Part shown: positions 1 to 64,000 of the stretch, one piece after another | Position numbering within the stretch: the stretch's first letter is position 1 | Layout of the letters: every line of letters begins with the position of its first letter | Source of the DNA: a virus | IMG/VR virus record: IMGVR_UViG_3300045988_137032 | Location: 128,001 to 192,000 of that record | Reading direction: 5' to 3' (one strand) | DNA: 64,000 bases | Notes under the pieces: generated by a model | The model's input: the letters and a program-made list of their open reading frames with translations, nothing else | Told to the model about the DNA's origin: nothing | Database searches by the model: none | Made by a program: the position numbers and the translations under genes

Positions 1-696
1 TCTCATATAAATGAGACCGCTATCCGTGATAGCAAGTTCAACCGCTCCAATTCCACTAGAATCAGTCCATCCGTCAAAGCCAATCACAGTTGCATAAGCT
101 GTATTTGTTCCTGCATCTGGTAAACCGATAACTGTAGAATCTTTAATTCCTACAAAATTAAAACCATTTGTGTAATCACTAGGTTTTGTAGCAGTATCCC
201 TAGTATCTTCGGTTATCTCAAGGCTATCATGCGTATGCGTATTAGGACTCTTGGTGTCCAGTTCTTCTTTCAGAAGTCTGCCACAGTTTGCAGACAATGC
301 AGATTCACTGTCCGTAGAATCTAACCAGTCTTTCACCAGCGGTGAAACCTTATACCACGTGATATTAGCATTTGCTAATTTTTTACCGTAGAACACACTT
401 GTCTCAAGATTAAAGATATAGTCGCCAGTTCCCGCTACGAATACATCATATCCATAGCTCTTACCGGATGTCAATTCATCTTTGATCTTAATAGCAGGTG
501 TGTTTTTGACGTTGGAAGTATCCGTTACATTGTCACCGTCTTTATTGACGCTGTATGTAAAGCTTCCATGATACCAACCGGGTTCTGTAATCTGGATAAT
601 ATCAGTCATAGTACTGGAAATTGTAATCGGTTTATTCAATGTAATATTAGATCCATCGTTTCTAATTAGAGATGCTTTCTTATCTCCAATAGTCAT
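1..696 (-). CDS. Tail fibre protein, N-terminal part (gene runs out of the window at position 1)
   Basis: Minus-strand frame is open from ATG at 696 to position 1. It is missing from the ORF track because there is no stop in the window. My translation is MTIGDKKASLIRNDG...ITEPGWYHG...SESALSANCGRLLKEELDTKSPNTHTH...LIYMR. It carries fibre-type motifs. Confidence 0.6.
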   Translation of the reverse strand, partial: MTIGDKKASLIRNDGSNITLNKPITISSTMTDIIQITEPGWYHGSFTYSVNKDGDNVTDTSNVKNTPAIKIKDELTSGKSYGYDVFVAGTGDYIFNLETSVFYGKKLANANITWYKVSPLVKDWLDSTDSESALSANCGRLLKEELDTKSPNTHTHDSLEITEDTRDTATKPSDYTNGFNFVGIKDSTVIGLPDAGTNTAYATVIGFDGWTDSSGIGAVELAITDSGLIYMR

Positions 697-751
697 AGAA
701 TCACATCCTAACATAAAACTAACATTACCCCGTAGGGGAATAAGATAGTTC

Positions 752-808
752 CTGAATGGTATCCAATAAACAAATCCGTAACGGATTTGTTTATTGGATA
801 CCATTCAG
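752..808. repeat. 57-nt near-perfect palindrome (28-bp arms) in the divergent fibre-gene intergenic region
   Basis: CTGAATGGTATCCAATAAACAAATCCGT / ACGGATTTGTTTATTGGATACCATTCAG read directly. No T-run follows on either strand. Confidence 0.9.
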
Positions 809-859
809 CATATTGTAGAAATTGTAAATGAAGCAATATGTATGAGAGAGGTGGTTAAT

Positions 860-1750
860 ATGGCATCTGAAAAAGTTTTATATAAAGCTGAAGATGGCAC
901 ATTAATTAATCTTAGTACTAAGGTAATCAATAATACAACAACTGATAGTACAACGGATGCATTAAGTGCTGCTCAAGGCAAAGTATTAGCTTCTAAGTTT
1001 ACTACTCTTACAAAGAGTTCAGTTGGACTCGGTAATGTAGATAATACAGCCGACTCCGCTAAAACTGTAAAAGCTGCAACTAAACTTCAGACATACAAGG
1101 CTGGCAGCACTACAGAAACATATGGTGATGAGTATCCGTTTTATGTGCAGTGGCAGAGTGATAATACATTGAAACTGACTTGTGATGGTTATAAAACAAG
1201 AGTAGATATAGCTGATTCTGCTCTCCCATTGTCGGGTGGAACTTTATCCGGGCAGGTTAATTTTGGGTCCAGCTCATACTATGTGAAAGCAGATGGTACT
1301 GCTAATTTCAAGACAGTTACGGGTGCAGTCTATAACGACTATGCTGAGTTCTTCCCTCGTGGAGAAGCCACTGAACCTGGCGATATCGTAGCACTCGATC
1401 TTTCTTCTGATCATGAATCTTACATCAAAGCAACTGCAACAAGTAAAATTGTTGCTGGTGTCCATTCCGATGAGTATGCTATGCTTATTGGTGGTGATAA
1501 GGTTGATGATGGGAATTACGTGGAAAAGAATATTGAAAAATATATTCCCGTAAGTCTCTGTGGCCGTGTCTTCTGCAAGTGTGTTGGCAAGATTCACCGT
1601 GGTGATACGATTGTCGTATCGGATATTCCCGGTATCGGACGAGCAAAATTACCCAACGATTATGTGGAAAATACACAGATCGTTGGATACGCAGTGGATG
1701 AAGACATGAACGAAGAGATTCGTCGAGTACGTATTCGTGTAAAGGGGTGA
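860..1750 (+). CDS. Tail fibre protein with C-terminal peptidase-G2/intramolecular-chaperone-like domain
   Basis: ORF track 794..1750. I moved the start to the ATG at M23, behind GAGAGGTGG. Motifs ALSAAQGKVLA and GLGNVDNTADSAK are typical of phage fibres. The C-terminal NDYAEFFPRGEATEPGDIVAL...GVHSDEYAMLIGG resembles the G2 IMC domain, from memory only. Confidence 0.6.
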   Translation: MASEKVLYKAEDGTLINLSTKVINNTTTDSTTDALSAAQGKVLASKFTTLTKSSVGLGNVDNTADSAKTVKAATKLQTYKAGSTTETYGDEYPFYVQWQSDNTLKLTCDGYKTRVDIADSALPLSGGTLSGQVNFGSSSYYVKADGTANFKTVTGAVYNDYAEFFPRGEATEPGDIVALDLSSDHESYIKATATSKIVAGVHSDEYAMLIGGDKVDDGNYVEKNIEKYIPVSLCGRVFCKCVGKIHRGDTIVVSDIPGIGRAKLPNDYVENTQIVGYAVDEDMNEEIRRVRIRVKG

Positions 1751-1756
1751 TGTGAA

Positions 1757-2620
1757 ATGGCAAGTCAAGGTTCAAAGATTACTGCTTCTGATTTTACCTC
1801 TTTGAAAAATCTCGTCAATAGCGAAATTGGTCGGCGAGGTAAAGCAGAAGGTACTGGGCAGAACCAGAGCTACGGAAGTTTATCTTCTTATTCTGGATCT
1901 GCTTATCAATATACAACTACTCCTGCAGCAGGAGTAAAGATTGCTACGGAGCATATTACGAAGATTACAACACCAATCGGTGCAATCAATGGATCAACTC
2001 CTTCCTTTTCCAGTGGAACTGTGGTAAGAGCATCCGATATTGCAAATGCCGCAAATACACTAAGTGGACTCACTGTCATTAAGGAAAACGCTTCCTCTAG
2101 TGGCTGCGCTGGTAAATGCAGTGGACTTTGCTCTTCTGGATGTAATACAACATGCTCAAGTTGTTCCAGTAACTGTGGTAGTGGATGTGCAACTTGCGCT
2201 AGTGGTTGTTCTAGTGGATGCACGAATACATGTTCTGGAGGCTGTTCAGGTAGTTGCGATGGCGATTGCAATGGCTGTTCCGGCTGCGACGGATGTAGTG
2301 ATACCTGTAAAACAGACTGTAGTGGCGGCTGTAAAGAACGCTGTAATGCTAACTGTGCTAGTGATTGTGGTGGATCTTGTAGATTTACCTGCCTCGCACT
2401 ATGCGGAAATTGCCAAAATTCTTGTGATGATTCATGCTCTGGCCATTGCGGAACAAAATGTACAGATAGCTGCGACCTTGACTGTACTGGATCATGCAAA
2501 GGAAGTTGTAGTGGCGGTTGTGACGGTAGTTGTAGTGGCGGTTGTAAGAGTTGCTCTGGCTCATGCGAAGGAAACTGTACAGGTAGCTGTAGTGGATGTT
2601 CCGGTAAATTCTTATTTTAA
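1757..2620 (+). CDS. Cysteine-array (C-x3-C ladder) protein, probable fibre-associated structural protein
   Basis: 287 aa. Residues ~117-281 hold 44 Cys by my count, almost all spaced C-x3-C, in a Gly/Ser-rich background. The gene starts 6 nt after the fibre gene stop. Confidence 0.75.
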   Translation: MASQGSKITASDFTSLKNLVNSEIGRRGKAEGTGQNQSYGSLSSYSGSAYQYTTTPAAGVKIATEHITKITTPIGAINGSTPSFSSGTVVRASDIANAANTLSGLTVIKENASSSGCAGKCSGLCSSGCNTTCSSCSSNCGSGCATCASGCSSGCTNTCSGGCSGSCDGDCNGCSGCDGCSDTCKTDCSGGCKERCNANCASDCGGSCRFTCLALCGNCQNSCDDSCSGHCGTKCTDSCDLDCTGSCKGSCSGGCDGSCSGGCKSCSGSCEGNCTGSCSGCSGKFLF

Positions 2621-2647
2621 TAGATAGTGTGGAATGAGGTGCTATAA

Positions 2648-3229
2648 GTGAGCGTTTATAAACCAAATAATGATCACGAACTTAAGAAAGTCTTTATAGA
2701 AAATACCCCGATAATTAAGTTCGTTTCCCATGATGTATTTGAAGACAACGATTGGAAAGAATTCATGCAGCAATGCCCCGATAATTCGAATCAGTTCGAA
2801 TGGTGCATTTGGGCCGCTGGAATTTTCCGTTGCGATAATATCATGGATGATAAGTTTGACACATACGCGGCATACTGCGCATCCGTGATTCAAAGCATTG
2901 CAAAAGATTGTAATGTGGAGTGTTCTGACGATCGTATGATCGTCCTTGCATATGGTCTCGCAGCACGGACTTTCAATTTTGAAGCTGCAAAACTTGAAAA
3001 GTCCGATTATAATTTTGATGCAATGCTTAATGCATCTGATTACGAATGCACCGATGATATTGATTTCTTATCAATGTGGGAAATGCTTGTCATGACTATC
3101 CGATTCATTCGTGTTCTTGATCCGTCAAATGTCAAAGCACTGATCAAAGTCATGAAAAAGGTAAATTCCATTCGTGATAAGTATAATGAAGTATACACCC
3201 GGATGAGTAACATGACAGCTAATTATTAA
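2648..3229 (+). CDS. Hypothetical protein (Cys-array/rSAM operon)
   Basis: 193-aa ORF with a GTG start, co-oriented and tightly spaced within the operon. Confidence 0.6.
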   Translation: MSVYKPNNDHELKKVFIENTPIIKFVSHDVFEDNDWKEFMQQCPDNSNQFEWCIWAAGIFRCDNIMDDKFDTYAAYCASVIQSIAKDCNVECSDDRMIVLAYGLAARTFNFEAAKLEKSDYNFDAMLNASDYECTDDIDFLSMWEMLVMTIRFIRVLDPSNVKALIKVMKKVNSIRDKYNEVYTRMSNMTANY

Positions 3230-3254
3230 TATATTTTAGGGAGAGTGCACGTTT

Positions 3255-3554
3255 ATGAAAATTATTAGCATTACGACTCAAGAAAGCGAAGCCGTTGAGC
3301 GGGCTTATTATGAGTCGCAATCATATGAATCCATCGTTTCTATTCTCTGTAGAGAATTGAATGAAAACGCAAATCCTTTAACATCTGAGATGCTCCATCA
3401 TTATATCGACTTGTGCAAAACTGCAAAGATGCGTCTCAAATTGACGCAAGACAATGTAATTGGCAGATACGTCGACAAGTCGGAGTTTAATAATGCCCCG
3501 GTAACATTTGATTTTGAGCGCGAGGAGATGTTGGTATCAGATGAAAAAGCGTAA
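3255..3554 (+). CDS. Hypothetical small protein, translationally coupled to the radical SAM gene
   Basis: 99-aa ORF behind GGGAGAG. Its 3' end overlaps the rSAM start by 14 nt. Confidence 0.6.
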   Translation: MKIISITTQESEAVERAYYESQSYESIVSILCRELNENANPLTSEMLHHYIDLCKTAKMRLKLTQDNVIGRYVDKSEFNNAPVTFDFEREEMLVSDEKA

Positions 3555-4905
3555 TAAGCGTCTCTATGAAGAGTATACTGATATGGTCCAAAGGCTGTAT
3601 AAGAAAGACTTTGTTCTCAGCGGAGCATTATCAGCATTGAAAATTTGCAGATATGTGACTTTTCAGATTACGAATGCTTGCAATCTTCGGTGTTCTTATT
3701 GCTATGAGCATAATAAGAACTGTGGAGCCATGAGCCTTGATACAGCCAAGAAAGTCGTCGACTATATTCTTGACTTGTATGCTGACAACACATCTGATTT
3801 CATCTCTCAGCAAACAAAGGGTGTTGTTCTTGATTTTATCGGCGGAGAGCCTCTTCTGGAAGCTGAACTGATTGAGCATATTTGCGACTATTGGTTCGAG
3901 CAGTGCTATAAAAGAGACATTCCTCTCGGCCCGTTTACAAGAATCTCGTTTGCTACAAATGGTAAGGCTTGGTTTGAGCCTGCATCCATGCATTTATTTG
4001 AAAAATACCATGATATCATGTCGGTCACAGTATCTATTGATGGTGTTCAAGAACTTCATGATATGTACCGTGTTGACAGTAATGGCGTTGGAAGTTTTGA
4101 AATGGCTTGGCGAGCTTTTCAAGATGCAAAAGCTCGATATGGCTGGCTTAATTCCAAGATGACATTTGTTCCCGGATCAATCAAATATTTATACTCCAGT
4201 GTGAAAATGATGATTGATGAAGGGTGCACTTATATTCATGGTAATTGTGCATATGAGCCCATGTATACAAATGAAGATGGGAAAAACTTGTATAACGAGC
4301 TTAAGAGACTTGCCAATTATATCATAGATGAGCATCCGGATGTATTCTTTGCAATGTTTAATCCAGATGAATATGGTGAAGCAGTCGATTTAGTGCATGA
4401 TGATAACAACTACTGTGGTGGTACGGGAAATATGCTATCATTTGCTCCGGACGGCAAAGCATATCCATGTATCAGATACGCTCCCATTTCTATCGGAAAT
4501 GAGAAAGCAGCCAAAGTATGCTTTGGCGATGTCAATAATGGTGGACTATACGCAACCGAAGAACAACGCAAAATTAAGCGTGAGTTGGATGCTATCACCC
4601 TGACATCGCAATCTACAGACGAATGTATCAATTGCCCTGTATCCAAAGGATGTGGATGGTGCTCTGGATATAATTACGAAAAATATGGTACTGCAAATAA
4701 GAGATATACTGGAATTTGCAAAGCACACAAAGGCAATGTCCTTGCTGTGTACTATTATGTGAACACTCGGTATCTTAAACTTGGCGATACGGAACCGAAG
4801 AAGATTAAACTGCCTTATGATGAGGTAGTAGAAATTCTCGGTAAAGAAGAAGCTGACAATCTTTTCGCCCTTGAAAAGGAAGCTTTTTCTCACTACGAAA
4901 TGTAA
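3541..4905 (+). CDS. Radical SAM enzyme with SPASM domain (anSME/peptide-maturase-like)
   Basis: CNLRCSYC (CX3CX2C) and GGEPLL are present. The C-terminus has C-x12-G-x4-C, then CINCPVSKGCGWC, then a further Cys. I moved the start to ATG 3541 (M12 of track ORF 3508..4905). Confidence 0.85.
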   Translation: MKKRNKRLYEEYTDMVQRLYKKDFVLSGALSALKICRYVTFQITNACNLRCSYCYEHNKNCGAMSLDTAKKVVDYILDLYADNTSDFISQQTKGVVLDFIGGEPLLEAELIEHICDYWFEQCYKRDIPLGPFTRISFATNGKAWFEPASMHLFEKYHDIMSVTVSIDGVQELHDMYRVDSNGVGSFEMAWRAFQDAKARYGWLNSKMTFVPGSIKYLYSSVKMMIDEGCTYIHGNCAYEPMYTNEDGKNLYNELKRLANYIIDEHPDVFFAMFNPDEYGEAVDLVHDDNNYCGGTGNMLSFAPDGKAYPCIRYAPISIGNEKAAKVCFGDVNNGGLYATEEQRKIKRELDAITLTSQSTDECINCPVSKGCGWCSGYNYEKYGTANKRYTGICKAHKGNVLAVYYYVNTRYLKLGDTEPKKIKLPYDEVVEILGKEEADNLFALEKEAFSHYEM

Positions 4906-4911
4906 AAGAAT

Positions 4912-4958
4912 AAGCACACAAGCTGTGATTTTATATCCGGCTTGTGTGCTTATTTTTT
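4912..4958 (+). terminator. Intrinsic terminator of the fibre/rSAM operon
   Basis: AAGCACACAAGC ... GCTTGTGTGCTT stem followed by a T6 run. Confidence 0.85.
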
Positions 4959-5000
4959 CATATCATAGTAGACGGTTAAATATGAAAGGATGTGTTTACC

Positions 5001-5282
5001 ATGGCAAAAATTTATTCTGTATTTACTTTGATTGGTGGTTATGGCCCTGAGATAGAATCATCCTATTTTGATCATGATAGAGCAGTCAATCATCTTTATG
5101 AACTTTGCGATTACTATAATGAAGAAATGCGGAATGATCATGTACCGGCTGCTGAATGTCATGAGCCGTATGAAGTTGATGAAGAGACTGAGAAGATATT
5201 TTACCCAATAAAATATAAAGATTATCCTAAGCTTAAGCATATGATTATTACAGCATGGATTAGAGAATTGGAGGTTCAATAA
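5001..5282 (+). CDS. Small hypothetical protein, paralogue 1 of 3
   Basis: Track ORF 4992..5282, with the start moved to the ATG at M4. It ends ..WIRELEVQ, like the next gene. Confidence 0.6.
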   Translation: MAKIYSVFTLIGGYGPEIESSYFDHDRAVNHLYELCDYYNEEMRNDHVPAAECHEPYEVDEETEKIFYPIKYKDYPKLKHMIITAWIRELEVQ

Positions 5283-5284
5283 TT

Positions 5285-5560
5285 ATGAAAGTTTATGCTA
5301 TTATTTCCACTTATGCATCAAATCCTGAAGCTGAGCTTGAATCTATTGCTTATTCTAGTAGAGAGAAAGCGATTGCGTATTTGTATTCATTATGTGATAA
5401 ATATAATGCATGGTGTAGAAAATCATCTTATCCAGAGCAGCGTACTCGGATATATGAAGTTGATGAAATTAACGGCGCCATCTATTATAAATACATTGAC
5501 TCTTTAAATCGTGTTTCTCGTATTGATGAAACATGGATTAAAGAATTAGAGGTAGAATAA
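5285..5560 (+). CDS. Small hypothetical protein, paralogue 2 of 3
   Basis: 91 aa, 2-nt spacing from the previous gene. It shares the MK(V/I)Y..I start, a LY.LCD.YN core and the WIKELEVE end with the previous gene. Confidence 0.65.
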   Translation: MKVYAIISTYASNPEAELESIAYSSREKAIAYLYSLCDKYNAWCRKSSYPEQRTRIYEVDEINGAIYYKYIDSLNRVSRIDETWIKELEVE

Positions 5561-5562
5561 TT

Positions 5563-5766
5563 ATGAAAATTTATGTTATCGTATGTAGAAATAACTATTC
5601 CACGTGGATAGATGATAAAACCTTTACTGAAGAAGCAGAAGCATTCCTATATGCTTACCGTTCAATTTCAAGTCCCGTAATGTGGAAAGTATGTCCGATT
5701 AATGTTGATATCTCTAATGAGATGAGTGTTTCTGACACACTACTTGGACAAAATAAGGATGTCTAG
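5563..5766 (+). CDS. Small hypothetical protein, paralogue 3 of 3 (shorter)
   Basis: 67 aa, MKIYVIV.. start, 2-nt spacing. Confidence 0.55.
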   Translation: MKIYVIVCRNNYSTWIDDKTFTEEAEAFLYAYRSISSPVMWKVCPINVDISNEMSVSDTLLGQNKDV

Positions 5767-5992
5767 ATTGAAATTCTCTATGACCCAAGAAACCACTTAG
5801 GTACTAGGCATGTTATCTCTCCTTCTCATATAAAGTATTATGCGCTTCCTACAGAGCAAGGTGATATAAATAACCTTAAAAGAGGATTAATACGTCGTAT
5901 TTATCAAGGGCTTTAAACGCTTGATGATGCGCATACGATAAAGATCATTATCTGAAAACACCAAATTAACGTAGAGAGAGAAAGGAGGAAAT

Positions 5993-6544
5993 ATGATGGA
6001 AATAAAAGAAGCCATTGTGGAAGCTTGTAGTAATAGTCTCATTACTGCAACAGAAGCAATGCAGTTATTTTCCATTATAACGGAATCCGAAGTAAGTGAA
6101 GTTGATAAAGACTTTAAACCAAAAGAAAGTATGAAATTATCATCTTTTCAGAAAATCCATATTACAGAATCCATCACAGAAGAATACAAAAGTAAATATC
6201 CGGATCTAAAGCATGTAAGATGCAAAGATACGGATACATACAAGTGTGATGGATATATGTGGATGGACGGAGAAAATCTAGTATGCCATGTAGGATCATG
6301 TGAATACTTGGATGATAAAACAAAATGGATCGTATCGTTAGAAATAACGAAAAACTATAAAGGTCATGGATTATCAAAACAACTGATTGATTATGCTGTG
6401 AAGAATATGAAATGCAAATATCTATCAGTGGATAAGAGCAATAAACTCGCAAAGATGATCTATGACGAATATGGGTTTAAAGTATATCAAGAAGACAAGA
6501 AAATGTATTATATGACACTGGATAAAAATCCAGTAAAATCATGA
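5993..6544 (+). CDS. GNAT-family acetyltransferase with CTS-like N-terminus
   Basis: N-terminus is MMEIKEAIVEA. GNAT motifs are ITKNYKGHGLSKQLIDYAV and SNKLAKMIYDEYGFKVY. An AAAGGAGG RBS precedes it. Confidence 0.7.
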   Translation: MMEIKEAIVEACSNSLITATEAMQLFSIITESEVSEVDKDFKPKESMKLSSFQKIHITESITEEYKSKYPDLKHVRCKDTDTYKCDGYMWMDGENLVCHVGSCEYLDDKTKWIVSLEITKNYKGHGLSKQLIDYAVKNMKCKYLSVDKSNKLAKMIYDEYGFKVYQEDKKMYYMTLDKNPVKS

Positions 6545-6565
6545 TGAAAGGAGAATATAGCATAT

Positions 6566-7648
6566 ATGGATTGGATGAAATTACAACTTTCTATTTATGA
6601 AAGTTATTCCAATGGTGATATTACAAAAGACGCATGCGATAGTCTTATCAATTCCATCTATAATAAGATTGGTGATAGTATCGTTGAAGAAGCAGAAAAT
6701 GCTGAAAACGAATTCATCAATACTTCACTTAACGTGCTTACTGAAAATACTCATGATAGCAATTTACTTATGGAAGCAGCTAATACGTTCGCTGATAAAG
6801 TAAAAGCATTATGGGAAAAATTTAAAGCGTGGCTGAAAGCTTTAATTAATAGGCTATTTGGCAGAAAAGAAAAACCTTCCGGGAAAGTAAATGGTCCGAA
6901 AGGTTTAATGAATGCTTTAAATACGCTGAAATCGAAAGTGAAATCACTGAAAGGTGCTACTGGAGCTAAGGTAGCAGTAGCTATCGGTGGTATTGCAGTT
7001 TCTATCGCTGGTGTAAAGAAAGTTCTCAGCAACAAAGGCGATACAGAAGAAGTAGATGCTAATGCTGTAGATAAATCTTGTAAAGATATCATGGATGGTT
7101 GCCAATCAGTATCTGAAGATCAATCCAAAAAAAAAGGTACTGTGGATAAAGAGAATCCTGTATCAAAAGTTATCAAAGCACTCCGTGATACTGCATCATT
7201 AATTGGAAGTGTTGTGAGTGGATTGATCCATCGCAAGGCTTCCAATCAAACTGAAAATAAAGCGTCAAATAATCCAGTTCTTAGTAAAGAATTTATGGAC
7301 GCAATCAATAAGAAAGATAATCTTGCTGTAAAGATTATGATTAAGGATGCTATTGTTTTTGATGCCACAGACACAAAAGGGATTCGTAGTGTTCCTCCTA
7401 TGCTTTCAGAAGCTAAGAAGAGTACTCCTGAAATTTTTGACAACCAAGAAAAATTCGATGATATGACAGATGATAAGTCCAAATGGACAATGGATTATAT
7501 GAATTTGCATCTTGTGAAATTGATGAGTGGTAACTTCACGGAAGAGAATATTCATTATCTTGAAAAAGTTGCTAAAATAGCGATGAATAATAATTCTAAG
7601 AAAGATACTACATCAAAATCTTCTGATAATGATAAAGAAAGGGGATAG
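6566..7648 (+). CDS. CTS-like family protein (long N-module, type A)
   Basis: Starts MDWMKLQLSIYESYSNGDIT and has the helix ALWEKFKAWLKALINRL plus a hydrophobic segment AVAIGGIAVSIAGV. Contains an in-frame A9 tract at 7127..7135. Confidence 0.7.
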   Translation: MDWMKLQLSIYESYSNGDITKDACDSLINSIYNKIGDSIVEEAENAENEFINTSLNVLTENTHDSNLLMEAANTFADKVKALWEKFKAWLKALINRLFGRKEKPSGKVNGPKGLMNALNTLKSKVKSLKGATGAKVAVAIGGIAVSIAGVKKVLSNKGDTEEVDANAVDKSCKDIMDGCQSVSEDQSKKKGTVDKENPVSKVIKALRDTASLIGSVVSGLIHRKASNQTENKASNNPVLSKEFMDAINKKDNLAVKIMIKDAIVFDATDTKGIRSVPPMLSEAKKSTPEIFDNQEKFDDMTDDKSKWTMDYMNLHLVKLMSGNFTEENIHYLEKVAKIAMNNNSKKDTTSKSSDNDKERG

Positions 7649-7653
7649 GAAAA

Positions 7654-8685
7654 ATGACAAATTTACAGCACGCTATTATGGAAGCTTCCAATTCAGATCT
7701 CATCTCATTTGAAAATGCATCAATGATGCTTACTATGTATGAGTCTGATGGTGAAGAAAAGGACACTATGGCCGATAAGATTAAAAAAGCTTGGGAGGCA
7801 TTTAAGAAATGGCTTCGTGACCTTATCAATAAGCTTACTGGTAAAAAGATTAACGACCGTGAGGTTAAAGTTCAGGAGCATAAGTGGAATGCTCTTAACA
7901 AATGCGCAAGCTATGTCAACAAAGCAGCGTCTAAGAATTTTACTGATGAAGATTCTGATGATGATCCTGTGATTGATAATCTTTTCATTGCATCAGAGTA
8001 TTTTACTGCAAAGACAGCAATTTCTCAGAAGATGGCAACTGTTACAGTCCAAGAGGTTCATGATCTGACAGTTAAAATTCATAAAGATCTTGATAAGATC
8101 ACTGAGAAAGCTGAAAATGGTACTCAAACACAGAAGAAGACCACAATGATGTATGTGCGGAAGATTTCCAATAACGTAACCTCTATTGAGAATCAGTGCA
8201 CGTCTTCTGATCATGCAAACTATGACACTGCTATTAAGCGTGCTTATCAGGATTATTTCGATAAGAATGTCAAGGACTATATGTACGTGCTGAATCTTCA
8301 GCTGATGTGCTCTAATGAGGGTCGCCCTGAAGATGACGATGGCCGATATGATTCGAAAGCCGACGCATATCGAGATTTCTGTCAGTCAATTAAAGCAAGA
8401 ATTGACGCTGAGTATTACAGAATTTCCAGAAATCCCGATATTGCAACTACCGAGGAAGAGAAGGCTAAACTACAAAAGGATCTTGAAGCTGGCAATGTGT
8501 CCGGCTATGCTGGTGATGTAATAAATCTTGCTAAGTTTGTTGGTAAGTGCTGCTCTCAGGTTAAAGCAAATAATTCTAGTAGCCTGAAGACAAAGTCTGG
8601 TAAGATTTATGATGAATATCATAAGATTATCAATTATCTTGCCTTCGAGATGAGATGGTGCAGGAATGCCAGACTGACTCACTAA
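7654..8685 (+). CDS. CTS-like family protein (short N-module, type B)
   Basis: Starts MTNLQHAIMEASNSDLIS and has the helix KKAWEAFKKWLRDLINKL. Confidence 0.7.
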   Translation: MTNLQHAIMEASNSDLISFENASMMLTMYESDGEEKDTMADKIKKAWEAFKKWLRDLINKLTGKKINDREVKVQEHKWNALNKCASYVNKAASKNFTDEDSDDDPVIDNLFIASEYFTAKTAISQKMATVTVQEVHDLTVKIHKDLDKITEKAENGTQTQKKTTMMYVRKISNNVTSIENQCTSSDHANYDTAIKRAYQDYFDKNVKDYMYVLNLQLMCSNEGRPEDDDGRYDSKADAYRDFCQSIKARIDAEYYRISRNPDIATTEEEKAKLQKDLEAGNVSGYAGDVINLAKFVGKCCSQVKANNSSSLKTKSGKIYDEYHKIINYLAFEMRWCRNARLTH

Positions 8686-8695
8686 CAACTTATTT

Positions 8696-8744
8696 AAAAA
8701 TACACGTCTTATTAGTGATAATACTAATAAGACGTGTATTTTTT
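8696..8744. terminator. Bidirectional intrinsic terminator between convergent genes
   Basis: AAAAATACACGTCTTATTAG ... CTAATAAGACGTGTATTTTT. Confidence 0.85.
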
Positions 8745-8746
8745 AA

Positions 8747-9616
8747 TTAAGAACGGACAACAAGATCTTTACCATTTCCAATAATACGATGACCGTTTTT
8801 ATCGAAAACGTCTGTTTCCGGATTTACGTATACTCGTTCAACAGGAACTGGTTTATTACTAAAAACACTCGGAAGAGATTCCACCCAAACAAGAATCCGA
8901 TGGAGAGTTCGAATCAGCTTACCTGTATTGGTTTGATCGCAATAATGTTGCTCAAGAGTAGAAATGATCTTATTGATACTCTTCTTGATGGTATCCACAA
9001 TACCAATCAGAGCAGCAACACCAACAAGCACCATGCCTTTCGAAATACGAACGGCATCAACTCCTGCAGACACTGTAGTCCAACCGATCATACCGCACTG
9101 AACCACAATCTCCAAAAGGTTTTTATACCAGGCTTCATCATCAATTGAACGTTTTGCTTTCTTGATATCCTTAGCAGATGGACTATCATTCGGATAAAAG
9201 AATTGAGTTACCTTAGCCGAAATATCAATAAGACTCTTATCAATATTTTTCAGAAGATCAACTGCTGCTTTCGGGAGAGAAACCTTTTCTTCACGCTTAC
9301 GTGCGCCAAGCTTTGTAAGAAGTTTGTCCCAAAGTTCAGATACCCATTTCTTAAACTTCGCAAGTGCATTGGAAACCTTCTGGCCGAAAGTTTCTGCTTT
9401 CTTTTCAAAATATGCACATGCAGCATCACCGTTTGCATAGTCGATAGCAGTCTCAATGAAAGTGGATTCTGCAAGATTCATTTCTGAAATAGCTTCTTCC
9501 ATATATGAAGATGATTCAGAATCAATCATATTCATAAGATCAAGTGCTGCCTCTGATGAAATAGATCCATCAGATGCGCCCTCATAAATCATAGATTTCA
9601 AATCATAAAAATCCAT
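8747..9616 (-). CDS. CTS-like family protein (type A)
   Basis: Starts MDFYDLKSMIYEGASDGSIS and has the helix ALAKFKKWVSELWDKL. Confidence 0.7.
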   Translation of the reverse strand: MDFYDLKSMIYEGASDGSISSEAALDLMNMIDSESSSYMEEAISEMNLAESTFIETAIDYANGDAACAYFEKKAETFGQKVSNALAKFKKWVSELWDKLLTKLGARKREEKVSLPKAAVDLLKNIDKSLIDISAKVTQFFYPNDSPSAKDIKKAKRSIDDEAWYKNLLEIVVQCGMIGWTTVSAGVDAVRISKGMVLVGVAALIGIVDTIKKSINKIISTLEQHYCDQTNTGKLIRTLHRILVWVESLPSVFSNKPVPVERVYVNPETDVFDKNGHRIIGNGKDLVVRS

Positions 9617-9676
9617 AATTATATATCTCCTTTCTAGTTTAAATATATTAAGACGCTTATATTGATGTTTTCTGAT

Positions 9677-9723
9677 AAAAATGACTGAGAATAATTGGTT
9701 TTATTATTCTCAGTCATTTTTTT
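9677..9723 (-). terminator. Intrinsic terminator
   Basis: AAAAATGACTGAGAATAAT ... ATTATTCTCAGTCATTTTT, with A/T runs on both sides. Confidence 0.8.
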
Positions 9724-9725
9724 AG

Positions 9726-11129
9726 TTAAGACCAATTACGAGTCCTGAAAGTCTTCTGCATAACACAACCTTCATACCCACAAAGCATAGCGCGAGCAAT
9801 CTGGAGATCATCAACACACTTTACAATACCTTTGATTGCATCTAAATCATATTTCACATGGTTCTGGTTTTCAATATATCTGTATTTTTCAACAGCATCA
9901 GTTGCTTTCTTAGCGCGAGCAATCAATTCTTTTCCGAGATTGCACACATCACCAGACCCTTTCCTAAGATCCGCAGCATACCTATCAAAACTCGGGTCAC
10001 TGCTACCATAGAAATTTTCGTCGGTTTTATAATAAATCCCTTTAATCAGCTTTTCGCAATTATTATATGCACTCTGTACGAGTTTGGAATCGCTTTGCCA
10101 TTTTCCATACTGCTTTAAATATTCACCATAGAATGGTTTATTAGGATCCTGCCGTGACATCAATCTAAGATATTTATGGCAATCACCAATAGAAGCGTCA
10201 ACCGACTCATATACACCGTCAAAGTCAATACTCTTAAGGAATTCCTTTGCAGCAATACGTGCCTCTTTAGAAACCTTAGCGTCAGCAGCCTTACCAGCTT
10301 CCGTACTCATAGGAAGCATGAGAACAACTGCGTTACTTACAGCATCTGCTACAGATGCAGCAGCCTGAACAGCAGAAACAGCTGCAGAAGGAGAAGGCTT
10401 ATTATCTTCTTCTTTCTTCGCTGCGTTATTCGGTGCCTGAACAGGTGTGTCCGTCTTGTTATCATGAAGAACTGTCCTACTATCACGGCGAGCAAGATCT
10501 TCATAAGTCTTCGGAGTATGGTTTGAACTTTCTTCAGAAATAGGCTTTGCCGCGTCTGAATCAGCTACAGCGCTCGATGCCTGTGCAATCTCACCAGAAA
10601 TCTCAATGATTCTCACAGGCTCAACTTCTTCAGTAGGACCTTCAACTTTCTTGGAAGGCTTCAGCTTCTTAACGATCGCAACTGCGCCAACAACAGCTGC
10701 CAGCGCGGAAGCAATAGCAACTGCACCTTTAGCGCCCTTAAGCTTATTAAGACCATTCTTAAGCTGTTCAAGAGCCTTCATAAGTCCCTTAGGAACTTTA
10801 ATCTTACCCTTCTTAGCCTTCTTGGATCTGCCAGTGATCTTGTCGATAATACCTTTGACCCACTTCTTAAACTTTTCCCAAAGAGCACGAACCTTATCAC
10901 CGAAGGTCTTAGCTGCTTCAACAACGATATCGGTATCAATGCTTGCTGCCGACTCCATGATATTCATAGTAGAATCAATGAATTCGGTTTCAGCATGCCG
11001 CATTTCACTTACGATATCTTCGCCACGCTTGTTGTCGATGCTACAAATCATCGACTCACAGACAGCTTCTGAGATATCACCACATTCACATCTCTCATAG
11101 AGAGATAACTTAAGAGTATAATAATCCAT
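9726..11129 (-). CDS. CTS-like family protein (type A)
   Basis: Starts MDYYTLKLSLYERCECGDIS and has the helix ALWEKFKKWVKGIIDKI plus a hydrophobic segment AVAIASALAAVVGAVAIV. Confidence 0.7.
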   Translation of the reverse strand: MDYYTLKLSLYERCECGDISEAVCESMICSIDNKRGEDIVSEMRHAETEFIDSTMNIMESAASIDTDIVVEAAKTFGDKVRALWEKFKKWVKGIIDKITGRSKKAKKGKIKVPKGLMKALEQLKNGLNKLKGAKGAVAIASALAAVVGAVAIVKKLKPSKKVEGPTEEVEPVRIIEISGEIAQASSAVADSDAAKPISEESSNHTPKTYEDLARRDSRTVLHDNKTDTPVQAPNNAAKKEEDNKPSPSAAVSAVQAAASVADAVSNAVVLMLPMSTEAGKAADAKVSKEARIAAKEFLKSIDFDGVYESVDASIGDCHKYLRLMSRQDPNKPFYGEYLKQYGKWQSDSKLVQSAYNNCEKLIKGIYYKTDENFYGSSDPSFDRYAADLRKGSGDVCNLGKELIARAKKATDAVEKYRYIENQNHVKYDLDAIKGIVKCVDDLQIARAMLCGYEGCVMQKTFRTRNWS

Positions 11130-11150
11130 AGTTAATTTACCTCATTTCTA

Positions 11151-12392
11151 TTACATCAGTCCACGAGATTTACATACAGACTTCAAAGATTTGATCTGTC
11201 TAGCATATGCGTCAACTTCACGCTTATACTTTGTATAACGCGTCGCTTTATTTGCTTCCTTATCGCCAAGATCCATATCCTTCGACTGCTTATAGAATTC
11301 CTCGATAAAGGTATCTGCAGAATCAAAACAATGAGAGATAATAATCTTTTTCGTTGAATCCGAGATGTTCTTATCATTCATAAGACGAGTAATGTTTGCA
11401 ATACTCTTACGGATAACAGGGCCGCTGTATGTATATACAGAAAGGAACGATTGGACCATGGTGTCAGACCACTTTTTATACTCAGGACTATTCCGTTCGA
11501 ACTTCATGACAGCGTTCTTATATTTATTTCCCATCAAGGTGAGATCCACAATGAATTTGCTATGGATCGCCATGACCTTGTCATATTCATCATTCAGCTT
11601 CATGTACTTAGCCAGTTCAGCATTATATTCTGATGTGCCGGTTTTGTATTTCGACATTTCGCTATTGACTTCAGACATTTTACTTTCGAGATCATTGCAC
11701 TTAGCATAATTTCCGCTATCATTATATTTTTTAATGAAAGCATCCATCTTTTGCTTAATAGACTCGGCTTCAGAACCAATAGGTTTTTCACCAGCTTGTG
11801 CAGCGTTCATTTGATTGATCATATAATTAGTAATGCCTTTGCGCTCGTCTTCGGTTTCAGCTAAAACGATACTAGCAATAGCACTATTGCACAGCGAAAT
11901 AATTGGACGAAGAATCTTGATAATCTTACTATCACCATTCTTCGCTTCCAGATCATTCAGTTTACCTTCAATTTTAAGAAGGTTATCTTTAATGCCAGAA
12001 ACGATATCATCACTATATGCAACGACCATTGCCGTAGTAAAAGCAAAAGTTGAAATACCGATAGTTGACAGGGTTTCCAGCTGTTCGGAATCATAGGGAG
12101 GCTTAAGATACTTAATGACATCATCAGTAAGTTTCTTAACCTTCTTCAGATCATAACGAACACGAGTTTTGATATCACCCTTACCAGTCAATTTCAGCTT
12201 TACTTCCGAAATCTTATTCTGGATTTTTACAACGATATCATGGACCCACTTCTTAAAAGCTTCCCATGCTTTCTTCAGTTTTTCTGCAAATGATTCAGAC
12301 TCATACATCATCGAAATCATCTGGTTTGCTTCAGAAATACTAATCAATCCTGAACTTGATGATTCAAGGATTGTGCATTGTAAATCAGTCAT
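11151..12392 (-). CDS. CTS-like family protein (type B)
   Basis: Starts MTDLQCTILESSSSGLIS and has the helix KKAWEAFKKWVHDIVVKI. Confidence 0.7.
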   Translation of the reverse strand: MTDLQCTILESSSSGLISISEANQMISMMYESESFAEKLKKAWEAFKKWVHDIVVKIQNKISEVKLKLTGKGDIKTRVRYDLKKVKKLTDDVIKYLKPPYDSEQLETLSTIGISTFAFTTAMVVAYSDDIVSGIKDNLLKIEGKLNDLEAKNGDSKIIKILRPIISLCNSAIASIVLAETEDERKGITNYMINQMNAAQAGEKPIGSEAESIKQKMDAFIKKYNDSGNYAKCNDLESKMSEVNSEMSKYKTGTSEYNAELAKYMKLNDEYDKVMAIHSKFIVDLTLMGNKYKNAVMKFERNSPEYKKWSDTMVQSFLSVYTYSGPVIRKSIANITRLMNDKNISDSTKKIIISHCFDSADTFIEEFYKQSKDMDLGDKEANKATRYTKYKREVDAYARQIKSLKSVCKSRGLM

Positions 12393-12477
12393 GTTATAAC
12401 CCCTTTCTTATAGATTAAAGCGTTATAAACCTGTTTTCACTATACAACCAGGATTAAATGTAAAAAATCGTTTTTAT

Positions 12478-12519
12478 GAAAGGAGAGTTACCCATACTAA
12501 AATAGGTAACTCTCCTTTC
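12478..12519 (-). terminator. Hairpin downstream of 12523..13239, possible terminator
   Basis: GAAAGGAGAGTTACC ... GGTAACTCTCCTTTC. There is no clean U-tract. Confidence 0.4.
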
Positions 12520-12522
12520 ATA

Positions 12523-13239
12523 TCATTTCAGATTCAAAGGAAGCATATAAGCATATTTCAGCTTATCAACGATCTTGGATTCTTTTATACATTTCAAAAG
12601 CATAGCATAATATTGCGGATCCGGATATTTACAGTCAGCTTCATCCTGAATCTCCGAATAAAACGCCTGTAATGTCATATCCACATTTGAAGAAATATAT
12701 GTGTAGATTGATCTAGATACGACTACTTTATCAAAACCTTGATTTGCAAAAAGTGGAATTTCCATAGCATGCTTAAACTTAATTCCACCGCCAAATATAC
12801 TGGTTCCTAAATAAATGCCTTCGGTAATCATATCTTTACCTTTGTATGCATTCATGTAGCACTTAATGGTGTCGTTAAGTTCGTCACATTCACAATTTAT
12901 GAGTTGATCTTTTATATCCATAGCGGTTTTAAACATGATCTTTGTACTGGTTGGTTTTGTCATGTACACATCATGATCATATGGATCATCATTAGGATAT
13001 TTCTTACAGATACTAATAGCTCTTTTGTATTCACGGTCTAAATTCTTAAAGAATCTATCAATATCAGCAATACGATCATCTACAACCTTTTTATAGTTAT
13101 CATATAAAATTTTCTTGTATTCGTCAGTAAGGAATGTTTCAGACCCTTCTGTAACCATAGTAAACATGGAAGCCGCTTCATTAGATGAAATGAGATCATC
13201 TTTCATAGCTTCCATGATAGACATTTGTAAATTTGTCAT
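12523..13239 (-). CDS. CTS-like family protein (type B)
   Basis: Track ORF 12523..13317. I moved the start to M27 (MTNLQMSIMEAMKDDLIS), behind AAAGGAGA. Confidence 0.65.
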   Translation of the reverse strand: MTNLQMSIMEAMKDDLISSNEAASMFTMVTEGSETFLTDEYKKILYDNYKKVVDDRIADIDRFFKNLDREYKRAISICKKYPNDDPYDHDVYMTKPTSTKIMFKTAMDIKDQLINCECDELNDTIKCYMNAYKGKDMITEGIYLGTSIFGGGIKFKHAMEIPLFANQGFDKVVVSRSIYTYISSNVDMTLQAFYSEIQDEADCKYPDPQYYAMLLKCIKESKIVDKLKYAYMLPLNLK

Positions 13240-13350
13240 TTTATATCTCCTTTCATAAGTTAGATACGTTAAGAAAACGTTTTTTTTTGTCTTGTATAGC
13301 GATTTCTCATACGACAATTAGTTATACATAGTTACTATAGGAGGGTGCTC

Positions 13351-14550
13351 ATGATGTATGATATAACGAAATTAATTACGCCTCATCTTAAATTCATTTA
13401 TCAGGATAATGAACTATCTTCTCTTGAATATTCCATCTCCGGGTTTGATGAGGAAGGAAATATTCCTGTTGATATTTCAAATCCTATCTTTGAATGGAAT
13501 CCTTTTGAAGATATGATTTTCTCTGATATAAATGAGGGAATTGAAGCATTGATGGCTTTTGCTGATGCAATTCATGCTACATCACAAGAAAACCGTTACA
13601 ATAAAGATTCTTATCAGAGAACGCATGATAAGTATAAATTTATCAATGGTATTTTTGATTTCTCTGCAAAGATTATTTGTGGTGGAATTCATGGATGCTT
13701 TATTGATATTACACGAATTGATATGGATATTCCGGGTACTCTTCCTCATAAGAAAGGCGTACTCATTAATGGGAATACGGATCAATACTATTCCTCTTTT
13801 GGGAATTCATCCATTATTCGTGTATCGGAAAATGGTTCATGGAAATTCATTGATAACTTCCAACAAATGGAGTTTTCTTCTTATGAGAATGCTGCAAAAG
13901 TGATTAGTTTCTTAATTGGAAGAAGTACCAGTAAACTTGCTAATGATAAATACATTTTTCCTGGATATGATGGGAGAATTATTAATGTCAATGAATCAAC
14001 GAATCTCTTTACAGGAGCATTTGATAATCTTTCTCGATATACTCCGTATACAATAACGGGAATGTATCTCATGAGAATTGATACAACTTATCGTGTATTT
14101 CCTATTTGTGAATCACGGTATCCTATTGCCAATACAGTAGTACCGAATAATCACATTGTGATGGATCCTGTTACAAAAATCGTATTGGATAGTTTCCATA
14201 ATCTTTACAGAATTCGTAAGATTTATCCCGATGGTACTATCTACGGAACAGAGATTTCCAATCAGATGTATTCAGAAGAAATTTCTTTGACCATGTATCC
14301 ATATTCCTCTCTTGATAATTTCAGGAATGTGGTAGATCAGTTCTTAGGAGATGGATATACCGTTATTGAATCAGCATATAATAATGATGGAAAAGAAATT
14401 CATCGTATTTGGACTATTTCCAATTATGAAAAGAAAACCACATGGAACTATATGCTGATTGCAAAAAAGATTTCTTATAATAATGACTTCGTAACAGTTT
14501 ATTATCCGAAATTCATTGATACAAGAAACAATGCCCTCATTATCGATTGA
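13351..14550 (+). CDS. Hypothetical protein
   Basis: Track ORF 13345..14550. The ATG at M3 is 6 nt after TAGGAGG. Confidence 0.6.
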   Translation: MMYDITKLITPHLKFIYQDNELSSLEYSISGFDEEGNIPVDISNPIFEWNPFEDMIFSDINEGIEALMAFADAIHATSQENRYNKDSYQRTHDKYKFINGIFDFSAKIICGGIHGCFIDITRIDMDIPGTLPHKKGVLINGNTDQYYSSFGNSSIIRVSENGSWKFIDNFQQMEFSSYENAAKVISFLIGRSTSKLANDKYIFPGYDGRIINVNESTNLFTGAFDNLSRYTPYTITGMYLMRIDTTYRVFPICESRYPIANTVVPNNHIVMDPVTKIVLDSFHNLYRIRKIYPDGTIYGTEISNQMYSEEISLTMYPYSSLDNFRNVVDQFLGDGYTVIESAYNNDGKEIHRIWTISNYEKKTTWNYMLIAKKISYNNDFVTVYYPKFIDTRNNALIID

Positions 14551-14559
14551 TATACATAG

Positions 14560-14601
14560 ATTGAGATAGCAAGTATAGAATAAATATACTTGCTATCTCA
14601 A
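14560..14601 (+). terminator. Intrinsic terminator-like hairpin
   Basis: ATTGAGATAGCAAGTATA ... TATACTTGCTATCTCAAT. Confidence 0.6.
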
Positions 14602-14677
14602 TTATATATTATATACATGATGACAGTGAAGTACGAGTATCTGTCAACTAGCTTATATTACTTAGGAGGTAATAATT

Positions 14678-15592
14678 ATGGCTAACCTGAATTGCTTGAT
14701 CCATGACATCAAAGACATGAAAGAGTGGACTTATCGAATCGATGGATGTGACAAGTATTTCATGTTCAAAGGAAACATCTATCCGTACATCGATGATCCC
14801 AATGTCTATCCGAACTGTACTGACCGTAAGAAGCTTCCCGATCCTGTTGAGAGCGTCTTTGATCTCCGCTTCGATGACATCGATGAAGCAAAGAGCTTCT
14901 TCGAGACCTTTGATTATTTCAATCACTTCAACGAGAACGTCCTGTATCTGGATCAGTCCATGGACGGTGAGCATCACTTCCCTGATGACTTCAGTGAGAA
15001 AGTGCTCACAAAAGAAACTGGTGATCTTCCTGATGCAATCGTACTCGTGAGGAAGACTAAGAACAGCGAGTACGTGGCCATTCCTTGTGACATGGCGTCT
15101 GTCTATGTTGAGGATGATGACAAGGAAGAAGCTACTCAGCTGAGAGCAGATGTCAGTACGAAGCTGACTGTATGTGACGGTGTTGTTGCATACAGGAGTG
15201 AAGATGGTTCCAAGATCATCCTGGAGGGCTACGAGTATGATGAAATCTCTCGTAATTGGACCGAGGTAACTACTACTCGTCATATTGCTGATCTGTCTCA
15301 CATCAGCCGCATTGCTGACTTCAAGTATTTCTCCACTGACGACTATCTCAAGATGCTGACTTTCCTGGCACAGTGCAATAACACCAATGGTGTTATTACC
15401 TACGAGGAGTACAAGAACGTCAACCATGCATCCAATGCAAGTGAGTATATCGATCTTGTCATCTATGATGCGAATGACCATAACTATTGTGCGATCATCT
15501 ATCGTGAAGATAGTCCCGACTATCCTGTTACGATTCTGGAGCCGAACATCTACGAGCGCATTGATTCCATCAAGAAGATGTTCCATCAGTAA
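14678..15592 (+). CDS. Hypothetical acidic protein (strong codon bias)
   Basis: 304-aa ORF behind TAGGAGG. Its biased codon usage creates a long antisense shadow ORF. Confidence 0.65.
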   Translation: MANLNCLIHDIKDMKEWTYRIDGCDKYFMFKGNIYPYIDDPNVYPNCTDRKKLPDPVESVFDLRFDDIDEAKSFFETFDYFNHFNENVLYLDQSMDGEHHFPDDFSEKVLTKETGDLPDAIVLVRKTKNSEYVAIPCDMASVYVEDDDKEEATQLRADVSTKLTVCDGVVAYRSEDGSKIILEGYEYDEISRNWTEVTTTRHIADLSHISRIADFKYFSTDDYLKMLTFLAQCNNTNGVITYEEYKNVNHASNASEYIDLVIYDANDHNYCAIIYREDSPDYPVTILEPNIYERIDSIKKMFHQ

Positions 15593-15604
15593 GGAGGTTC
15601 ATTC

Positions 15605-16495
15605 ATGGATGAATTCATGAAGAAAACTGTTGTAGGTAAACCTGGGTATATCGTTGATACAGATTCTCATAATATCTACTACAGAATTAATGGAGTACCG
15701 AACTATACACTTCGTCATGATGGAGTTATCTGTTACATGACGAATAATACATGCACTGACATTATCAAGAATCTCAGTGATGTTATTTTCACCAACATGG
15801 GTGAAGCTCGGATATTTCTCAAGTTCTTTGGCTGTGAAGCATCTGATGATGTGAACTATCCGGATATCTTCTATGCTGGTGGTGTATCGGATGACAATAA
15901 AGTCTTTGCTGATCTCACCAGTTATGCATATGAAGAAGATGTCTATCTTCCGAATAATATCATTATTACATCGGAAGCAAGCATGCATGATGGTACTACG
16001 CTGTATCGTCCGCAGGTCATGAAAGAGTGTGCTTTCAATCTTTCTGAGATTAATGACCATAATATTAATATCGGTTCTTTTGGGTCACAGATCTTAAAAG
16101 GAATTGATCAGCTTCCTGATTGCTACTTCATTACCGGTGGAGTGAATCGGAAACTGATTCAAATCAGAATGGTCCAGTCTCCCCTTACAAGTACTAATAA
16201 GGTGCTTCGTTGGAATGTGTCAACTCTTTCTCCTGAGCATGCAAAAGACATCACTAATTTCAAATTCAATACGATTGATCAGATTGTCTTTGCATTGAAT
16301 CTCTATGGTGTAAAAGACGTTACAGCTTTCGATGAGGTGTTTACTTACAGCCATCCCAGTTATGGTGGAGAGAGAACCTTTACAAGACACTACATCCGGT
16401 ACTTTGATAAGGATGATAAGGAAGTCATCCTCCTGTGCCGTGATAACATCATCTCAGACAAAGAGAATGTATTCAATGTCTGTGAAATCGTCTAA
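15605..16495 (+). CDS. Hypothetical protein
   Basis: 296-aa ORF behind AAGGAGG. Confidence 0.6.
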   Translation: MDEFMKKTVVGKPGYIVDTDSHNIYYRINGVPNYTLRHDGVICYMTNNTCTDIIKNLSDVIFTNMGEARIFLKFFGCEASDDVNYPDIFYAGGVSDDNKVFADLTSYAYEEDVYLPNNIIITSEASMHDGTTLYRPQVMKECAFNLSEINDHNINIGSFGSQILKGIDQLPDCYFITGGVNRKLIQIRMVQSPLTSTNKVLRWNVSTLSPEHAKDITNFKFNTIDQIVFALNLYGVKDVTAFDEVFTYSHPSYGGERTFTRHYIRYFDKDDKEVILLCRDNIISDKENVFNVCEIV

Positions 16496-16502
16496 ATGAC
16501 GG

Positions 16503-16546
16503 AAAAGAAGATAGTACGAAATGCAAATCGTACTATCTTCTTTTTT
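16503..16546 (+). terminator. Intrinsic terminator
   Basis: AAAAGAAGATAGTACGA ... TCGTACTATCTTCTTTT plus a T-run. Confidence 0.85.
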
Positions 16547-16566
16547 GTTCCGTAAACCTCCATTTT

Positions 16567-16607
16567 CATTTATATATTATAGAGATATATAAATGAAAGG
16601 AGGTGAA
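16567..16607 (+). promoter_or_regulatory. Conserved promoter/leader element, class 2, copy 1
   Basis: CATTTATATATTATAGAGATATATAAATGAAAGGAGGTGA. It is nearly identical to the reverse complement of 20288..20330. Confidence 0.5.
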
Positions 16608-16612
16608 GGAAC

Positions 16613-16810
16613 ATGCTCACCATGGGTCAGAATCCTGTATTCGACAGCATGGAGTCTGCACAGATGTTCGCTGCAAGATGCGGCGGTCACTTTGTGCAGA
16701 CTCCAGGCGTCAACGCGGATATCGATCTTGGGAACGGACATATGCTGAAAAGCATTCGCTTCGTCAGGGATCCTATCCAGCCTATGCAGATTCCAAAATC
16801 CGCTAGGTAA
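16613..16810 (+). CDS. Small hypothetical protein
   Basis: 65 aa. The ATG lies 9 nt after GGAGG. Confidence 0.55.
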   Translation: MLTMGQNPVFDSMESAQMFAARCGGHFVQTPGVNADIDLGNGHMLKSIRFVRDPIQPMQIPKSAR

Positions 16811-16813
16811 ATG

Positions 16814-16863
16814 AAAGAAAGGTTAGGTTTGATCTTACCATCAGACCTAACCTTTCTTTTTTG
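16814..16863. terminator. Bidirectional intrinsic terminator
   Basis: AAAGAAAGGTTAGGT ... ACCTAACCTTTCTTT plus a T-run. Confidence 0.85.
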
Positions 16864-16882
16864 TTATCATACTTATATTTTT

Positions 16883-17815
16883 TTAAACTGCAACAGGAAT
16901 ATTCTTAACCTGAGGGCCTGCCTGATAATTTTCCACAATCAGAGAATCCGTTGTGAAATCATAGAAGTTCTTGATCTCAGGATCAAGGGTAACCTTCGGT
17001 GCGTGATAAGTGGGTCTGGTAATCATCTCTCTAATAATATCCATGTGACGATCATAAATATGAGCATCAGCAATGACATGCACCAGTTTACCAGCAGTCA
17101 TGCAAGATACCTGTGCAACCATCATGAGAAGAATTGCATACTGGCACACATTCCAGTTATTTGCAACCAGAGTATCAGAACTACGCTGATTGAGAATCAT
17201 ATTCAGTACAGGTTTATCGGAGAAGGGATCTACCGTTACGTTCCAAGTAGTAGAATATGCACAGGGATACAAACCCATTTCAGAAAGATCATTGAAGTTG
17301 TAGGTATTCGTCATGATACGGCGAGAATAAGGATCGTTCTTTAAATCATAAAGAACTGCATCCATTTGATCCATCATGACATAAGGATTTCCGTTCTTTG
17401 CAAATACAGTATTCTCAGGATAAGCACCATAGATGTTCATATGTGCTTTGTGATGCTTATACTGCTTACCAATCTGATAGCCATATGCTTTACCAATGGA
17501 ACCATCAGCATCTGCCCAAGAATCCCAAATATGGGAATTCAGGTTATGGACGTTATTATCCTTCTTCTGGTAAATCCAAAGGATTTCATCCATACAAGAT
17601 TTCAATGCAGTCTTACGAAGAGTCAGTGCAGGAAATTCTTCACGAAGATCATAGGTATTTACAATACCAAACTCCTTTGCTGTACATGCAGTAATCTTCG
17701 TATCAGGCCACATTGCTCTTGTAGCATAAAGAGGTACAGGACCAAGTTCAGAATATTCTCCAATATGGAGAATCTTCTTACACTCATCAATGAAAATATT
17801 ATCAGCCTTACTCAT
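16883..17815 (-). CDS. thyA: Thymidylate synthase (ThyA family, divergent)
   Basis: RRIMTNTYN, LYPCA (catalytic Cys), NQRSSDTLVANNWN (Asn retained at the base-specificity position) and DAHIYDRH. Confidence 0.8.
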   Translation of the reverse strand: MSKADNIFIDECKKILHIGEYSELGPVPLYATRAMWPDTKITACTAKEFGIVNTYDLREEFPALTLRKTALKSCMDEILWIYQKKDNNVHNLNSHIWDSWADADGSIGKAYGYQIGKQYKHHKAHMNIYGAYPENTVFAKNGNPYVMMDQMDAVLYDLKNDPYSRRIMTNTYNFNDLSEMGLYPCAYSTTWNVTVDPFSDKPVLNMILNQRSSDTLVANNWNVCQYAILLMMVAQVSCMTAGKLVHVIADAHIYDRHMDIIREMITRPTYHAPKVTLDPEIKNFYDFTTDSLIVENYQAGPQVKNIPVAV

Positions 17816-17829
17816 GTTTCATTTTCTCC

Positions 17830-18459
17830 TTACATATCTTCTAGTGCGTTATAATACGTAATATGCCTGCCAATATTGGTATGAAGAATATCATACGTAT
17901 CATGACCAGAAATAATGGTATACTTATTCTTATCCGTCATACGAGGTTCTATTGCATTAACTCCATAGGTATATGTACGATTATGGCCGCTCATACAATC
18001 ATCCGTTCTAGGATGCACACAACCAACAAAGCAGTTATCGTCAAGATCAAACGTATACTCATACTGTGCAATATAAGAATACTTTGCAGATCCAATGTAA
18101 TAGTGCCTATTGAGTCGACTATATGCAAGAAGTTTCATAATGAGAGAGAATCGAGATTTCTTAATGAAATAACGAATCTTTCCCATAATCCAATAAAACT
18201 TCTCCTCCGTACCAGCCATCACACAGATATCAAAATCAGGATCAGTGAGTGCACAATATGCAAAATACGCACAAATCGTTTCTTCACCATATGCATAATC
18301 TGGTTGAAAGTTATAGAAGACGTTATTGTGACTGAAAGCATTGAGAATCATTTCCATATTGAATGGATAGAGTGCCTTAGAATCAGGATTTCTCATCCTA
18401 TCAATAAAATCCATGAACGCTCTTTCTTTCTGTTGAGATGAAAATATCTCAGGATACAT
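17830..18459 (-). CDS. Hypothetical protein
   Basis: 209-aa ORF, 14 nt upstream of thyA on the same strand. Confidence 0.55.
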   Translation of the reverse strand: MYPEIFSSQQKERAFMDFIDRMRNPDSKALYPFNMEMILNAFSHNNVFYNFQPDYAYGEETICAYFAYCALTDPDFDICVMAGTEEKFYWIMGKIRYFIKKSRFSLIMKLLAYSRLNRHYYIGSAKYSYIAQYEYTFDLDDNCFVGCVHPRTDDCMSGHNRTYTYGVNAIEPRMTDKNKYTIISGHDTYDILHTNIGRHITYYNALEDM

Positions 18460-18533
18460 ATGAATTAGCTCTCCTTTCTATGATCCGAAAATAAGACTTA
18501 TACTCAAGTTGAAAGGATACTTAAGTAAAATAA

Positions 18534-18578
18534 GAAAAAAAAAATAAGGGATACCTAACTGGATGTTAGGTCCCTTAT
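18534..18578 (-). terminator. Intrinsic terminator (minus strand)
   Basis: Hairpin TAAGGGATACCTAAC/GTTAGGTCCCTTA, followed on the minus strand by a run of at least 10 T. Confidence 0.7.
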
Positions 18579-18583
18579 CGTGA

Positions 18584-18919
18584 TTACTCACAATCGTAAT
18601 CACGATAGCGACACTCCAGAATATCAGGATCAAGAGGATCGCCTTCATTAACTTCGATGCTGAACTTACGGATAGTGGTGTTTCCGTACAAACTCCGTTC
18701 CGGATATTTTACGGAAATGAAGTCCTCGCCCATGCTATCCACGACAGCACCTTTATGCTCCGTGATGAACCGTCCGGCCTCCATGACCATGATGGCTACT
18801 GCTCTTTCGAAAGAGCTAATAGCTGGGAAAACACTACCATTCTCGACTACGCGCTCCGAGATATTTCCAACCCCAGCCGTATCCTCATAGATGACAGCGA
18901 ACTTATCGTTGTAAGACAT
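18584..18919 (-). CDS. Hypothetical protein
   Basis: Track ORF 18584..18949. I moved the start to M11, behind GGAGGAAAC. Confidence 0.55.
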   Translation of the reverse strand: MSYNDKFAVIYEDTAGVGNISERVVENGSVFPAISSFERAVAIMVMEAGRFITEHKGAVVDSMGEDFISVKYPERSLYGNTTIRKFSIEVNEGDPLDPDILECRYRDYDCE

Positions 18920-18988
18920 TATAGTTTCCTCCTTATAGAAACTAATCAATGAAGGTTACTCTTCTTCGCCTTCTTATTATTCGCATTT

Positions 18989-19005
18989 ATAATATATCAT
19001 TATAA
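18989..19005 (+). promoter_or_regulatory. Conserved 17-mer promoter-like element, class 1
   Basis: TATAATATATCATTATA, 55 nt upstream of the ATG at 19061. Confidence 0.55.
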
Positions 19006-19060
19006 TTCTAAACTATACGATTATTGACATTTTGGAAACTAATAAGGAGGCTATTGTGCT

Positions 19061-19552
19061 ATGGTTATTATTGGATTCCCTGCAATTGGTAAGAGTTCTT
19101 ACCAGAAAGATCAAGCAAGATTTAGTGCTTATGAAGGTCCTAGATGCATTGATCTGGAATCGTCTAATTTTGTCAAATCTCCTAATTGGGAAGTTAGCTA
19201 TGCAAATATTGCAATTGATCTATCCCGTCAGGGATTTGATGTGTTCTGCTCTTCTCATAAGCTTGTGAGAGAAGCATTATTAAAGAAAAAAGAAGATGGT
19301 GAGCTTGATAAGCTCTTCATCATTTATCCAAGCATTACCGTATACGATGCTTGGCTAACGCGATGCAAGAATCGCTATTACACAACACAACTTGAAAAAG
19401 ATTCAAGAAGTCTTGCTCGTGTACAGAATTTCTTCCAAGCTGATGTTATGGAATTGGATGAGGAAGTAAAGGCCGGTAAGTACACGGATGCATGTGTCAT
19501 TGATGGTCCTTACAGTCTCGATCGGATTATTAGAGGATTTAGAAAGGCATGA
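19061..19552 (+). CDS. P-loop NTPase/kinase-like protein
   Basis: GFPAIGKS Walker-A-like motif at residues 5-12. Confidence 0.5.
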   Translation: MVIIGFPAIGKSSYQKDQARFSAYEGPRCIDLESSNFVKSPNWEVSYANIAIDLSRQGFDVFCSSHKLVREALLKKKEDGELDKLFIIYPSITVYDAWLTRCKNRYYTTQLEKDSRSLARVQNFFQADVMELDEEVKAGKYTDACVIDGPYSLDRIIRGFRKA

Positions 19553-20010
19553 TTATTCTATTTGATTTCGATAAAGATCCGGAAGAAGAATTCCGTGAAT
19601 ACGAATTGAAATTACGACGTGACATAAGCAAACGTATTTTCATGATGGAACCTTTATCATGGTATGAGCCATATAAGAATAAAAAGTATGAAGCTATGGT
19701 TGCTAATGCAATTAACCGTAGTAATCTTAAGGACGAAATCGTATTGCTCCCTGCATACTTTGAAGTTCTTTCATGCTTGATAAGTAGGAATGAATTAAAG
19801 GATTGCTACTATATAGCAATGCCACAAGGTATTTCTGATATTGAGGAGAATTCAGCCTTCGATATGGAAGAAGTACTAATGAAAACCAAAGGATATGCTA
19901 TTGATTATCCTCGTTATAGTAAATTCATACTGCACGTGACAGAATTTATCAAAAAGAATGATCGTAGCGATTTCTGGAAATGGTTTAAGTTTGATAGAGG
20001 ATTATATTAA
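19549..20010 (+). CDS. Hypothetical protein
   Basis: 153 aa. ATGA overlap with the upstream gene. Confidence 0.55.
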   Translation: MIILFDFDKDPEEEFREYELKLRRDISKRIFMMEPLSWYEPYKNKKYEAMVANAINRSNLKDEIVLLPAYFEVLSCLISRNELKDCYYIAMPQGISDIEENSAFDMEEVLMKTKGYAIDYPRYSKFILHVTEFIKKNDRSDFWKWFKFDRGLY

Positions 20011-20031
20011 GTAATCACTATGATAACAAAA

Positions 20032-20074
20032 AAGAAAGGCTAGATCTGATTGGGTCAAACCTAGCCTTTCTTTA
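20032..20074. terminator. Bidirectional intrinsic terminator
   Basis: AAAGAAAGGCTAG ... CTAGCCTTTCTTT. Confidence 0.8.
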
Positions 20075-20078
20075 TCGG

Positions 20079-20282
20079 TTAGTGGCGAACTACATCTACC
20101 ACTCCGTCATGGTGGTACGTAGTAGCAATTTGCTCCCACTCAATACCTTCAGGTAATGAAACGGATGCATTATTGCCATTGTGGTAGACACTCATGATCG
20201 GTCCATCTACACCGAAACGTACACTCTTAGGGAGAGCTACAATTCCGCTGTACATGAAGTCTGGAATCGATTCACGAATCAC
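20079..20282 (-). CDS. Small hypothetical protein
   Basis: Track ORF 20079..20291. The second GTG, 8 nt after GGAGG, is the more plausible start. Confidence 0.5.
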   Translation of the reverse strand: MIRESIPDFMYSGIVALPKSVRFGVDGPIMSVYHNGNNASVSLPEGIEWEQIATTYHHDGVVDVVRH

Positions 20283-20287
20283 GGTAA

Positions 20288-20330
20288 TCACCTCCTTTCA
20301 TTATATATTACCTCTATAATATATAAATGA
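20288..20330 (-). promoter_or_regulatory. Conserved promoter/leader element, class 2, copy 2
   Basis: The reverse complement reads CATTTATATATTATAGAGGTAATATATAATGAAAGGAGGTGA. Confidence 0.5.
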
Positions 20331-20469
20331 AAAAAGAGAGTATACGGGACAAACGAAGACTATATCTTGGTATAACCTTGATATAGTCTTCGTTTCTACC
20401 ATGCGAATTACACTAGCATAAGTAACCCTGTTCGTATAAAATCTTTTATGAAAGGATGGGTGCATTACA

Positions 20470-20991
20470 ATGCGCGCTATAGTTGCAGTTAGTAATAACT
20501 GGGGTATTGGAAAGAATAATAAACTTCTTTTCCATATCAAAGAAGATATGCAGAGATTTAAGGAATTAACTACCGGGCATGTCTGTATTATGGGAAGAAA
20601 AACATTTGAATCTTTCCCATTTAAGAAACCATTACCAAATCGTACCAATGTAGTATTGACTCATGATACAAACTACAAGAGTGAATACGATAATGTGATC
20701 ATCGTTCATACCATGGATGAACTTAAGGAACTCATTAAGATGTATCCTTCGGAAGAAGTTTATCTCATTGGTGGCGATAGTCTTTACAATGCATTGATTG
20801 ACTATTGCAGTACAGCATACGTTACTTACGTTGATAAAGAAATGGATGCTGATGCATATTTCCCGAATCTTCATAAGAAGAAAGATTGGTGGATGATGAT
20901 TGATACTTTCCCGAATTATCATCATGATGATAAGACAGGATTGAATTACAGATTCTCTACCTATATCAATGATAACGTAAAAAGTTTATAA
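20470..20991 (+). CDS. folA: Dihydrofolate reductase
   Basis: IVAVSNNWGIGKNNKLLFHIKEDMQRFKELTTGHVCIMGRKTFES and LIGGDSLY. Confidence 0.9.
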   Translation: MRAIVAVSNNWGIGKNNKLLFHIKEDMQRFKELTTGHVCIMGRKTFESFPFKKPLPNRTNVVLTHDTNYKSEYDNVIIVHTMDELKELIKMYPSEEVYLIGGDSLYNALIDYCSTAYVTYVDKEMDADAYFPNLHKKKDWWMMIDTFPNYHHDDKTGLNYRFSTYINDNVKSL

Positions 20992-21023
20992 AAAATATAA
21001 TCAATTAGGAGAAAGTAAAGAAT

Positions 21024-21314
21024 ATGAAAACCGGATATATGATAACTCGTTATATGACAAAGAAAAAAAATGGAACGAGTCATATTATAACACCGAAAAA
21101 CTTCGTAATGCTGGCTGGAAAAACACCAGGTGTCTTTATGAATGAATCAGATGGATGTAATGCATTTGAAGAAATCACAAATAAAGTACTTGATATGCAT
21201 GATAAGTTCGAAGAAGATATGAGTGAAAGAACTTCTCATATGCGAGTATTCCATGATAAAGAAAATGGATTTGACTACGTATATGTGTTAGAAACCATTT
21301 TCTTACAAGAATAA
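21024..21314 (+). CDS. Hypothetical protein
   Basis: 96 aa behind an AGGAGAAAG RBS. Contains an in-frame A8 tract. Confidence 0.55.
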   Translation: MKTGYMITRYMTKKKNGTSHIITPKNFVMLAGKTPGVFMNESDGCNAFEEITNKVLDMHDKFEEDMSERTSHMRVFHDKENGFDYVYVLETIFLQE

Positions 21315-21360
21315 AAAATACAGGCTATACTAGAAATAGATCTAGTATAGCCTGTATTTT
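21315..21360. terminator. Bidirectional intrinsic terminator
   Basis: AAAATACAGGCTATACTAG ... CTAGTATAGCCTGTATTTT. Confidence 0.85.
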
Positions 21361-21431
21361 AGATTATTTTTAATAGGAGGTTTTATATATTATATACTTG
21401 GTATTATATCATTAAATCAGTCTTTATAATA

Positions 21432-22259
21432 TTACGTATTAGCCCTATATTTAAGGATGTTGAGGTCATCAGACTGATCTTTGTATCCATGAACAACTGC
21501 ATGTGCTTTACGCGGATCCTCACCTGCAATTAAAGAAAGCGCGCCATATGTAGCATCCATAGCTCCTCCAGCAACACAACGTAAAATAAATTTTACAATA
21601 TCTTGAACGAATCCTATTGCTTTTCTAAGTGCATCAATGCATTTAGATGATTCCTTATTCGGGTCATTTGATTCTGATTGTTTTTCTGCATGTTTTTGCA
21701 TATCTCGAGACATCTGTTCAGAATCCTTAAGAATTTTTCCCAAGGTATCACCACCAACATAGTCGAAACGGACATCATCTGAAAGTTCACGCTCATGCTT
21801 TATGTAACTGATAAAACTTAAGCTGCTAACAATAGCAATTGCTTGAGCATATCCTGATGATGACCCACTTATTAAGTTATGAACTGCAGTTTTTAATTGT
21901 GAAAACTTTTCACGAAATCCTTTTGGAAGTTTATATTTTTTATCATTTTTAATATTAGGCTTTTTATTAAAAATCCTATTGATAATAGATTTAATCCATT
22001 CCGCAAATTTTCTCCATGCAGCTTTAATTTTATCGATAAACGTAGAAGCTGCCTCTGTCATTACATAGAAGTCACTTTCTTTATTTACGACAGACATGGA
22101 AGATTCAATGAATTCATTTTCAGCAGATGCTGCTTCACTGATGATTGAATCTACATATTTCTCATTGATTGTTTCAAGCATATCACATGCTGCATTCTTT
22201 GTAATTTCACCATTTTGATAACTTTCATAGATAGAAAGTTCCATATCTCTAAAATTCAT
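21432..22259 (-). CDS. CTS-like family protein (type A), outlying copy
   Basis: Starts MNFRDMELSIYESYQNGEIT and has the helix AAWRKFAEWIKSIINRI. Confidence 0.7.
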   Translation of the reverse strand: MNFRDMELSIYESYQNGEITKNAACDMLETINEKYVDSIISEAASAENEFIESSMSVVNKESDFYVMTEAASTFIDKIKAAWRKFAEWIKSIINRIFNKKPNIKNDKKYKLPKGFREKFSQLKTAVHNLISGSSSGYAQAIAIVSSLSFISYIKHERELSDDVRFDYVGGDTLGKILKDSEQMSRDMQKHAEKQSESNDPNKESSKCIDALRKAIGFVQDIVKFILRCVAGGAMDATYGALSLIAGEDPRKAHAVVHGYKDQSDDLNILKYRANT

Positions 22260-22535
22260 AGAAATACCCTCACCCTTTCAAATGGATAATTGTATGATAA
22301 ATATTAAGAATGTGTTTTTTTTGGTAATATTAGCAATTCAACGTTTTTATATCTCGTTACATCGCTCCCTAGTTATAGAAATTACAGCTATAATCAGGGA
22401 GCGAAGCCAGATTTTCATTCATCGGAGACGGCCGATGTGCTGCACCGATGTATTTAAAATCAACAAATGGTGGTGTATACATTGTAGGATTTTATATAAA
22501 TTAACATTGCACTAGATCACAAATATACTAAAAAT

Positions 22536-22569
22536 ACCTAGTATGATAATCATTGCATTATCATACTAG
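22536..22569. repeat. Perfect 14-bp-stem hairpin
   Basis: CCTAGTATGATAAT cattgc ATTATCATACTAGG. Confidence 0.8.
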
Positions 22570-22642
22570 GTAAAAGAACCATCTGTTTGACATAAAATGA
22601 GCATAAATGTGACGTAAAATGCAGTATTTTGATAGAAAAATA

Positions 22643-22701
22643 CTGGAATATACATCTATAACAAATATACTTAGTATATTTGTTATAGATGTATATTCCA
22701 G
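22643..22701. repeat. 59-nt perfect palindrome (28-bp arms, 3-nt loop) upstream of the fibre-tip cassette
   Basis: CTGGAATATACATCTATAACAAATATAC tta GTATATTTGTTATAGATGTATATTCCAG. Confidence 0.9.
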
Positions 22702-22766
22702 CCAAATGGAAAAATATGTCGAAAGATTGGTTGATAACGATTTTTGAAAATGAGGTGAAAATCGTT

Positions 22767-23186
22767 ATGAAAGCCGAATATAAGGCAGAGAATATCAATG
22801 CGACTGAACTTTTGCTAAGGTATGCTGAACCAGAAAAATTCATCCTCCCAAAAGAACACACGAATGATTTTGGAGATGTAGGGCATGATTCAAAATCAAT
22901 GCAAGTATTTGAATCATATGAGCTGGAAGGAGCTCCTGATTTGTATGGACATATAATCCATATAAATGGTCAATACGGTAGCATGTATCATTATGCATCA
23001 TCTGAGTTATTCTTAGGATGGCCATCGCATACCGATACTACATCTATAAAAACGCCACCCATATATTATAGAGCTCATTCAGATAAAATCGATGAGCTTG
23101 GTTGGACACCGTGGAGAAGACTTGTTTACGAAGACGAAGTTGTAGAAATCGTAAATTCAGTCTTAGCGGAAAAAGGATTGATTTAA
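22767..23186 (+). CDS. Fibre knob-domain-like protein
   Basis: Track ORF 22689..23186. I moved the start to M27, behind GAGGTGA. The segment ...PPIYYRAHSDKIDELGWTPWRRL resembles pyocin-knob-type fibre tips, from memory only. Confidence 0.5.
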   Translation: MKAEYKAENINATELLLRYAEPEKFILPKEHTNDFGDVGHDSKSMQVFESYELEGAPDLYGHIIHINGQYGSMYHYASSELFLGWPSHTDTTSIKTPPIYYRAHSDKIDELGWTPWRRLVYEDEVVEIVNSVLAEKGLI

Positions 23187-23197
23187 GGAGAATGAAT

Positions 23198-23580
23198 ATG
23201 GCTGAAAAAATTTTACTCACAAAAAAAACAATGAAGCCATCAGCCTACAACCGATAGCAATTCACGACATTGGTGTTGATTATATCCGATTCACCAACGG
23301 AGTTCAAATATGCTGGGGAACTAAAAGATTTAACGGTGATGAAATTGATTTAAATCAAGACGTATCAAAAGCATTCATTAAATTTCCAGTAGCTTTCAAT
23401 AGTGTACCTAATATTATACTCGGGCGTCAATGTGGATATCGTTATACTACAAACAACGATGATGCTGGACTATATGCAGGGTATATAGAACCAGACCATT
23501 TTGTAGTCTGTGGCTCTACTAAAATGGACCGTTCTGAAATCGCAGTGTGTATGTATGTTGCTTTTGGTAGATGGAAATAA
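23198..23580 (+). CDS. Fibre-tip (gp53-like C-terminal domain) paralogue 1, interrupted at an A8 tract
   Basis: ATG 23198 lies behind AAGGAG. The zero frame stops at 23255..23257. The -1 frame runs from the A8 tract (23221..23228) to the stop at 23578..23580 and encodes ...YIRFTNGVQICWG...FPVAFNSVPNIIL...YVAFGRWK. Confidence 0.6.
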
Positions 23581-23591
23581 AGGAGACTATT

Positions 23592-23965
23592 ATGAGCGAA
23601 GTTTTCGTTGAAAAAAAAAAACGAATGAACTTATTCAGCTAATCAGCGTTGCTGATGCTGGAGACGGTTATATTCGTTTTTCTAATGGATTACAAATATG
23701 CCATGCCATTATAAACGATGATACCCCAAATGAAACTATCGGAAATTTCAATGGTGGTACTGTTACCTTTGCTATGCCGTTTATCAATGAGCCATCAATA
23801 ACATTATCACGATGGCTAAATGACCTATATTACAGTAATGAATATAGAAAAGAAATTCATTATTCATCACTTAGTCGTAAATCATTTATAGTTGTTGGCG
23901 TTAATGAAGCTGATGAAGCTAAAGTTATTAACTTTTCCTATATCGCAATAGGAAAATGGAAATGA
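23592..23965 (+). CDS. Fibre-tip paralogue 2, interrupted at an A11 tract
   Basis: ATG 23592 lies behind AGGAG. The zero frame stops at 23640..23642. The -1 frame after the A11 tract (23611..23621) encodes ...GYIRFSNGLQICHA...VTFAMPFINEP...YIAIGKWK. The track lists only its tail, 23774..23965. Confidence 0.6.
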
Positions 23966-23973
23966 GGATTTTT

Positions 23974-24303
23974 ATGTATATTAATTTGAAAAAAAAAAAC
24001 GGAGAGAATATTTCTGTAGTAGCTGTCGAAGATATTGCTAATAATTATATTAGATTTTCTAACGGTCTACAGATTGTATATTCAAATGGAATGATCACGG
24101 AATCAGGAGATACTATAACATTTCCTGTAGACTTTACCACAAATCCAGTTATAGTATTTAATCGTGATGGAGGATGTGATGGACTTTCCAACATCCATGG
24201 AGCTTTCGTTAACGGGCATGAACATAAAATATTCATTGATGATCCATCAAGTGCTATATTTCCGATATACTTCAACTATATTGCCATCGGTTGGTGGAAA
24301 TAA
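23974..24303 (+). CDS. Fibre-tip paralogue 3, intact
   Basis: MYINLKKKNGE...NYIRFSNGLQIVYS...ITFPVDFTTNPVIV...YIAIGWWK. The A11 tract at 23989..23999 is in frame. I placed the start at M7 of track ORF 23956..24303, behind GAGGA. Confidence 0.7.
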   Translation: MYINLKKKNGENISVVAVEDIANNYIRFSNGLQIVYSNGMITESGDTITFPVDFTTNPVIVFNRDGGCDGLSNIHGAFVNGHEHKIFIDDPSSAIFPIYFNYIAIGWWK

Positions 24304-24372
24304 AAATCCAGCATAAGCTAGTCTTGCATTTCTTAGCCTATACTGGATATAAAGGAAAATTAAAGCGTATAA

Positions 24373-24403
24373 GACCGAGTGTAGTTCTCAGCTACACTCG
24401 GTC
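24373..24403. terminator. Hairpin between convergent genes, possible terminator
   Basis: GACCGAGTGTAG ... CTACACTCGGTC. Confidence 0.45.
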
Positions 24404-24442
24404 GCTTTAACCCTAAATTACTGTAGATTGTATAGTATCTAT

Positions 24443-24874
24443 TTACACATCCACATAAGGGCCATATGTAGCGCTCATACCTTCAGGATCTGGATAATTC
24501 ACAAATTTAAAGCTTAACTGAACTGCATCAGCTTTTCCAGTATTCTTAACCTTACTCTTGAAACGGTTAAGAATATCTTTTTCTTTATAGTACGGATCAA
24601 TACTAAGTTCGATTTTCTTATCACTATGAGTAAGCTTTGTAGTGATTTTAGGATCACCTGATTTAAGATTATCAATTTTGATGAATACTTTCACTGTATC
24701 CTTTGGAAACTTTCCCTTTCCGAAGTCATCAAGTAAGGTATTTGCAAACTGAGTAAATGCATTATCATCTGGCCAGTCATCCTCATTACTCAATATCTTA
24801 AGTTTCTCAACAACGAAATCACCATCCACAAGGCCTTCTTTATATGCTTCAAGAATAGCTTCTTGTAAGTCCAT
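24443..24874 (-). CDS. CTS-like family protein (type B), outlying copy
   Basis: Track ORF 24443..24958. I moved the start to M29 (MDLQEAILEAYKEGL), behind AAAGGAGA. Confidence 0.6.
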   Translation of the reverse strand: MDLQEAILEAYKEGLVDGDFVVEKLKILSNEDDWPDDNAFTQFANTLLDDFGKGKFPKDTVKVFIKIDNLKSGDPKITTKLTHSDKKIELSIDPYYKEKDILNRFKSKVKNTGKADAVQLSFKFVNYPDPEGMSATYGPYVDV

Positions 24875-24999
24875 TTTATTAATCTCCTTTCTATAAGTAT
24901 TTTCATTAAGAAATTGTCTTTTCCTATAAAATACCCTGAAAAACAAATAGCTAATCATACTAACTTAGTATAATAACTCATGAAAGGGGATAAACCAAA

Positions 25000-27183
25000 A
25001 TGATCGAATTCGATAAAGAAAAGATCTTCAATGGTAGCCCTGTGAAAGCTCTTCGGAATCAGTTCGAAGAATTAAAGCAGGACTATACGAAGGCTAATGC
25101 AATTCGGTATTCTCAGGTATATAGTGAGATGACTCTCACTGATATTCTGGATGGGTCTGAATATATCTTTACGGAACCTATGCGTGGTTGTGCTTTCTAT
25201 AAAGATCTTATGGAAAGCTGTGTAATTCCTTACGATCGTATCGAAGAAGAGTACGATAAGGTGAATCATTATCTGAAAGAAAATCAGAAAAAGATGAGCC
25301 CCACGATGCTTACTGAGTATACTGAACTTCTGAACCTCATGGAAACGAAGTTTACGAATACTTGCTATACTCGTATGATGTATGAGACGTTCCATGATAA
25401 TACTCATGCAAATGATCGTTTTTATGATTGCCACTTCAATCGTGAAGATGGCGTCATTGAGGAATCTACTGCAAATCCCATTTATAAAGCAAAGGGTCTG
25501 CGTCTGATTGATGCAATTACCCTTGGAGTTAAAAAGCCTGAAAAGAATGCTTCTTCCCTGTATAAGTACATGGTGGAAGAAGCTTTAGTTGAGAATCCTA
25601 CTACTCCGGAAGAGTATCAGCTGAATGCATACACAACCAATGTGGTTCGTCGTATGATGAAGGATTCCTACATCTCTGAAGCAGTCAATAATCTTCAGAA
25701 TATGAATCTTCGTACTCTGCTGAAGGGTCTTGCTAAGGAAGACCAGAGTGAATTTCTTGAGTCTGTTGTCATTGAGAAGGGTGATCCGGATGACATCGTC
25801 TATTCCACTACTGAGAATGCGGTGAATATGATGTTTGATGATGAGGATTCTCATTGTATCTTTGCAGAGAGTGATGCTCAGGAGAAGATGCATCGTCTTA
25901 GTTGTGAAAAAGCTATCATCGATATGAATGAAAGCTTCCTTTCTATGGATGCTATCAATGGTGTATCTGCTGGGTCTACCGCAAACTGGGATCCTATTGT
26001 GGAGAAGATTTGCTTTGAGTCTTCTTCCATCACAAAGATTCCTACTGATATTTCTGAGCAGGTTAAGATGCTTCGTGAAAAGTCTGAAGAGATTGCCAAC
26101 GAATATCAGCTTACCTGTGAAGCATATTACACTGCTGATGGTAGCCCTTCTAAGGTTGTGGCAATGGCCGTCAACGAGTATATTCCCAAGAAAGCATCCA
26201 AGCTGAAGAAGCAGAAGGCTGAGGATCTCGATGACGATGAAGATGAGGACGATTCCGAAGATGATACTACGGATGATGATTCATCTGATAGTGGTCATGC
26301 TGAGACCGATGCTGAGCATAACGCAAAACTTCAGTCTAAGAAGGATGCTCAGACAGCCAAGTATGCTGCCATGGATGACAGCGATATAAATTTTAACGAA
26401 GCGTCAGAAGACGAAGAGGAAGAAGACGATAAGAAGAATCCTAAGTCTGGCAAAGCCACTTCTGACGCAAAAGCATCTCCTGCTAAAAAGGATGATGGGG
26501 AAGAAGCCGAAGACGATACTCAGGATGATGAATCTTCTGATGATGAGGACGAATCTGATTCCAAGGAGCCTGTAAAGGATACTGTGGATAAAGAAGAGCC
26601 TAAAGCAAAAGAAGATGAAAAGAAACCTGATGAGAAGCCTAAGGAAGTAGAAAAACCTCAGAAGCGTTCTCTTGCTCAGAGGATTCAGAATAAGGCACTG
26701 GATACCAATGCTAAAGTTCATAAGAAGCTCGCTGAGATTCATCGTAAGAATATCGACCGAAAGAACGCTGCAAAAGCTGTAGGTAAAATTCCTGCTGGTG
26801 CTGGCGGTATGTTGAAAAAACAAATTGCTGAGTGGGAAGAAATGGATGATGATAAGCGTAAAGAGTATATCATCAAACCTGGTACTCGTAAGAAGTACTT
26901 CCGTGCTCTTAAGTTTGCTATTGAGCATTACATCGCTTTTGCCATTAATCCTCTGATGAATATCGTTCTTCTTATTTGCCAGAAGTTCTCTCATGATAAG
27001 GATATTCGTATTCGTAACGAATTGATTCATGAGCTTAAGACAGAGCAGAAAGTCATTGACGCTAAGATTAGCGATATGCAAAGTAATCCGAAGATGAATA
27101 ACGAACGCTATAAGCTGATGCGCTTTAAAGATAAGCTGGATGCTGAAATCGTTCGTGTCTCTGCAAATTCCAAGTATGTCTAA
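25000..27183 (+). CDS. Large hypothetical protein with a long acidic low-complexity region (head-module context)
   Basis: 727 aa. The central ~200 aa are D/E/S/K-rich (DDDEDEDDSEDD...). Confidence 0.6.
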   Translation: MIEFDKEKIFNGSPVKALRNQFEELKQDYTKANAIRYSQVYSEMTLTDILDGSEYIFTEPMRGCAFYKDLMESCVIPYDRIEEEYDKVNHYLKENQKKMSPTMLTEYTELLNLMETKFTNTCYTRMMYETFHDNTHANDRFYDCHFNREDGVIEESTANPIYKAKGLRLIDAITLGVKKPEKNASSLYKYMVEEALVENPTTPEEYQLNAYTTNVVRRMMKDSYISEAVNNLQNMNLRTLLKGLAKEDQSEFLESVVIEKGDPDDIVYSTTENAVNMMFDDEDSHCIFAESDAQEKMHRLSCEKAIIDMNESFLSMDAINGVSAGSTANWDPIVEKICFESSSITKIPTDISEQVKMLREKSEEIANEYQLTCEAYYTADGSPSKVVAMAVNEYIPKKASKLKKQKAEDLDDDEDEDDSEDDTTDDDSSDSGHAETDAEHNAKLQSKKDAQTAKYAAMDDSDINFNEASEDEEEEDDKKNPKSGKATSDAKASPAKKDDGEEAEDDTQDDESSDDEDESDSKEPVKDTVDKEEPKAKEDEKKPDEKPKEVEKPQKRSLAQRIQNKALDTNAKVHKKLAEIHRKNIDRKNAAKAVGKIPAGAGGMLKKQIAEWEEMDDDKRKEYIIKPGTRKKYFRALKFAIEHYIAFAINPLMNIVLLICQKFSHDKDIRIRNELIHELKTEQKVIDAKISDMQSNPKMNNERYKLMRFKDKLDAEIVRVSANSKYV

Positions 27184-27194
27184 TAGGAGTACAC

Positions 27195-27311
27195 ATGATT
27201 TCCCATATTATTGAAGCAATCATTGCCTGCTTTATTCTGGATGGAATCTTTTACTACATGATTCCTAATGCTTATAAGCATATTCTAAATAAAGCACGTA
27301 ATATGATGTAA
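27195..27311 (+). CDS. Small hydrophobic protein (38 aa)
   Basis: Below the ORF track's size cutoff. AGGAG is followed 5 nt later by the ATG. Sequence is MISHIIEAIIACFILDGIFYYMIPNAYKHILNKARNMM. Confidence 0.45.
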   Translation: MISHIIEAIIACFILDGIFYYMIPNAYKHILNKARNMM

Positions 27312-27337
27312 CCTATATGACAAGGAGAAAGTATATT

Positions 27338-27658
27338 ATGAATCCAATTTTGATTCATCTCTTAAATGGCGTAAATTATGAAGAGTGTGCAAATCTCATC
27401 AAAGGGCTAATCCTATTTTGGTGGTTCATTCTTATGCCAACAACCATTACCGCGATCTTTATAGATCAATTCAATATCATCTATAATAAAGCAATCATTC
27501 AAGCAAATGATGCTTTTCCGAAGTTAGTAAATCATTGGAAGAATCCATTCTATCATTTCGCTATTTTGGTATCGGCAATGAGTAGAATTATTTTCATTCC
27601 AATGAATTTACTACTAGCATATGCAGATGGGAAGGAGAAGTGGTGGAATTGTCTGTAG
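27338..27658 (+). CDS. Small membrane protein
   Basis: Track ORF 27317..27658. I moved the start to M8, behind AAGGAGAAAG. Hydrophobic segments include LILFWWFILMPTTITAIFI. Confidence 0.55.
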   Translation: MNPILIHLLNGVNYEECANLIKGLILFWWFILMPTTITAIFIDQFNIIYNKAIIQANDAFPKLVNHWKNPFYHFAILVSAMSRIIFIPMNLLLAYADGKEKWWNCL

Positions 27659-27882
27659 ATGAAATTTCTGGTATCGTAATTGGTATTGCAGGAATTCCAT
27701 TCCTCATTGCATCAATCGTTTTATTGCTTCCAACATTTAGCAATATGGCTTATTGTGTAGTGTGGTTTTTACGCGATTACATAATCAATCCCATTTATGA
27801 TACAATTCATGATTTCGTTTGTAGTTGTGTAGAATCACATCACAGACGTGAAATCCATAAGAAAGGAGGTTTTCGAGATTGA
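27640..27882 (+). CDS. Small membrane protein
   Basis: 80 aa with GIVIGIAGIPFLIASIVLLLP. It overlaps the neighbouring genes. Confidence 0.55.
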   Translation: MVELSVDEISGIVIGIAGIPFLIASIVLLLPTFSNMAYCVVWFLRDYIINPIYDTIHDFVCSCVESHHRREIHKKGGFRD

Positions 27883-28721
27883 TTGAAGCAGTTCCGATGA
27901 AAAGATCTCTTTTTAATTCCTTTATGTTTGAAGCTCCTGGTGATGAAGATGATGGGAAGGTATCCGTTACTGTAGCACCTAGAGCAAACCGTGGTAACGA
28001 TTACGGTGATGATACCGTGAAAGCTACTGTAAGACCTACTGCTGCTCGTGGTGCTACTGACTATGGTGCAGACGACGATGCAGAAGATACTCCCGATGAT
28101 ACTCCAGACGCTCAGGATGCTGGTGATGATACCACAACCGATGATACTGGAGATACCGATGAAGGAGATGATACTGATGCCGATACTGCAACAGACTATG
28201 GAGCAGATGATGACGACGATGGCACCGGGGATACTGGTGATGAGTCTGGTGATGATGGTGATTCAGCACCCGAAGGCGATGCTGGGGATGATACTGATTC
28301 TCCTACGGACTATGGTGCTGATGACGGTGGCGACGATGGGTCTGATGCTGGTGGTGAAGATGACTCAGGCAATTCAGGGGACGGTAATAGCAATGGGAAT
28401 AATAAAGGCGAAGCACTTCGTAAGTTCCATATGTATGCTCGTTTCCAGCATCTTTACAACGTAATCGAAACTTTCATTGAGAAGATGAGAGATGTCGTGA
28501 AGGATGACCCGACACAGAATGCTGTCATCAAACGTGTTACTACGAATTTTACAAATCTTTATGATAATCTTTATGATTTCATGATGGTAAAATTCTCCCG
28601 TGCATCATACGTAGAATTGCTCGTCTATATGGAACAGGCCGTTGCAATTTGCAAACTCAACTTCGAATTGCTTAAAAACAACAGGATTGAGCTAAAACAG
28701 TATCCTAACGATTGGAAATAA
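27879..28721 (+). CDS. Acidic scaffold-like protein with (T/N)DYG(A/D)DD repeats
   Basis: The N-terminal ~170 aa are D/G/T-rich with four DYG repeats. The C-terminal ~100 aa look helical. It lies immediately upstream of the putative capsid gene. Confidence 0.5.
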   Translation: MIEAVPMKRSLFNSFMFEAPGDEDDGKVSVTVAPRANRGNDYGDDTVKATVRPTAARGATDYGADDDAEDTPDDTPDAQDAGDDTTTDDTGDTDEGDDTDADTATDYGADDDDDGTGDTGDESGDDGDSAPEGDAGDDTDSPTDYGADDGGDDGSDAGGEDDSGNSGDGNSNGNNKGEALRKFHMYARFQHLYNVIETFIEKMRDVVKDDPTQNAVIKRVTTNFTNLYDNLYDFMMVKFSRASYVELLVYMEQAVAICKLNFELLKNNRIELKQYPNDWK

Positions 28722-28798
28722 CCAACTCCAATTTGTAATGGATTTCTATTACATATGAGTAATTCTTTTAATTCTATAAGAAAAGGAGCGAATTCGCA

Positions 28799-30541
28799 AT
28801 GAATAATCATCTGAGTTTTCTGACCGAATCTTCCAAGGGCTTCCAGGAGACCCCTACCATTGGTAGCTTCTCTCTGGGTGCACAGAAGAATGAGTTTGAT
28901 ACCGTTTTTGAGCAGGCATGTAATGAGCTGATGGCTCAGGGTATTGATGCTAAGATCAATATCAATGACCTGGTTCAGAATAAGCCCATCTACGAGGCTT
29001 ATCGTGATGCCCTGCTTTCTAACCTGAAGGATGACTGTGAGAATTTCCAGGATGTTGCAGAGGGCACCCGTTATGCTACTCTGTACGAGCAGACCGAGGC
29101 TATGCTGGATAACTGCCGTGCAGACCTGCTGCAGGAGTCTACCCGCGTTGGCCAGCTGCTGCCCATTAAGGCAGTTGACTTCCCCGTTCTGATCAAGCAG
29201 AACCTGGCTCTGGCTTCCAAGGATATCATCCAGACTGAGGTCACCAAGACCCCCGTCATCAAGAAGCACATCGAGCGTCGTTGGGTCGTTGATCCCAAGA
29301 CTGGTAAGCGTTGGGAGTATCCCCAGTGCTTCTTCAAGGATGAGTTCACTGATATCTTCAACGCTGGTAAGGGTCTGCCGATTAAGGATACCGATGTTGA
29401 TATTACCGCTGGTAAGTGCTTCAACTACAATATCCCGAAGAACCTGACCGATACCACTGATTATACCCGTGAGCACATCACCTTCGATCTGAAGATCGTG
29501 TCCGCTAAGGTCACTACCGATGATGGTGATAAGGACTTCCCGCTGGAGATGCGCATCAACATGTCCGATAACACCTGGCTGGGTGGTCAGATTAAGGACG
29601 AGAAGACTGGTGAGATCATCGATGTGATCACTGGTACTGTCGACTTCCTGGCCAACAACGTCTGCCTGTCTTCTGCTGCTGGTAAGGTCAAGAGCGTTAA
29701 GTTCGGCGGCTACCTGAGCAACGAACTTAACGAGCGTACTGTCACTTGGGATCGCACCCGTGAAGAGTACGAATGGAAGATCGAGGACGGCTTCCGTGTG
29801 GATATTCCGTACTCTCTGGAGGAGCTGGAGGATGCAAAGGCTCTGATGGATATGGATCTGTACAAGCTGACCTACAACGATCTGTCTGACATTCTGGTTC
29901 AGATGGAGGATAGCCAGATCCTGAAGTATCTGGATGACCAGTACACCAAGTTCAATGGCATTGAGCTGGATCCGCTGGGCTTCAACCCCTTCATTCGTAC
30001 CCAGACCTTCGACTGCGATTCTAAGACTCAGACCGTCGCCCTGCAGTCCGAGTACATCCAGAAGATGCTGAAGTTCTACATCGATCGTTTCGTTATCGAC
30101 ATCTGCGATAGCGCTAAGATCGACGATATGACCTTCGTCTGCTATGGTAACCCCCGTTACATCTCCCTGCTTGATCCTGAGGTCAACTGGGTGGTGCGTT
30201 CCGGTGACTCCGTTGGCGGCGTGAAGGCTAACTACAGCTATGGTATCATGAACGCTGCTGGCATGAAGATCCAGGTTGTCTCTACCTACAAGTACAACAA
30301 CAAGGACGAGCGTAAGCTGCGCTTCATCCCCTATCCTCTGCATGACAACCAGTTCACCTTCAAGCACTACAAGTACACCACTCACATTCTGACTGCTCAG
30401 AACAGTGGTTACCGTGCTGCTAACCAGCCTGGTGGCTCCATGACCTACCTGATGGGTACTACCCGTAACACCACCTGCACCATTCAGGGTATTCAGGGTA
30501 GCATGAGCCTGGAGAACACCAACTTCATTCTGGAGAAGTAA
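28799..30541 (+). CDS. Putative major capsid protein
   Basis: 580 aa with very strong codon bias (high-expression style). It follows the scaffold-like gene and has its own strong terminator. No sequence motif was recognised. Confidence 0.5.
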   Translation: MNNHLSFLTESSKGFQETPTIGSFSLGAQKNEFDTVFEQACNELMAQGIDAKININDLVQNKPIYEAYRDALLSNLKDDCENFQDVAEGTRYATLYEQTEAMLDNCRADLLQESTRVGQLLPIKAVDFPVLIKQNLALASKDIIQTEVTKTPVIKKHIERRWVVDPKTGKRWEYPQCFFKDEFTDIFNAGKGLPIKDTDVDITAGKCFNYNIPKNLTDTTDYTREHITFDLKIVSAKVTTDDGDKDFPLEMRINMSDNTWLGGQIKDEKTGEIIDVITGTVDFLANNVCLSSAAGKVKSVKFGGYLSNELNERTVTWDRTREEYEWKIEDGFRVDIPYSLEELEDAKALMDMDLYKLTYNDLSDILVQMEDSQILKYLDDQYTKFNGIELDPLGFNPFIRTQTFDCDSKTQTVALQSEYIQKMLKFYIDRFVIDICDSAKIDDMTFVCYGNPRYISLLDPEVNWVVRSGDSVGGVKANYSYGIMNAAGMKIQVVSTYKYNNKDERKLRFIPYPLHDNQFTFKHYKYTTHILTAQNSGYRAANQPGGSMTYLMGTTRNTTCTIQGIQGSMSLENTNFILEK

Positions 30542-30604
30542 TTCGTCACAATAAAGCTTGATAAGACGAGTAGTCTTTCATAATAGACCTCCTAGGGTAA
30601 TATA

Positions 30605-30648
30605 AAAACTCCCCTCTAGTTGCTATAAAGTGACTAGAGGGGAGTTTT
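30605..30648. terminator. Bidirectional intrinsic terminator
   Basis: AAAACTCCCCTCTAGT ... ACTAGAGGGGAGTTTT. Confidence 0.9.
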
Positions 30649-30665
30649 ACCGTAAAGTCAAGAAT

Positions 30666-30682
30666 TATAATGATATATTATA
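30666..30682 (-). promoter_or_regulatory. Class 1 17-mer, inverted copy
   Basis: TATAATGATATATTATA is the reverse complement of the class 1 core. A 33-bp block including the flanks is identical to the reverse complement of the 18978..19010 region. Confidence 0.5.
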
Positions 30683-30771
30683 AATGCGAATAAAAGAAAG
30701 GATCATGAATAAAATACTTCATTTTCTATGATCCGAAAAATAAAAAAAAAAGAAACTTAGGAGGTTTCATT

Positions 30772-31005
30772 ATGTCTACTATTATCAATACCATTAGCAC
30801 TATCAATTCCGAAGTTGTTGTGAAGAACATCATGACCGCTACAGCTGTCCTTGGTACCGTCGTGATGATTCTGATGCTCGTAGCAGGTACCATCTGCATC
30901 ATGCAGAATGGCTTGACTTCTCAGGAAGCCAGTACCTGCGGTGCCATCGCTCTCTGCGCTGGATTGATGGTGTACTTTGCATGCAGCTACATCAGCATGC
31001 ATTGA
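30772..31005 (+). CDS. Small membrane protein
   Basis: 77 aa behind TAGGAGG, with two hydrophobic segments. Confidence 0.6.
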   Translation: MSTIINTISTINSEVVVKNIMTATAVLGTVVMILMLVAGTICIMQNGLTSQEASTCGAIALCAGLMVYFACSYISMH

Positions 31006-31036
31006 CATCATTCTTTAATTAAAGGAGGAATAAAAA

Positions 31037-31312
31037 ATGTACGAAAATGCAATGGAAATTTATAAGCTTGACGAGACCCATGCAAGATTACTATTATATG
31101 ACAGATCACATAGAAAACAAGTCATAGCAGAAGCCCTACAGATGCACAAAGATGCGATGGCTGAATATTCTCGAATCATGGAGGCCGTCAAGCATACAAA
31201 AGATTCTGATGAGCTTAATAAGCTTTATGATGAGCTCGATAAATCAAGCAATCTTTCAAAGATATCCAACTATGTTTTGAACTTTGTAAACGGAATGAAT
31301 CTATCCATGTAA
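31037..31312 (+). CDS. Small hypothetical protein
   Basis: 91 aa behind AAAGGAGG. Confidence 0.55.
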   Translation: MYENAMEIYKLDETHARLLLYDRSHRKQVIAEALQMHKDAMAEYSRIMEAVKHTKDSDELNKLYDELDKSSNLSKISNYVLNFVNGMNLSM

Positions 31313-31336
31313 AAAAATAAAGGAGAAGTTAAAATT

Positions 31337-31672
31337 ATGAAAGCATATGAAAAGATGACCGCTATCTCTTACCAGAGCTTCCGCAAGATCCGCAGCATCA
31401 GCAAACTGATGATGTTTGCTGGTGCTGTAAACACCATCCTGATGGTTATCGGGATGGCTACTTATCGTAGTGAGGTTATCGATCCCACTACGATTGAATG
31501 GATCTGTGCATTGAGTGATGCACAGTTCACTCTTGCCATCATCATGATGATGGTTGGCATCATTGGCATGGTGATGTTCGCTTCCATGAATCATGGAAGC
31601 GACATCAAGAAATGCTACAAGCTGTGGTGTGAGGAGCATGGTTATGCTCCTTACAACGCTTGTAAGCATTAA
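31337..31672 (+). CDS. Small membrane protein
   Basis: 111 aa behind AAAGGAGAAG, with hydrophobic segments. Confidence 0.6.
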   Translation: MKAYEKMTAISYQSFRKIRSISKLMMFAGAVNTILMVIGMATYRSEVIDPTTIEWICALSDAQFTLAIIMMMVGIIGMVMFASMNHGSDIKKCYKLWCEEHGYAPYNACKH

Positions 31673-31678
31673 CCCAAA

Positions 31679-31717
31679 AAAGACGTCCCGTTCCATTCGC
31701 GGGCTCCGTCTTTTTTT
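31679..31717 (+). terminator. Intrinsic terminator
   Basis: AAAGACG..CCCG...CGGG..CGTCTTT plus a T7 run. Confidence 0.75.
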
Positions 31718-31775
31718 GTTTTCATAATGATTTTAACAGCAATCTAACTCGAATACACATGGAGGATCATAGAAA

Positions 31776-31976
31776 ATGAAAAAGAATGATTATGGTGGAT
31801 GGCTGTTTATGTATTGGATTATTTCTGTATCATCGTTTGTAGCATTCACACTTATGCTAGTATCATGTAATTTCTTTGAATTAGCCGCATGGGCTAAATG
31901 TTTTTTGATCGGAATTTTACTCGTTGGAATATTTTCCACGTATTGTGCTTGGAAACTTACCCACAATGACCCCTAA
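31776..31976 (+). CDS. Small membrane protein (2 TM)
   Basis: 66 aa behind GGAGGA, with WLFMYWIISVSSFVAFTLMLV and FLIGILLVGIFSTY. Confidence 0.55.
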   Translation: MKKNDYGGWLFMYWIISVSSFVAFTLMLVSCNFFELAAWAKCFLIGILLVGIFSTYCAWKLTHNDP

Positions 31977-32045
31977 AAACAATTGTCTAATGGTAGTTCT
32001 CGAGAAACTATTACATCAATTCTTAAAAGAAAGGATGATTTTTCT

Positions 32046-32588
32046 ATGGCTGATATTGGTCAGAATCTTAAGAGTGCCATTTTTAAGAAGAAGATTGGTA
32101 ATATCGTCTATGAGCTGATGTTCAAGACGGTTACTGATGTCGTCTATACTATGGATGGCACTACTCTTACTGACGAAATCAAGTCTCTGAAGAATGCTGT
32201 ATCACAGTGTCCTGATGAGAGTCGACTGACTGATCTTGAGAAGAAGTTTGCTAACCTCGTTCAGGATGCTCCTGAGGCATACGATACTCTGCTTGAGATT
32301 AGTCAGTATATTTCTACTCACAAGGATGAGTATGATGCTCTGCTTGCTGTTGCTGGAAATAAGGTCGATAAGGTTGAAGGTAAGGCACTGTCTTCCAATG
32401 ACTTTACTGATGCTTTCCTGACAAAGCTTGATGAGCTTTATACTAAGGCTCAGATCGATATGAAGTTCAGTGATATCACTACAACTTACGATGCTGCAAT
32501 TGAGGGGATCAATCATAAGATCAACTCTCTTGAGTATTCTAAAGTCACTGTAGTTGATGAGAATACGATTGAACTTGAGCTGCTGTAA
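32046..32588 (+). CDS. Short fibre / fibritin-like protein
   Basis: Track ORF 31983..32588, with the start moved to M22. The motif GKALSSNDFTDAFLTKLDEL is typical of phage fibres. Confidence 0.55.
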   Translation: MADIGQNLKSAIFKKKIGNIVYELMFKTVTDVVYTMDGTTLTDEIKSLKNAVSQCPDESRLTDLEKKFANLVQDAPEAYDTLLEISQYISTHKDEYDALLAVAGNKVDKVEGKALSSNDFTDAFLTKLDELYTKAQIDMKFSDITTTYDAAIEGINHKINSLEYSKVTVVDENTIELELL

Positions 32589-32594
32589 CTAATA

Positions 32595-32635
32595 AAACGG
32601 ATAGTCTTATTTCTATATGAGACTATCCGTTTTTA
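32595..32635 (+). terminator. Intrinsic terminator
   Basis: AAAACGGATAGTCT ... AGACTATCCGTTTTT. Confidence 0.85.
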
Positions 32636-32704
32636 GCCATATACATGGATGACAATACACTAATCAAAGCTATTCCATATAAATATAATAAGAAAGGAAC
32701 GTGA

Positions 32705-33961
32705 TTGCCGATGCGGTTCAATGGTGATTCTTTATCAGATATCGAAAATGGATTCGCTAGTTTGAAGACCTCTAATAGTGATCTTCGTGCTGCTGGTCAA
32801 ATCAGTGATGGTGTAAAAGCATTGCTTGGTACACCTGTCACGGTTGAAGTGATTCACCCGAAGAATTCCAGTGACGTTTGTGATGTCATGAGTATTTATC
32901 CATCACAAGCAACTGTAGATGCTCTCGTTGACGCTATTGTGCAGAATAAGCCGGATAAAGAAATCTGTGATATCTGGCGTAAATCTGCTTCTTGGATTAT
33001 CGAAATTGATGACCGTATTCTGGGTGATAAGTGTGGTTTGACTCCTAGAGAACTGACTGCATTGATTCTCCATGAAGTTGGCCATGCCGTTGAAAATTCC
33101 GATACTCCTATGCGGATGTGTAAAGTCATTAAGCTTCAGCTTGCTACTGCTGATAAGCTTTCTAAGGAGATTACAAAGGATTCTATCTTCAGTAAGATTC
33201 TTGCTCTTCCGATTCTGAATGCTGGTGCATTCAATCGAAATCGTGAGAGTATGAAAAAAGAAATGAATGCAGACCGTTATGCAATTAATAACGGTTATGG
33301 TAGAGACCTGAATAGTGCTATCGACAAGATCCTTGGTCATGTCGGTGACTCTAAAACAACTCCTGATGAAGACATGGCTACCCTGATGAACTTCAGTGTA
33401 GATACTGTCAATAACATGCAGAAGCGTCAGGATGTTATCGTACGTAGGAATTTCTTTGCTATGCTGAAGAGTACTCCGAGTAGAGTTACTCGTAATGCTC
33501 TGAATTCTATCAGTAAGCGATTCGTTGGTGAATCTGCTGAAGATATAACAGAGCAGAGCGAAGCTCATTATAATTTCATCCATAATCGTCTAGATGCTAT
33601 TACGGAGCGTACAGAAGATCTCGATACTTATCTTGAGTTTAATTTCCCCGGTAAAGTTCATCGTATGAAGAAACTTGATCCTATGGAGATTGACTACATT
33701 GGTCTTGAAGTCAATAACATCAAAACCAATGATGACAAGATTATGGTAATTAGCTACATCTATTCAAAGCTAGATGTCATTGATTACTACATTGCACTGA
33801 TTGATAGTAATAACCCGAAGTATGTCATTCCTCACACAAGAGAGTCTCTTGTGAGAATGCGTAATACTCTGAATAACTATCGTCTCGCTGCAATCAATAA
33901 GAAACTTCCTGAAGTGAAGTATGGTATTAACTATCAGTATCCTGCTGGATATGAGGGTTAA
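32705..33961 (+). CDS. Zinc metalloprotease-like protein (HExxH, M48/M56-like)
   Basis: LILHEVGHAVEN, and about 65 aa later EMNADRYA (an E-x-x-A-D type third-ligand region). The start is uncertain: TTG 32705 or ATG 32711. Confidence 0.55.
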   Translation: MPMRFNGDSLSDIENGFASLKTSNSDLRAAGQISDGVKALLGTPVTVEVIHPKNSSDVCDVMSIYPSQATVDALVDAIVQNKPDKEICDIWRKSASWIIEIDDRILGDKCGLTPRELTALILHEVGHAVENSDTPMRMCKVIKLQLATADKLSKEITKDSIFSKILALPILNAGAFNRNRESMKKEMNADRYAINNGYGRDLNSAIDKILGHVGDSKTTPDEDMATLMNFSVDTVNNMQKRQDVIVRRNFFAMLKSTPSRVTRNALNSISKRFVGESAEDITEQSEAHYNFIHNRLDAITERTEDLDTYLEFNFPGKVHRMKKLDPMEIDYIGLEVNNIKTNDDKIMVISYIYSKLDVIDYYIALIDSNNPKYVIPHTRESLVRMRNTLNNYRLAAINKKLPEVKYGINYQYPAGYEG

Positions 33962-34015
33962 TATAAGTAACAAGTAGTTATTATACTTTTTAGATTAAGC
34001 AGATTCTGAGAAAAA

Positions 34016-34058
34016 AAATAAGGCTGTGTGGTTTTTACATCACACAGCCTTATTTTTT
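34016..34058. terminator. Bidirectional intrinsic terminator
   Basis: AAATAAGGCTGTGTG ... CACACAGCCTTATTT, with flanking A and T runs. Confidence 0.85.
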
Positions 34059-34064
34059 ATAAGC

Positions 34065-34886
34065 TTAGCTCCACATCAGGTTGGTATAATCGCCAACTCC
34101 AACGACGTACTTCATAAAGAGGTTGAAGTTACTATCATGATATACTTCAAACCCACGATATGCACGTTCCTGAAGGATACCGAGATCCATTGCACTCAGA
34201 TCATCACCAGGCATATAGCCAACATCTTCCATGCTATTGAGGCTATTGCCGAGATTAATGAAAGCAAGGAACTGATTGGTATACACCTTACCGACAGTCA
34301 GTCTCTGAGCATCACGAGCATTGACAAGGAAGGATTCACCTTCATAAGGGCCGTCGTTAAAATGGCAACGATACATCTTGTTGTACTCAGTCTCTGCTTC
34401 CAGACTATCAACGGTGAAGTTGTAATTCGTGGAACTATAAAGAGACTTCTTTGCCATAGTAGTTCCAAATACATCAACAAGGTCGTTGTTGTAAGCAGTA
34501 ACACCCTTGAGCGCATTCATAGCATAGCTATTATGCTCAGGACTATTGTGCCCGGGATCGCTCGGATAAATTGCACAATACAGATCAACGTATCTCAGAT
34601 AGATCTGCGAAAACTGTGCATTGTCACGATCAGGACGATTTTCTTTCATGGTTGCAATTGCAATCATATCATCTGCAATAGCAGTCTCACAGATGTTCCA
34701 GAAATCGTCAGGCTGGTACTTAGATGCCAGAGCATCCAACTCGGACTTGTCGATGGTATCACGGTATGCAAGAGTACGGACTTCTTCCTCAGTAGGCCAA
34801 GGATCAAGCCAACCAGCACTTGCAGGCATAGCAAACATTGAAATGCACATTACCAGTGCAACCATCATTGATACGAACTTTTTCAT
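34065..34886 (-). CDS. Secreted protein with Sec signal peptide (moron-like)
   Basis: Track ORF 34065..34925. I moved the start to M14, behind AAAGGAGAG. The signal peptide reads MKKFVSMMVALVMCISMFAMPASA/GW. Confidence 0.65.
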   Translation of the reverse strand: MKKFVSMMVALVMCISMFAMPASAGWLDPWPTEEEVRTLAYRDTIDKSELDALASKYQPDDFWNICETAIADDMIAIATMKENRPDRDNAQFSQIYLRYVDLYCAIYPSDPGHNSPEHNSYAMNALKGVTAYNNDLVDVFGTTMAKKSLYSSTNYNFTVDSLEAETEYNKMYRCHFNDGPYEGESFLVNARDAQRLTVGKVYTNQFLAFINLGNSLNSMEDVGYMPGDDLSAMDLGILQERAYRGFEVYHDSNFNLFMKYVVGVGDYTNLMWS

Positions 34887-34955
34887 GTTTTTCTCTCCTT
34901 TGTTTTCGCTTTCGTAATCGTACAAATAAAGATATTAATTATCTTTATTCACCAG

Positions 34956-34972
34956 TATAATATATCATTATA
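34956..34972 (+). promoter_or_regulatory. Class 1 17-mer promoter-like element upstream of terL
   Basis: TATAATATATCATTATA, with ATAAAGATATT 19 nt upstream, the same arrangement as at 58448. Confidence 0.6.
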
Positions 34973-35024
34973 TTTTAGATTTATTGATGAAGACGTTACT
35001 TTAATCAATGGAGGTGATATAACA

Positions 35025-37217
35025 TTGGGTAATCGCATTAAGCGAATCGGAAATAAATACTATGACACTGGTACTTCGAATAAAAGTTTCCTCCAAGTAG
35101 CAAAAGACTTAAAAAGTCTTGGTATCCATAATTACTACTTTATGCTGGAAATTTATGATTATAGTCTGGTGAATATTGATCCTTATGCAGAGAATCTGAC
35201 AAGAGATCAAATCTCCAGAATTATGACAGAGTGTACCAGAAACCCATGGTATTATCTTCGAGAAATTTGTAGGATTCCTGACCAGGGCGGTGTTGGTATT
35301 CCATTTAAAGCAAATCGTGGTAATATCGCACAGACATGGTTAACCTTGCATGGTATCGATTCATGGCTATGCTTGCCTCGTCAGCAAGGTAAAACTATCT
35401 CATTCCTTTGCTTACTAGCATGGGCATATTCTTTCGGTACCAACAACTCTACCTTTATTTTCGTAAATAAGGATAGTGGAAATGCTAAGGAAAACTTACA
35501 ACGTCTGAAAGATATTATTGACTGCTTACCGGAATTCTTACGCTTTGACCAGATTATGGAAGAAGACGAAAATGGTAAGGTGAAATTGGTTAAGGCTGCA
35601 CGTAATGCTACTAGCATGAAGCATCCTATTACAAAAAACCGTATCATCATCAAACCAAAAGCAACTTCCTATGAGTCTGCATTGTCACTGGCTCGTGGTC
35701 TTACTTCTCCTATTCTACATTTTGACGAACCTGAGTTTACTCCGTATATCAAAACGATTATCGAGAACTCAGTATCAACCTTTGAAACTGCATCGAGGAA
35801 CGCTAAGAAAAATGGTGCTATGTATTGCCGGGCCTTCTCTTGTACCCCAGGTGACTTGGATACCTCCATGGGACAAGAAGCACAAGAAGTTCTATCGCAT
35901 ACTACGAAGTGGTCTGAGCACATGTATGATATGCGATACGATTCACTTAACGATGACAAGAATGAGCTTCTTCAGTACGTCAAAAATAACGGTGGAAACG
36001 GAATCGTATATATCGAATACTCTTATAAGCAACTTGGCCTCACGGACGAGTGGCTTCGGAATATGTACAATAAGATTCAAAACCCCGTCGTTGTAAAACG
36101 TGAGATTTTGCTTCAAAGAATTCGTGGTAGTAGTGATTCTCCGTTCGATCAGGAAGATATTGAATATATGGCATCTATGGTGAAACCTATCGTTGATGAG
36201 TTGTATCTGTGTGACCATTTCAGATTCGATATCTATAAGAAGCTTGAGAGACTTACTCCATACTTAGTAAGTATCGACTGCTCTACTGGTACCAACGGAG
36301 ACTCAAATGCTATTACAATTATCAACCCGTATACGGTAAGACCTGATGCTGAATTCAAGTGTCCGTATATTGGTGAGACACAATTCGAAAAACTCATCAT
36401 TGAGTTAGTCCAGGAGCATCTTCCTAGAGCATGTATCATCATAGAGAGAAACTCTGTTGGTGATGGCATTATCGATCATCTTCTGAATTCTCCTATTAGA
36501 TCAAATCTTTATTTTGATAAGAATAAAGACTTGGTTGAATCGAATCTTGCCGAGCAGTCGAATGTCGTCAGTATGCTGAAGCGTCAAGGAGATCAAAAGA
36601 AGTTCTATGGCGTTTATACCGACAATAAGAGTCGTGAAGATATGATGGCTATTCTGTTTAGACGAGTGGCTGAATTCAAAGACGACTTTGTTACTAAGAA
36701 TATCACCGATGATATTGCCCATCTTGTACGGTTTAAGTCAGGAAAGGTAGCTGCACAAATTGGTTTCCATGATGACTCCATTATGTCTTACCTCATCGGT
36801 ATGTATGTATGGTACCATGGTAACAACTTAAGTATGTGGGGCATCGTGAAGGGAGCTAAGGAGATTGAGAACCAAAATCAAGGTCTCCATAGATCCGTTG
36901 AAGATATTGAGAATATGGATATTCTTCCTGCTGATACAATAGAAGCTATGAAGAGGCAGGAGAAAGTCCGTAAGGAAAATGACTATGAGAAGATTATGAG
37001 AGAAGCTCTCATTAAAGCTCAGAGAGAATCCCTTGAACTCCATAGGAAGGGTCTTGTTGAAAATGAGACTCTTGATAAATCCCAGGATGTACAACTGGAA
37101 GAAATCTATGGTAATAATTCCATTGATATGAGTTTCTTCGATGAGATGAACGGTATGGGTTCTGATAATGGGTCTTCTTCTAATCTTTCAAATTTTGATT
37201 TCTTAAATGGCTTTTAA
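35025..37217 (+). CDS. terL: Terminase large subunit
   Basis: Walker A-like LPRQQGKT, Walker B-like ILHFDEPE, and a C-terminal nuclease-like VSIDCSTGTNGDSNAITI. TTG start 7 nt after GGAGGTGA. Confidence 0.85.
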   Translation: MGNRIKRIGNKYYDTGTSNKSFLQVAKDLKSLGIHNYYFMLEIYDYSLVNIDPYAENLTRDQISRIMTECTRNPWYYLREICRIPDQGGVGIPFKANRGNIAQTWLTLHGIDSWLCLPRQQGKTISFLCLLAWAYSFGTNNSTFIFVNKDSGNAKENLQRLKDIIDCLPEFLRFDQIMEEDENGKVKLVKAARNATSMKHPITKNRIIIKPKATSYESALSLARGLTSPILHFDEPEFTPYIKTIIENSVSTFETASRNAKKNGAMYCRAFSCTPGDLDTSMGQEAQEVLSHTTKWSEHMYDMRYDSLNDDKNELLQYVKNNGGNGIVYIEYSYKQLGLTDEWLRNMYNKIQNPVVVKREILLQRIRGSSDSPFDQEDIEYMASMVKPIVDELYLCDHFRFDIYKKLERLTPYLVSIDCSTGTNGDSNAITIINPYTVRPDAEFKCPYIGETQFEKLIIELVQEHLPRACIIIERNSVGDGIIDHLLNSPIRSNLYFDKNKDLVESNLAEQSNVVSMLKRQGDQKKFYGVYTDNKSREDMMAILFRRVAEFKDDFVTKNITDDIAHLVRFKSGKVAAQIGFHDDSIMSYLIGMYVWYHGNNLSMWGIVKGAKEIENQNQGLHRSVEDIENMDILPADTIEAMKRQEKVRKENDYEKIMREALIKAQRESLELHRKGLVENETLDKSQDVQLEEIYGNNSIDMSFFDEMNGMGSDNGSSSNLSNFDFLNGF

Positions 37218-37220
37218 AGC

Positions 37221-37267
37221 ATAATAAGACTCCAAGTACTTACAGTTAGTACTTGGAGTCTTATTAT
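37221..37267 (+). terminator. 20-bp-stem hairpin after terL, terminator-like
   Basis: ATAATAAGACTCCAAGTACT ... AGTACTTGGAGTCTTATTAT. The U-tract is weak. Confidence 0.5.
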
Positions 37268-37663
37268 AAACTGAGCATGGGAACCATAGCTCGATCAATA
37301 ATCGGAGCGCATGTGTGTTTGCATCATGAACAGAAAAACCATGACGAAAGAACGTAGTATGAAACCCTGAGAAAAGACCACAAATGAAAGCAAACCTGAT
37401 CACTGTATGTTCACAAAGGAGGTTGTGACTTCTGAAAACTCGAAAGGAATCTTTTATGGAGGTCGAAAATGGTGTTATTACGCTCAACGATAAAAAGCGA
37501 TGATCGTTGTTAAGCAGCAATATGGTATATCCATCATGCTCAATTTACACATCTGTTATACCTATATTTTAAATTAAACGGTTCTCTAGTAGTTTATTAC
37601 TATACAAAGCACATCCTATTAATATCCCTAAAGCAATAACGTAAAGAAAGGACTGTAGTAATT

Positions 37664-39466
37664 ATGATTAATACCCTACAAAGTAGTCTGTCTCAGGCCA
37701 AGGAGCTTCTTGATGCCATGGATGAGCAGATTAAGATGTATGATGGCGTGATTGATTCCATGATTACAAATCATGGTTTTAACAAGCGTCTGCGTGATGT
37801 TCTCAGTAAGATGTCGAAGGAAGCTGTTGAGCAGATTGATTCTGCTAAAGTGGATCGCATCATTACGTTCACTCAGAGCAAGCTGGATGAGATCAACGCT
37901 GCTAAGGATGAAGATACTGACGAGAAGAAGGCTATGACCTTCAGTGAGTACTGCATCTCTTGCTTTAAGGAAATTTATGATTGCTGTGTGCAGTACGCTG
38001 ATGCAATCAAGGAGAAAGATAATCTGGATAAGGAGATTCGTGATATCACGAATAAGAGCTATGATGCTTCCACTTCCAGCAAGGCTCGTCTTGAGAAGGT
38101 TGAGTCCCTTGAGAAGCAGCTTGATTCTGAAGCCGATCCTGATAAGAAGGCTAAGATTCAGAAGATGTTGAATACTGTCCGTAAGACGGAAGATCTGTCT
38201 TTCCTTACGGAGCGTATTGTGAAGATTGGTGATAACGAAGTTCGTAATATCATCAACACCTTTTTCCATCAGAAGCGTTCTTCTCTGATCATGGATAAGT
38301 TCCGTATCCGTATCAAGCGTCTCGGCTATGATGAGAATACCTACAAGATGTTCTTTAACATCGAGGAGATGTTCCTTCCCGAAGAGTATTATCCCATGAA
38401 CAACATGTTCCTATTCATGGCTATGCGCTTCATCTCTTATGCAGATACCAATAACAAGGATGACGCTCTGTTCTGCTCTTCCCTGCTGATCAAGATGTAT
38501 AATCTGGTCTATCATCGTTTTTCTACTCCTGAAGAGGAAGCGGAATTCATCAATCAGATTAAAGCGGTCGATGATTACTTCGCTCCCTATAAGGAAACCC
38601 TTATTGAGAAGAACGTCACTTCTCCGAATCATCCTGCCCGTCAGGAAGCACATCGTGAGAACGAAGCACGTCTTCGTGAATCCCTGTGCAATGCTATCAT
38701 TGCTCACGGTGAGAAGCTCACAGATGAAGTCGTAAAGATGGGCATCAAGGAACTCAAGGAGTATCTGGAAAAGATCGTAGCTTACGAAAAGGCTAAGAAG
38801 GATGCTGAAGTTGATAGCTTCGTTTCTGAAATTGAACCTGAGAAGGTTGATTCTGACAATGAAGAAGCCGAGGATTATGTGCCGGAAAATCCTGAGGAGG
38901 ATAATACTGTCGCATTCCCCGATATGAGAGCTGCTGCTGATGCTCTTGAGGCTGAAGTCGATCAGAAGATCATGGGTGAGACTATCCCCGATGAAGATGA
39001 GCATGTTGTCGATGAGCAGAAGGTAGATGATACTACCGAGCACGCTGAGCATAAGGTAATTCTCCATCCTATCTACGATAAGGCTGATAGCGGGACAAAT
39101 GAAACTGTTGCAGAGCCTCAGTACGTTGATGAAGATCATTATCAGGAGGCTAAGGAACTCCATGAGTCTCGTGCATATGAGTCTATGGTCATCGAGCGTC
39201 GTGGTGATGTGAATATCCCTGTGGCTTTTGATATGACGAATCAGTATGCATACGTCGACAACTATGGCGATATCTACGTACCTACTATCGACGGTAAGGC
39301 ATACGACTTCTACGATTCTCGTGATGGCCATCGTGTTGAACAGAACGTCGATGAGGTTGCTGTTCTCCAGCTGTGCTCTTCTGGTGCTGTTACCAAGAAG
39401 ATCTTCTCTAAAGGTATTCTGAATCCTACGCGTGATACTCTCAGCGATTTTAATTTCCGGGCTTAA
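37664..39466 (+). CDS. Hypothetical protein (600 aa, acidic C-terminal half)
   Basis: Long ORF with codon bias, located between terL and the sheath genes. Confidence 0.6.
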   Translation: MINTLQSSLSQAKELLDAMDEQIKMYDGVIDSMITNHGFNKRLRDVLSKMSKEAVEQIDSAKVDRIITFTQSKLDEINAAKDEDTDEKKAMTFSEYCISCFKEIYDCCVQYADAIKEKDNLDKEIRDITNKSYDASTSSKARLEKVESLEKQLDSEADPDKKAKIQKMLNTVRKTEDLSFLTERIVKIGDNEVRNIINTFFHQKRSSLIMDKFRIRIKRLGYDENTYKMFFNIEEMFLPEEYYPMNNMFLFMAMRFISYADTNNKDDALFCSSLLIKMYNLVYHRFSTPEEEAEFINQIKAVDDYFAPYKETLIEKNVTSPNHPARQEAHRENEARLRESLCNAIIAHGEKLTDEVVKMGIKELKEYLEKIVAYEKAKKDAEVDSFVSEIEPEKVDSDNEEAEDYVPENPEEDNTVAFPDMRAAADALEAEVDQKIMGETIPDEDEHVVDEQKVDDTTEHAEHKVILHPIYDKADSGTNETVAEPQYVDEDHYQEAKELHESRAYESMVIERRGDVNIPVAFDMTNQYAYVDNYGDIYVPTIDGKAYDFYDSRDGHRVEQNVDEVAVLQLCSSGAVTKKIFSKGILNPTRDTLSDFNFRA

Positions 39467-39482
39467 TTTAGCCTAAAAACAA

Positions 39483-39529
39483 AGGACTAATAGAAGACAG
39501 GTTCTCTTGTCTTCTATTAGTCCTATTTT
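39483..39529 (+). terminator. Intrinsic terminator
   Basis: AGGACTAATAGAAGACA ... TGTCTTCTATTAGTCCT plus ATTTT. Confidence 0.8.
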
Positions 39530-39553
39530 GCCAAAGAAAGGAGAAAATAGCCA

Positions 39554-40285
39554 ATGGGCGTATTTCGTAGCGATGGTAATAACATCTATCTGAATGCACC
39601 ATACTGTGAATTCTATATTCCGATGTATTATTTCGATTCATCAAAAACGAGTAGCTTCGCTGAAGATAATAACGAAACAATTCGAGTACTAGGTTTATTT
39701 GACGTTGGTGTTTTTGATGGTAGTGGAAAGCTTACTGAGATGAAGCTCTTCAACGTACCTACTATGGTCAACATCAACGTCTATGATAGCGAAGTTCGTG
39801 ATGTGAAACTTGGCAATGATGAAGTTACACAGTGTAAAGTTGTCAAGTATCTGAAAGATGCTAAGATTATGGTTTCCAGTACCGTTCAGGATGATGAAAA
39901 TTCAAAAGCTTATCTTCAGTATATCACTGGTGGTAATCTTCCTACTTTCATTCCATATTCAAAACTCCTTACTTTGTGGAGAAAGAATATGTCGTTGAAT
40001 GGAGTTTACTTTGGCGTTCCTTCTTGCTATCTGGAATTGATCCTAGCAGTTATGAATAGAAATCCTGCCGATCTGTCGCAGAAGTTTGCTACGATTGCAG
40101 GTAAAGAAAATGTAAGTGACTATGGTTATGCTACTGCATCCATTCGTCAGATTTGTCAGTATAACTCCACGTTTACTGCTCTTACTTACGAGGATATGGA
40201 TAGTATGATCACTTCTTCCCTTAATAGATCGAGGGAAAATAAGCAAGAAACCATTTCGCCAGTGGAACAGATTATTAAGTTTTGA
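39554..40285 (+). CDS. Hypothetical virion protein (upstream of sheath)
   Basis: 243 aa behind AAAGGAGAA. Confidence 0.55.
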   Translation: MGVFRSDGNNIYLNAPYCEFYIPMYYFDSSKTSSFAEDNNETIRVLGLFDVGVFDGSGKLTEMKLFNVPTMVNINVYDSEVRDVKLGNDEVTQCKVVKYLKDAKIMVSSTVQDDENSKAYLQYITGGNLPTFIPYSKLLTLWRKNMSLNGVYFGVPSCYLELILAVMNRNPADLSQKFATIAGKENVSDYGYATASIRQICQYNSTFTALTYEDMDSMITSSLNRSRENKQETISPVEQIIKF

Positions 40286-40387
40286 AGCTTACAGCTTTGC
40301 AGCGTGAAAGCAATGAAAAACATGTTGCTTTCCGTTACATTTAACTAATCTGAATGATTTAAAATTCAAGAAAAGGAGTTGAGCGAT

Positions 40388-42331
40388 ATGCCCCAAGCCA
40401 CGCAAATTGTTCCTAAGTATCTGCATTCTCATGTAGAGACTTATATCAACGATTATACGCAGTTTGATGATTCCGCCAGTACGCCCGTAGATAACAACAA
40501 CAAGTTCATCTGCGTGTTCCGCTCTGGCAAAGGCCCTGACAATGTGCTTCTGAAGAAGGACGACCTGACTGACTTCATTGCCACTTATGGTAATTCCAAC
40601 TTCGCTAAGTACGGTCAGCCGCTTATGATGCCTATTGCTATGCTGACTTCTGGTAGCGCTACTGTTTACAGCATGCGCGTTATGCCTGATGATGCATTTG
40701 CTGCCAATAGCATTCTGCTGATGCAGTATCGTTTCGATGAGACTACCAAGAAGATGGTGATTCGCTATCGTACGAAGTATCTCGACAAGGCTGCACTGGC
40801 AACTATGGGTTCCGCTGGCTACAAGACTTCTAGCGCTTTCAAGAAGCAGCTTGAGCTTGCAGCACAGGCTGAAGTCAAGGAGTCCCTGACCGATGAGAAG
40901 GATGGTAAGGACTGGAAGCAGATTCCTATTGCCGTCTTCCGTATGTCTGGTCGTGGCGTCTATGGCAACAACTATCGTTGGCGCATCACCCGTAACTTCG
41001 AGTACGAGAACGACTACGGTATCATGATGTATACTTTCGAGTGCATCAATGCCGCTGGTTCTGGTGCCGAGGCTTCCTACGTTGGCTCTATCGTTTCTTC
41101 CAGCCAGTATCGTAACATCACTCTGATCAACGATATCCTGGATAACGAGGAGAAGGGTGCAGTCATGATGGACGTCGATATCCTCGAGGACTATGTCAAC
41201 GAGGCATACGATGAGTTCAAGGTCTTCCTGGAGACTCTGGATGACGTTCCTGAGACTCTGATCCCCACCAACGACACTTGGGATCCGTTCTTCGGTTTCC
41301 AGTGCAATAGCACCAGCCTTCATCCCAACATGGAAGTTATTGGTGAGTCTACTGATACCGAGGATATCGGTCTGAGCCGTGCTCAGGGTATTGCCCTGAT
41401 GGGTGGCGATGATGGTGCCTTCGGCAGTGATAACCCGACCGATGTCTTCAATGCTACCAACAAGTGCTATGTCGATGCATTCTCTGGTGAGTATGACTCT
41501 GTGATTCTGTCCAGCCGTCGTTCTCCCTGTGATGCTATCCTGGATGCTAACTATAACGCCGATGCTGAGCATGCTCAGTATGACGTTAAGGGCACCCTGT
41601 ATAACATGGCTCTGGCTCGTAACGATGCTCTGGTGTATCTGGATGCCGGCACTGAAACCAATAAGGCTTCTATCGACAACATGATCACCGAGTATGCTCG
41701 TTTCAATAGCCGTAATGCTGTCAAGGAGTTCCAGCACTATACTGTGAAGGATCCTGGTACTATGAAGAAGTGCGAGGTTACCGTCACTTACTTCTATGCT
41801 CAGAAGCTTCCCATCCACTATCAGAACTACGGTTCTTGGGTGCCGTTCGTCAAGGCTCGTTGCGAGCTGAGCGGCCATATCAAGAATACTCTGGAGCCTG
41901 CTGTGGATGATCTGGAGATGGAGCTGAAGGAGAAGCTGTACGTTAACCGTTTCAACTACTTCGAGACCATCGACGAGAACGTCTATCAGCGTGCTGCTCA
42001 GAACACTGCCCAGATGATCAATTCTGATCTGATGGAAGAGAACAACATGAACACCCTGTTTGCGCTGAAGAAGCAGCTTGAGCGTGACTGCTGGAACAGC
42101 CTGTACGACTTCACCTCTGTTGAGGATCGTGCTCGCTTCTCCGAGTCCGAGCAGGCTAAGTTCGCAAGCTGGATTGGCTCTCGTGTTGATACCCTGAGCA
42201 TCGTCTTTGACGCTAACGAGTGGGAGATGGAGCGTTCCATCGTCCATTGCTACGTCTCTGTCCAGTTCCGTAACATGATGAAGCGTGTTATCATCGAGAT
42301 CGATGTTAACAAGCGGAACTTCGAAGGCTAA
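40388..42331 (+). CDS. Putative contractile tail sheath protein
   Basis: Track ORF 40379..42331, with the ATG at M4 lying 9 nt after AAAAGGAG. It has a sheath-like size and strong codon bias, and is followed 27 nt later by a tube-like gene. The C-terminal third has a sheath-like pattern, from memory only. Confidence 0.6.
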   Translation: MPQATQIVPKYLHSHVETYINDYTQFDDSASTPVDNNNKFICVFRSGKGPDNVLLKKDDLTDFIATYGNSNFAKYGQPLMMPIAMLTSGSATVYSMRVMPDDAFAANSILLMQYRFDETTKKMVIRYRTKYLDKAALATMGSAGYKTSSAFKKQLELAAQAEVKESLTDEKDGKDWKQIPIAVFRMSGRGVYGNNYRWRITRNFEYENDYGIMMYTFECINAAGSGAEASYVGSIVSSSQYRNITLINDILDNEEKGAVMMDVDILEDYVNEAYDEFKVFLETLDDVPETLIPTNDTWDPFFGFQCNSTSLHPNMEVIGESTDTEDIGLSRAQGIALMGGDDGAFGSDNPTDVFNATNKCYVDAFSGEYDSVILSSRRSPCDAILDANYNADAEHAQYDVKGTLYNMALARNDALVYLDAGTETNKASIDNMITEYARFNSRNAVKEFQHYTVKDPGTMKKCEVTVTYFYAQKLPIHYQNYGSWVPFVKARCELSGHIKNTLEPAVDDLEMELKEKLYVNRFNYFETIDENVYQRAAQNTAQMINSDLMEENNMNTLFALKKQLERDCWNSLYDFTSVEDRARFSESEQAKFASWIGSRVDTLSIVFDANEWEMERSIVHCYVSVQFRNMMKRVIIEIDVNKRNFEG

Positions 42332-42358
42332 TACTAAGAAAGGAGCGTGAATTGAATT

Positions 42359-43228
42359 ATGGCTAACGCAAATACTTTCCAAACTAACATTCATAACCAT
42401 AATATGGAAAACATCACGGAATATGCTCTGTTTCTTGGTGGTCTGAATGTTACTCGTGATTCCCTCCTGCAGTACGACCCTCTTAAGACTGGCTTCGGTC
42501 GTGTCTTTATGATTCGTACTCCGATCTTTGTGACTAACAAGATCCCCGATAAGATGCGTAAGTTCAAGCATGTTCTTGAGTACGCAAATACCGAAATCGG
42601 CGGTAACGACAATATCGATCTGACCACCAACGATATGACTGGTGGTTATTCCGGTAAGAAGGTTACCATCCCGAATATCGCTACCGATGGTGCTAACGAC
42701 TTCAACATCAAGGTCTATGAGTTCTCTGGCTCTCTGATGCGTGAGGTTATCCAGTATTGGATCAACGGTATCTCCGATATTCAGTCTGGTCTGAGCCATT
42801 ACTACTGTGATGGTACTCCCAACGATGTAAACTACGGTCTGCCCATTTGCCAGGCAAACCAGAGCGCCGAGTTCATCTACGTTGCTACTGACCAGTCTGG
42901 TAAGGAAGTTGAGTATGCAGCTCTGTTTGCAAACTGCGTTCCTACCAGCATTCAGCTTGAGCAGTTCAACTACACCGCTGGTGAGCACAACCTGGTGGAG
43001 ATGAACATCAACTTTACTGCGTCTCGTTACATGAGCCCGCAGATCAATGAGAAGGCAAAGCAGCTGCTTGTGAAGCATAATGCTCTGATGAACTCTCTGA
43101 ACTTCAACTCTGGTTACACCAACGATGATCTGTATCCCGCTGGTGATAATGGTACTTACTACGATCTGAACGATGGTAAGCTGAAGAAGAAGAGTGCTCA
43201 GCAGAAGAATACCTTCATTGTGACCTAA
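42359..43228 (+). CDS. Putative tail tube protein
   Basis: 289 aa immediately after the sheath-like gene, with the same codon bias. Confidence 0.45.
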   Translation: MANANTFQTNIHNHNMENITEYALFLGGLNVTRDSLLQYDPLKTGFGRVFMIRTPIFVTNKIPDKMRKFKHVLEYANTEIGGNDNIDLTTNDMTGGYSGKKVTIPNIATDGANDFNIKVYEFSGSLMREVIQYWINGISDIQSGLSHYYCDGTPNDVNYGLPICQANQSAEFIYVATDQSGKEVEYAALFANCVPTSIQLEQFNYTAGEHNLVEMNINFTASRYMSPQINEKAKQLLVKHNALMNSLNFNSGYTNDDLYPAGDNGTYYDLNDGKLKKKSAQQKNTFIVT

Positions 43229-43302
43229 TAGTTACCATTAGGCTTGGATTAAAATCACGATGTTTTACCATCGAATGATTTTCTCCTTTTATCATATATA
43301 AA

Positions 43303-43352
43303 ACCTAGCAGGTATGAGATATATTTCAATCTCATACCTGCTAGGTGTTTTT
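43303..43352. terminator. Bidirectional intrinsic terminator
   Basis: ACCTAGCAGGTATGAGAT ... ATCTCATACCTGCTAGGT plus GTTTTT. Confidence 0.85.
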
Positions 43353-43358
43353 ACAGTC

Positions 43359-45764
43359 TTACTGACCGCCACCCATATCATCCATACCGGACATATCGAG
43401 GTTTTCATCATCAGACTGATCGTTCTTCATGGGATCCATGGAATCTCCCTTGCCTTTGATATTTGCAGCTTTAAAGATCTCTTCGATATGATCGAAGTTA
43501 AGCATTGCAAGTCTATCCTTAGCAAGTTCTTTCTTAAACACGGAAACCTGTGCTGTCTTACCAGCATCATCCTGATAGTTCTGTCCATAGTAAAGACCAG
43601 TCAGGAACTCAGAAAGTGTATTGAAGTTATTCAAAAGATCATTGGTAATATTGCTATTTGCAGTCTTAGGCTGAACGAAATTAAAATGAAGTGTATTGAT
43701 GACTTCATCCGGCATATTCGTAGCATATTTACAAATCTGCCGATAAAGCTGAGTAATTTGCTCATTGTAATCAAGCTGGAACGAAATGACACGACCCTGG
43801 AATCTATTATTTGCAAGCTCCAGTGTCTTAGCAAAGTCAGCTTCATTATAGTAGTTGAGCAAGACATCAGGAACACCAGTACCAGAGACATATGCTTTCT
43901 TCAGCATATCCATCAGATCACTATTGATCTGGACATCCTGACCAGCAAGAATCTCAGTTTCAATACCACGTTCATTTCCCTTACCAGTAGGAATATACAT
44001 CTCGTTGCCCTGACCAATCTTATTGATCAAGGTCGTGTACGAGAACATATCCGCCATGGTAATCTTACGCTCTTGCTTCTTACGAGCAATATCCTGAATC
44101 TTATTGGCGACGTTCTTATCAATACCAGACTGTCTGACGTAGTTGACCTTAGTATCATTACTATTGGTAACGATAGAAAGAATCTTAAAGAGCAACAGCA
44201 TCAGATAAAGTTTAGCATAGAAAAGCGAATCTTCAATGATGGAAACACCATTGCCATGCTCATCTGTATTGATCTTAAACGGCACAATATATTCTTTCGG
44301 AATAAACTGGAAACGAATCCGTTTATTATTCAGCTTATAGTAATTCAATGCTTCCACAATAAGCTTCTTAAACTTCATATTCTCGTTTAAGAACTTCTTA
44401 TTGAATGCTTCTACGATAGAGGATGCAATCATGGAAACGATATTCGTTTCACTGGTATTCATGTCATACTTATCGTAATACATGGTAGAAGTAAGAATAC
44501 CTGCCATAGGAGTGATATCATCTTCCTGTACGTAATAGTACCCGATGATTTCATCCATAATCTTAATAGGGAGAAGATTCAGAGGTGAGATCAATCTTAC
44601 ATAGCAATCCTGAATACTATTGAAAGATTCTGCTTTACCAGTCTTCTTCTTATCAAGAGCTCCCGTACCATTAAATGCATGAACACCAGAATCGATATTC
44701 CGCATAATGGAATTGAAATTATAAGAAGGAGTTTTCTTAGCTTCCGTAACAGACTTCTCTACAAACTCGTTATAGTACTGGCGGTAAGTATCAACACCTT
44801 CTTCCAATACAGGAAGAGGAATAGCATCATTGCAGATAGTGATATTCTCCATGCATGCTTTCAATTCAGAATTCAACTGCTTGGAAGCTTCATTTTTACT
44901 ACTAGATCCATTCCTACGAATGATATCATCGTATTCAGGACAAGATTCTGCTGCTTCCATAATATCTTTCGCAAACTTTGTTTTGCTAAAATCTTTCGTG
45001 TCAGCTTTCTCTGTAATGATTCTATCCAGTGTACGTCCAGCAGCTTCACTATATGCTCTATACTTGCCATCTGCTTTCTCCTTAGAGAAATCAGAGAAAA
45101 TCTTAGAGTAAGGAACTGCATAGACGTAATATTCACCATATTCCAGAGAACGAGGAATAATGAATTCCTTAATCTTCTTCTGAAGATCAAACTTCTTTTC
45201 CACATTCTCAATGATAGGCAGATAATCTTCAGAGCCATTCTCCATATTATCATTATCAATGGTAATCGTACGAGACATGGTACCATCCACAATATCTGCC
45301 GAAATAATAGCATCACGAGTAACAACGATAGCTTGCTTTAATTCAACAAGCTGTGATGCAACTTCATGAAGGTCAGCTTGCTTTATCAGGCGGTTCTTAT
45401 ACTGCTCTGTAAATAAAGCTTGAATCTGACCTTCATCTGTGCCAAAGATATCCTCAAGATCTTTTGATGCACCAGCGATTCGCTTATTATTCTCCGAAAT
45501 AACTTTCGTGATAAAGTCAACGCTGTCTCCACCAGATCCCTTTCGGATATCTGTAATTTCAGATTTAAGTAATGAATTAAAATTATTGACGAGTGAATCA
45601 ACTTTCGTATCTCTCTTAGTACCATATGTCATCGTATTCAGCGAGTCCATCATCTGATTGATATTAGCACTGATATTTCGATTCATACGGTTGATACGGC
45701 CTGCTTGCTGTTTTGTCAGCTGAGGCGCAGAAGCCTCATTAATGTGATCAGGCATGAAATACAT
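43359..45764 (-). CDS. Putative portal protein
   Basis: 801 aa with an acidic C-terminal tail (DDENLDMSGMDDMGGGQ). Size and context fit a portal. The call rests on overall pattern recall only. Confidence 0.55.
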   Translation of the reverse strand: MYFMPDHINEASAPQLTKQQAGRINRMNRNISANINQMMDSLNTMTYGTKRDTKVDSLVNNFNSLLKSEITDIRKGSGGDSVDFITKVISENNKRIAGASKDLEDIFGTDEGQIQALFTEQYKNRLIKQADLHEVASQLVELKQAIVVTRDAIISADIVDGTMSRTITIDNDNMENGSEDYLPIIENVEKKFDLQKKIKEFIIPRSLEYGEYYVYAVPYSKIFSDFSKEKADGKYRAYSEAAGRTLDRIITEKADTKDFSKTKFAKDIMEAAESCPEYDDIIRRNGSSSKNEASKQLNSELKACMENITICNDAIPLPVLEEGVDTYRQYYNEFVEKSVTEAKKTPSYNFNSIMRNIDSGVHAFNGTGALDKKKTGKAESFNSIQDCYVRLISPLNLLPIKIMDEIIGYYYVQEDDITPMAGILTSTMYYDKYDMNTSETNIVSMIASSIVEAFNKKFLNENMKFKKLIVEALNYYKLNNKRIRFQFIPKEYIVPFKINTDEHGNGVSIIEDSLFYAKLYLMLLLFKILSIVTNSNDTKVNYVRQSGIDKNVANKIQDIARKKQERKITMADMFSYTTLINKIGQGNEMYIPTGKGNERGIETEILAGQDVQINSDLMDMLKKAYVSGTGVPDVLLNYYNEADFAKTLELANNRFQGRVISFQLDYNEQITQLYRQICKYATNMPDEVINTLHFNFVQPKTANSNITNDLLNNFNTLSEFLTGLYYGQNYQDDAGKTAQVSVFKKELAKDRLAMLNFDHIEEIFKAANIKGKGDSMDPMKNDQSDDENLDMSGMDDMGGGQ

Positions 45765-45890
45765 ACACTCCTCTCCATTGTAGTATATTTTGATATGAAA
45801 CGCTCATAGTTATTGTATTTCCGTAGATTACCTAAGTGTTTTTAGGATCATTTCCTGTGAAATACAATGATTAATCATTTCAAATCATAA

Positions 45891-45907
45891 TATAATGATA
45901 TATTATA
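45891..45907 (-). promoter_or_regulatory. Class 1 17-mer upstream of the portal gene
   Basis: TATAATGATATATTATA on the plus strand, which is the class 1 core on the minus strand, 127 nt upstream of the ATG at 45764. Confidence 0.55.
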
Positions 45908-45985
45908 TCAGTGAATATGAAGTAAGCAATCGGTTTACTTATATTCATTTTGGCCTAGTGTATGCTAGGAGAAAGCGAAAATCAT

Positions 45986-46591
45986 ATGAAGTACGAAATC
46001 AGCAAGAGCTATCTGTGCCGCAGTGACCGGTATGATGATTTTTATATCATCAAGGCAACCAGCGACAACGGAGTCTCCAAGTATTACGAAGGATACTCTC
46101 AGTTGTATAAGGAGTTGCTTTCCAGAACGTCTGATATGAAGTGCTCTTCCTTGAACGGTGATACCATCGAAAAGAGTCCTATCTACCAGACGGTCAGTGC
46201 TGACGATTACAAGCGCCAAATTCTCACTCAGTTCATCCATGGCGTCAAGATGGAGAAAACTTTCTCTGTCGCCATCACCAATGATCTCATTGGATATACA
46301 AGATTTTCTCCGGAATCGTTCGATGAGTTCATGAAGATTCTTTCCACCGGAAAGAGCTATCTGGACGTCAAGAGCGCAGACTTGTTCAGCAAATCCGCTG
46401 ACGGAGATGAGCTCATCGGTATCAAGTACTATGATGCGTGCAAGGATGTCCCGAATGACGAGCAGTATAAGAACACCTTCAACCGTATCCATCGCTTCAT
46501 GAGTGAGGACGGCATCTGCTATTACCTTCTCATGAAGGTTAACAGCATCTACGTGCCGTTCCTTCTGCGTGAGTTCGATCCTATGGCATAA
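45986..46591 (+). CDS. Hypothetical protein
   Basis: Track ORF 45962..46591, with the start moved to M9, behind AGGAGAAAG. Confidence 0.55.
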   Translation: MKYEISKSYLCRSDRYDDFYIIKATSDNGVSKYYEGYSQLYKELLSRTSDMKCSSLNGDTIEKSPIYQTVSADDYKRQILTQFIHGVKMEKTFSVAITNDLIGYTRFSPESFDEFMKILSTGKSYLDVKSADLFSKSADGDELIGIKYYDACKDVPNDEQYKNTFNRIHRFMSEDGICYYLLMKVNSIYVPFLLREFDPMA

Positions 46592-46642
46592 GTCATAGGA
46601 TCTAGGGGCCTGGTAACCAGCTAGGTATCACTTTTGCATAAT

Positions 46643-46691
46643 AAGAACCAAGGTTATTCTAATATTAGAATAACCTTGGTTCTTTTTTTTT
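46643..46691. terminator. Intrinsic terminator (42-nt perfect palindrome plus T-run)
   Basis: AAGAACCAAGGTTATTCTAAT/ATTAGAATAACCTTGGTTCTT followed by T9. Confidence 0.85.
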
Positions 46692-46699
46692 GTTAAGTT

Positions 46700-47365
46700 T
46701 CAGCTATCCTTCTTCACCATTGGAATATAGAAGTTGAACGACTGAGATGTAAATAAACCTATATCGCATCTGAATGATATTAGGTTGAGTTCATTAGAAT
46801 ATTGTCGGGCGCTATACTCGACAATATCTGTATTTTTTTCTGTGACAAGAGGGAAAGCTTCCTTAGTCAGAATCACAGGAACATCATCAACATCTTCAGG
46901 TACAAACTGGAAGTAGTTATTTTCTACGAAGATGTCATTGATTTGTGCTTCTGTCAAATTAAGCTTATGCCAATCATGAAGAATACCATTCAAATCGTAA
47001 TAATACTGAGTACGAGCAATTACATTACTCCTCTCAGAATTAAGACGGACTTGAACTGCTTTTTTTCGATATTCTTCCAAGTCAATATTCTTTTCAAGAT
47101 CTGCTTTGGAAGGACATACGTATTTCTTAAACTCACGAGCATTCGGAATATGGATCATTGATCCAAAATCATCGAATAGATAAAATAACGCTTTCGTTGT
47201 TTTATCATCGAGCTTTATCATGTACGGATAATTTATATCAAGACTGATGACATCACCAGTTTTCATGATGTAAATATCATTCATTACTCTTACGAGTTTT
47301 GTAAATACTTTCCCGATGAGAGTTCTCTCATCATTATCCGGGAGAATTACTTTAGTCGTTGCCAT
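46700..47365 (-). CDS. Hypothetical protein, translationally coupled to the polymerase gene
   Basis: 221 aa. Its ATG overlaps the polymerase stop (TAATG). Confidence 0.6.
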   Translation of the reverse strand: MATTKVILPDNDERTLIGKVFTKLVRVMNDIYIMKTGDVISLDINYPYMIKLDDKTTKALFYLFDDFGSMIHIPNAREFKKYVCPSKADLEKNIDLEEYRKKAVQVRLNSERSNVIARTQYYYDLNGILHDWHKLNLTEAQINDIFVENNYFQFVPEDVDDVPVILTKEAFPLVTEKNTDIVEYSARQYSNELNLISFRCDIGLFTSQSFNFYIPMVKKDS

Positions 47366-49194
47366 TATTTACCGAGCTCCTCCTTCATACGAGCATATAC
47401 GTCAGCTACGGATGGCATATTCATCCATTTCGTTCCAAACGAAGTATAGTTACCTGTCTGGAAGTTATCTATGAATTCCTTACTGCCGTCGCGCTCGCCT
47501 TCTTCAACGAACTTCTTCCATGTAACTCCTTCAAGGGGAATAGGTCCATCGTAAATATCGTACTGGCCAAGATCCATCTGCATCTTAAAAATAAGAGTAG
47601 AAGGATCGATATTCATAGCACGAATACTGGATGGATAGAAAGAAGACATATCGAAGTCAATTGCATTCAGGAAGATATTATTGGAAGTTTGCCCATAGAT
47701 TTTGATACCTACTTTGTCATTATAAGTAGGATCAGCAACCAGTGCACCTTCGAAGCTATCATCTTCCTCAATGATGTTACCGTCTTCATCGTACTTCGGT
47801 TCAGACCGACTTGTATCAAAGAGTACGTTGATATTATTGCCGGGAACAAGTCCACGACTCAAATAGTTCACATACTGCACGTTACGAAGAACGACTGTCT
47901 GTTTGAAGACCTTAGAATACGGAGTTGCGTTCTTATAAGAAGAAACGTAAAGTGTATCAAGGTCAGAAGTTCTGCGTTCAATACCATACTGAAGCAAAAC
48001 GTCTTTGATGTTGTAAGTAACAAACATCTCAAAGTTTGTATAGGGAAGAGTTTTAATGTTACCATCTTCACTATAATCAAGCTTTGTATCTTTCAATTCT
48101 TTCTGAGCAATGTAATTCAGTTTGTAGTTACGTAACTCAGCACCGCCTTTACGATTGGCTGCATACAACTCCATCTGGTCGATAAAGTTTGTATACGATG
48201 AAAGAATCATGATATCATTCTTATTCTTGATCTCAAAGTTTCTAGTATCAGGTTTAAACTGACACACTTTCGATGGGAAATCAGGATGACACATAACATC
48301 AGTAGGATTAAGTCCAAGTCGGATCAATCTTTCAATGATATACGGCATATCGAAGCTGATATTCCAAATCGTAATGAAATCAAGTTCCAAAGAATTGATT
48401 AACTGGAATAACTGTACCAGCATCTTCTTTTCATCAGTAAAGAAATACTGCTTGTATTCCAAATCAGAACCATAAAACTCATCATAAGTTTCATGCATCT
48501 TCTGATTAAATTCTTCTTGGTGGTGCATCATGTAACGCTGCTGATCATGCATACTATCATACATCTTAGCACGCTCAGGATCGTCGCCTTCATACTGACG
48601 ATTCACCAGGAGGAAAGTATAAACGACTTTATCCCATCCATCAATTAAAGTAACTGCATTGATGGGACAGTCTTGTGCAGATGGCATACCGGGGGTTTCA
48701 ATACCATCAACCTCGATATCCATGAATCCTTTATGAAGTTTCTTCACACGGTCATTATCATAGTTCTGAAGCCATCTTGCACGATAAACGGAAATAGGAT
48801 CGTAATCAGATCCAAAAGTATACGGATAAGCAAAAAGCTTTTTATTCTCTCCGTAATTACCAGTCTGGAGATTGCTCTTATAAATCTGAAGCCATTGATC
48901 TCCAGCTTCCAAAGCAATTGCTCTCTGTACATCTTTATACGGAACCACCTTGCAATAGAGGTGGTCAATCGGAGAGTAGTTCTTACAGTAATCATGATCC
49001 CGGTATTCCTCTTTCTCAAAGTAAATAGGAATAACGGGATTCTTCTGTGTAATCAGGTATTTTTTACCTGTATCAAGATTCCTCCAAATCACATAGAGGT
49101 AATCATCATTCTGACCTTTCTTACGGTCAGGTTTTACATATTGAATATCGACGAGCATTGCATTTTCTTTACTAGGTTTAGGTCCATTCAGCAT
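47365..49194 (-). CDS. Family B DNA polymerase, N-terminal part (exonuclease domain plus motif A only)
   Basis: Exo I FMDIEVDG, Exo II WNISFDMPYI, Exo III YNIKDVLL and Pol motif A DFDMSSFYPSS. The ORF ends about 85 aa later, without motifs B or C. Confidence 0.8.
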   Translation of the reverse strand: MLNGPKPSKENAMLVDIQYVKPDRKKGQNDDYLYVIWRNLDTGKKYLITQKNPVIPIYFEKEEYRDHDYCKNYSPIDHLYCKVVPYKDVQRAIALEAGDQWLQIYKSNLQTGNYGENKKLFAYPYTFGSDYDPISVYRARWLQNYDNDRVKKLHKGFMDIEVDGIETPGMPSAQDCPINAVTLIDGWDKVVYTFLLVNRQYEGDDPERAKMYDSMHDQQRYMMHHQEEFNQKMHETYDEFYGSDLEYKQYFFTDEKKMLVQLFQLINSLELDFITIWNISFDMPYIIERLIRLGLNPTDVMCHPDFPSKVCQFKPDTRNFEIKNKNDIMILSSYTNFIDQMELYAANRKGGAELRNYKLNYIAQKELKDTKLDYSEDGNIKTLPYTNFEMFVTYNIKDVLLQYGIERRTSDLDTLYVSSYKNATPYSKVFKQTVVLRNVQYVNYLSRGLVPGNNINVLFDTSRSEPKYDEDGNIIEEDDSFEGALVADPTYNDKVGIKIYGQTSNNIFLNAIDFDMSSFYPSSIRAMNIDPSTLIFKMQMDLGQYDIYDGPIPLEGVTWKKFVEEGERDGSKEFIDNFQTGNYTSFGTKWMNMPSVADVYARMKEELGK

Positions 49195-49317
49195 ACTACT
49201 CAGTCTCCTTTATGATTATACTTTTGATTAGACTACTGTCATCCTGACCATTAAAAGTGATAGTGAAAACAGAGACTTAAGTTTCTAGGCTTTACATATA
49301 TTACTCTAAGGAGAAAG

Positions 49318-50424
49318 GTGGTTAAACAAATCATGAGTTATCACTATGATGATTTGCCGAAGGACGACATTGAATTTGATGTTGGTTTGAAGCCAAGTAG
49401 AGCAAAAAGCCTTCTTAACGCTACGGCGGATCTCGATGATGATTTTGATACAGGCACTTGCGTTCTGGCTTCTGATCTCTTGGCAAATGCTGAGAAAAAG
49501 AAGGCAGAACGCAAGCGTTCTGCTAAGTTGGCTGAAGAAGCTGAAAAGGAAGAGTACATGGCAGAAATGCGTTCTCTTTCTGGTGAAGATGCAGATTTGA
49601 ATTTCGCATTTGAATCTGCTAAAAAGAAAAAGAAGAAGAAAAAGAAAAATAAGAAGAAGTTCAACGATATCTTCGGATTCAATGATGACGATGAAGATAG
49701 TGAAGGTAAGAAAAAGAAGAAAGACGGTCAGCCGATCAATCACAAGAAAGAGTTTGATGCTGAGCTGACACTTCTTCGTTCTATGCAAGTTGAACAGAGT
49801 AAATTCGTAGATTCTCTGCAGAAGAAATATGACCAGCTTGAGAATAGTAAGAGTAGTGCACGTGGTATTGGTAAGTTTACTACTGATCTTATCAATAGTA
49901 TCACCACTGCACGTTCTACAAATCTCCAGATTGTCAATGCCATGATTTCTACAAAGAAGAGTATTGCTGATATGAATTTCAAGGAACGCAAGGAATTTGG
50001 CTCTTCCAATTCTTCCGAGAATGCAAGCATTGTCAACTATGCATCCACTTATCTTAAGACGATGATGGATGCTGGACGTAGTAACATTGCAAATCCTTCT
50101 GATAATAATTCTCAAGGATATGATTCTGTGGATGATGACGATGACTTATTAGATGGAATCAATGATAGTCTGGGCGATGAGAACCGGAGTGATGAAACTC
50201 TATCTTATCTGAAGTACGAGAATCGTGGCGTAAAGATTAATGTCATTTGGCATGATGATCTTAGCGATGACGATCCAAATAAGTATGAATTCCAGGCTGT
50301 CGATAAAGATGGCGTTGTTCTTGATGATTATCCCCTTCCTGACCACACTCGTATGAGTATCAACCGTTCTACTTCGATTGCTACAGATCTCTATGGCAAC
50401 AAGTACCGGCTGATAGTGGTTTAA
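49318..50424 (+). CDS. Hypothetical protein with a Lys-rich tract
   Basis: 368 aa, contains AKKKKKKKKNKKK. The start is uncertain: GTG 49318 or ATG 49333. Confidence 0.55.
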   Translation: MVKQIMSYHYDDLPKDDIEFDVGLKPSRAKSLLNATADLDDDFDTGTCVLASDLLANAEKKKAERKRSAKLAEEAEKEEYMAEMRSLSGEDADLNFAFESAKKKKKKKKKNKKKFNDIFGFNDDDEDSEGKKKKKDGQPINHKKEFDAELTLLRSMQVEQSKFVDSLQKKYDQLENSKSSARGIGKFTTDLINSITTARSTNLQIVNAMISTKKSIADMNFKERKEFGSSNSSENASIVNYASTYLKTMMDAGRSNIANPSDNNSQGYDSVDDDDDLLDGINDSLGDENRSDETLSYLKYENRGVKINVIWHDDLSDDDPNKYEFQAVDKDGVVLDDYPLPDHTRMSINRSTSIATDLYGNKYRLIVV

Positions 50425-50495
50425 AAACATACAGATAATACCTGTGTATTCCCTGTATTTAAACAAAAATATCTTAAGAAAGGGTGATAATCTAC

Positions 50496-51197
50496 ATGCC
50501 GAAGATTGTTAAATCGGGCATTGTATACTCGTCTGGCTCCACAATGCCTGCGGCTAACATCCCGTATACTCCGCCTTCTGGTAGTGGTTCCACTGCTACT
50601 ACGGCTAAAGCTGCTATCGATGAAGCACTCACAGGCGTTAAGGATTTGAAGTCCAGTCTTTCTACTACTAACGGTAATGTCACTTCTGTTACGAATAAGG
50701 CTGATACCAATGCGTCGAATATCACTAAACTGACAACTCGTATGGGTACTGCTGAAACCAATATCAATAATGTGACGAGTACTGCTAATAGTCTGAATGC
50801 AACTTCAAGTCTTGCTGTGACTGCTGTAGCTGATAGCTATACAAGTGCTAAGAGTATTTCTGCTTGGAAGAACGGTCATATGATCGTTGTGCGTGGTACC
50901 CTTACTATTAGTAAGCAAATCCCGAAGGGTAGTTCGTTCAATATCTGCACACTTCCCACTGCTACTGCAACAGCAGCATTCAGTGGTAACACTGCAGATG
51001 CATTTGCTCGGACTACGACTTCTCTGCTGACGTCCATCGAGAGTACTGACTCTGTCAATATTACTCCGACGACAGTTACCTGCATGCTTCCTTGTGCTAT
51101 TACTCTCAGTACAGCAACACTTGCATTCTCGAATGCAAGTGACGCTATTCCGGCAGGTAGCACCATTACTTTCAGTATGGTGTATATTGCCAAGTAA
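50496..51197 (+). CDS. Fibre-like structural protein
   Basis: Track ORF 50484..51197, with the start moved to M5. It has S/T/N/A-rich repeats (TTNGNVTSVTNKADTNASNITKLTT). Confidence 0.5.
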   Translation: MPKIVKSGIVYSSGSTMPAANIPYTPPSGSGSTATTAKAAIDEALTGVKDLKSSLSTTNGNVTSVTNKADTNASNITKLTTRMGTAETNINNVTSTANSLNATSSLAVTAVADSYTSAKSISAWKNGHMIVVRGTLTISKQIPKGSSFNICTLPTATATAAFSGNTADAFARTTTSLLTSIESTDSVNITPTTVTCMLPCAITLSTATLAFSNASDAIPAGSTITFSMVYIAK

Positions 51198-51215
51198 TGA
51201 GGAGGTGAGAGAAAG

Positions 51216-52523
51216 ATGATTAAGCGTAATAATGAAATCGTTGCAACTGCTGATCAGAATATTACGATTACGCAGGCTGAATACAATAAACTCACTAACA
51301 CAGAGAAGAATAATCCTCTGAAGACTTACTTCATCTCCGATGGAGCTGTTGCTGCAGACGCGGCTTCTTCTACTTATTCTATGATGGCGGGTCGTCGGGC
51401 TATGGCTACGTACGCGAGTCTTTCGTCTGCTGAGAGCGATGATGTAGATCCAATCGATGATGCTGCTGGCGTTACTGGTGCTGAGAGTATTGAGTATACT
51501 GATACTGAGATTCTCGCACTGCGTCTGCAGGAACTGCTTGGTTATGCTCCAACTCTGGATGAGTATAGCGATACTGGCGATGGCACCATCATGGGCGCTA
51601 TTGTTGATCTGTATACACGTCTTGGTGTTAAGCCTACCAATCCGGATGTTGATCCTGCTGAGTACGAGGGCGTTACCATCTTCGATTATGTCAATCTGGT
51701 TGGCGATCCTACTATCCTTGCGAAATATGATATGCCGAACGTGACTGCTGCTCTGGCTGACATGTATACTCGTATGCAGGCCGCTGAGGAAGCAGCTAAG
51801 AAGAAGGAAGAGGAAGCCGCTGCTGCTGCGCAGAAGGCTAAGGAAGCTGAGGAAGCCGCAAAGGCTGCTGAAGCTGCTGCTAAGGAGAGAGAAGCTGAGG
51901 CTGAAGCTGCAAAGCAGAAAGCTATCGATGCTGAGAATAATGCTGCTGAGGCAACGAAGGCCGCTGCAGAAGCATCCATTAAGCAGATTGAGTATGTCAA
52001 TGCTGCTAAGGAAGCTGCTAAGAAGGCCCAGGCTGCCGCACAGAAGGCTGCTGATGATGCAACTGTTGCTGCTCAGAAGGCCGCCGAAGATGCCGCTGCT
52101 GAGCAGGAGGCTAAGCACATTGCTGCAGCTAAGGAAGCTGCAAGCCGTGCAGAATATGCTGCAACTAGCGCTGCTGCATCTGCTGAGTCTGCATCCAAGA
52201 TCGTTGATAAGCTGAAGGCTGACAACAACGTGACTGATGAGACTCCGAAGAAGGATGAGAATACCGATACAAAGACTCCTTCCGATACTGAGTCTACTGG
52301 TAATGAGCCCAGCAAAACCGAATCTGGTGAGAAGGGCAATACTACCGAGACAACTACTGAGGAAACAACCACTCCCAGCGAGTCTACCGAAACTGTGACT
52401 CCTTCTGAGTCAACTGGTAAGGAACCCTCTGGTGAAGTGACTGATACAACTTCCTCTGAGATCACTGGTGAGACTACTCCCGCTAAGGAAGATACCACCA
52501 GCCAGGATTCTTCTGCGGAATAA
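51216..52523 (+). CDS. Fibre-like protein with an Ala/Glu/Lys coiled-coil and a Thr/Glu/Ser-rich tail
   Basis: The N-terminal ITITQAEYNKLTNTEKNNPLKTYFISD is a motif common in phage minor structural and fibre proteins. It is followed by a long AAKEAEEAAKAAEAAAKE low-complexity region. Confidence 0.5.
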   Translation: MIKRNNEIVATADQNITITQAEYNKLTNTEKNNPLKTYFISDGAVAADAASSTYSMMAGRRAMATYASLSSAESDDVDPIDDAAGVTGAESIEYTDTEILALRLQELLGYAPTLDEYSDTGDGTIMGAIVDLYTRLGVKPTNPDVDPAEYEGVTIFDYVNLVGDPTILAKYDMPNVTAALADMYTRMQAAEEAAKKKEEEAAAAAQKAKEAEEAAKAAEAAAKEREAEAEAAKQKAIDAENNAAEATKAAAEASIKQIEYVNAAKEAAKKAQAAAQKAADDATVAAQKAAEDAAAEQEAKHIAAAKEAASRAEYAATSAAASAESASKIVDKLKADNNVTDETPKKDENTDTKTPSDTESTGNEPSKTESGEKGNTTETTTEETTTPSESTETVTPSESTGKEPSGEVTDTTSSEITGETTPAKEDTTSQDSSAE

Positions 52524-52563
52524 TCCTATAAATACAGCTGTATTTATACGATAAAAGTATAAT

Positions 52564-52607
52564 AAATCCCTATGGATTCTTTTTATAAGATATCCATAGG
52601 GATTTTT
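52564..52607 (+). terminator. Intrinsic terminator
   Basis: AAATCCCTATGGAT ... ATCCATAGGGATTT plus a T-run. Confidence 0.8.
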
Positions 52608-52839
52608 GAGTCTAAGAAAGAATAATCCAGACTACTGTAGTTTAATTGCGGTGTAAACTACAATAGCCTGGATTATTATACTTACTGGACTGTGACGTTG
52701 AAACGAAAAAAGCAGATATTGTTTGATGAAAAAGGAATCAAAGAACGGCAGGTAATAATGTGCGGTCATTATCACCCTACAAATTTGTTCACTTATATAT
52801 TCTAAATATATAATAAAAATACTTTGGAGGTATAGTATC

Positions 52840-53358
52840 ATGCAACAGATCATTCAAACCATTAAGAACGGAATCACAAAGATGAAACTTAACTACTCGA
52901 AAAAGAGCGATGGACTTTATCTTTTCTTTGAAAAAGACAATTCCGTTGAAATCAACGAAGTATGGATTACTAGCGCAATTATGCAATGCCCTGTATTGAA
53001 GAAAAAGAATGCTAAGGGAGAATACATCCCTGTGAAAATGCAGTACGTGGAAGAGCACGAAACTATTAAATTTAAATTTAAGCCGGATGCAGATTACGTC
53101 ATCTACATCCCGAAAGCAAATCGTATTACGAAGATCACTCTGGATTATACCACAGTAACGAATCCTCTGAGTGATTTTGCTCGTATTACGTCATTGACGT
53201 ATTTGTCTATCGTTGGTACGAAGATCCATGGAAATGTGAATGATCTTAAAAAGCTTCCTTTCCTTGGACAGCTCTATCTCAGCGACACTTACATTAAGGG
53301 AATTACAAATACCATTTTTAATAACTGGAATCGTCTTATCGTTCATAATGTATATTAA
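52840..53358 (+). CDS. Hypothetical protein, LRR-like C-terminus
   Basis: ITSLTYLSIVGTKIHGNVNDLKKLPFLGQLYLSDTYIKGI fits an LxxLxLxxxxIxG periodicity. Confidence 0.4.
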   Translation: MQQIIQTIKNGITKMKLNYSKKSDGLYLFFEKDNSVEINEVWITSAIMQCPVLKKKNAKGEYIPVKMQYVEEHETIKFKFKPDADYVIYIPKANRITKITLDYTTVTNPLSDFARITSLTYLSIVGTKIHGNVNDLKKLPFLGQLYLSDTYIKGITNTIFNNWNRLIVHNVY

Positions 53359-53377
53359 TGAGAGGGGATAGATTTCA

Positions 53378-54160
53378 GTGAACCCAAAGTTGATTAAGAG
53401 TGAAAGAGATTTCGTCAAATACGCTATTGAGCATCGTACTATTGTGAATGAAGAGAATATGTATCCTTACATTGTATTCCAATATAAAGCACCTGGCAGA
53501 TACACATATCCCGCTCACGATCTCGAAATCTTTATGAGGCATAGTATTCTTAGAGATAGAAGACTTCATTGCCCATCTCTTCGGATTGTACATAGCCCAA
53601 ACTGTGATCTTATGACAGACAACGGGCATCGTGATTGTGGATTGAGAAGATGCACAAGAAAGTTACTTCATCCGAATCGTGTTACTGAATTCAAGATTCA
53701 TATGAAAACTGATGGAGTTGCTTATCTTGGATTCTTTGGTGAAGGAGTTAATTATATTGACTATATCTCAATGGTAAGTCATATGACAATTAAATCCGAG
53801 CATATTGGAAAATGTAAGGAATTGGAAAATCTCGTAGTAAGTCCTTCATCATCCATTGCAAAATTTGATATGCAAGATATTCCAAAAAATATTAAATTTC
53901 TTAAGATTGATGGAGATATGTATTCAGCAGTAAATGGAAACATTGAAACGCTGATTACTCGGAAGCATCTGTACTCTTTGTATCTCGTTGGATATGGATA
54001 CACCGGGGATGTAAAGAAGCTAATTTCCATGAGTAATATTAAGAACGCAAGCATCATGGCTCCGAACGCAACCGGATTTAATGAGATTAAGAAAAGTGAT
54101 TTTCCGACAGCACTCCAATTCGATTCTGGAGATTGTTGGGTAAATATCATGAAACGGTAA
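53378..54160 (+). CDS. Hypothetical protein, LRR-like C-terminus
   Basis: GTG start 9 nt after GAGAGGGGA. Contains NIKFLKIDGDMYSAVNGNIETLITRKHLYSLYLVGYGYTGDVKKL. Confidence 0.4.
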   Translation: MNPKLIKSERDFVKYAIEHRTIVNEENMYPYIVFQYKAPGRYTYPAHDLEIFMRHSILRDRRLHCPSLRIVHSPNCDLMTDNGHRDCGLRRCTRKLLHPNRVTEFKIHMKTDGVAYLGFFGEGVNYIDYISMVSHMTIKSEHIGKCKELENLVVSPSSSIAKFDMQDIPKNIKFLKIDGDMYSAVNGNIETLITRKHLYSLYLVGYGYTGDVKKLISMSNIKNASIMAPNATGFNEIKKSDFPTALQFDSGDCWVNIMKR

Positions 54161-54162
54161 AT

Positions 54163-54207
54163 AAAGACAGTGGAAGTCAATTACGATTTCCACTGTCTTT
54201 ATTTTTT
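54163..54207. terminator. Bidirectional intrinsic terminator
   Basis: AAAGACAGTGGAA ... TTCCACTGTCTTT plus T6. Confidence 0.85.
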
Positions 54208-54850
54208 ACTTAATCTTTGCGATAGCCTTCCATGTAATGGGGCCACAGATGCCATCAGCAGTCAAGCCGTTTGCCTGCTGTACTTTCTTCACAGCAGCAA
54301 TAGTGCCGGGGCCATACTTACCATCTTCAGCAATGCCAAGGCAAGACTGAAGCATCATGATTGCAGTCTTATTGGTTTCACCCTGAGAGGTCGGGCCAAC
54401 GGTAGGCATGAAACTGTTGATGTAGTTGTAAGTAGCACCCCTACGGCAAAGCCACTTACACGGAGAAGGACGTGTATCGACATGCACAACCTGCTCAGAA
54501 GGCTTACGATGATACATACCAATACCACGGAAACCAACTTCCTTAGCAAGCATACCGAGCTGAACGCAAGTAATACCCTGTACCCAGATATCAGCAGCCT
54601 TACCACGTGTATGCATACCGTGACCAGAACCACCTACAGCCTTATCATGTGCAGGAGAACGGTAGCCAGAATTGATGTTAATAGCCCTACCACCAAGACG
54701 AGCACGTAGAGTTTCAAGTCTCTGTACAAGCTCATCATCAACGAGAACGGTCTTACTAACACCATTGTCCTTACATGCAAATTCATGAAGCATGAAGTTT
54801 GCAGAAAGATTTACATCAGGCGTACGAGGATACGTCTTAACATTACCCAT
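54206..54850 (-). CDS. Endolysin: peptidase M15A domain plus C-terminal peptidoglycan-binding domain
   Basis: SGYRSPAHDKAVGGSGHGMHTRGKAADI and HVD. The C-terminal GKYGPGTIAAVKKVQQANGLTADGICGPITWKAI is PG_binding_1-like. Confidence 0.85.
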   Translation of the reverse strand: MGNVKTYPRTPDVNLSANFMLHEFACKDNGVSKTVLVDDELVQRLETLRARLGGRAININSGYRSPAHDKAVGGSGHGMHTRGKAADIWVQGITCVQLGMLAKEVGFRGIGMYHRKPSEQVVHVDTRPSPCKWLCRRGATYNYINSFMPTVGPTSQGETNKTAIMMLQSCLGIAEDGKYGPGTIAAVKKVQQANGLTADGICGPITWKAIAKIK

Positions 54851-54997
54851 ATTGTATTACTCCTTTCATACATTGGATTTATGTATCTGTTACGGGGTCA
54901 TATGGTCTCCCAACACATCTATAATACTCTGCACTTTATAGCTGCCCAACTATAAAGTGTAGTCTATTGAATCTTTTGTAAGCGAGGTATCGGAACA

Positions 54998-55447
54998 ATG
55001 GGCTTATTCGACATGGATTCCAATGAATTAGCCAGAGCGATAGGTCAAGCATTGATCTACTTAATTGCTAGTGGCACTCTCATTGAAATCTCACCTATTA
55101 AGTTCAACCCAATTACAATGGTTCTCAAATGGATGGGCGATAAAATGAATTCTGGGATCAAAGCTGAGCTTGATGCTTTGAAGAAAGCTCAGGAAGAGCA
55201 ACGTAAAGATTTTCGAGACTATAAAGTCGCCCAATATCGATACGAAATCTTCCAGTTTGAGAACGAGATTCGAGACAACAATGATCACCATACTGAAGAG
55301 CAGTATAATCATATTCTCGAACAATGCAAAAGCTACGAAGACTATTGCAAAGAATACAATATACCGAATGGTAAAGCAGAGATGGCCATCAAGCACATAC
55401 GTGATGTGTGTTATGACCATCTCAGAGACGATTCTTTTCAAAAATGA
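54998..55447 (+). CDS. Hypothetical protein with an N-terminal hydrophobic helix (weak holin candidate)
   Basis: 149 aa with AIGQALIYLIASGTLIEI followed by a charged coiled-coil. It is divergent from the endolysin. Confidence 0.35.
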   Translation: MGLFDMDSNELARAIGQALIYLIASGTLIEISPIKFNPITMVLKWMGDKMNSGIKAELDALKKAQEEQRKDFRDYKVAQYRYEIFQFENEIRDNNDHHTEEQYNHILEQCKSYEDYCKEYNIPNGKAEMAIKHIRDVCYDHLRDDSFQK

Positions 55448-55524
55448 TTATGTAGCTATGACCAAGAGTGAAATATATCCTTATATGAAGAATAAATGTG
55501 GGCCTTGTCTTGCAAAGATTTGGC

Positions 55525-55570
55525 GAAGAACACCACTTAGTAATCGGGTTGATACTAAGTGGTGTTCTTC
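55525..55570 (+). terminator. 18-bp-stem hairpin, terminator-like
   Basis: GAAGAACACCACTTAGTA ... TACTAAGTGGTGTTCTTC. Confidence 0.5.
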
Positions 55571-55620
55571 TATTGTTACCGAAACAAACGATTAGTAATC
55601 CTATAAGGAGGTCTATCTAA

Positions 55621-57114
55621 ATGAGTAATTTCAATAATCAAAAATCAATTCGTGTGTATCATACACACATTGAAGTTTCTCCTTATAAGAAAGGAGAAAT
55701 CTTTAGTATCGAAAAGAATTTCAGTGTCTGGAATAAAGTCGCTCATCGATATGATTCCGGAGTTTATCTGATCATGGACGATACTTTGTATTTACCCAGA
55801 GGAATGAATATCATGACTCTGGAGACTATCTTCAACACAAAGGCTACCATGGTTTATGACCACGATCCTTTTACGAGATTTAATCCTGTAGAAATGACCG
55901 TAGAACCAAGAGATGATTTGCAGAAAGATTGCATTGACTTTCTTGCTGCAAGAAATAAATATACATCAGTTGGTGGATATAGTCAGCAAGCACTTATCTT
56001 ACAGACAGGGTTTGGTAAAACCTACTGCATGGTAAATGCAATTGTGTCAATGAGAGTAAGAGCTCTTATTGTCACAACTCAGGATAAGATTAAGAATCAA
56101 TGGATTAAAACCTTTAAGGAAAAAACAACCATTCCTGAAGAAAATCTCATTGATATCAAAGGTTCCTCTATGATGGATGATATCATAGAAGGAAAACATG
56201 ATAATGGATATGTGTACTTCATCAATCATCAAACTCTTTTGTCCTTTATGAAGAATTACGGCCCTGAAGAATTCCATGAATTCTTCAATGCTCTTCGTAT
56301 CGGCATTAAAGTATACGATGAAGCGCATCTGTGTTTCCGCAATGCATTACTTACTGATTATTTCAGTGACACTGTGCGCACTTATTATCTTACTGCAAAC
56401 TTCACACGTAGTAATGATAAAGAAGCTTATCTCTATAATAAGTGCTTTGCATCTGTCTATAAGTATCATGTGAAAAGTGAACTTGCTGAGACATCCAGTG
56501 CTGCTAGTAGAAAGCATATCCTTTATTATCCTACTACATATCGTTCTAATCCTCCTGCTGTATGGCAGAAGAAATGTGATACGTATAAAGGGTTCAGCTC
56601 TACAATCTTTGCTGCATGGGCATTTGAATATGACCCAAATAAGACTTTGCTTCATGCTATCATGAATCGCTTTGAAGAAGCCAAGAAGCATAAAGGAAAG
56701 ATTCTTATTACAGTACCGAAGATCGATGATATCGAATTGATTCGTAAGGAATTGAAATCTGATCCTAAGATTCTGGATGGCAGAACTGTTGCTACGATTC
56801 ATTCCAGAAACAAAAAAGATGAGAATGAGCGTGCTAAAAAGGAAGCAGATGTCATCATTTCTACGATCCGAAGCTGTGGTACTGGTGTGGACATCAATGG
56901 TTTAAGAACCATTATCAATGCTGAGCCATTTTCATCACAGATTACTGCAAACCAGTTATCTGGTAGATTGCGTGAATTTAGTCCTACTGACGATACGTAT
57001 TTCTACGATTTGATTGATATTGGCTTTGATCCATGCAAAACACAATTAACTCGTAAGCTTACGATTCTTCGTGCTAAATGCAAAGCAGTTTATCCTGAGA
57101 ATTTCGTACTTTAA
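55621..57114 (+). CDS. SF2 (DEAD/DEAH-box) helicase
   Basis: Walker A QTGFGKT, DEAH box VYDEAH, and a late motif CGTGVDINGLRTII. Confidence 0.8.
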   Translation: MSNFNNQKSIRVYHTHIEVSPYKKGEIFSIEKNFSVWNKVAHRYDSGVYLIMDDTLYLPRGMNIMTLETIFNTKATMVYDHDPFTRFNPVEMTVEPRDDLQKDCIDFLAARNKYTSVGGYSQQALILQTGFGKTYCMVNAIVSMRVRALIVTTQDKIKNQWIKTFKEKTTIPEENLIDIKGSSMMDDIIEGKHDNGYVYFINHQTLLSFMKNYGPEEFHEFFNALRIGIKVYDEAHLCFRNALLTDYFSDTVRTYYLTANFTRSNDKEAYLYNKCFASVYKYHVKSELAETSSAASRKHILYYPTTYRSNPPAVWQKKCDTYKGFSSTIFAAWAFEYDPNKTLLHAIMNRFEEAKKHKGKILITVPKIDDIELIRKELKSDPKILDGRTVATIHSRNKKDENERAKKEADVIISTIRSCGTGVDINGLRTIINAEPFSSQITANQLSGRLREFSPTDDTYFYDLIDIGFDPCKTQLTRKLTILRAKCKAVYPENFVL

Positions 57115-57120
57115 CAAAAA

Positions 57121-57163
57121 AAAGAAGGAAGCTACATGATTATACGTAGCTTCCTTCTTTTTA
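57121..57163. terminator. Bidirectional intrinsic terminator
   Basis: AAAGAAGGAAGCTAC ... GTAGCTTCCTTCTTT, with flanking A and T runs. Confidence 0.85.
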
Positions 57164-57164
57164 T

Positions 57165-57500
57165 TTATCTGATTCTCTCAGCAGCAATTGCAACTGCGAC
57201 ATCGTCCCAGTCATCGATGACTGCGTTGTAAACACAGCCAGCCTTGATTGCATCGACCATCCTCTCAGTGGTCTCAGGTTCGTTCTGAACCATCATCTCA
57301 AAGTTCTCAGCTGCATTGTAGGAATAATATCCATCGTCGTAACTCTGAACGAACTTGAAGGTGTTGACCTCAGAAGGAACGGTTGTATTGGGCTCATAAG
57401 TAGACATGGTCACTTCCATAGAGCAACCGACGTCATCGGTAGATGCGTTTGTGCTGAAGACTTCTGTAACGCCATCATGGCGAAAAGAGGCGATTTCCAT
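57165..57500 (-). CDS. Small acidic hypothetical protein
   Basis: 111-aa ORF behind AAAGGAGAAAT. Confidence 0.55.
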   Translation of the reverse strand: MEIASFRHDGVTEVFSTNASTDDVGCSMEVTMSTYEPNTTVPSEVNTFKFVQSYDDGYYSYNAAENFEMMVQNEPETTERMVDAIKAGCVYNAVIDDWDDVAVAIAAERIR

Positions 57501-57512
57501 AATATTTCTCCT

Positions 57513-57902
57513 TTACTTTTTGATCATCGTGATATAGGCAATCACGTTGTGGTCGGTAGGCTCTGCGAACAGAGACTCCTTATAATCGGGGATCACGAAC
57601 GAATAATCCCGCTTGAAGCAGAGGTTCGTAATGAAGCCAGCAGCATTGATCTCTCGTGCTGCAAGGAAAGTGAAGAGGGGCTTATCATCCAATGCAGAGA
57701 GTTCAACCTTCTCACCATTCGGGAACCGGACAGTGCAACGGAAGCGTCGCTCCTGCATATCGCCCAGGCCGTCCTTGTAGATCATCCTGTAGTCTGTGCT
57801 GATTAAACCTCGATAGTCGTGTTCCGCCATGTTAAGGATGAAATAGTCCTTGTTGTCAATCGTAAAGATTCGGCCAATTCCCTGACTGTAATTGAATTCC
57901 AT
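57513..57902 (-). CDS. Hypothetical protein
   Basis: 129-aa ORF behind AAGGAGA. Confidence 0.55.
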   Translation of the reverse strand: MEFNYSQGIGRIFTIDNKDYFILNMAEHDYRGLISTDYRMIYKDGLGDMQERRFRCTVRFPNGEKVELSALDDKPLFTFLAAREINAAGFITNLCFKRDYSFVIPDYKESLFAEPTDHNVIAYITMIKK

Positions 57903-58004
57903 TTTGATTATCTCCTTGTGTCAAATTTATATTCTCACGTTTTCATCTTCTAAGTTGCTTATTTATAGTCCCAACTTACGGACTTGATGTTTTTGATACA
58001 AGCA

Positions 58005-58382
58005 TCAAATCACATCTTTCTTACTGAATACCACAGTAGTCATAGCATCTTCGTCATGCATACGAATTGTGCAACGCTTACCAAGCGTACTATCTTCGTC
58101 GATTGCATAAAGAACGCCAACACCATCGAAAGTCTGCATGACCTTGTAGACAATGTCATCAAGATCATACTCACCAACACTAGGTCCAAATGCATAGACA
58201 GCAAGGTTGGTTTCTTTCTCAGATTCACCATGGACTTTCACGTTTGCTTCACCGTGATAGCAGATAGGATTCAGTGCTTCATCCTCAGTCAGCTTCACAG
58301 TAAGTTCATAAACGCTGGAACCATTCTGGGCAATAATTGTATTGCCTTTTTTGACTACCTTAATACCGTTATCAAACAGCAT
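58005..58382 (-). CDS. Hypothetical protein
   Basis: Track ORF 58005..58412, with the start moved to M11, behind AAAGGAG. Confidence 0.55.
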   Translation of the reverse strand: MLFDNGIKVVKKGNTIIAQNGSSVYELTVKLTEDEALNPICYHGEANVKVHGESEKETNLAVYAFGPSVGEYDLDDIVYKVMQTFDGVGVLYAIDEDSTLGKRCTIRMHDEDAMTTVVFSKKDVI

Positions 58383-58447
58383 TATTTTTAACTCCTTTCT
58401 TTTTATATTCATGAATCATAAAGATATTCTCTATCATTCATCATAAG

Positions 58448-58464
58448 TATAATATATCATTATA
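58448..58464 (+). promoter_or_regulatory. Class 1 17-mer promoter-like element
   Basis: TATAATATATCATTATA, with ATAAAGATATT 19 nt upstream. Confidence 0.6.
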
Positions 58465-58538
58465 TTTTTAAGCTGAATTATCGTGAAAGACATTAGCTTA
58501 AATCAAGTGTATCTTTATGAAATGGAGGTAATAAAATC

Positions 58539-59816
58539 GTGTTTATTTACGAATCAAACTCAAGTAATGAGTTTTATGACGATATGATTGATCCTATGTA
58601 TTTCGCAGAAAAATCGAATATCATCACATATAATATTCGTGATGCAATGTATCCGAAAGTTGAAGCTGTATTAAAAACAGATTCAGGAAAAAGGAAGTTC
58701 ACGAATATCATTGGTAGTTATGTAAGTAGGAATAATGATAAACTGATGACAGCAGGTCCTCAATATCTTATTCCATTCACATATGCTGATAAGGAAGAAT
58801 ACTTCAAGTTATTCAATATCACGGAAGAAGAAGCAACTACCATTATCATTAAGACCACGAATGATGTCAATGATAAAGGTACATGGAAGCTTTTTAAAAA
58901 GAATCCTATCTTCTTCATCTTTTATTGTGCTATTCGGTATGCTACGATTAAGAAAGATGCAAAGCTTTTGAATAGTGCACTGATCGTAATGGCTCTTTCT
59001 ATCTATCCTTCGATGTTCTCGAAGTACTTCAGAAAGAAAGATCCCTATACGGGAAAATCTATCGTATATGAGCCGAATGCTGGCGTCATGCAGTATACGA
59101 TCGATAACCTAAGCAATCGCTTTATCGTTAAGAAGTCAAACCATATCTTTGGTACTCTGACTTATTCCATTCAGTCTTCTTGGAAATTCCATGAGAAGGA
59201 TTTTGCCAATGGTAGTGACCAAGATGCAATCCGCTTTATTCAGCGTATTCGTAATGACCAGAATAGTCTTCTGAAGAAAATTACGAATGCATATCTTACC
59301 AATCAGAGAAAAGGCCTTACTGTCGTTACTCAGGTCGATGCATATGATGATAACATCAATGTGGAAAACATCAATAATACGAATAAGGTTGAAACGCTTA
59401 GCAATAAAATCGTTCTTGCCATGTTGACAAATGGTGTCGATATTCGTATTTGTGATGCTGCGTCTCAGGTAACTCAGATTTCAAAGCTGGATCTTAGAAA
59501 TTACATCACTCTCATTGTGAATGAAAAAGAAAGTGATGCAATGAAATCTGTCATTGAAAGTATTCTCTTCATGTATCTCTATACTGAGAACCATGAACCT
59601 GATCAGATTCGTTCTAAGGAGTTTATTGGATACGCACTCGCAGTATTCAAGAAGACAAACTCTAAAGATCCTAATGTCACAAACATCAAGAAAAATCTTG
59701 ATCGATGGGCAACTAACACCGGTATTTACAGGAAGTTTAGTAGAGCTGCAACTCGTGTTGATTACACAAAGGCAATCTTCTTATACTTCATCATTTCCAT
59801 CCAGCAATATTGCTAA
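58539..59816 (+). CDS. Hypothetical protein
   Basis: 425 aa. GTG start behind GGAGGTAA. Confidence 0.55.
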   Translation: MFIYESNSSNEFYDDMIDPMYFAEKSNIITYNIRDAMYPKVEAVLKTDSGKRKFTNIIGSYVSRNNDKLMTAGPQYLIPFTYADKEEYFKLFNITEEEATTIIIKTTNDVNDKGTWKLFKKNPIFFIFYCAIRYATIKKDAKLLNSALIVMALSIYPSMFSKYFRKKDPYTGKSIVYEPNAGVMQYTIDNLSNRFIVKKSNHIFGTLTYSIQSSWKFHEKDFANGSDQDAIRFIQRIRNDQNSLLKKITNAYLTNQRKGLTVVTQVDAYDDNINVENINNTNKVETLSNKIVLAMLTNGVDIRICDAASQVTQISKLDLRNYITLIVNEKESDAMKSVIESILFMYLYTENHEPDQIRSKEFIGYALAVFKKTNSKDPNVTNIKKNLDRWATNTGIYRKFSRAATRVDYTKAIFLYFIISIQQYC

Positions 59817-59821
59817 TACAA

Positions 59822-59860
59822 AAAAGAAGGAATCCGCAAATGAAACGGATTCCTTCTTTT
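59822..59860. terminator. Bidirectional intrinsic terminator
   Basis: AAAAGAAGGAATCCG ... CGGATTCCTTCTTTT. Confidence 0.85.
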
Positions 59861-59862
59861 AT

Positions 59863-60414
59863 TCAAACACACTTCAGACGATTGAAGTCAATGGAATATT
59901 GGATAAACATGGAACTATTATGGCACCCATAAGGAACAAGAAGATTTTCACCCATAGCAAAATCAAAGAAGTAAAGAAATTCGTACTTATCCTTCATATC
60001 AGATGCGAGAATAGCAGTCCTAAAATCCTTGTATGTACCCTGACACACTTCCCTAGCATGAGGAAAGGTATTAACATCATCAGTATCAAAGAAGATACCG
60101 AAAATGAGTTTGATATCATTTCGAATCTCGAGATTCGTGTCTGTAACTTTCAAGCAAACATCAACGCTGCTACTTTTATAATTTTCACATGGACAAACAC
60201 ATGATTCTCCTGTATAGGCTTCCATAGTCTCAGTTGGCTCGCCATTCTTATTTACCATATACTGAATGATAGCCTCAAGATCACCATCGGAATCATCATA
60301 ATTCATTTCGCTGAAGAAACCACTATCTTTGCCATACTTATGCTGAATCTTAGCCACATATTCAGCATACTTCTCTTCTTCCTGCTTGAGATATTCTGGG
60401 GTTTCATTAAACAT
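59863..60414 (-). CDS. Hypothetical protein
   Basis: Track ORF 59863..60432. The start is probably at M7. Confidence 0.5.
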   Translation of the reverse strand: MFNETPEYLKQEEEKYAEYVAKIQHKYGKDSGFFSEMNYDDSDGDLEAIIQYMVNKNGEPTETMEAYTGESCVCPCENYKSSSVDVCLKVTDTNLEIRNDIKLIFGIFFDTDDVNTFPHAREVCQGTYKDFRTAILASDMKDKYEFLYFFDFAMGENLLVPYGCHNSSMFIQYSIDFNRLKCV

Positions 60415-60490
60415 ATCGCCACATCCTTTCAAAGAAAATGAGATTACGAGTTACCTATAAAATAAAGTAACTCGTAATCTCATTTATTAA

Positions 60491-62392
60491 TTAAGACTCA
60501 ACGTCTTCAGTTACAATTGGAGCTTCCTCCTCAGTAACTTCAGGTTCAGTTGTTTCAGCCGAAGTATCTTCAACTGTCTCAGATGCTACCGTATCAACGG
60601 GAGTATCCTGAGCGGTAACAGTAGCAGCTACCTCGGGCAGAGAAACTGTGACTGCCCATCCAATGTAGCTCTTACCATTAACTTCCTTAACGGAAGCACC
60701 AACAGCCATAGTTGCATCAGGACTGATACTATGAACGGTTTCACCCTGCTCAGAAATGAACTCCTTAGTCTTCTTATAAGCAAGAGAATTCAGAGTATCC
60801 TGAGTTACCTTATATGCAGGACCAATATTAGTATCCGTATCCAGATCAGTTGTGACCGTATAAATCGTCATGGTACATGCGTCAGCATGCTGACCATTTT
60901 CTACAGCTTCAGACCATGCATCGAACTTAGCCTGCTCATCTACTTCAAGAGGAGTAGCATTATTCAAGTTGATGTTACCAGAATAATCTACTGTACCAAG
61001 TACGGTATCAACCATAGAAGACAGGTTGGTATCAATATCCTTATCGGACTCAGCAAATGCCTTTGCAATCAGAGGCTCTGCCTGCTTAGACAGAGGAGGC
61101 TCAACTGTAGGAAGATCAATGATAACTGCCCAACCAATATATACCTTGCCCTTTGTCTCAACAACGCTACCAGCGAATGTAAAGTCAGCATCATCACATG
61201 TATCCAGGATAGTTTCAGTCTGCTCACTGATGAATTCCTTCGTCTTAGTGAACGGCAGAGACTTCACGGTATCTTCAGTAACATTGTATGCCATGCCGAC
61301 ATTCGTATCAAGATCAATATCCTGAGTCAGAGTATAGATAGTGATAGAGCAACCATCAGCATGCTCTTCATTGGAAACGGCTTCGCTCCACTTATTGAAC
61401 TTAGCCATCTCCATGTCCTCAAGTGGCTCAACGATATTCATGTTGAGCTTACCATCAGAAGTAACCTTCTTCAGGTACTGAGTAATCTTGGAAGCCAGCT
61501 CTTCATTATTGGACTTACCAGCTTCTTCAAATGCCTCAGTAAGATTTGCCTTAGCACGATCGATGAGCGGATCCTTCTTCGTCTTAGGCATATGAGGCAG
61601 ACTAATTTTAGCTACCCAGCCAACATACACAGTGCCATTGACTTCAACAACCTGTCCGCCGACTTCAACTGTAGCGTTCGGATGATATTTCTTAGCTTCA
61701 GATGTAATCTTATTGATATAGGCAACGGTCTTATCGTTACAGACGAAGTCAACGATACGATCATGTACCACATACGCCACACCAGCATCCGAAACCAGAT
61801 TGATCGACTGAGTAATGTTATAGTCGTAATAAGTGATAGCCTGAGCTTCTTCACCTTCTGCAACAGCAGAACGCCACTTATTAATCTTATTAATATCCTC
61901 ACGATAGTTAGGAATGGCCAGAGCATAGCTCAGAGTACCGGTGCTATATACATGAGGGATAGCATCTGATACGATCTTACCAAGTTCTGCACTATTGGCA
62001 GTCTTAGCTGCCGTAAAGCCAGCAGCCAATGCTTCCTTAGCACGCTCAAACAAAGACTTTGTAGGAGTCACAGGCTTAGAAGTATCGGGCTTCTTATCAG
62101 GCTTCTGTGACAGCCACTTCTCTTCATTGTCATAAGCTTCACGAGATTTAATGCACATAAAGATACGCACATTATTATCCATATCGTAATAGTTCTTTAC
62201 GATATCATATACCTCGTTTTTATAAATAACGAAAGACTGCATAGCGGAAGTGCCAGTCTTATCAGAAATACCGATTTCCCAATCGTCCGGGAAATCAACC
62301 ATCTCACCACGCATCTTATTGATGGCAACGAGACCATTACCCCACTCGTTATTCAAAGGATCGAGCAGGAGCAATTTCATAGGAACTGCCAT
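60491..62392 (-). CDS. Hypothetical protein with three tandem ~150-aa repeats and an acidic T/E tail
   Basis: Repeats are recognisable by ...KF(N/D)(K/A)WSEAV..(E/Q)HAD.C..TIYT.T.D.D.DTN.G.AY.VT.DT...L...KTKEFISEQ.ET...V.E..GK.YIGWAV...LP. Confidence 0.65.
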   Translation of the reverse strand: MAVPMKLLLLDPLNNEWGNGLVAINKMRGEMVDFPDDWEIGISDKTGTSAMQSFVIYKNEVYDIVKNYYDMDNNVRIFMCIKSREAYDNEEKWLSQKPDKKPDTSKPVTPTKSLFERAKEALAAGFTAAKTANSAELGKIVSDAIPHVYSTGTLSYALAIPNYREDINKINKWRSAVAEGEEAQAITYYDYNITQSINLVSDAGVAYVVHDRIVDFVCNDKTVAYINKITSEAKKYHPNATVEVGGQVVEVNGTVYVGWVAKISLPHMPKTKKDPLIDRAKANLTEAFEEAGKSNNEELASKITQYLKKVTSDGKLNMNIVEPLEDMEMAKFNKWSEAVSNEEHADGCSITIYTLTQDIDLDTNVGMAYNVTEDTVKSLPFTKTKEFISEQTETILDTCDDADFTFAGSVVETKGKVYIGWAVIIDLPTVEPPLSKQAEPLIAKAFAESDKDIDTNLSSMVDTVLGTVDYSGNINLNNATPLEVDEQAKFDAWSEAVENGQHADACTMTIYTVTTDLDTDTNIGPAYKVTQDTLNSLAYKKTKEFISEQGETVHSISPDATMAVGASVKEVNGKSYIGWAVTVSLPEVAATVTAQDTPVDTVASETVEDTSAETTEPEVTEEEAPIVTEDVES

Positions 62393-62430
62393 TTTAATTA
62401 TCTCCTTTCGTATACTTAAGGAACTTAATC

Positions 62431-62466
62431 AATTGTGCTTTGTAATGATATTTACAAAGCACAATT
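62431..62466. repeat. 15-bp-stem hairpin between two minus-strand genes
   Basis: AATTGTGCTTTGTAA tgatat TTACAAAGCACAATT. Confidence 0.7.
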
Positions 62467-62470
62467 TTGA

Positions 62471-62683
62471 TTAACGTAAAAGATGGAGAAGATAATCTCC
62501 AAATAATTTAATGATGTCGATGATAAGGCTAATGTTATTTCGCATTGCACTTCTACGATTTTTTCTAGTCTCATTTGCATCAGTATTTGTCATCATAAGA
62601 AGCCACATGATATATTCAAAATAGCATATGTAAGCTCCAATCGTAATTTGCGCAAGTGTCAAGAAACCATTCTGGCCTTCCAT
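62471..62683 (-). CDS. Small membrane protein
   Basis: 70 aa with ITIGAYICYFEYIMWLLMM. Confidence 0.5.
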   Translation of the reverse strand: MEGQNGFLTLAQITIGAYICYFEYIMWLLMMTNTDANETRKNRRSAMRNNISLIIDIIKLFGDYLLHLLR

Positions 62684-62741
62684 TTAATCACCACCTTAAG
62701 TTTGTAATTTAAATTATTCCAATGTGCTTATTGATAGAAAA

Positions 62742-62778
62742 AATAAGAGCCATCCCGAATGGAAGGATGGCTCTTATT
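62742..62778 (-). terminator. Intrinsic terminator (minus strand)
   Basis: AATAAGAGCCATCC ... GGATGGCTCTTATT, followed by a T6 run on the minus strand. Confidence 0.8.
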
Positions 62779-62782
62779 CGTA

Positions 62783-62914
62783 TTACTTATTCTTCTTGTG
62801 CTTCTTTTTCTTCTTAGGGAAATCAACCTCAGCACGAGTGCCCTTCTTGAGGTTAGACACTTCCCTCGGAAGAACGACGGAAGCTTTTGCGATAAGGATC
62901 TCAAATCCATTCAT
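62783..62914 (-). CDS. Small basic protein (43 aa)
   Basis: Below the track's size cutoff. GAAAGGAGAG is followed 6 nt later by the ATG. Sequence is MNGFEILIAKASVVLPREVSNLKKGTRAEVDFPKKKKKHKKNK. A terminator follows. Confidence 0.5.
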   Translation of the reverse strand: MNGFEILIAKASVVLPREVSNLKKGTRAEVDFPKKKKKHKKNK

Positions 62915-62932
62915 AATAAACTCTCCTTTCTA

Positions 62933-63244
62933 TTACAGGCTCCGAATCTCACGGAGCATATTCTGGTACCGGGGATCACGGGTAGCCAGAGCCATCTCAC
63001 CGAGGATAGCTTCAAAGTCTACCTTCTTGCCATGGGCATAACCATTAAGATCACCCCGAGGAGACTGGACATAAAGTTCAATCTCATCTTTATGCATGGG
63101 GTTAGTTCTGTAGCAGAATCTGCCACCTTCGATAACCCTGGCAAGGCATGTAACATTCCGAGGCATCTTGGTCGGAACCTCGGACATATCATGGACACTA
63201 TCGATGATAGTGTCCGCATTAAATAGTCTTATTGATGTGGTCAT
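62933..63244 (-). CDS. Hypothetical protein
   Basis: 103-aa ORF. Confidence 0.55.
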   Translation of the reverse strand: MTTSIRLFNADTIIDSVHDMSEVPTKMPRNVTCLARVIEGGRFCYRTNPMHKDEIELYVQSPRGDLNGYAHGKKVDFEAILGEMALATRDPRYQNMLREIRSL

Positions 63245-63263
63245 TTCTCTTAATCTCGCTTTC

Positions 63264-64000
63264 TTATTTCACAGGCTTATCCTTGCACCGAATATAAGGT
63301 TCGATGTAGATTACTCTGCCACTTTTGTAATGACGGAAGTGGCCCTTCACCGCATACTGGTGATCGATAGGGCCACGCCGACGATTGATGTTCGTATAGA
63401 TCGGAGACCGCTTCGTCTCATCAATCATGACGTTATCATATTTCTCCGACAGTTCCCGATGATGAATGACCGGCTTCCTAGGCCCATTAGAAGCCGAGTC
63501 ATTCTGATACGCATGGATAGTTCTCCGCCTCATCACACTGAGCAGCATAATGGCAATGAAGTCCATGATCTCTCCGGTTACGATGTCAATAATCTCATTG
63601 CGTGCCATGCCGAGCTTCTCATTCGGTTTCATAGTAGCACGCCTAAAGTATGGGTTATTCAAAAGACCATGCCGAAGACCCTTAATGGTCGTATTCTTTC
63701 CAAGTTCAAATCGGATGATTGTATTATAACAACCTTGAGAAACTTTAAGGACGTCGTCAAACATATAAAGATCAATCAACACCGTATGCTTGTACTGATC
63801 TACAACATAACGAATGATGGTCTCTTTGTTGTTGTAACGGAAGAGACCGTGCTTAACCTTAGACTTCTCAGCGATGTCGTAGATCATACTACCAAGGTCG
63901 ACATTGTAGGAAGGCTTTCCAAGTGTATCACAGAGTACATCAAGCATGCTATCAAACCACATACGAATATACTCGACAGTAGTTTCATTCTCAATAACGA
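63264..64000 (-). CDS. Hypothetical protein (frame stays open to the window end; true start may lie beyond 64000)
   Basis: Track ORF 63264..63962. The 12 codons upstream of that ATG contain no stop. Confidence 0.5.
   Translation of the reverse strand, partial: VIENETTVEYIRMWFDSMLDVLCDTLGKPSYNVDLGSMIYDIAEKSKVKHGLFRYNNKETIIRYVVDQYKHTVLIDLYMFDDVLKVSQGCYNTIIRFELGKNTTIKGLRHGLLNNPYFRRATMKPNEKLGMARNEIIDIVTGEIMDFIAIMLLSVMRRRTIHAYQNDSASNGPRKPVIHHRELSEKYDNVMIDETKRSPIYTNINRRRGPIDHQYAVKGHFRHYKSGRVIYIEPYIRCKDKPVK

Follow-up and report, generated by a model that had tools for sequence, protein, structure and literature searches.

The closest described relative of the operon analyzed here is the CXXX-repeat system, which is known as a family defined by sequence models. 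NCBIfam entries TIGR04114-04119 cover a radical SAM (rSAM) enzyme (TIGR04115), two accessory proteins (TIGR04116 and the SPASM-only CXXX repeat peptide maturase TIGR04119) and CXXX targets (TIGR04114 and TIGR04117) whose long C-x3-C arrays abound in Gly, Ser and Thr. We found no experimental study of any member of this system in the literature searched. An earlier note on the present DNA knew of no described phage structural protein matured in this way. The pairing of such an enzyme with a cysteine ladder does have a precedent in these models, in which enzyme, accessories and targets are already represented.

Two further groups of rSAM/SPASM enzymes are relevant. PapB (freyrasin) and CteB (thermocellin), of the ranthipeptide and SCIFF type, have seven auxiliary-cluster cysteine residues and act on short peptides. 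The PapB substrate contains a repeated C-x3-D motif at a spacing of four residues, with the acceptor at i+4. In the QhpD/QhpC system, which matures the γ-subunit of quinohemoprotein amine dehydrogenase, the rSAM/SPASM enzyme puts multiple Cys thioethers into a protein subunit of a larger assembly, not a free peptide. A third comparison is positional. The slot directly after a fiber gene is the usual place of non-virion fiber-assembly chaperones of the Tfa/gpG type, and fiber-tip partners such as the T4/T2 gp38 adhesins, with their Gly-rich motifs, are also encoded 3′ of fiber genes.

We have analyzed a window of 64,000 nt from IMGVR_UViG_3300045988_137032, the genome of a giant gut phage. We consider it somewhat probable that the operon studied is a phage-borne, divergent CXXX-repeat rSAM maturation system grafted into a tail-fiber module, and that it acts in the manner proposed below. 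What is new is the phage form, with its fusion of the ladder to a helical domain, its lack of TIGR04119 and of a Tat signal, and its location beside fiber genes.

Results

Organization of the operon

The features of the locus are as follows.

1..804, minus strand: partial second tail-fiber gene, running off the start of the window (Pfam Phage_fiber_rpt PF22337, E 4.2e-8)
860..1750, plus strand: gene 1, tail-fiber protein of 296 aa (PF22337, E 2.9e-8; PHROG tail-fiber and minor-tail matches)
1757..2104, plus strand: gene 2, N-terminal domain (residues 1-116), helical and folded
2105..2599, plus strand: gene 2, Cys ladder, residues 117-281, with 44 Cys; the gene runs on to 2620, its product ending in SGKFLF
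2648..3229, plus strand: gene 3, conserved accessory protein of 193 aa, with syntenic homologues, specific to the phage clade of the window
3255..3554, plus strand: gene 4, 99 aa, remote TIGR04116 homologue by hhalign profile-profile comparison
3541..4905, plus strand: gene 5, 454 aa, rSAM/SPASM peptide maturase of the CXXX-repeat-target lineage (best match TIGR04115)
4905..4958, plus strand: intrinsic terminator closing the operon (hairpin fold energy and U run)

The ORF map confirms the five co-oriented genes of the earlier note, and genes 4 and 5 do overlap by 14 nt (3541..3554). The single terminator is equally well founded, with a hairpin at about 4905..4958 of −33.4 kcal/mol (z = −9.68 against shuffled sequences) and a U run downstream; a simple terminator scan made no call for this hairpin. 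Gene 1 has an alternative TTG start at 794. The fiber gene on the minus strand at 1..804 places the operon in a fiber locus with divergent transcription. Two ORFs overlie the ladder, at 1906..2499 on the minus strand and 2064..2627 out of frame on the plus strand, and look like by-products of its repetitive, low-complexity sequence. Ladder genes are often missed by gene calling.

Gene 5 belongs to the lineage of CXXX-repeat maturases

The best NCBIfam model for gene 5 is TIGR04115, "radical SAM peptide maturase, CXXX-repeat target family" (E 2.5e-88). The score of 297 bits lies below the curated cutoff of 350, with an alignment that spans model positions 3-359 of 359. PapB is next (150 bits, E 1e-43), followed by the CcpM, SCIFF and QhpD maturases, the QhpD-type model TIGR03906 matching with E 7.5e-20. 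Gene 5 also matches PHROG 1802 (E 3e-61) and Pfam Radical_SAM (E 1e-9), and the SPASM model gave just E 0.022. Elsewhere, TIGR04115 scores 400.6 bits for a phage relative (locus L024), above the cutoff and with a target of the same N-domain-plus-ladder type, and 630 bits for a bacterial enzyme (locus L002). The window enzyme forms a divergent sister clade.

The motifs previously noted are present. CNLRCSYC, the CX3CX2C cluster motif, occupies residues 47-54 (nt 3679..3702), and seven cysteine residues in a SPASM-type pattern (C292, C310, C362, C365, C371, C374 and C393; nt 4414..4719) do not vary across six aligned homologues. The enzyme had, however, been described as anSME-type, and this assignment did not survive comparison. 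The anSME model (TIGR03942/PRK13745) scores 52 bits (E 5e-14) against a cutoff of 349, and no anSME chain occurs among the PDB matches at E ≤ 0.001; beyond a shared SPASM architecture, identity as an anSME is ruled out. Of the other families that the earlier note had named for profile and structure searches, CteB provides the best PDB match (5wgg, E 2e-14) and PapB the second-best family match, yet both fall far under their family cutoffs, and TIGR04115 stands above all.

No RRE (PqqD-like) domain was detected in gene 5, in which the rSAM core begins at about residue 38 without N-terminal room for one. Nor is an RRE-like fold seen in either gene 5 or gene 4, in contrast to the PapB and CteB systems.

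Genes 3 and 4

No direct match of the TIGR04116 HMM to gene 4 was found. When a 20-sequence family of phage-type gene 4 proteins was compared with 62 bacterial TIGR04116-like proteins using hhalign, the two were aligned along their full length (85 columns) with a probability of 96.6% and E 5.6e-10, the controls giving 0.2% and 0.9%. A gene 4 homologue is fused to the N terminus of the rSAM enzyme in the L024 phage and is duplicated in tandem in a prophage (L027). The gene 4 model (AF2 pLDDT 91.6) is a helical hairpin with a small three-stranded sheet; it is not a wHTH fold and matched nothing significantly in the PDB. On the strength of the profile comparison, with corroboration from the fusion and the duplication, gene 4 is best described as a partner of the CXXX system that is remotely homologous to TIGR04116, "CXXX repeat peptide modification system protein"; the suggestion that this 99-aa gene is a partner of the enzyme has thus held up.

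Gene 3 has syntenic homologues with 31-33% identity at loci L009 and L018, and 15% at L001. It matched nothing in Pfam, PHROG, NCBIfam or PADLOC, and is not similar to TIGR04119.

The cysteine ladder of gene 2

Gene 2 (1757..2620) encodes 287 aa and divides, as described before, into an ordinary N-terminal domain of about 116 aa and a ladder with exactly 44 cysteine residues, all within residues 117-281. The cysteines are spaced C-x3-C 35 times and C-x2-C eight times. The 165 residues of the ladder are 27% Cys, 20% Ser and 19% Gly; within the unit, S or T fills x1, S, G or T fills x3, and 44-46% of units have Gly at x2. There is no conserved acidic or Thr acceptor in the units, the i+4 position being another Cys rather than the Asp, Glu or Thr of PapB and CteB substrates. 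It does not follow, then, that the mechanism of PapB or CteB can simply be carried over.

Among six closely related strains all 44 cysteine columns are invariant, whereas 49 of the 128 non-Cys ladder columns vary. The non-Cys ladder sites have dN/dS values of 0.3-0.5 compared with 0.05-0.1 for the N-domain, so that the x positions lie 3- to 8-fold above the N-domain. Such fast evolution around fixed cysteines is surface-like, and more in keeping with an exposed surface than with a template for folding. Across relatives the ladder ranges from 19 to 95 Cys.

The N-domain is predicted to be folded (AF2 pLDDT about 90 over residues 1-120), with helices at 10-28, 42-46, 64-78 and 92-107 and no PDB fold match. 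Across the ladder pLDDT is below 50, and no confident structure is predicted there. A phmmer search with the N-domain returned at least 126 clusters at 50% identity. Among the 77 N-domain representatives of at least 140 aa, drawn from distinct clusters at that identity, 69 have a ladder, suggesting that the domain occurs essentially only as a fusion to Cys ladders. This recurrence, together with the invariance of the cysteines among the six strains, shows that the ladder is not a product of chance or an artefact of assembly.

The ladder matches PHROG 6085 (E 5e-11), and the BFVD matches of gene 2 are uncharacterised homologues only. Searches of Pfam, PHROG and PDB folds revealed no similarity of gene 2 to known structural proteins, and the TIGR04114 and TIGR04117 HMMs gave no match at E ≤ 0.1.

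The ladder travels with the enzyme

The neighborhood survey proposed in the earlier note has been made, counting a ladder as near an rSAM gene if its ORF lay within 4 kb on the same strand. A ladder gene was found near the enzyme in 20 of 21 viral loci and in 77 of 80 bacterial (genomic) loci, and the type of ladder precursor goes with the rSAM clade. In the window the ladder lies 0.9 kb upstream of the rSAM gene on the same strand. From this strict co-occurrence we argue that the ladder is the substrate; judged from its sequence and setting, gene 2 is very probably the substrate of the CXXX-lineage maturase. The name of the best-matching family, which specifies a CXXX-repeat target, lends further support to the original proposal that the adjacent enzyme acts on the ladder.

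The window thus resembles the CXXX-repeat system in the lineage of its enzyme, tight gene linkage, a TIGR04116-type partner and the composition of its arrays. The differences are equally clear. The rSAM enzyme scores below the cutoff, and TIGR04119 is missing; BLASTP found no match to the L002 protein in the window or at any locus with the phage-type N-domain, whereas TIGR04119 is present in nearly all Bacteroidales loci. The N terminus of gene 2 has no Tat signal or RR motif, and no short leader, but the 116-aa helical domain instead; more generally, the phage ladder precursors have a phage-specific N-domain in place of a signal peptide. The window has the additional 193-aa gene and lacks Tat genes in its operon. 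Lastly, the phage and prophage cassette is embedded in a tail-fiber module rather than a Tat-export operon. The bacterial relatives are stand-alone operons whose precursors bear Tat signals or leaders, and those of Bacteroidales carry their own TatA and TatC, implying an extracellular product. Clearly, the CXXX system has moved between cells and phages.

Jumbo phages that infect Erwinia amylovora and Salmonella have analogous clusters of ladder and rSAM genes. These weaken the rationale, offered in the earlier note, that stapling would suit a phage of strict anaerobes.

Association with tail fibers

The tail-fiber context reported earlier is real and conserved, as seen in both the PF22337 matches and the retained gene order. 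In jumbo gut phages and P2-like Clostridia prophages the cassette always follows the conserved C-terminal domain of a tail-fiber gene. The part of gene 1 conserved wherever the cassette occurs is the C-terminal ~175 aa (about 1217..1750), and homologues in diverged phages align to residues ~120-296 only. Weak Peptidase_G2/IMC matches in three of six members of the gene 1 family (best E 0.006) suggest that this domain may be cleaved off rather than serving as a docking site.

The order fiber, ladder, gene 3, gene 4, rSAM is kept down to 62% rSAM identity. None of 20 viral loci has the cassette away from a fiber gene, and its position is inside the tail module, not at moron sites. Locus L005 carries a second fiber-plus-ladder pair, duplicated as a unit. 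In L001 the cassette comes after two large genes, which we take to be baseplate-like given their size, their position and the presence of a Big_2-like repeat, and before further fiber-like genes. The L027 prophage has putative baseplate genes, fiber, ladder (95 Cys), gene 4 twice, rSAM, and putative holin and endolysin genes; by eye, the translations of the upstream genes look like baseplate proteins of the P2 W/J/I type. The ladders of SPN3US are flanked by "virion structural protein 20" and a pair of rSAM genes, and the neighborhood also includes a DUF4376 protein and a protein annotated as "tail assembly chaperone". No virion proteomics for the ladder ORFs of SPN3US-like phages was found in the literature searched.

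Discussion

A ladder protein beside an rSAM enzyme of the CXXX-target family makes it probable, as far as sequence can indicate, that a fiber-associated phage protein is hardened by chemistry of the kind used for peptide antibiotics. We propose that the operon is co-transcribed to its one terminator, with late expression suggested by the fiber context. In the cytoplasm, the 44-Cys ladder of gene 2 would be modified by the gene 5 enzyme together with the translationally coupled gene 4 protein; the direct part of gene 4 in maturation is something we infer. In the likeliest chemistry, the thiols of Cys would become thioether (sulfur-to-carbon) crosslinks that run along the four-residue repeat, as in the nearest characterized relatives, and by that analogy we give thioether crosslinking an even chance. 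In place of a Tat signal or short leader, the N-domain could provide a handle to the enzyme complex, to the fiber encoded upstream, or to both. Once matured, the ladder would form an accessory or distal part of the fiber that is insensitive to redox conditions and proteases and that diversifies rapidly. From genomic context we predict that the product is borne on the virion or fiber, at a probability a little short of even. More tentatively, it may be a polythioether-stapled, disulfide-independent rod or tip on the fiber, its Cys scaffold fixed while the x positions and length diversify after host receptors; a role in host binding is likewise inferred.

Known systems offer partial parallels. 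QhpD resembles the window enzyme in having a protein subunit as target, but it is distant kin; its target has few crosslinks and no repeat ladder, and belongs to a periplasmic enzyme rather than a virion. PapB and CteB act on a short peptide, and not on a 287-aa protein with 44 sites. By analogy, gp38, Tfa and gpG share with gene 2 the slot after the fiber gene, exchange with the fiber C-terminal domain, and the combination of a conserved N-terminal part with a Gly-rich, fast-varying C-terminal part. They have no sequence or fold similarity to gene 2, however, nor a Cys ladder or dedicated rSAM enzyme.

This last parallel raises the alternative that the ladder protein is a non-virion assembly factor, a Tfa-like chaperone or scaffold, possibly rSAM-modified, that folds or trimerizes the C-terminal domain of the fiber. 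Gene 2 does hold the slot usual for chaperones, the ladder co-travels with the fiber C-terminal domain alone, itself weakly IMC/Peptidase_G2-like, and the SPN3US ladders have a DUF4376 protein and an annotated chaperone as neighbors. We nevertheless think it unlikely. Chaperones normally have neither hypervariable repeats of 19-95 units nor need of a dedicated rSAM enzyme, the pace of change at the x positions is a better fit to an exposed surface, and the cellular homologues, with their Tat signals, are exported end products. Export would sit comfortably with another alternative, a moron-like accessory RiPP cluster making a free metal-binding, antimicrobial, adhesive or redox-active polypeptide, intracellular or released at lysis. 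The bacterial relatives, which stand alone, have Tat or leader precursors and, in Bacteroidales, come with a TatA and TatC of their own, suggest such a product, and the system has clearly been exchanged between phages and cells. We regard this as quite improbable for the phage cassette, whose precursors have the phage-specific N-domain and no signal peptide, which is always beside a fiber gene in the tail module (20 viral loci) rather than in a moron position, and whose ladder has been duplicated together with the fiber gene.

There is also the question of whether the ladder is crosslinked at all. It might mainly bind metal or Fe-S through free thiolates, with the enzyme making a non-crosslinking change (epimerization, methylation, Cys-to-formylglycine or other) or using another substrate. 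With 27% Cys the ladder looks like a metallothionein-type binder, the cellular homologues leave by the Tat route, as cofactor-loaded proteins typically do, and no conserved thioether acceptor is evident. Against this, the closest characterized enzymes (PapB, CteB, SCIFF and QhpD maturases) all form Cys-derived thioethers, the anSME model is weak at 52 bits, a YydG-type epimerase model is absent among the 25 best gene 5 matches listed, and the co-occurrence of enzyme and ladder is strict. Tat export could equally reflect a crosslinked product that Sec could not thread. On these grounds we rate metal binding without crosslinking as rather unlikely, and return to the stapled fiber element.

If the ladder is crosslinked and carried on the fiber, RiPP enzymology would reach beyond small secreted peptides into the architecture of virus particles, and a polythioether rod or tip would be the first structural virus protein made by RiPP-type rSAM chemistry. 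Stapled ladders would then be found in gut jumbo phages, in Clostridia prophages and in the cultured SPN3US-like and Erwinia phages alike. It would also explain a widespread family (at least 126 N-domain clusters at 50% identity) for which the libraries and records searched give no informative name or function, and could provide those who engineer phage host range with a modular, redox-proof scaffold. The phage versions could give a first handle on the chemistry of the CXXX-repeat system, which is common in gut Bacteroidales. The hypothesis is directly testable, because distant versions, partly unannotated, exist in the cultured and genetically tractable phages SPN3US and Erwinia Asesino.

An operon of a tail fibre, a cysteine ladder and a probable peptide maturase

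The window derives from a gut-metagenome jumbo phage, about 255-262 kb in size, with genes for a major head protein, a large terminase and a DNA polymerase. Megablast of positions 1..9000 against GenBank phages gave no match. The ORF map contains five co-oriented ORFs from 860 to 4905, and a divergent fibre gene:

1..804, - strand: second tail-fibre gene, running off the window start (PF22337 Phage_fiber_rpt, E 4e-8)
860..1750, + strand: gene 1, tail fibre
1757..2620, + strand: gene 2, cysteine ladder
2648..3229, + strand: gene 3, 193 aa
3255..3554, + strand: gene 4, 99 aa
3541..4905, + strand: gene 5, radical SAM/SPASM enzyme (rSAM)

The earlier note described this region accurately. The ladder (a regular array of C-x3-C and C-x2-C spacings), the co-oriented ORFs, the overlap of genes 4 and 5 (14 nt), the CNLRCSYC motif and the terminator hairpin were all found. 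Folding places a hairpin after the last stop codon, at -33.4 kcal/mol (z = -9.7), and a run of U comes next. Gene 1 is a fibre protein (PF22337, E 2.9e-8, with PHROG fibre and minor-tail matches); the gene at 1..804 has no homologue among the related loci compared. Straight after the terminator lie three small genes and then a GNAT acetyltransferase-like gene (4992..5766 and 5993..6544). Two of the small genes, d1 and d2, are paralogous (about 36% identical) with a weak match to DUF1828, and none of these genes is kept with the cassette in more distant loci.

Gene 5 carries CNLRCSYC and seven C-terminal cysteines, the latter invariant among its homologues. Among NCBIfam models, TIGR04115 ("radical SAM peptide maturase, CXXX-repeat target family") fits gene 5 far better than any other (E 2.5e-88, 297 bits); the alignment is end to end, yet scores below the 350-bit cutoff. 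Second is PapB with 150 bits, then the CcpM, SCIFF and QhpD maturases, and anSME reaches 52 bits. The closest solved structure is the thioether-forming CteB (5wgg, E 2e-14), and no anSME chain was present at E 0.001 among the PDB matches. Profile comparison, a check proposed previously, places gene 5 closest to the CXXX-repeat maturases, and the earlier label of "anSME-type" is not borne out in any specific sense. Two other readings were rejected: matches to viperin-type pVip defence proteins (46 bits) reflect only the shared rSAM core, and matches to Campylobacter phage enzymes were set aside, that of CP220 lying in a different, non-fibre context.

The ladder protein and its N-terminal domain

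Gene 2 encodes 287 aa with exactly 44 cysteines, all between residues 117 and 281, spaced as C-x3-C (35 times) and C-x2-C (8 times). Cys makes up 27% of the ladder, Ser 20% and Gly 19%. Four residues on from a Cys (i+4) stands another Cys, and S, T and G predominate at the x positions. The first units of the ladder are the best-conserved part, with C117, C121, G123 and C125 invariant and a consensus of GCxxxCTGLC. The only DNA tandem repeat is a weak 12-nt array at 2505..2546, so the periodicity belongs to the protein and does not stem from recent repetition of the DNA.

AF2 modeling with a 59-sequence alignment gave a pLDDT of about 90 for the first 116 aa, which form four helices, and below 50 for the ladder. 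The model indicates that this N-terminal part (the N-domain) is a real domain. Foldseek found no match for it in the PDB, and only uncharacterized homologues in BFVD. One of these, the gut-virome protein A0A8S5VD55, is auto-named "TNFR-Cys domain-containing protein" in UniProt, a name that seems to have come from a chance resemblance of the Cys ladder to that pattern. A word-indexed protein search gave only 2 homologues of the N-domain, and the sole tblastn match was one unannotated gut contig, so that an exhaustive HMMER search was needed; this found the domain in 126 clusters. Among the 77 representatives with 140 aa or more, it runs on into a ladder of 8-37 Cys in 69, the remaining eight being mostly frameshifted or chimeric in appearance. 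Given this near-constant continuation into a ladder, the N-domain is dedicated to ladders and takes the place of the Tat signal or leader of cellular precursors.

Comparison with cellular CXXX-repeat systems

The neighborhood survey suggested in the earlier note has now been made, and the rSAM co-occurs with a ladder. In 77 of the 80 loci from the genome scan, a same-strand ladder stands no more than 4 kb from the rSAM; of the other three loci, two are cut off at the rSAM. The scan of viral contigs gave 21 loci, with a ladder gene in all 20 that have enough flank.

The Bacteroidales operon encodes between one and five ladder precursors, which bear twin-arginine signals (SRREFFKKAAK...). Besides these it carries a TIGR04115 rSAM, a TIGR04119 protein with SPASM alone, a TIGR04116 protein of 90 aa, and TatA and TatC of its own. 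At the Bacteroidales loci L040-L099 (e.g., L002 5226..6270) TatA/TatC directly follow the maturation genes, often with several Tat-signal precursors. This linkage suggests that the product is exported folded or crosslinked. Precursors in Clostridia have a short leader, and Margulisiibacteriota have giant ladders in which 57-69 Cys stand in a run. In Termititenax/Margulisiibacteriota (L095, L101-L103 and L105) giant ladder ORFs, about 500-670 aa long and with 42-69 regularly spaced Cys in a row, adjoin TIGR04115-like rSAMs; beside them are proteins of 130-150 aa whose C-terminal half weakly resembles the TIGR04116-like profile built here (E about 5e-4).

In a neighbor-joining tree of 105 rSAMs the clades split by precursor type, the N-domain type falling in two phage/prophage clades. 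The phage form differs from the cellular system in its dedicated N-domain, in the lack of TIGR04119 (found in no phage-type locus) and of Tat export, and in being tied to a fibre C-terminal domain.

The earlier note knew of no phage structural protein described as matured in this way. Since TIGR04115 is the best model for gene 5, the pairing of this lineage with C-x3-C arrays is already covered by curated family models. Enzyme and target thus belong to a family already known from computation, and the finding does not open a new category. Our literature search found no experimental paper on the CXXX-repeat enzyme/target pairing, and nothing relevant on a phage rSAM with a tail fibre or on SPN3US gp163-167. 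The phage form, with its N-domain, its loss of TIGR04119 and Tat export, its obligatory fibre C-terminal linkage and its wide distribution that includes cultured model phages, appears undescribed in the accessible literature.

Genes 3 and 4

Direct BLASTP and HMM comparison of gene 4 with TIGR04116 gave no match, and a narrow 14-sequence profile reached a probability of only 69%. When this was widened with Clostridia-prophage versions to 20 sequences and compared with 62 bacterial TIGR04116-like proteins, the probability was 96.6% (E 5.6e-10) over the full length; the controls gave 0.2% (gene 3 family) and 0.9% (reversed alignment). In a gut phage (L024 5686..7320) the gene 4/TIGR04116-like domain is fused to the rSAM N-terminus, and in a Bacillota prophage (L027 5355..6014) one ORF of 219 aa holds two tandem copies of it. 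These arrangements provide Rosetta-stone evidence for a putative partnership of gene 4 with the rSAM.

The AF2 model of gene 4 (pLDDT 91.6) is a helical hairpin packed on a small three-stranded sheet, rather than an RRE-type winged helix. Foldseek gave no significant PDB match, just generic helical hairpins, and an RRE-like role is therefore without support from the fold. Gene 3 has no similarity to any family, defense system or TIGR04119, and no detectable relatives outside the phage clade of the window.

Association with the tail fibre

Gene order (fibre, ladder, genes 3 and 4, rSAM) persists down to 62% identity in the rSAM and 31% in gene 3. In diverged phages the gene 1 homologues align only over the C-terminal 175 residues or so, the N-terminal parts varying in length and sequence. 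What is portable, then, is the C-terminal domain of the fibre (1217..1750 in gene 1), which co-travels with the cassette, plus the ladder and maturation genes. A 99%-identical relative (L005) has at 672..2510 (-) an extra, diverged fibre and ladder pair on the opposite strand, with 30 Cys and an N-domain 55% identical; the equivalent region lies just beyond the window. This pair has no rSAM of its own, so one maturase set may serve two ladder proteins.

In the related locus L001 we read the cassette as following two large baseplate-like genes (by size, position and a Big_2-like repeat) and preceding further fibre-like genes. The L027 prophage is read as baseplate W/J/I-like genes, fibre, ladder (473 aa, 95 Cys), gene 4 domain twice, rSAM, holin-like and endolysin-like genes, the baseplate and lysis labels being assigned to translations by eye. 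The order is similar in L024, L026, L029, L030 and L033.

In six strains with rSAMs 95-100% identical, all 44 Cys columns are invariant, as are 79 of 128 other ladder columns and 106 of 116 in the N-domain. At non-Cys ladder sites dN/dS is 0.3-0.5, against 0.05-0.1 in the N-domain, and at ladder sites it never exceeds 1. Among relatives the ladder has between 19 and 95 Cys. The pattern fits a fixed Cys scaffold with exposed positions that are weakly constrained or diversifying; repeat slippage could add to the variation.

A possible role for the ladder

We propose cytoplasmic modification of the ladder by the rSAM together with the TIGR04116-like protein. Judged by homology, the likeliest chemistry is Cys-derived thioether crosslinking, the reaction performed by the PapB, CteB, SCIFF and QhpD enzymes alike, though the ladder shows no obvious conserved acceptor for such links. 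A product made rigid or crosslinked before export would fit the Tat genes that the cellular operons carry for themselves. In the phage the N-domain would serve as the product's docking point on the enzyme complex, on the upstream-encoded fibre, or on both, resulting in an accessory element that should be insensitive to reductant and protease.

To a stapled virion component, as originally envisaged, we would give rather less than an even chance. The conserved position beside the fibre is compatible with such a component, though the ladder protein might instead have a chaperone-like, non-virion role. The fibre C-terminal domain might itself be an autocleaved chaperone instead of a docking site: three of six members of its family have weak Peptidase_G2/IMC (intramolecular chaperone/autoproteolytic) matches (best E 0.006), and the domain in the window's own gene 1 has no Peptidase_G2 match.

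Analogues in cultured phages

Distant analogues occur in cultured jumbo phages, with rSAMs about 26% identical. Erwinia Asesino and Salmonella SPN3US and SPLA5c each encode two ladder proteins of ~130 aa, in which a leader of 50 aa precedes 21 Cys. Their genes lie directly before two rSAM genes and have "virion structural protein 20", a DUF4376 protein and giant genes as neighbors. Positions and annotation of these ladder ORFs:

SPN3US, JN641803 about 143.4-144.3 kb (L106/L108): annotation truncated (gp166), with unannotated ladder sequence between gp166 and gp167; the rSAMs are gp163 and gp164
SPLA5c, L025 3084..3482 and 3496..3897: missing from the annotation
Asesino, L003 3088..3477 and 3420..3887: replaced by a wrong-strand call (gp186)

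The hosts of these phages are not strict anaerobes, and the suggestion that crosslinks replace disulfides in phages of strict anaerobes is therefore weakened as a general explanation.

In the window, long ORFs also cover the ladder in other frames, at 1906..2499 (-, antisense) and 2064..2627 (+, alternative frame). They look like by-products of repetitive, low-complexity sequence. Such ORFs may mislead gene callers, and could explain the under-annotation of the ladder family.

Follow-up and report, generated by a model that had tools for sequence, protein, structure and literature searches.

A large, hypervariable family of probable internal head proteins in a human-gut jumbo phage related to AR9

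Nine genes of an uncultured human-gut jumbo phage encode proteins that share an N-terminal module, and on balance we favour the view that they are lineage-specific, fast-turnover late paralogs, most likely internal head proteins of the inner-body or ejection kind. The genes lie in a 64,000-nt stretch (hereafter the window; positions 128,001 to 192,000 of IMG/VR record IMGVR_UViG_3300045988_137032) of a 262-kb genome that is a distant relative of AR9 and PBS1. Its major capsid protein (MCP) shares 24-27% identity with the MCPs of AR9, PBS1, Staphylococcus jumbo phages and phiR1-37, and its gene order is that of AR9: scaffold-like, MCP, zincin, TerL, sheath, portal and DNA polymerase. By BLASTP, the portal protein matches the AR9 g128 portal (1e-34) and the scaffold-like protein weakly matches AR9 g116 (E 4e-4). 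AR9 belongs to a phiKZ-related group with two multisubunit RNA polymerases.

Membership and extent of the family

All nine open reading frames listed in a sequence-only reading of this DNA are present, with coordinates, strands and N-termini exactly as given there (Table 1). Each ATG lies 6-9 nt 3′ of a strong Shine-Dalgarno sequence of the GAAAGGAG type, which favours the shorter of the alternative starts for g12523 (13239) and g24443 (24874). In the public annotation of the source contig, eight of the nine proteins have the length given here (238 aa for g12523, with a Shine-Dalgarno sequence before 13239); g5993 starts there at its second Met and is one residue shorter. When a profile built from the 36-residue N-termini of eight members was run against all six-frame ORFs of the window, the member left out was in every case the best match outside the training set. 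The E-values ranged from 3e-13 to 4e-4 (1.5e-6 for g5993, 2.9e-9 for g12523 and 4.4e-4 for g24443), apart from 0.08 for g9726, and the best non-family ORF scored 0.15-1.5. Membership of g9726 is independently established by full-length BLASTP to g6566 (2e-45). An hhalign comparison of the two alignments, type A against type B, gives a probability of 99.5% (E 4e-23), and a module search of 1.8 billion proteins yielded 53 cluster representatives.

A hydrophobic-x-E pattern near the N-terminus is frequent by chance, and the resemblance could in principle reflect coincidence or a gene-calling artefact caused by compositional bias in the N-termini that AT-rich phage genes encode. However, the profile, BLASTP and hhalign matches, together with the database representatives and the Shine-Dalgarno sequences, leave this explanation with practically no probability, and we consider it ruled out. 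The family is real, unusually large and hypervariable, as had been proposed and as BLASTP, the profiles and comparison with two related phages bear out. No further members were found in the window, in the 6.5 kb before it or in the 10 kb after it.

The same reading had the proteins diverging completely after their common start, whereas six members can be aligned over 100-290 residues. Alignment also confirms the reported amphipathic W-x-K-F-K-x-W helix in six members, with the F and the second W invariant. The hydrophobic segments noted in several proteins are likewise found, as Gly/Ala-rich 19-mers in g6566 (residues 130-155), g9726, g8747 and g11151, situated 100-200 residues into the proteins; in five members no hydrophobic 19-mer exceeds the threshold, and all nine proteins lack a signal peptide. 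The GNAT domain of g5993 is supported by Pfam Acetyltransf_1/10 (E 3e-6) and by GNAT matches in the PDB, and in a relative the module is fused to immunity domains (2xSUKH and SUKH+PoNi).

Table 1. Family members, head genes, late-type motifs and terminators in the window.
Feature	Position	Strand	Remarks
Member 1, g5993, type B-like	5993..6544	+	Module residues 1-35, linker, GNAT acetyltransferase domain ~60-179
Member 2, g6566, type A	6566..7648	+	Module, second acidic helical stretch, basic amphipathic helix (ALWEKFKAWLKALINRL)
Member 3, g7654, type B	7654..8685	+	Module and amphipathic helix, divergent basic C-terminal part
Member 4, g8747, type A	8747..9616	-	Module, helix, hydrophobic segment residues 186-214; own transcription unit
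Member 5, g9726, type A	9726..11129	-	Module, helix, Gly/Ala-rich segment 130-157, long C-terminal part
Member 6, g11151, type B	11151..12392	-	Module, helix, two hydrophobic segments, coiled-coil-like C-terminal part
Member 7, g12523, type B	12523..13239	-	Module only, then unrelated domain; start ATG 13239
Member 8, g21432, type A outlier	21432..22259	-	Between DHFR gene and head-gene block
Member 9, g24443, type B-like outlier	24443..24874	-	143 aa
Acidic scaffold-like protein	27879..28721	+	Just upstream of capsid gene; N-terminus ...SFMFE/AP
Major capsid protein	28799..30541	+	N-terminus MNNHLSFLTE/SS kept in relatives; late motif 28695-28708
Portal protein	43359..45764	-	N-terminus MYFMPDHINE/AS; late motif 45828-45841
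Late-type motif AAACA-N6-TAA	5956..5969	+	23 nt before ATG of 5993 operon
Late-type motif	9657..9670	-	40 nt before g8747
Late-type motif	12423..12436	-	30 nt before g11151-g9726 unit
Tentative one-mismatch late motif (AAACG...)	13269..13282	-	29 nt before g12523
Late-type motif	22304..22317	-	44 nt before g21432
Tentative one-mismatch late motif (AGACA...)	24906..24919	-	31 nt before g24443
Bidirectional hairpin terminator	8698..8741	.	Common to convergent g7654 and g8747
Hairpin and T-run	9681..9717	-	3′ of g9726
Hairpin	12479..12518	-	3′ of g12523
20-bp hairpin terminator	21315..21360	.	3′ of g21432

Promoters, neighbourhood and turnover of the locus

The genes had been credited with a terminator each, but the cluster is organized in about four transcription units (5993-6566-7654, 8747, 11151-9726 and 12523). 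Twelve exact copies of the motif AAACA-N6-TAA occur in the window against 4.0 expected, a count reached in none of 100 shuffles, and each of them is oriented towards an ORF start located 18-110 nt downstream. Four family units are among these starts, as are the genes for MCP, portal, a virion protein and fibre-like proteins. The motif equals the late consensus defined experimentally in AR9, AACA-(6N)-TA/G (PMC5312081). One-mismatch copies show no overall enrichment, nor do sigma-70-like sites, and none of the 10 copies of an early-type motif, ATATATTAT(A), precedes a family or structural gene. In the distant relative L016 and also in L108, the identical late motif stands before both a family member and the MCP gene. 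The motifs common to family, capsid and portal genes argue for an internal head role, an argument weakened by the fact that late genes include non-virion functions too.

The neighbourhood points in the same direction. Two members flank the head-gene block, and g24443, divergent from the block of 727-aa, scaffold-like and capsid genes, occupies the slot that holds an S77 prohead protease gene in AR9 and other relatives. The content of the locus changes rapidly. In comparison with the close relative L015, MCP, zincin and TerL are 96%, 92% and 91% identical, and g5993, g6566 and g7654 are 97%, 93% and 71% identical; g8747, g9726, g11151 and g12523 have no ortholog there, their best matches being at 35-44% or confined to the N-terminus (for g8747, nothing above 35% identity). 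L108 has six different module-bearing genes at this locus, which keeps its right flank. The locus is thus hyperplastic, being exchanged among phages with more than 90% identity in their core genes, and this property, along with the cargo-like GNAT and SUKH/PoNi fusions, also favours internal head proteins.

Proximity to head genes would also suit proteins of the prohead core or scaffold, such as T4 gp22, gp67 and gp68, or capsid-lining proteins such as phiKZ gp93 and gp162. These would enter the prohead, perhaps be cut, and serve assembly or capsid stabilization, ending up degraded or shell-bound and not as injected effectors. [quoted passage not shown] However, a fixed lattice would hardly accommodate nine or more paralogs whose C-termini are unrelated, wholesale swapping is unexpected for essential architectural proteins when the capsid proteins are 96% identical, and the GNAT and SUKH/PoNi fusions resemble cargo, not scaffold. 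We consider this explanation quite improbable. The AlphaFold2 models (n = 2, both of low confidence; g21432 all-helical, pLDDT 49) add little weight to an internal head role.

The N-terminal module and its glutamate

The shared N-terminus had been taken for a targeting signal of 10-12 residues, like that of T4 internal proteins, with conservation ending at a cleavable Glu. Its I/L-x-E at residues 10-12 does fit the cleavage rule of T4 gp21, L/I-X-E (PMC9026906). Conservation, however, runs on for ~32-35 residues, and the proposed peptide is the first helix of an acidic module of ~32 residues composed of a helix, a G-x-I-S/T loop and a second helix. Whereas the first 10 residues suffice in T4, the element here is a folded-looking 32-residue hairpin. 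In distant relatives it is also internal, tandem and C-terminal, always with an equivalent I-x-E (hydrophobic-x-E), and module-like repeats in secreted and LPXTG cell-wall-anchored proteins of bacteria carry the same I-x-E. Because I-x-E is kept wherever the module occurs, the Glu is part of the fold and alone is no sign of a cleavage site, which weakens the case for internal head proteins. The MCP and portal N-termini also have 10-residue stretches, ending in L-T-E/S and I-N-E/A respectively, but such matches alone are not significant, since chance is estimated to place the end of an [ILMVFY]-x-E at residues 9-13 in about one protein in eight.

A search for a gp21-like (S77) or other prohead protease, the check suggested earlier, covered the window with 6.5 kb of preceding and 10 kb of following sequence, as well as the regions that flank the capsid genes of relatives. 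It found none, nor was one located elsewhere in the lineage; this too counts against an internal head role. The charge distribution favours it, with a module pI of ~4 and a pI of 8.3-9.2 for the remainder of eight of the nine proteins.

The varied positions of the module, its constant Glu, the missing protease and the hydrophobic segments of four or five members would all be accommodated if the module were a general protein-protein or oligomerization hairpin, and the family were late non-virion proteins of the infected cell, neither packaged nor trimmed, such as factors for membrane-associated assembly, lysis timing or superinfection exclusion. SHOCT domains (PF09851) are such a model, being ~30 residues long with two amphipathic helices and occurring in many architectures, sometimes in tandem (PMC3581485). 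The module resembles them in size, helices and a G-x-I-S/T-type turn, and relatives give sub-threshold matches to SHOCT and SHOCT-like Pfam families (best score 23 bits, in a relative, against a threshold of 27). In our reading of the alignments, the invariant Glu of the module lies in helix 1, whereas the conserved Glu of SHOCT appears to come after the Gly turn; the module is mostly N-terminal and SHOCT is C-terminal in 89% of cases. SHOCT itself has no established function, oligomerization included (PMC3581485). Moreover, the hydrophobic stretches are Gly/Ala-rich, far from the N-terminus and lacking in five members, signal peptides are absent, the cytoplasmic-type GNAT, SUKH and PoNi fusions are ill-suited to membrane exclusion proteins, promoters and neighbourhood are shared with head genes, and the recurrent annotated profile matches, although weak, are to internal head protein families only. 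We regard a non-virion role as unlikely.

Precedents and a candidate pathway

Those profile matches favour internal head proteins. Three of 10 type-A proteins match phrog_2497, 'internal head protein' (best E 8e-4; g21432, E 0.0015), and PF12699 (phiKZ_IP) matches residues 12-116 of type-A relatives with E 2.8e-5 to 1.3e-3, at scores of 18.5-22.5 bits against a Pfam cut-off of 27 and all from one closely related subfamily. Weighing on the other side, none of the nine window proteins matches PF12699 at E<=0.1, hhalign and HMM comparisons with phiKZ gp92-96 are negative, and the family has no similarity to the AR9 virion proteins g096 and g115.

The internal head proteins of the phiKZ type are a better precedent than those of T4. 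[quoted passage not shown] Both groups come from jumbo phages that share a broad lineage, form multi-member paralog arrays whose number varies among related phages (PMC5694885), and are helix-rich, with a short N-terminal stretch ending in x-x-E (phiKZ gp93 MSLLKMLDKLSLE/S versus MDWMKLQLSIYE/S here) and a helix, G-x-G-I-S/T loop and helix followed by a basic amphipathic helix. Propeptides of SPN3US ejection-protein paralogs are cut after A-X-E (PMC5694885, PMC10052503). They differ in that P3 is S/A/G in the phiKZ group and I/L here, as in T4, which weakens the parallel; in that most propeptides there are 110-250 aa (PMC10052503), whereas the tag here starts at residue 1 and spans ~32 aa; and in the GNAT and SUKH/PoNi fusions, undescribed for the phiKZ-type family in the literature examined.

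T4 IPI, IPII, IPIII and Alt resemble the family in their basic bodies and in the unrelated parts that follow a common N-terminus, one of them an enzyme (Alt in T4 and GNAT here). The internal-protein locus of T4-type phages is plastic, as is the locus here. T4 nevertheless belongs to a different phage lineage, and its internal proteins have no sequence homology to the family. T4 IPI has a known anti-defence role (PMC9026906).

If the nine proteins are internal head proteins, they would be transcribed late with the capsid, portal and tail genes, the timing being judged by analogy with AR9. The module may then act as a portable docking element that takes its fused part (a basic helical body with amphipathic helix and Gly/Ala-rich segment, a GNAT domain or, in relatives, SUKH/PoNi) into the prohead core or to the inner capsid surface. 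A putative gp21-type protease would cut after Glu, at the I/L-x-E within helix 1 or at a later point ahead of the amphipathic helix, and the freed basic body would stay with the DNA and exit alongside it at infection. More speculatively, members with hydrophobic segments might help to form an ejection conduit, and the enzyme and immunity fusions might serve as first-minute host-takeover or anti-defence factors. The family would then correspond in function to the internal head proteins of phiKZ and SPN3US and to the internal proteins of T4, and might also be very remotely related to them.

Architecture of the nine-member family

The nine proteins encoded by g5993, g6566, g7654, g8747, g9726, g11151, g12523, g21432 and g24443 (named by window coordinate) form a real, lineage-specific, late-type and hypervariable family. 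A sequence-only reading had proposed that they begin like the T4 capsid targeting sequence (CTS) and are packaged, trimmed and injected. The ORFs are as described, public gene calls match the chosen starts, and all nine proteins open with an M...(I/L)-x-E element ending at residue 9, 10 or 12. In a leave-one-out test, a profile of eight of the 36-residue N-termini was run against every six-frame window ORF of at least 40 aa. The ninth member was recovered each time with an E-value of 3e-13 to 4e-4 (0.08 for g9726), and the best unrelated window ORF scored 0.15-1.5. Membership of g9726 is secured by its BLASTP match to g6566 (2e-45). Alignments of the two N-terminal types match each other (hhalign probability 99.5%, E 4e-23), type A being type B with an acidic helical insert, some 40 residues long, that separates the module from the amphipathic helix.

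The shared element had been taken to be 10-12 residues long and to be followed by complete divergence, with one terminator per gene. It is instead a module of about 32-35 residues (a helix, a G-x-I-S/T turn and a second helix), six members can be aligned over 100-290 residues, and the cluster comprises about four transcription units. Other features reported earlier were borne out, namely the amphipathic helix K-x5-W-x-K-F-K-x-W common to six members and the hydrophobic segments in several, of which Gly/Ala-rich hydrophobic 19-mers occur in four. The module has a pI of about 4, and the remainder is basic in eight of the nine proteins (pI 8.3-9.2).

Pfam assigns g5993 to Acetyltransf_1 (27.9 bits, threshold 20.7) and Acetyltransf_10 (27.8 bits, threshold 23.6), with PDB GNAT matches across residues 60-179, and PDB sequence searches of g12523, g24443 and g9726 gave nothing below E 0.1. 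AlphaFold2 models of g21432 (six-paralog alignment, pLDDT 49) and of g5993 alone (pLDDT 44) were too low in confidence for fold searches; they agree only on a helix at residues 3-15, a turn and a second helix. The possibility that the G-D-I-T loop belongs to an EF-hand or dockerin was rejected, as Pfam gave no such match for any of the nine and the Ca-ligand positions are unconserved by eye. SHOCT, a two-helix domain of about 30 residues without established function (PMC3581485), resembles the module in overall shape only: SHOCT and SHOCT-like matches among relatives are sub-threshold (best 23 bits against 27, in the homologue P0008), and SHOCT (PF09851) gave no Pfam match in the nine window proteins.

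Phage identity and promoter classes

The gene for the major capsid protein (MCP) is found verbatim on a human-gut metagenome contig in ENA (ERZ918917 k127_22657, 261,761 bp), on which window position 1 corresponds to about 50,084. The MCP of this phage, which is known from metagenomes alone, shares 24-27% identity with its counterparts in Bacillus phages AR9 and PBS1, Staphylococcus jumbo phages and Yersinia phage phiR1-37. The gene order of AR9 is retained, running from an acidic scaffold-like protein through capsid, HExxH zincin, large terminase, virion protein, tail sheath and tail tube to portal (on the opposite strand), exonuclease and DNA polymerase. A nucleotide search of 50,697 phage records matched no relative and tblastn with g9726 gave no match; IMG/VR holds a clade of 250-262-kb relatives whose capsid proteins are 41-96% identical. 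A strong GAAAGGAG-type ribosome-binding site precedes every gene, which suggests a host in the Bacillota. The phage encodes both a thymidylate synthase family protein and DHFR; as its relatives AR9, PBS1 and phiR1-37 are deoxyuridine-DNA phages, this raises the question of which pyrimidine its own DNA carries. Two long ORFs antisense to the capsid and tail-sheath genes lie in GC-richer stretches where public gene calls are on the + strand only, and were treated as non-coding artefacts. Coordinates are collected in the table below.

Features of the window and of related loci
Position (strand)	Feature	Observations
4992-5766	Second tandem array of small genes	Unrelated to the family; three ORFs of 67-96 aa, two clearly paralogous
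L104 (upstream locus) 2197-5077	Continuation of this array just upstream of the window	About ten genes, 90-98 aa, opposite strand
13345-14550, 14678-15592, 15605-16495 (+)	Three consecutive genes, 300-400 aa	Conserved right-hand border in window and L108; no Pfam or PHROGs family match
16883-17815 (-)	Thymidylate synthase family protein	PF00303, E 4e-75
20470-20991 (+)	DHFR	
25000-27183 (+)	727-aa protein	Long Asp/Glu/Lys-rich low-complexity centre; heads scaffold-capsid operon behind late motif; no family match
28799-30541 (+)	MCP	
28625-30385 (-)	ORF antisense to capsid gene	
32705-33961 (+)	HExxH zincin/M48-like protein	PF01435, E 3e-4; phrog_2767, E 1.7e-9; about 2 kb downstream of capsid gene
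34065-34925 (-)	Protein of about 273 aa	Signal-peptide-like N-terminus (MKKFVSMMVALVMCISMFAMPASA); behind early-type promoter motif; may be an early-made secreted or envelope protein
40289-43078 (-)	ORF antisense to tail-sheath gene	No preceding ribosome-binding site
14604, 16572, 18989 (-), 20316 (-), 21385, 23061, 30673, 34957 (-), 45898, 58449 (-)	ATATATTATA sites	
L006 5022-5402 (-), L007 5337-5669 (-), L008 5526-5933 (-)	Small acidic proteins of more distant relatives, about 100-130 aa	About 4 kb upstream of capsid gene; module N-terminal, half-module at extreme C-terminus

In AR9, the late promoter consensus is AACA-(6N)-TA/G and the early consensus is AAATATATATTAT-(6N)-G (PMC5312081). 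The sequence AAACA-N6-TAA occurs 12 times in the window against 4.0 expected, a count reached in none of 100 shuffles, and every copy points towards an ORF start that follows 18-110 nt downstream. Family starts behind this late motif are those of the 5993 operon, g8747, the g11151-g9726 unit and g21432; the others belong to the 727-aa gene, the capsid, fibre-like, virion protein and portal genes, and three further ORFs. Sites with one mismatch precede g12523 and g24443 at the same spacing; they are listed tentatively, since matches of this looser kind show no overall enrichment. The early-type motif (TAATG)ATATATTATA has ten copies in the window, none of them before family or structural genes and most before small non-structural genes. 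The ten copies, of which five extend to TAATGATATATTATA, closely resemble the AR9 early consensus used by the virion RNA polymerase, and the ATATATTATA core is common across many related jumbo-phage loci. The window shows no enrichment of sigma-70-like sites. The late motif also stands before a family member and the capsid gene in the distant relative L016 and before family genes in the related phage L108. Late expression of the family, alongside the structural genes, is well supported as a prediction by analogy with AR9 from these promoter patterns, which extend the early/late promoter logic of AR9 to distant gut relatives.

Comparison with known internal head proteins and their proteases

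An S77 (T4 gp21-type) prohead protease gene lies divergently, adjoining the scaffold-capsid block, in AR9 and two other jumbo-phage lineages examined, and stands beside the MCP gene in AR9 and many related jumbo phages. In the window phage this slot is filled by g24443. Searches by phmmer with the two AR9 g114 exons, by motif scan (GE..HP / S.RG) and with an S77 profile found no S77-like ORF in the window or in 6.5 kb of preceding and 10 kb of following sequence (together all but about 180 kb of the contig), nor in any of the lineage loci, capsid flanks of relatives included. Database searches with AR9 g114 and an S77 alignment gave only other jumbo-phage lineages among the matches listed, an IMG/VR scan that kept 80 of 188 loci gave none from the window lineage and none with the module, and the contexts of P0098 and P0160, two proteins from the protease search, belong to other lineages. 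The zincin gene, a conserved metalloprotease-like gene of the head module, is syntenic with AR9 g118, annotated 'zincin protease', and with a gene of L016; as a candidate maturation protease it was set aside, being conserved in AR9, which also encodes an S77 protease. The 727-aa protein, whose homologous positions in relatives encode proteins of 604-673 aa, may serve the module as a core or docking partner.

In Pfam and PHROGs, annotated matches that recurred were to internal head protein families only. PF12699 (phiKZ_IP) matched residues 12-116 of the type-A relatives P0037, P0038 and P0040 at E 2.8e-5 to 1.3e-3, all within one closely related subfamily and at 18.5-22.5 bits, below the 27-bit gathering threshold (42 proteins scanned), and matched none of the nine window proteins at E<=0.1. 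Three of ten type-A proteins matched phrog_2497, 'internal head protein' (best E 8e-4). Together these profiles suggest a weak link to internal head proteins. Comparison with phiKZ gp92-96 by hhalign gave a probability below 1%, an HMM of the same proteins reached an E-value of only 0.01 at best against a 62-sequence set, and hhalign was negative for the AR9 virion proteins g096 and g115.

In layout, phiKZ gp93-95 are close to the window family. They start MSLLKMLDKLSLE/S, MNLNKLLDSLE/G and MTFKLNEYLDSLE/D, and comprise a helix, a G-x-G-I-S/T turn, a helix, an invariant S-x-E and a basic amphipathic helix. In phiKZ gp93 the cut falls between E13 and S14; the N-terminal part of the protein lines the capsid, and the helix-rich part is attributed to the inner body (PMC11297242). 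Like the phiKZ proteins, the window family is an array of paralogs of variable size, helix-rich in low-confidence models, late-type and associated with head genes. Cleavage in the phiKZ group is after S/A/G-X-E by a gp175-type protease; here the would-be P1 Glu is present, but P3 is I/L. SPN3US has ejection-protein paralog families whose propeptides are removed after A-X-E (PMC5694885, PMC10052503), and T4 targeting sequences of 10-19 residues are cut after L/I-X-E (PMC9026906).

The likeness to the T4 CTS lies in the N-terminal (I/L)-x-E of the nine proteins. The CTS, however, is an autonomous peptide of about 10 residues with unrelated sequence after the cut, whereas conservation here extends to about residue 32-35, and unlike the CTS the whole module recurs internally and at C-termini in homologues. 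In T4, an Asp at position 10 prevents processing yet leaves targeting intact. No Pfam or PHROG match to T4 IPI/II/III or Alt was found in the nine proteins, T4_CASP appearing only at E 0.063. The MCP starts MNNHLSFLTE/SS, a sequence that relatives retain as far as 55% identity, with a Glu still present at 41-43%, and the portal protein starts MYFMPDHINE/AS; both cases are only suggestive, because such a pattern is expected by chance in about one in eight proteins. A T4-like signal of 10-12 residues cut after I/L-x-E is possible but doubtful, the conserved Glu being equally well explained by the fold.

Distribution of the module and exchange of its partners

A profile of the nine modules, run against 1.84 billion cluster representatives, retrieved 53 proteins at E<=1e-3, of which 34 have a module that begins at residue 8 or earlier; a 45-residue N-terminal alignment, used in a word-indexed search, gave short fragments only. 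Many phage-like homologues carry additional copies in mid-protein, at the extreme C-terminus or two or three in tandem (multi-copy, internal or C-terminal examples are P0007, P0008, P0013, P0017, P0019, P0024, P0026, P0032-35, P0045, P0046, P0048, P0050 and P0052; the contigs of P0033 and P0052 are too short for gene context to inform), and comparable repeats are present in secreted and LPXTG proteins of bacteria (P0015, P0028 and P0029). Because an equivalent Phi-x-E-(A/S) is retained in all internal, C-terminal, tandem and bacterial copies, the conserved Glu is a feature of the small fold, neither evidence for nor exclusion of a protease site. So wide a distribution could also fit a generic interaction hairpin carried by late proteins that are not part of the virion, a reading we consider unlikely beside the late promoters shared with structural genes and the matches to internal head protein families. 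Even then, the module would be an uncatalogued short domain present in about fifty 50%-identity clusters.

Comparison of close relatives reveals rapid turnover. In one relative (L012/L015), with capsid protein 96%, zincin 92% and terminase 91% identical to those of the window, g5993, g6566 and g7654 have orthologs (97%, 93% and 71% identical). For g8747, g9726, g11151 and g12523 no ortholog is present there, and their places are taken by other members of the family in which N- and C-terminal parts are reshuffled. L108 has the same locus with the same right-hand border genes, but six different module-bearing genes. Its first gene joins a type-B module with SUKH and PoNi immunity domains (Pfam E 8e-13 to 8e-21), and the first gene of the window locus fuses the module to a GNAT acetyltransferase. 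The strongest argument for a role in delivery or targeting is this pairing of an unchanging tag with interchangeable bodies, some of them enzymatic or inhibitor-like. That the proteins are core or scaffold components that are not injected is in our estimate quite improbable.

The best-supported reading, which we consider somewhat probable, is that the nine are internal head or ejection proteins whose N-terminal hairpin serves for loading, a variation on the phiKZ/T4 theme. A bolder proposal, which we put forward tentatively and think rather unlikely in full, is that the acidic hairpin of about 32 residues is a natural portable capsid-loading tag in this clade of jumbo phages from the human gut. 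Whatever protein is fused behind it would be loaded into the head and delivered with the DNA, and the locus would be an exchangeable arsenal of pre-made, injected anti-defence or takeover factors. Cargo would then include membrane-active helical proteins, a GNAT enzyme and the SUKH/PoNi immunity domains, which last could neutralise toxin-based defences of the host; injected immunity proteins would be an anti-defence route not described before.

Proteins packaged in the capsid act ahead of any phage gene expression, as do T4 IPI in blocking a restriction enzyme and the virion RNA polymerase of phiKZ in starting transcription, and it is difficult to identify them by sequence. If the tag does mark packaged proteins, it would provide a rule by which the injected proteome of an uncultured gut jumbo-phage clade could be listed from sequence, a set of candidate anti-defence effectors that includes the immunity-domain fusions, and a compact tag for testing the loading of foreign proteins into large capsids.

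Follow-up and report, generated by a model that had tools for sequence, protein, structure and literature searches.

Poly-A tracts of variable length in tandem fibre-tip genes of a gut jumbo phage as probable contingency switches

Here we describe a short operon, consisting of one leading gene followed by three tandem tip genes, on an uncultivated jumbo phage of about 260 kb from the human gut that has a DNA polymerase gene of its own. Sequence profiles and structural modelling predict that the products of the three tip genes are alternative, free-standing, lectin-like fibre-tip proteins. Each of these genes contains a run of adenosines close to its start, and we conclude, with a probability of about 0.62, that these poly-A runs are heritable slipped-strand contingency tracts, probably leaky through RNA polymerase slippage. 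The operon, referred to below as the cassette, lies on a stretch of 64,000 nucleotides (positions 128,001 to 192,000 of the IMG/VR record IMGVR_UViG_3300045988_137032), which we call the window.

Results

The cassette and its flanks comprise the following features, given in positions of the window:

22611..22745, + strand: 5' element of the cassette, with a perfect 29+29-nt palindrome at 22643-22701 (inverted repeat I1, 100% complementary)
22767..23186, + strand: first cassette gene, 139 aa, MKAEYK...GWTPWRRLVYEDE...EKGLI; SD GAGGTG before the ATG
23198..23580, + strand: tip gene 1, ATG at 23198, SD AAGGAG; body of 116 codons in the -1 frame, TAA at 23578-23580
23221..23228, + strand: gene 1 tract, A8; in-frame lengths A9 or A12
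23592..23965, + strand: tip gene 2, ATG at 23592, SD AAGGAG; body of 113 codons in the -1 frame, TGA at 23963-23965
23611..23621, + strand: gene 2 tract, A11, called A10 in the ENA assembly of the same run; in frame at A9 or A12
23974..24303, + strand: tip gene 3, ATG at 23974, SD GAGGA; 109 aa, in frame in the window assembly
23989..23999, + strand: gene 3 tract, A11, called A10 in the ENA assembly of the same run; in frame at A8 or A11
24304..24430, + strand: 3' cassette element; two hairpins, of which the second (24373-24403, inverted repeat I6) is terminator-like

Reading of the sequence bore out the positions that the initial annotation had given for the A8, A11 and A11 runs, as well as its observation that the ATG-frame ORFs of genes 1 and 2 end after 19 codons (TAG at 23255-23257) and 16 codons (TAA at 23640-23642), respectively, with the conserved bodies in the -1 frame. 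Its proposal that one added A or the loss of two would restore both genes also holds: in gene 1 either change gives MAEKILLTKKNNEAISLQ..., a protein of 127 aa with its stop at 23578-23580, and in gene 2 either gives MSEVFVEKKKTNELIQ..., a protein of 124 aa with its stop at 23963-23965. The same is true of the early position said to be shared by the three paralogues. The tracts lie at codons 8-10 in all of them, and the K-K(-K) stretches occupy identical alignment columns of the three proteins, whose pairwise identity is 32-33%. Each homopolymer is therefore situated within a reading frame, near its 5' end, where a change in length shifts the frame, an arrangement expected of a contingency locus.

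Windows of eight adenosines are over-represented in the 64 kb, with 25 against 6.5 expected, a number reached by none of 100 shuffles. The only two A11 runs are those of tip genes 2 and 3. Apart from the tip tracts, the sole long A run within a coding sequence is an in-frame A9 at 7127, and the rest are intergenic, including the A10 tracts at 18535 and 30742. In the long ORFs of the window, AAA makes up just 39% of the Lys codons. Judging by its strong SD sites, the phage may have a Firmicutes-type host.

Other routes to expression of the bodies of genes 1 and 2 were considered and rejected. Stop-codon recoding was discarded because the conserved bodies occupy a different frame, which readthrough of the TAG or TAA cannot reach. 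As for alternative initiation, the body frame of gene 1 has no start codon until its last 20 codons, and the first in-frame start of gene 2 would give only a 63-aa C-terminal fragment (23774-23965). A TTG adjoining the gene 2 tract is in frame with the body at A10; because of its distance of about 22 nt to the SD, gene 2 at A10 was not scored as in frame.

The cassette is flanked by the conserved 5' palindrome and the 3' terminator element. The 5' element is kept upstream of every cassette in the relatives, and in the second-cassette copy the palindrome carries three compensatory double changes and is still perfect. For the 3' element, six cassette ends were compared; the mean column identity is 86%, and each of the two stems shows compensatory changes in the second-cassette copy. 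Homologues of the first gene stand at the head of every cassette in the relatives, only three of them being close. This gene had no match among Pfam, PHROG, NCBIfam and PDB sequences, including when a 10-sequence profile was used, and the AF2 model of its product (pLDDT 35) was unusable. No match was obtained in near and distant DNA and protein searches of a phage collection with the cassette and a 929-aa neighbour as queries, in scans of IMG/VR for gene 1, for the gene that opens the cassette and for a DNA pattern, in a JGI metagenome scan with a DNA pattern, in a search of the whole window with Rfam at the gathering threshold, or in a tRNA scan.

The tip proteins match the tail fibre C-terminus profile PHROG 2712 with E values of 1e-4 to 4e-11 (3.7e-11 for gene 1 and 1.3e-10 for gene 2), and an F2-pyocin side fibre sequence was matched at E 3e-4. 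Scores for the Pfam families Gp53-like_C and H_lectin (PF21882, PF09458) were 14-17 bits, under the gathering scores of 24-25. The AF2 model of gene 3 has a pLDDT of 85.5, and its top Foldseek matches were 6ct8, 6cl6, 4mtm, 6cl5 and 6cxb (TMq 0.58-0.67, probability 1.00). The best folds are thus those of the R2/R1 pyocin fibre foot and of AP22 gp53; Helix pomatia agglutinin comes next. These profile and model matches support the prediction that the tip proteins are PHROG 2712-type fibre-tip domains with the R-pyocin foot/AP22 gp53 fold, and we infer from the same likeness that they are probably located on the virion and bind receptors.

The initial annotation proposed that tract lengths be compared in related genomes. 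Over 26 related metagenome loci with 27 distinct tip genes, the length at the homologous site varies from A7 to A12, and both in-frame (ON) and out-of-frame (OFF) states are found. The tract orthologous to that of gene 1 is A7 in L018/19, A9 in L001-8, L013 and L014-17, and A10 in L009/10 and L025/26. The gene 2 tract is A9, A10 or A11 in near-identical contigs of strain M and A12 in the 99.3%-identical strain M'; two assemblies from SAMEA4766182 have A10 (S001) and A9 (S002) at this gene. The tract of gene 3 is A8 (L012), A9 (L025/26), A10 (L001-5), A11 or A12 (L013). Between genomes that are 99.3-100% identical, essentially all indels fall at tip tracts. Thus, L016 and L017 differ as A9 versus A11 with 0 substitutions in 1.9 kb, and L014 and L016, from the same biosample, differ as A10 versus A9 with 2 substitutions in 4.9 kb; L001 and L012 have A10 and A8. 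L025 and L014 (99.3% identity) are separated by 6 indels, every one within a poly-A run; the five tip tracts account for 5 of these, and most of the ON/OFF pattern differs.

Every tip gene is in frame in some strains and out of frame in others. Orthologues of gene 1 with 65-83% identity are full length (126-128 aa), and a relative of gene 2 that is 93% identical (P0001) is in frame. Consensus lengths can also be stable, since the five samples of strain H have identical tract lengths. In some lineages the pre-tract peptide is in another frame (MKKFCSQK(K)NGETIG, MKFSLKKKT) and the tract is kept. The genome of one relative contains, elsewhere, a four-gene array of the tip family without tracts, and the tract is therefore not required by the tip protein itself.

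ON was scored in 15 of 36 observations. This is not different from 1/3, the fraction expected if the frame is irrelevant, and frame-insensitive expression by RNA-level slippage fits it equally well. According to this explanation, which we consider unlikely, the DNA length is largely neutral; RNA polymerase slippage, possibly together with ribosome sliding on AAA codons, would mix the frames from any A9-A12 run, and each tip would be made at a fixed low-to-moderate level. It would account for the fact that gene 2 is mostly A10, out of frame from its SD-ATG start, in many diverged variants, and yet has a dN/dS of 0.35 (dS 0.37) between strains H and K, both of which are OFF at A10. Moreover, transcriptional slippage is well documented at runs of A9 and A11, in Thermus dnaX (PMC1088944) and Citrobacter tssM1 (PMC4256274), and genes 2 and 3 (A11 or A10) have the run of at least about 9 A that is expected of a slippage site. 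However, gene 1 has only A8 here and A7 in L018/19. Efficient slippage on such short runs is uncertain because selection against slippage-prone A/T runs, described by Baranov et al. in many genomes, sets in at about nine nucleotides (PMC1088944). In addition, known programmed slippage sites combine a genomic length that is fixed across relatives with an out-of-frame arrangement, whereas the tip tracts vary from A7 to A12 and in-frame alleles are frequent. RNA-level mixing is, furthermore, compatible with DNA-level switching alongside it. A related and rather speculative idea is that the tracts act mainly at the RNA level, any A9-A12 run giving transcripts in several frames and the genomic length setting a graded tip ratio instead of an on/off state. 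Early termination in an OFF gene might also lower the downstream tips. The tracts would then be a dial, indifferent to frame, for the stoichiometry of a multi-tip fibre, and such a dial would explain why gene 2 is mostly out of frame yet conserved.

Decay of genes 1 and 2 to pseudogenes, in a redundant array of paralogues where gene 3 alone is functional, is improbable. Neither body has an alternative in-frame start, and in the window strain (A8) as well as in its closest relative (A7 in L018/19) the gene 1 tract is short and the gene OFF, with 15 nonsynonymous versus 2 synonymous differences between the two. On these grounds gene 1 may be decaying in the window lineage. However, the in-frame gene 3 is likewise rich in nonsynonymous changes between the closest strains (5 versus 1 synonymous), which argues for diversifying selection on the tips rather than decay. 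Also against loss of function, none of the 27 distinct bodies carries a second lesion, their open frames extending over 58-140 codons (100-116 in genes 1-3), other strains have in-frame orthologues of genes 1 and 2, and deep comparisons give dN/dS values of 0.1-0.5. By these measures, the gene bodies are kept under purifying selection despite the OFF states.

It should be noted that the window derives from run ERR636414 of PRJEB7369 and that in the ENA assembly of this run (L021/L022) the tracts of genes 2 and 3 are A10 instead of A11, without other difference from the window in 22,186 bp. With A10 at these sites, gene 3 too falls out of frame, and the correction required in gene 2 becomes +1 or -2 instead of -1. 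The A10/A11 call thus varies with the assembler, and the frames given above are therefore uncertain by one base. The assemblies of this run disagree at the two A11 tracts only, and PCR or sequencing stutter could also yield a one-base difference. This disagreement, together with the very low coverage of some related contigs (L006 1.4x, L017 2.3x), is what would be expected if all three genes were truly in frame and the frameshifts were homopolymer miscalls, an explanation that we regard as very improbable for several reasons. Firstly, the same OFF lengths recur in independent samples and with different assemblers (five strain-H contigs, L025 = L026, L009 = L010, L018 = L019) and are therefore not random error. 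Secondly, differences of 2-3 nt occur (A8/A10, A9/A11, A8/A11). Thirdly, the A8 of gene 1 is identical in three of three assemblies of the window strain, and the control tracts (A10 at 18535 and 30742, A9 at 7127) are called consistently across assemblies. Finally, no other ORF of the window is broken at a homopolymer. Contigs often end near the tracts; we did not accept this as proof of read heterogeneity, since nearby strain SNPs could equally break the assembly graph.

Among the three mechanisms listed in the initial annotation, -1 ribosomal frameshifting is the least compatible with the data. In favor of a dedicated programmed -1 frameshift in genes 1 and 2 one could adduce the slippery heptamer A_AAA_AAA and a stable hairpin that begins where the gene 2 tract ends (-21 kcal/mol, z -3.5), with a weaker one after gene 3 (z -2.25). 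Such a frameshift is very improbable because the OFF states need corrections in both directions, +1 or -1 by strain and +1 as often as -1 (gene 2 A10, gene 1 A10, A2 at A12). In addition, in-frame alleles are common, the gene 1 tract is without downstream structure (z 0.08), and the conservation of the hairpin is confounded by its overlap with the sequence that encodes the conserved YIRF motif.

Discussion

The view already put forward in the initial annotation, that the tracts are functional switches on alternative tips and not errors or dead genes, is the one we favor, in view of the length polymorphism and the intact, selected bodies. In this slipped-strand model, mispairing during replication would add A residues to the tracts or remove them, and each tip gene would be a heritable and reversible switch between an in-frame and an out-of-frame state. 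A gene in the OFF state would produce only a peptide of 16-21 residues, and the phage population would be a mix of genomes with different tip combinations. RNA polymerase also slips on runs of A9-A12, so that OFF is probably leaky and ON probably incomplete. The length changes presumably arise by high-rate replication slippage within the population, and tip switching may alter adsorption or host range.

If this is true, the phage hedges its host recognition by means of up to five independently switching tip genes, three of which are present here, and a constitutive set of the tip family may exist alongside the switching tips, as seen in one relative. Homopolymer switching of receptor-binding genes would then extend past the Campylobacter phages to poly-A and to the gut virome. 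There are also consequences for annotation: gene callers split, truncate or re-start the tip genes (TTG starts, 63-aa fragments), and assemblers differ at the tip tracts. As a separate point of annotation, the NCBI record P0050 was translated with TGA read as Trp, which is an artefact.

Other tip-switching systems of phages are the invertible tail-fibre segments of Mu (Gin) and P1 (Cin) and the diversity-generating retroelements. The outcome would be analogous, namely alternative or diversified tips in one phage population, but the mechanism differs. The sole large inverted repeat here does not represent two inversion sites but one hairpin, whose loop is 1 nt. As to the proteins themselves, the tips appear to have their fold in common with the fibre foot of R- and F-type pyocins and with AP22 gp53 (PDB 6ct8, 6cl6, 25ve, 4mtm), and the framework Y-I-R-F-x-N/D-G-x-Q-I ... 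Y-I-A-I-G-x-W-K is found in both. However, in the pyocins and AP22 this domain forms the C-terminal end of a long fibre protein, whereas the tips here are separate small proteins that have an N-terminal extension of about 25 residues beside the pyocin-foot-like domain.

Programmed transcriptional slippage occurs at A runs in Thermus dnaX (A9; PMC1088944) and Citrobacter rodentium tssM1 (A11; PMC4256274). The base and length of these runs are like those of the tip tracts, and A residues added to the mRNA restore an out-of-frame body. These sites have a fixed genomic length and two functional products; here, on the other hand, the tracts vary in length in the genome itself, alleles in frame are frequent, and a gene in the OFF state would give a short peptide. 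At the DNA level, the A9 run in agt of phage T2 shifts the frame reversibly by +/-1, with a rate of about 7e-4 per genome (Gomez, Barrick and Waters, bioRxiv 10.1101/2025.10.21.683753), and it reverts about 1000-fold faster than point mutation. The same study reports that such repeats are under-represented in coliphage tail-fibre genes. While agt is a DNA-modification gene, the tracts described here cluster in genes for fibre tips and reach greater lengths (up to A12).

The closest parallel in gene function is with Fletchervirus, the Campylobacter phages for which hypermutable poly-G tracts in receptor-binding genes are described (Sorensen et al. 2021, Cell Rep 35:109214, in the accounts given by PMC10877375 and bioRxiv 10.1101/2025.10.21.683753). 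As presented there, homopolymer runs of 7-11 G lie within the receptor-binding genes, as the A runs do in the tip genes here, and changes in their length give rise to subpopulations with different receptor-binding proteins. The tracts here differ in being poly-A, so that RNA polymerase slippage is also possible, and in their fixed position 8-10 codons from the start of short (109-127 aa), free-standing tandem tip genes, on a phage of about 260 kb from the human gut. By analogy with the poly-G receptor-binding genes of Fletchervirus and the poly-A run of T2 agt, the locus appears to be a further case of a known type of switching.

The tip genes and their poly-A tracts

The window is phage DNA, since it encodes a major head protein, a large terminase and a DNA polymerase, among other genes; its further genes include a DHFR and a radical-SAM enzyme. 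Searches of the phage collection and IMG/VR found no relatives, and contigs of 215-268 kb that are identical or related to the window come from human-gut metagenomes. The source is an uncultivated gut phage of about 260 kb.

22611-22745, 5' element, with a perfect 29+29-nt palindrome at 22643-22701 (1-nt centre)
22767-23186, first cassette gene, 139 aa
23198, start of gene 1 after AAGGAG; A8 at 23221-23228; TAG at 23255-23257 after 19 codons
23592, start of gene 2 after AAGGAG; A11 at 23611-23621; TAA at 23640-23642 after 16 codons
23974, start of gene 3 after GAGGA; A11 at 23989-23999; open in frame to 24303
24304-24430, 3' element, ~125 nt, two hairpins, the second (24373-24403) terminator-like
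28799-30541, major head protein
35025-37217, large terminase
47365-49194, minus strand, DNA polymerase

Re-reading the sequence confirmed the tract coordinates, stops and frames that the initial annotation had taken from the window. Genes 1 and 2 are OFF by standard decoding (tip body out of frame with the SD-ATG), because both meet an early stop and no usable alternative start for either body was found in the window. The addition of one A or the loss of two restores proteins of 127 aa (gene 1) and 124 aa (gene 2), with 32-33% identity to gene 3, and the Lys run aligns in the same columns of the three proteins, in agreement with the shared tract position claimed earlier. The window contains 25 A8 windows where 6.5 would be expected, an excess of about fourfold, and the A11 runs of genes 2 and 3 are the longest A runs of the 64 kb. 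Elsewhere in the window, homopolymers interrupt no ORF: of the other long runs, the A9 at 7127 leaves its reading frame intact and the rest lie between genes. The tip genes (23198-24303) are AT-richer than the window (34% versus 39% GC) and have AAA as 88% of their Lys codons. A 96-aa ORF beside the DHFR gene (21024-21314) has an in-frame A8 (21063-21070) at codons 12-14, whose context (…TKKKNGTSH…) resembles the KKKNG of gene 3; this run is missing from the equivalent stretch in strain K.

At the level of predicted fold, the assignment of these proteins as fibre tips is well supported. Firstly, each of the three aligns with the final ~100 residues of the tail-fibre profile PHROG 2712, which has 700 positions (E 4e-11, 1e-10 and 1e-4). 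Secondly, a PDB search with their joint profile hit the F2-pyocin side fibre at its C-terminus (E 3e-4). Thirdly, the AlphaFold model of gene 3 is an all-beta domain (pLDDT 85.5), for which Foldseek ranks the R2 and R1 pyocin fibre foot domains and gp53 of phage AP22 best (TM 0.58-0.67), followed by H-type lectins. Pfam matches of the three tips to Gp53-like_C and H-type lectin were below threshold. We infer that the tip proteins are on the virion.

Tract length differs between strains

The comparison of tract lengths in related genomes proposed in the initial annotation was made at 26 fetched loci, and revealed tracts of A7 to A12 with frames that differ by strain. In most relatives, a second cassette immediately precedes this one and adds two tract-bearing genes (A1 and A2); strain W lacks it.

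Tract length and frame by strain (+, in frame with the SD-ATG; –, out of frame)
Strain W (window, L011): gene A1 n/a; gene A2 n/a; gene 1 A8–; gene 2 A11–; gene 3 A11+
Strain H (L001-L005, five contigs): gene A1 A10+; gene A2 A10–; gene 1 A9+; gene 2 A10–; gene 3 A10–
Strain K (L009/L010): gene A1 A10+; gene A2 A12–; gene 1 A10–; gene 2 A10–; gene 3 A11+
Strain S (L013): genes A1 and A2 outside locus coverage; gene 1 A9+; gene 2 A9+; gene 3 A12–
Strain M (L014/L015): gene A1 A11–; gene A2 A11+; gene 1 A9+; gene 2 A10–; gene 3 A11+
Strain M' (L025/L026): gene A1 A8–; gene A2 A10–; gene 1 A10–; gene 2 A12+; gene 3 A9–
Strain L18 (L018/L019): gene A1 A10–; gene A2 A9–; gene 1 A7–; gene 2 A9+; gene 3 A11+

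Variants were also seen within groups: for gene 2 of strain M, L016/L020 have A9+ and L017 has A11–, and L012 carries the gene 3 body of strain H with A8+. No other character changes nearly as fast as the tip tracts, as three comparisons show. L016 and L017 have no substitutions in 1.9 kb and differ by two A in the gene 2 tract; L014 and L016, from one biosample, differ by two substitutions and one A in 4.9 kb; and between L025 and L014 (strains M' and M, 99.3% identity) all six indels are in poly-A runs, five of them in the five tip tracts, and the two strains have largely different ON/OFF patterns.

Identical lengths, OFF lengths among them, were obtained from independent samples and by different assemblers (five times for strain H, and in the pairs L025/L026, L009/L010 and L018/L019), which excludes random miscalls as a general explanation and makes a pure artefact very improbable. 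In the case of the window, the ENA assembly of run ERR636414 (L021/L022) and the Logan assembly of that run (L011/L023, identical to the window) differ over 22,186 bp solely in the tracts of genes 2 and 3 (A10 versus A11), and agree at the intergenic A10 runs (18535 and 30742) and at all A8/T8 runs. Either reads of both lengths are present in comparable amounts, or the call is blurred by stutter. With A10, none of the three genes is in frame with its ATG. Thus, the statement that gene 3 is in frame and gene 2 needs a -1 shift is assembly-dependent. The A8 of gene 1 is unchanged across assemblies.

Annotation of the locus is inconsistent across sources. Among the homologues (44 by profile search plus 19 from cluster members), it is exactly the Lys run at which the N-termini diverge (EKKT, EKKKT, TKKN). 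In some, whose ATG frame is broken, the gene caller therefore chose a TTG next to the tract as the start, giving MKKKT… forms; others are 63-aa fragments, and an NCBI record from a 949-bp contig (P0050) translates gene 2 with TGA as Trp, joining out-of-frame flanks. In a low-coverage Hadza contig (L006, 640-751), gene 1 is joined to an unrelated XseB-like ORF directly after the shared AAGGAGATTATAATGAG, probably through chimeric assembly.

How the tracts may act

We consider it somewhat likely (probability about 0.6) that the primary switch is heritable slipped-strand length variation, i.e. that the tracts are contingency tracts, in which a length change would switch the frame of the tip gene heritably. 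This reading accounts directly for the polymorphism between genomes. At consensus level 15 of 36 observations are ON, indistinguishable from 1/3, which fits frequent unbiased switching. The same fraction fits equally well a rheostat at the RNA level, where the frame in the genome would be of little consequence; RNA polymerase slippage, and hence leakiness, is an established property of A9-A12 runs (PMC1088944, PMC4256274). A dedicated -1 ribosomal frameshift, offered previously as a slip on A_AAA_AAA, is unlikely: a strong hairpin does immediately follow the gene 2 tract (z -3.5), but gene 1 has no downstream structure, OFF alleles require +1 as often as -1, and in-frame alleles are common.

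That the OFF genes are pseudogenes is also very improbable. None of the 27 distinct gene bodies is interrupted, and deep pairwise comparisons gave dN/dS of 0.1-0.5; gene 2 of strains H and K, OFF at A10 in both, has a dS of 0.37 and dN/dS of 0.35. Between the closest strains nonsynonymous changes exceed synonymous ones in all three genes, and because this includes the in-frame gene 3, the excess looks like diversifying selection on the tips rather than decay.

What is conserved in the tract is the DNA, not the protein. Firstly, in some lineages the leader is in a different frame (MKKFCSQK(K)NGETIG, MKFSLKKKT) and the A run is still present. Secondly, AAA makes up only 39% of Lys codons in long window ORFs. 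Thirdly, tract-free paralogues exist: at L024 3375-5437, some 30 kb away from the tract-bearing cassettes of the strain K genome, four further tip paralogues (149, 106-113, 127-138 and 138 aa; ~150-nt spacers) form a separate tandem array in which no tract occurs (…TLANGNT…). They are presumably expressed constitutively, and the 64-kb window contains none of them.

Cassette architecture

The tips are the final three genes of a compact unit with intergenic gaps of 8-11 nt, whose first gene has no detectable family. Both flanking elements surround every cassette in relatives, and compensatory changes keep their stems. The palindrome lies upstream of each tip cassette (also L001 ~3495-3555 and ~2020-2080, L009, L018), and in the second-cassette copy three compensatory double changes leave it perfect, suggesting that selection maintains a hairpin/cruciform or that a dimeric protein binds there. 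The 3' element (also L001 3207-3330 and 5099-5220, L009, L013, L018) has a mean column identity of 86%, compensatory changes in both stems and no Rfam match.

In L001, L009, L013, L014 and L018, the genes share near-identical DNA over the leader, the tract, the initial ~20-55 nt of the body and the 3' end (last ~40 nt, …INFSYIAIGKWK), also in cases where their centres are unrelated in type. These conserved arms suggest, from sequence comparison, that recombination between them swaps the central receptor-binding parts.

Other inverted repeats were noted. The one at 22731-22771 (14 nt, 93% complementary) may be a translational control hairpin, as the start codon (ATG) of the first cassette gene falls within its 3' arm. 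Two strong ones separate a divergent 275-aa gene from the cassette, at 22535-22572 (16 nt, perfect; terminator score on the minus strand) and 22362-22404 (17 nt, 88%). Just downstream of the cassette, a 727-aa protein (25000-27183) conserved in all relatives has a long, low-complexity, acidic/Lys-rich middle and no family match.

Comparison with known systems

As far as can be tested, the tip tracts work like known contingency systems. The nearest known parallel comes from Campylobacter Fletchervirus phages, whose receptor-binding genes carry poly-G tracts of 7-11 G (Sorensen et al. 2021, Cell Rep 35:109214, as cited in PMC10877375 and in bioRxiv 10.1101/2025.10.21.683753); the base here is A, not G. 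A poly-A contingency tract has recently been shown by experiment in T2 agt, in a study that found repeats of this kind under-represented in coliphage tail-fibre genes (Gomez, Barrick and Waters, bioRxiv 10.1101/2025.10.21.683753). The present system differs from those known in the fixed 5'-proximal position of the tract within small, free-standing tip genes arranged in tandem, in the coexistence of a tract-free array in a related genome, and in its setting, an uncultivated ~260-kb gut phage.
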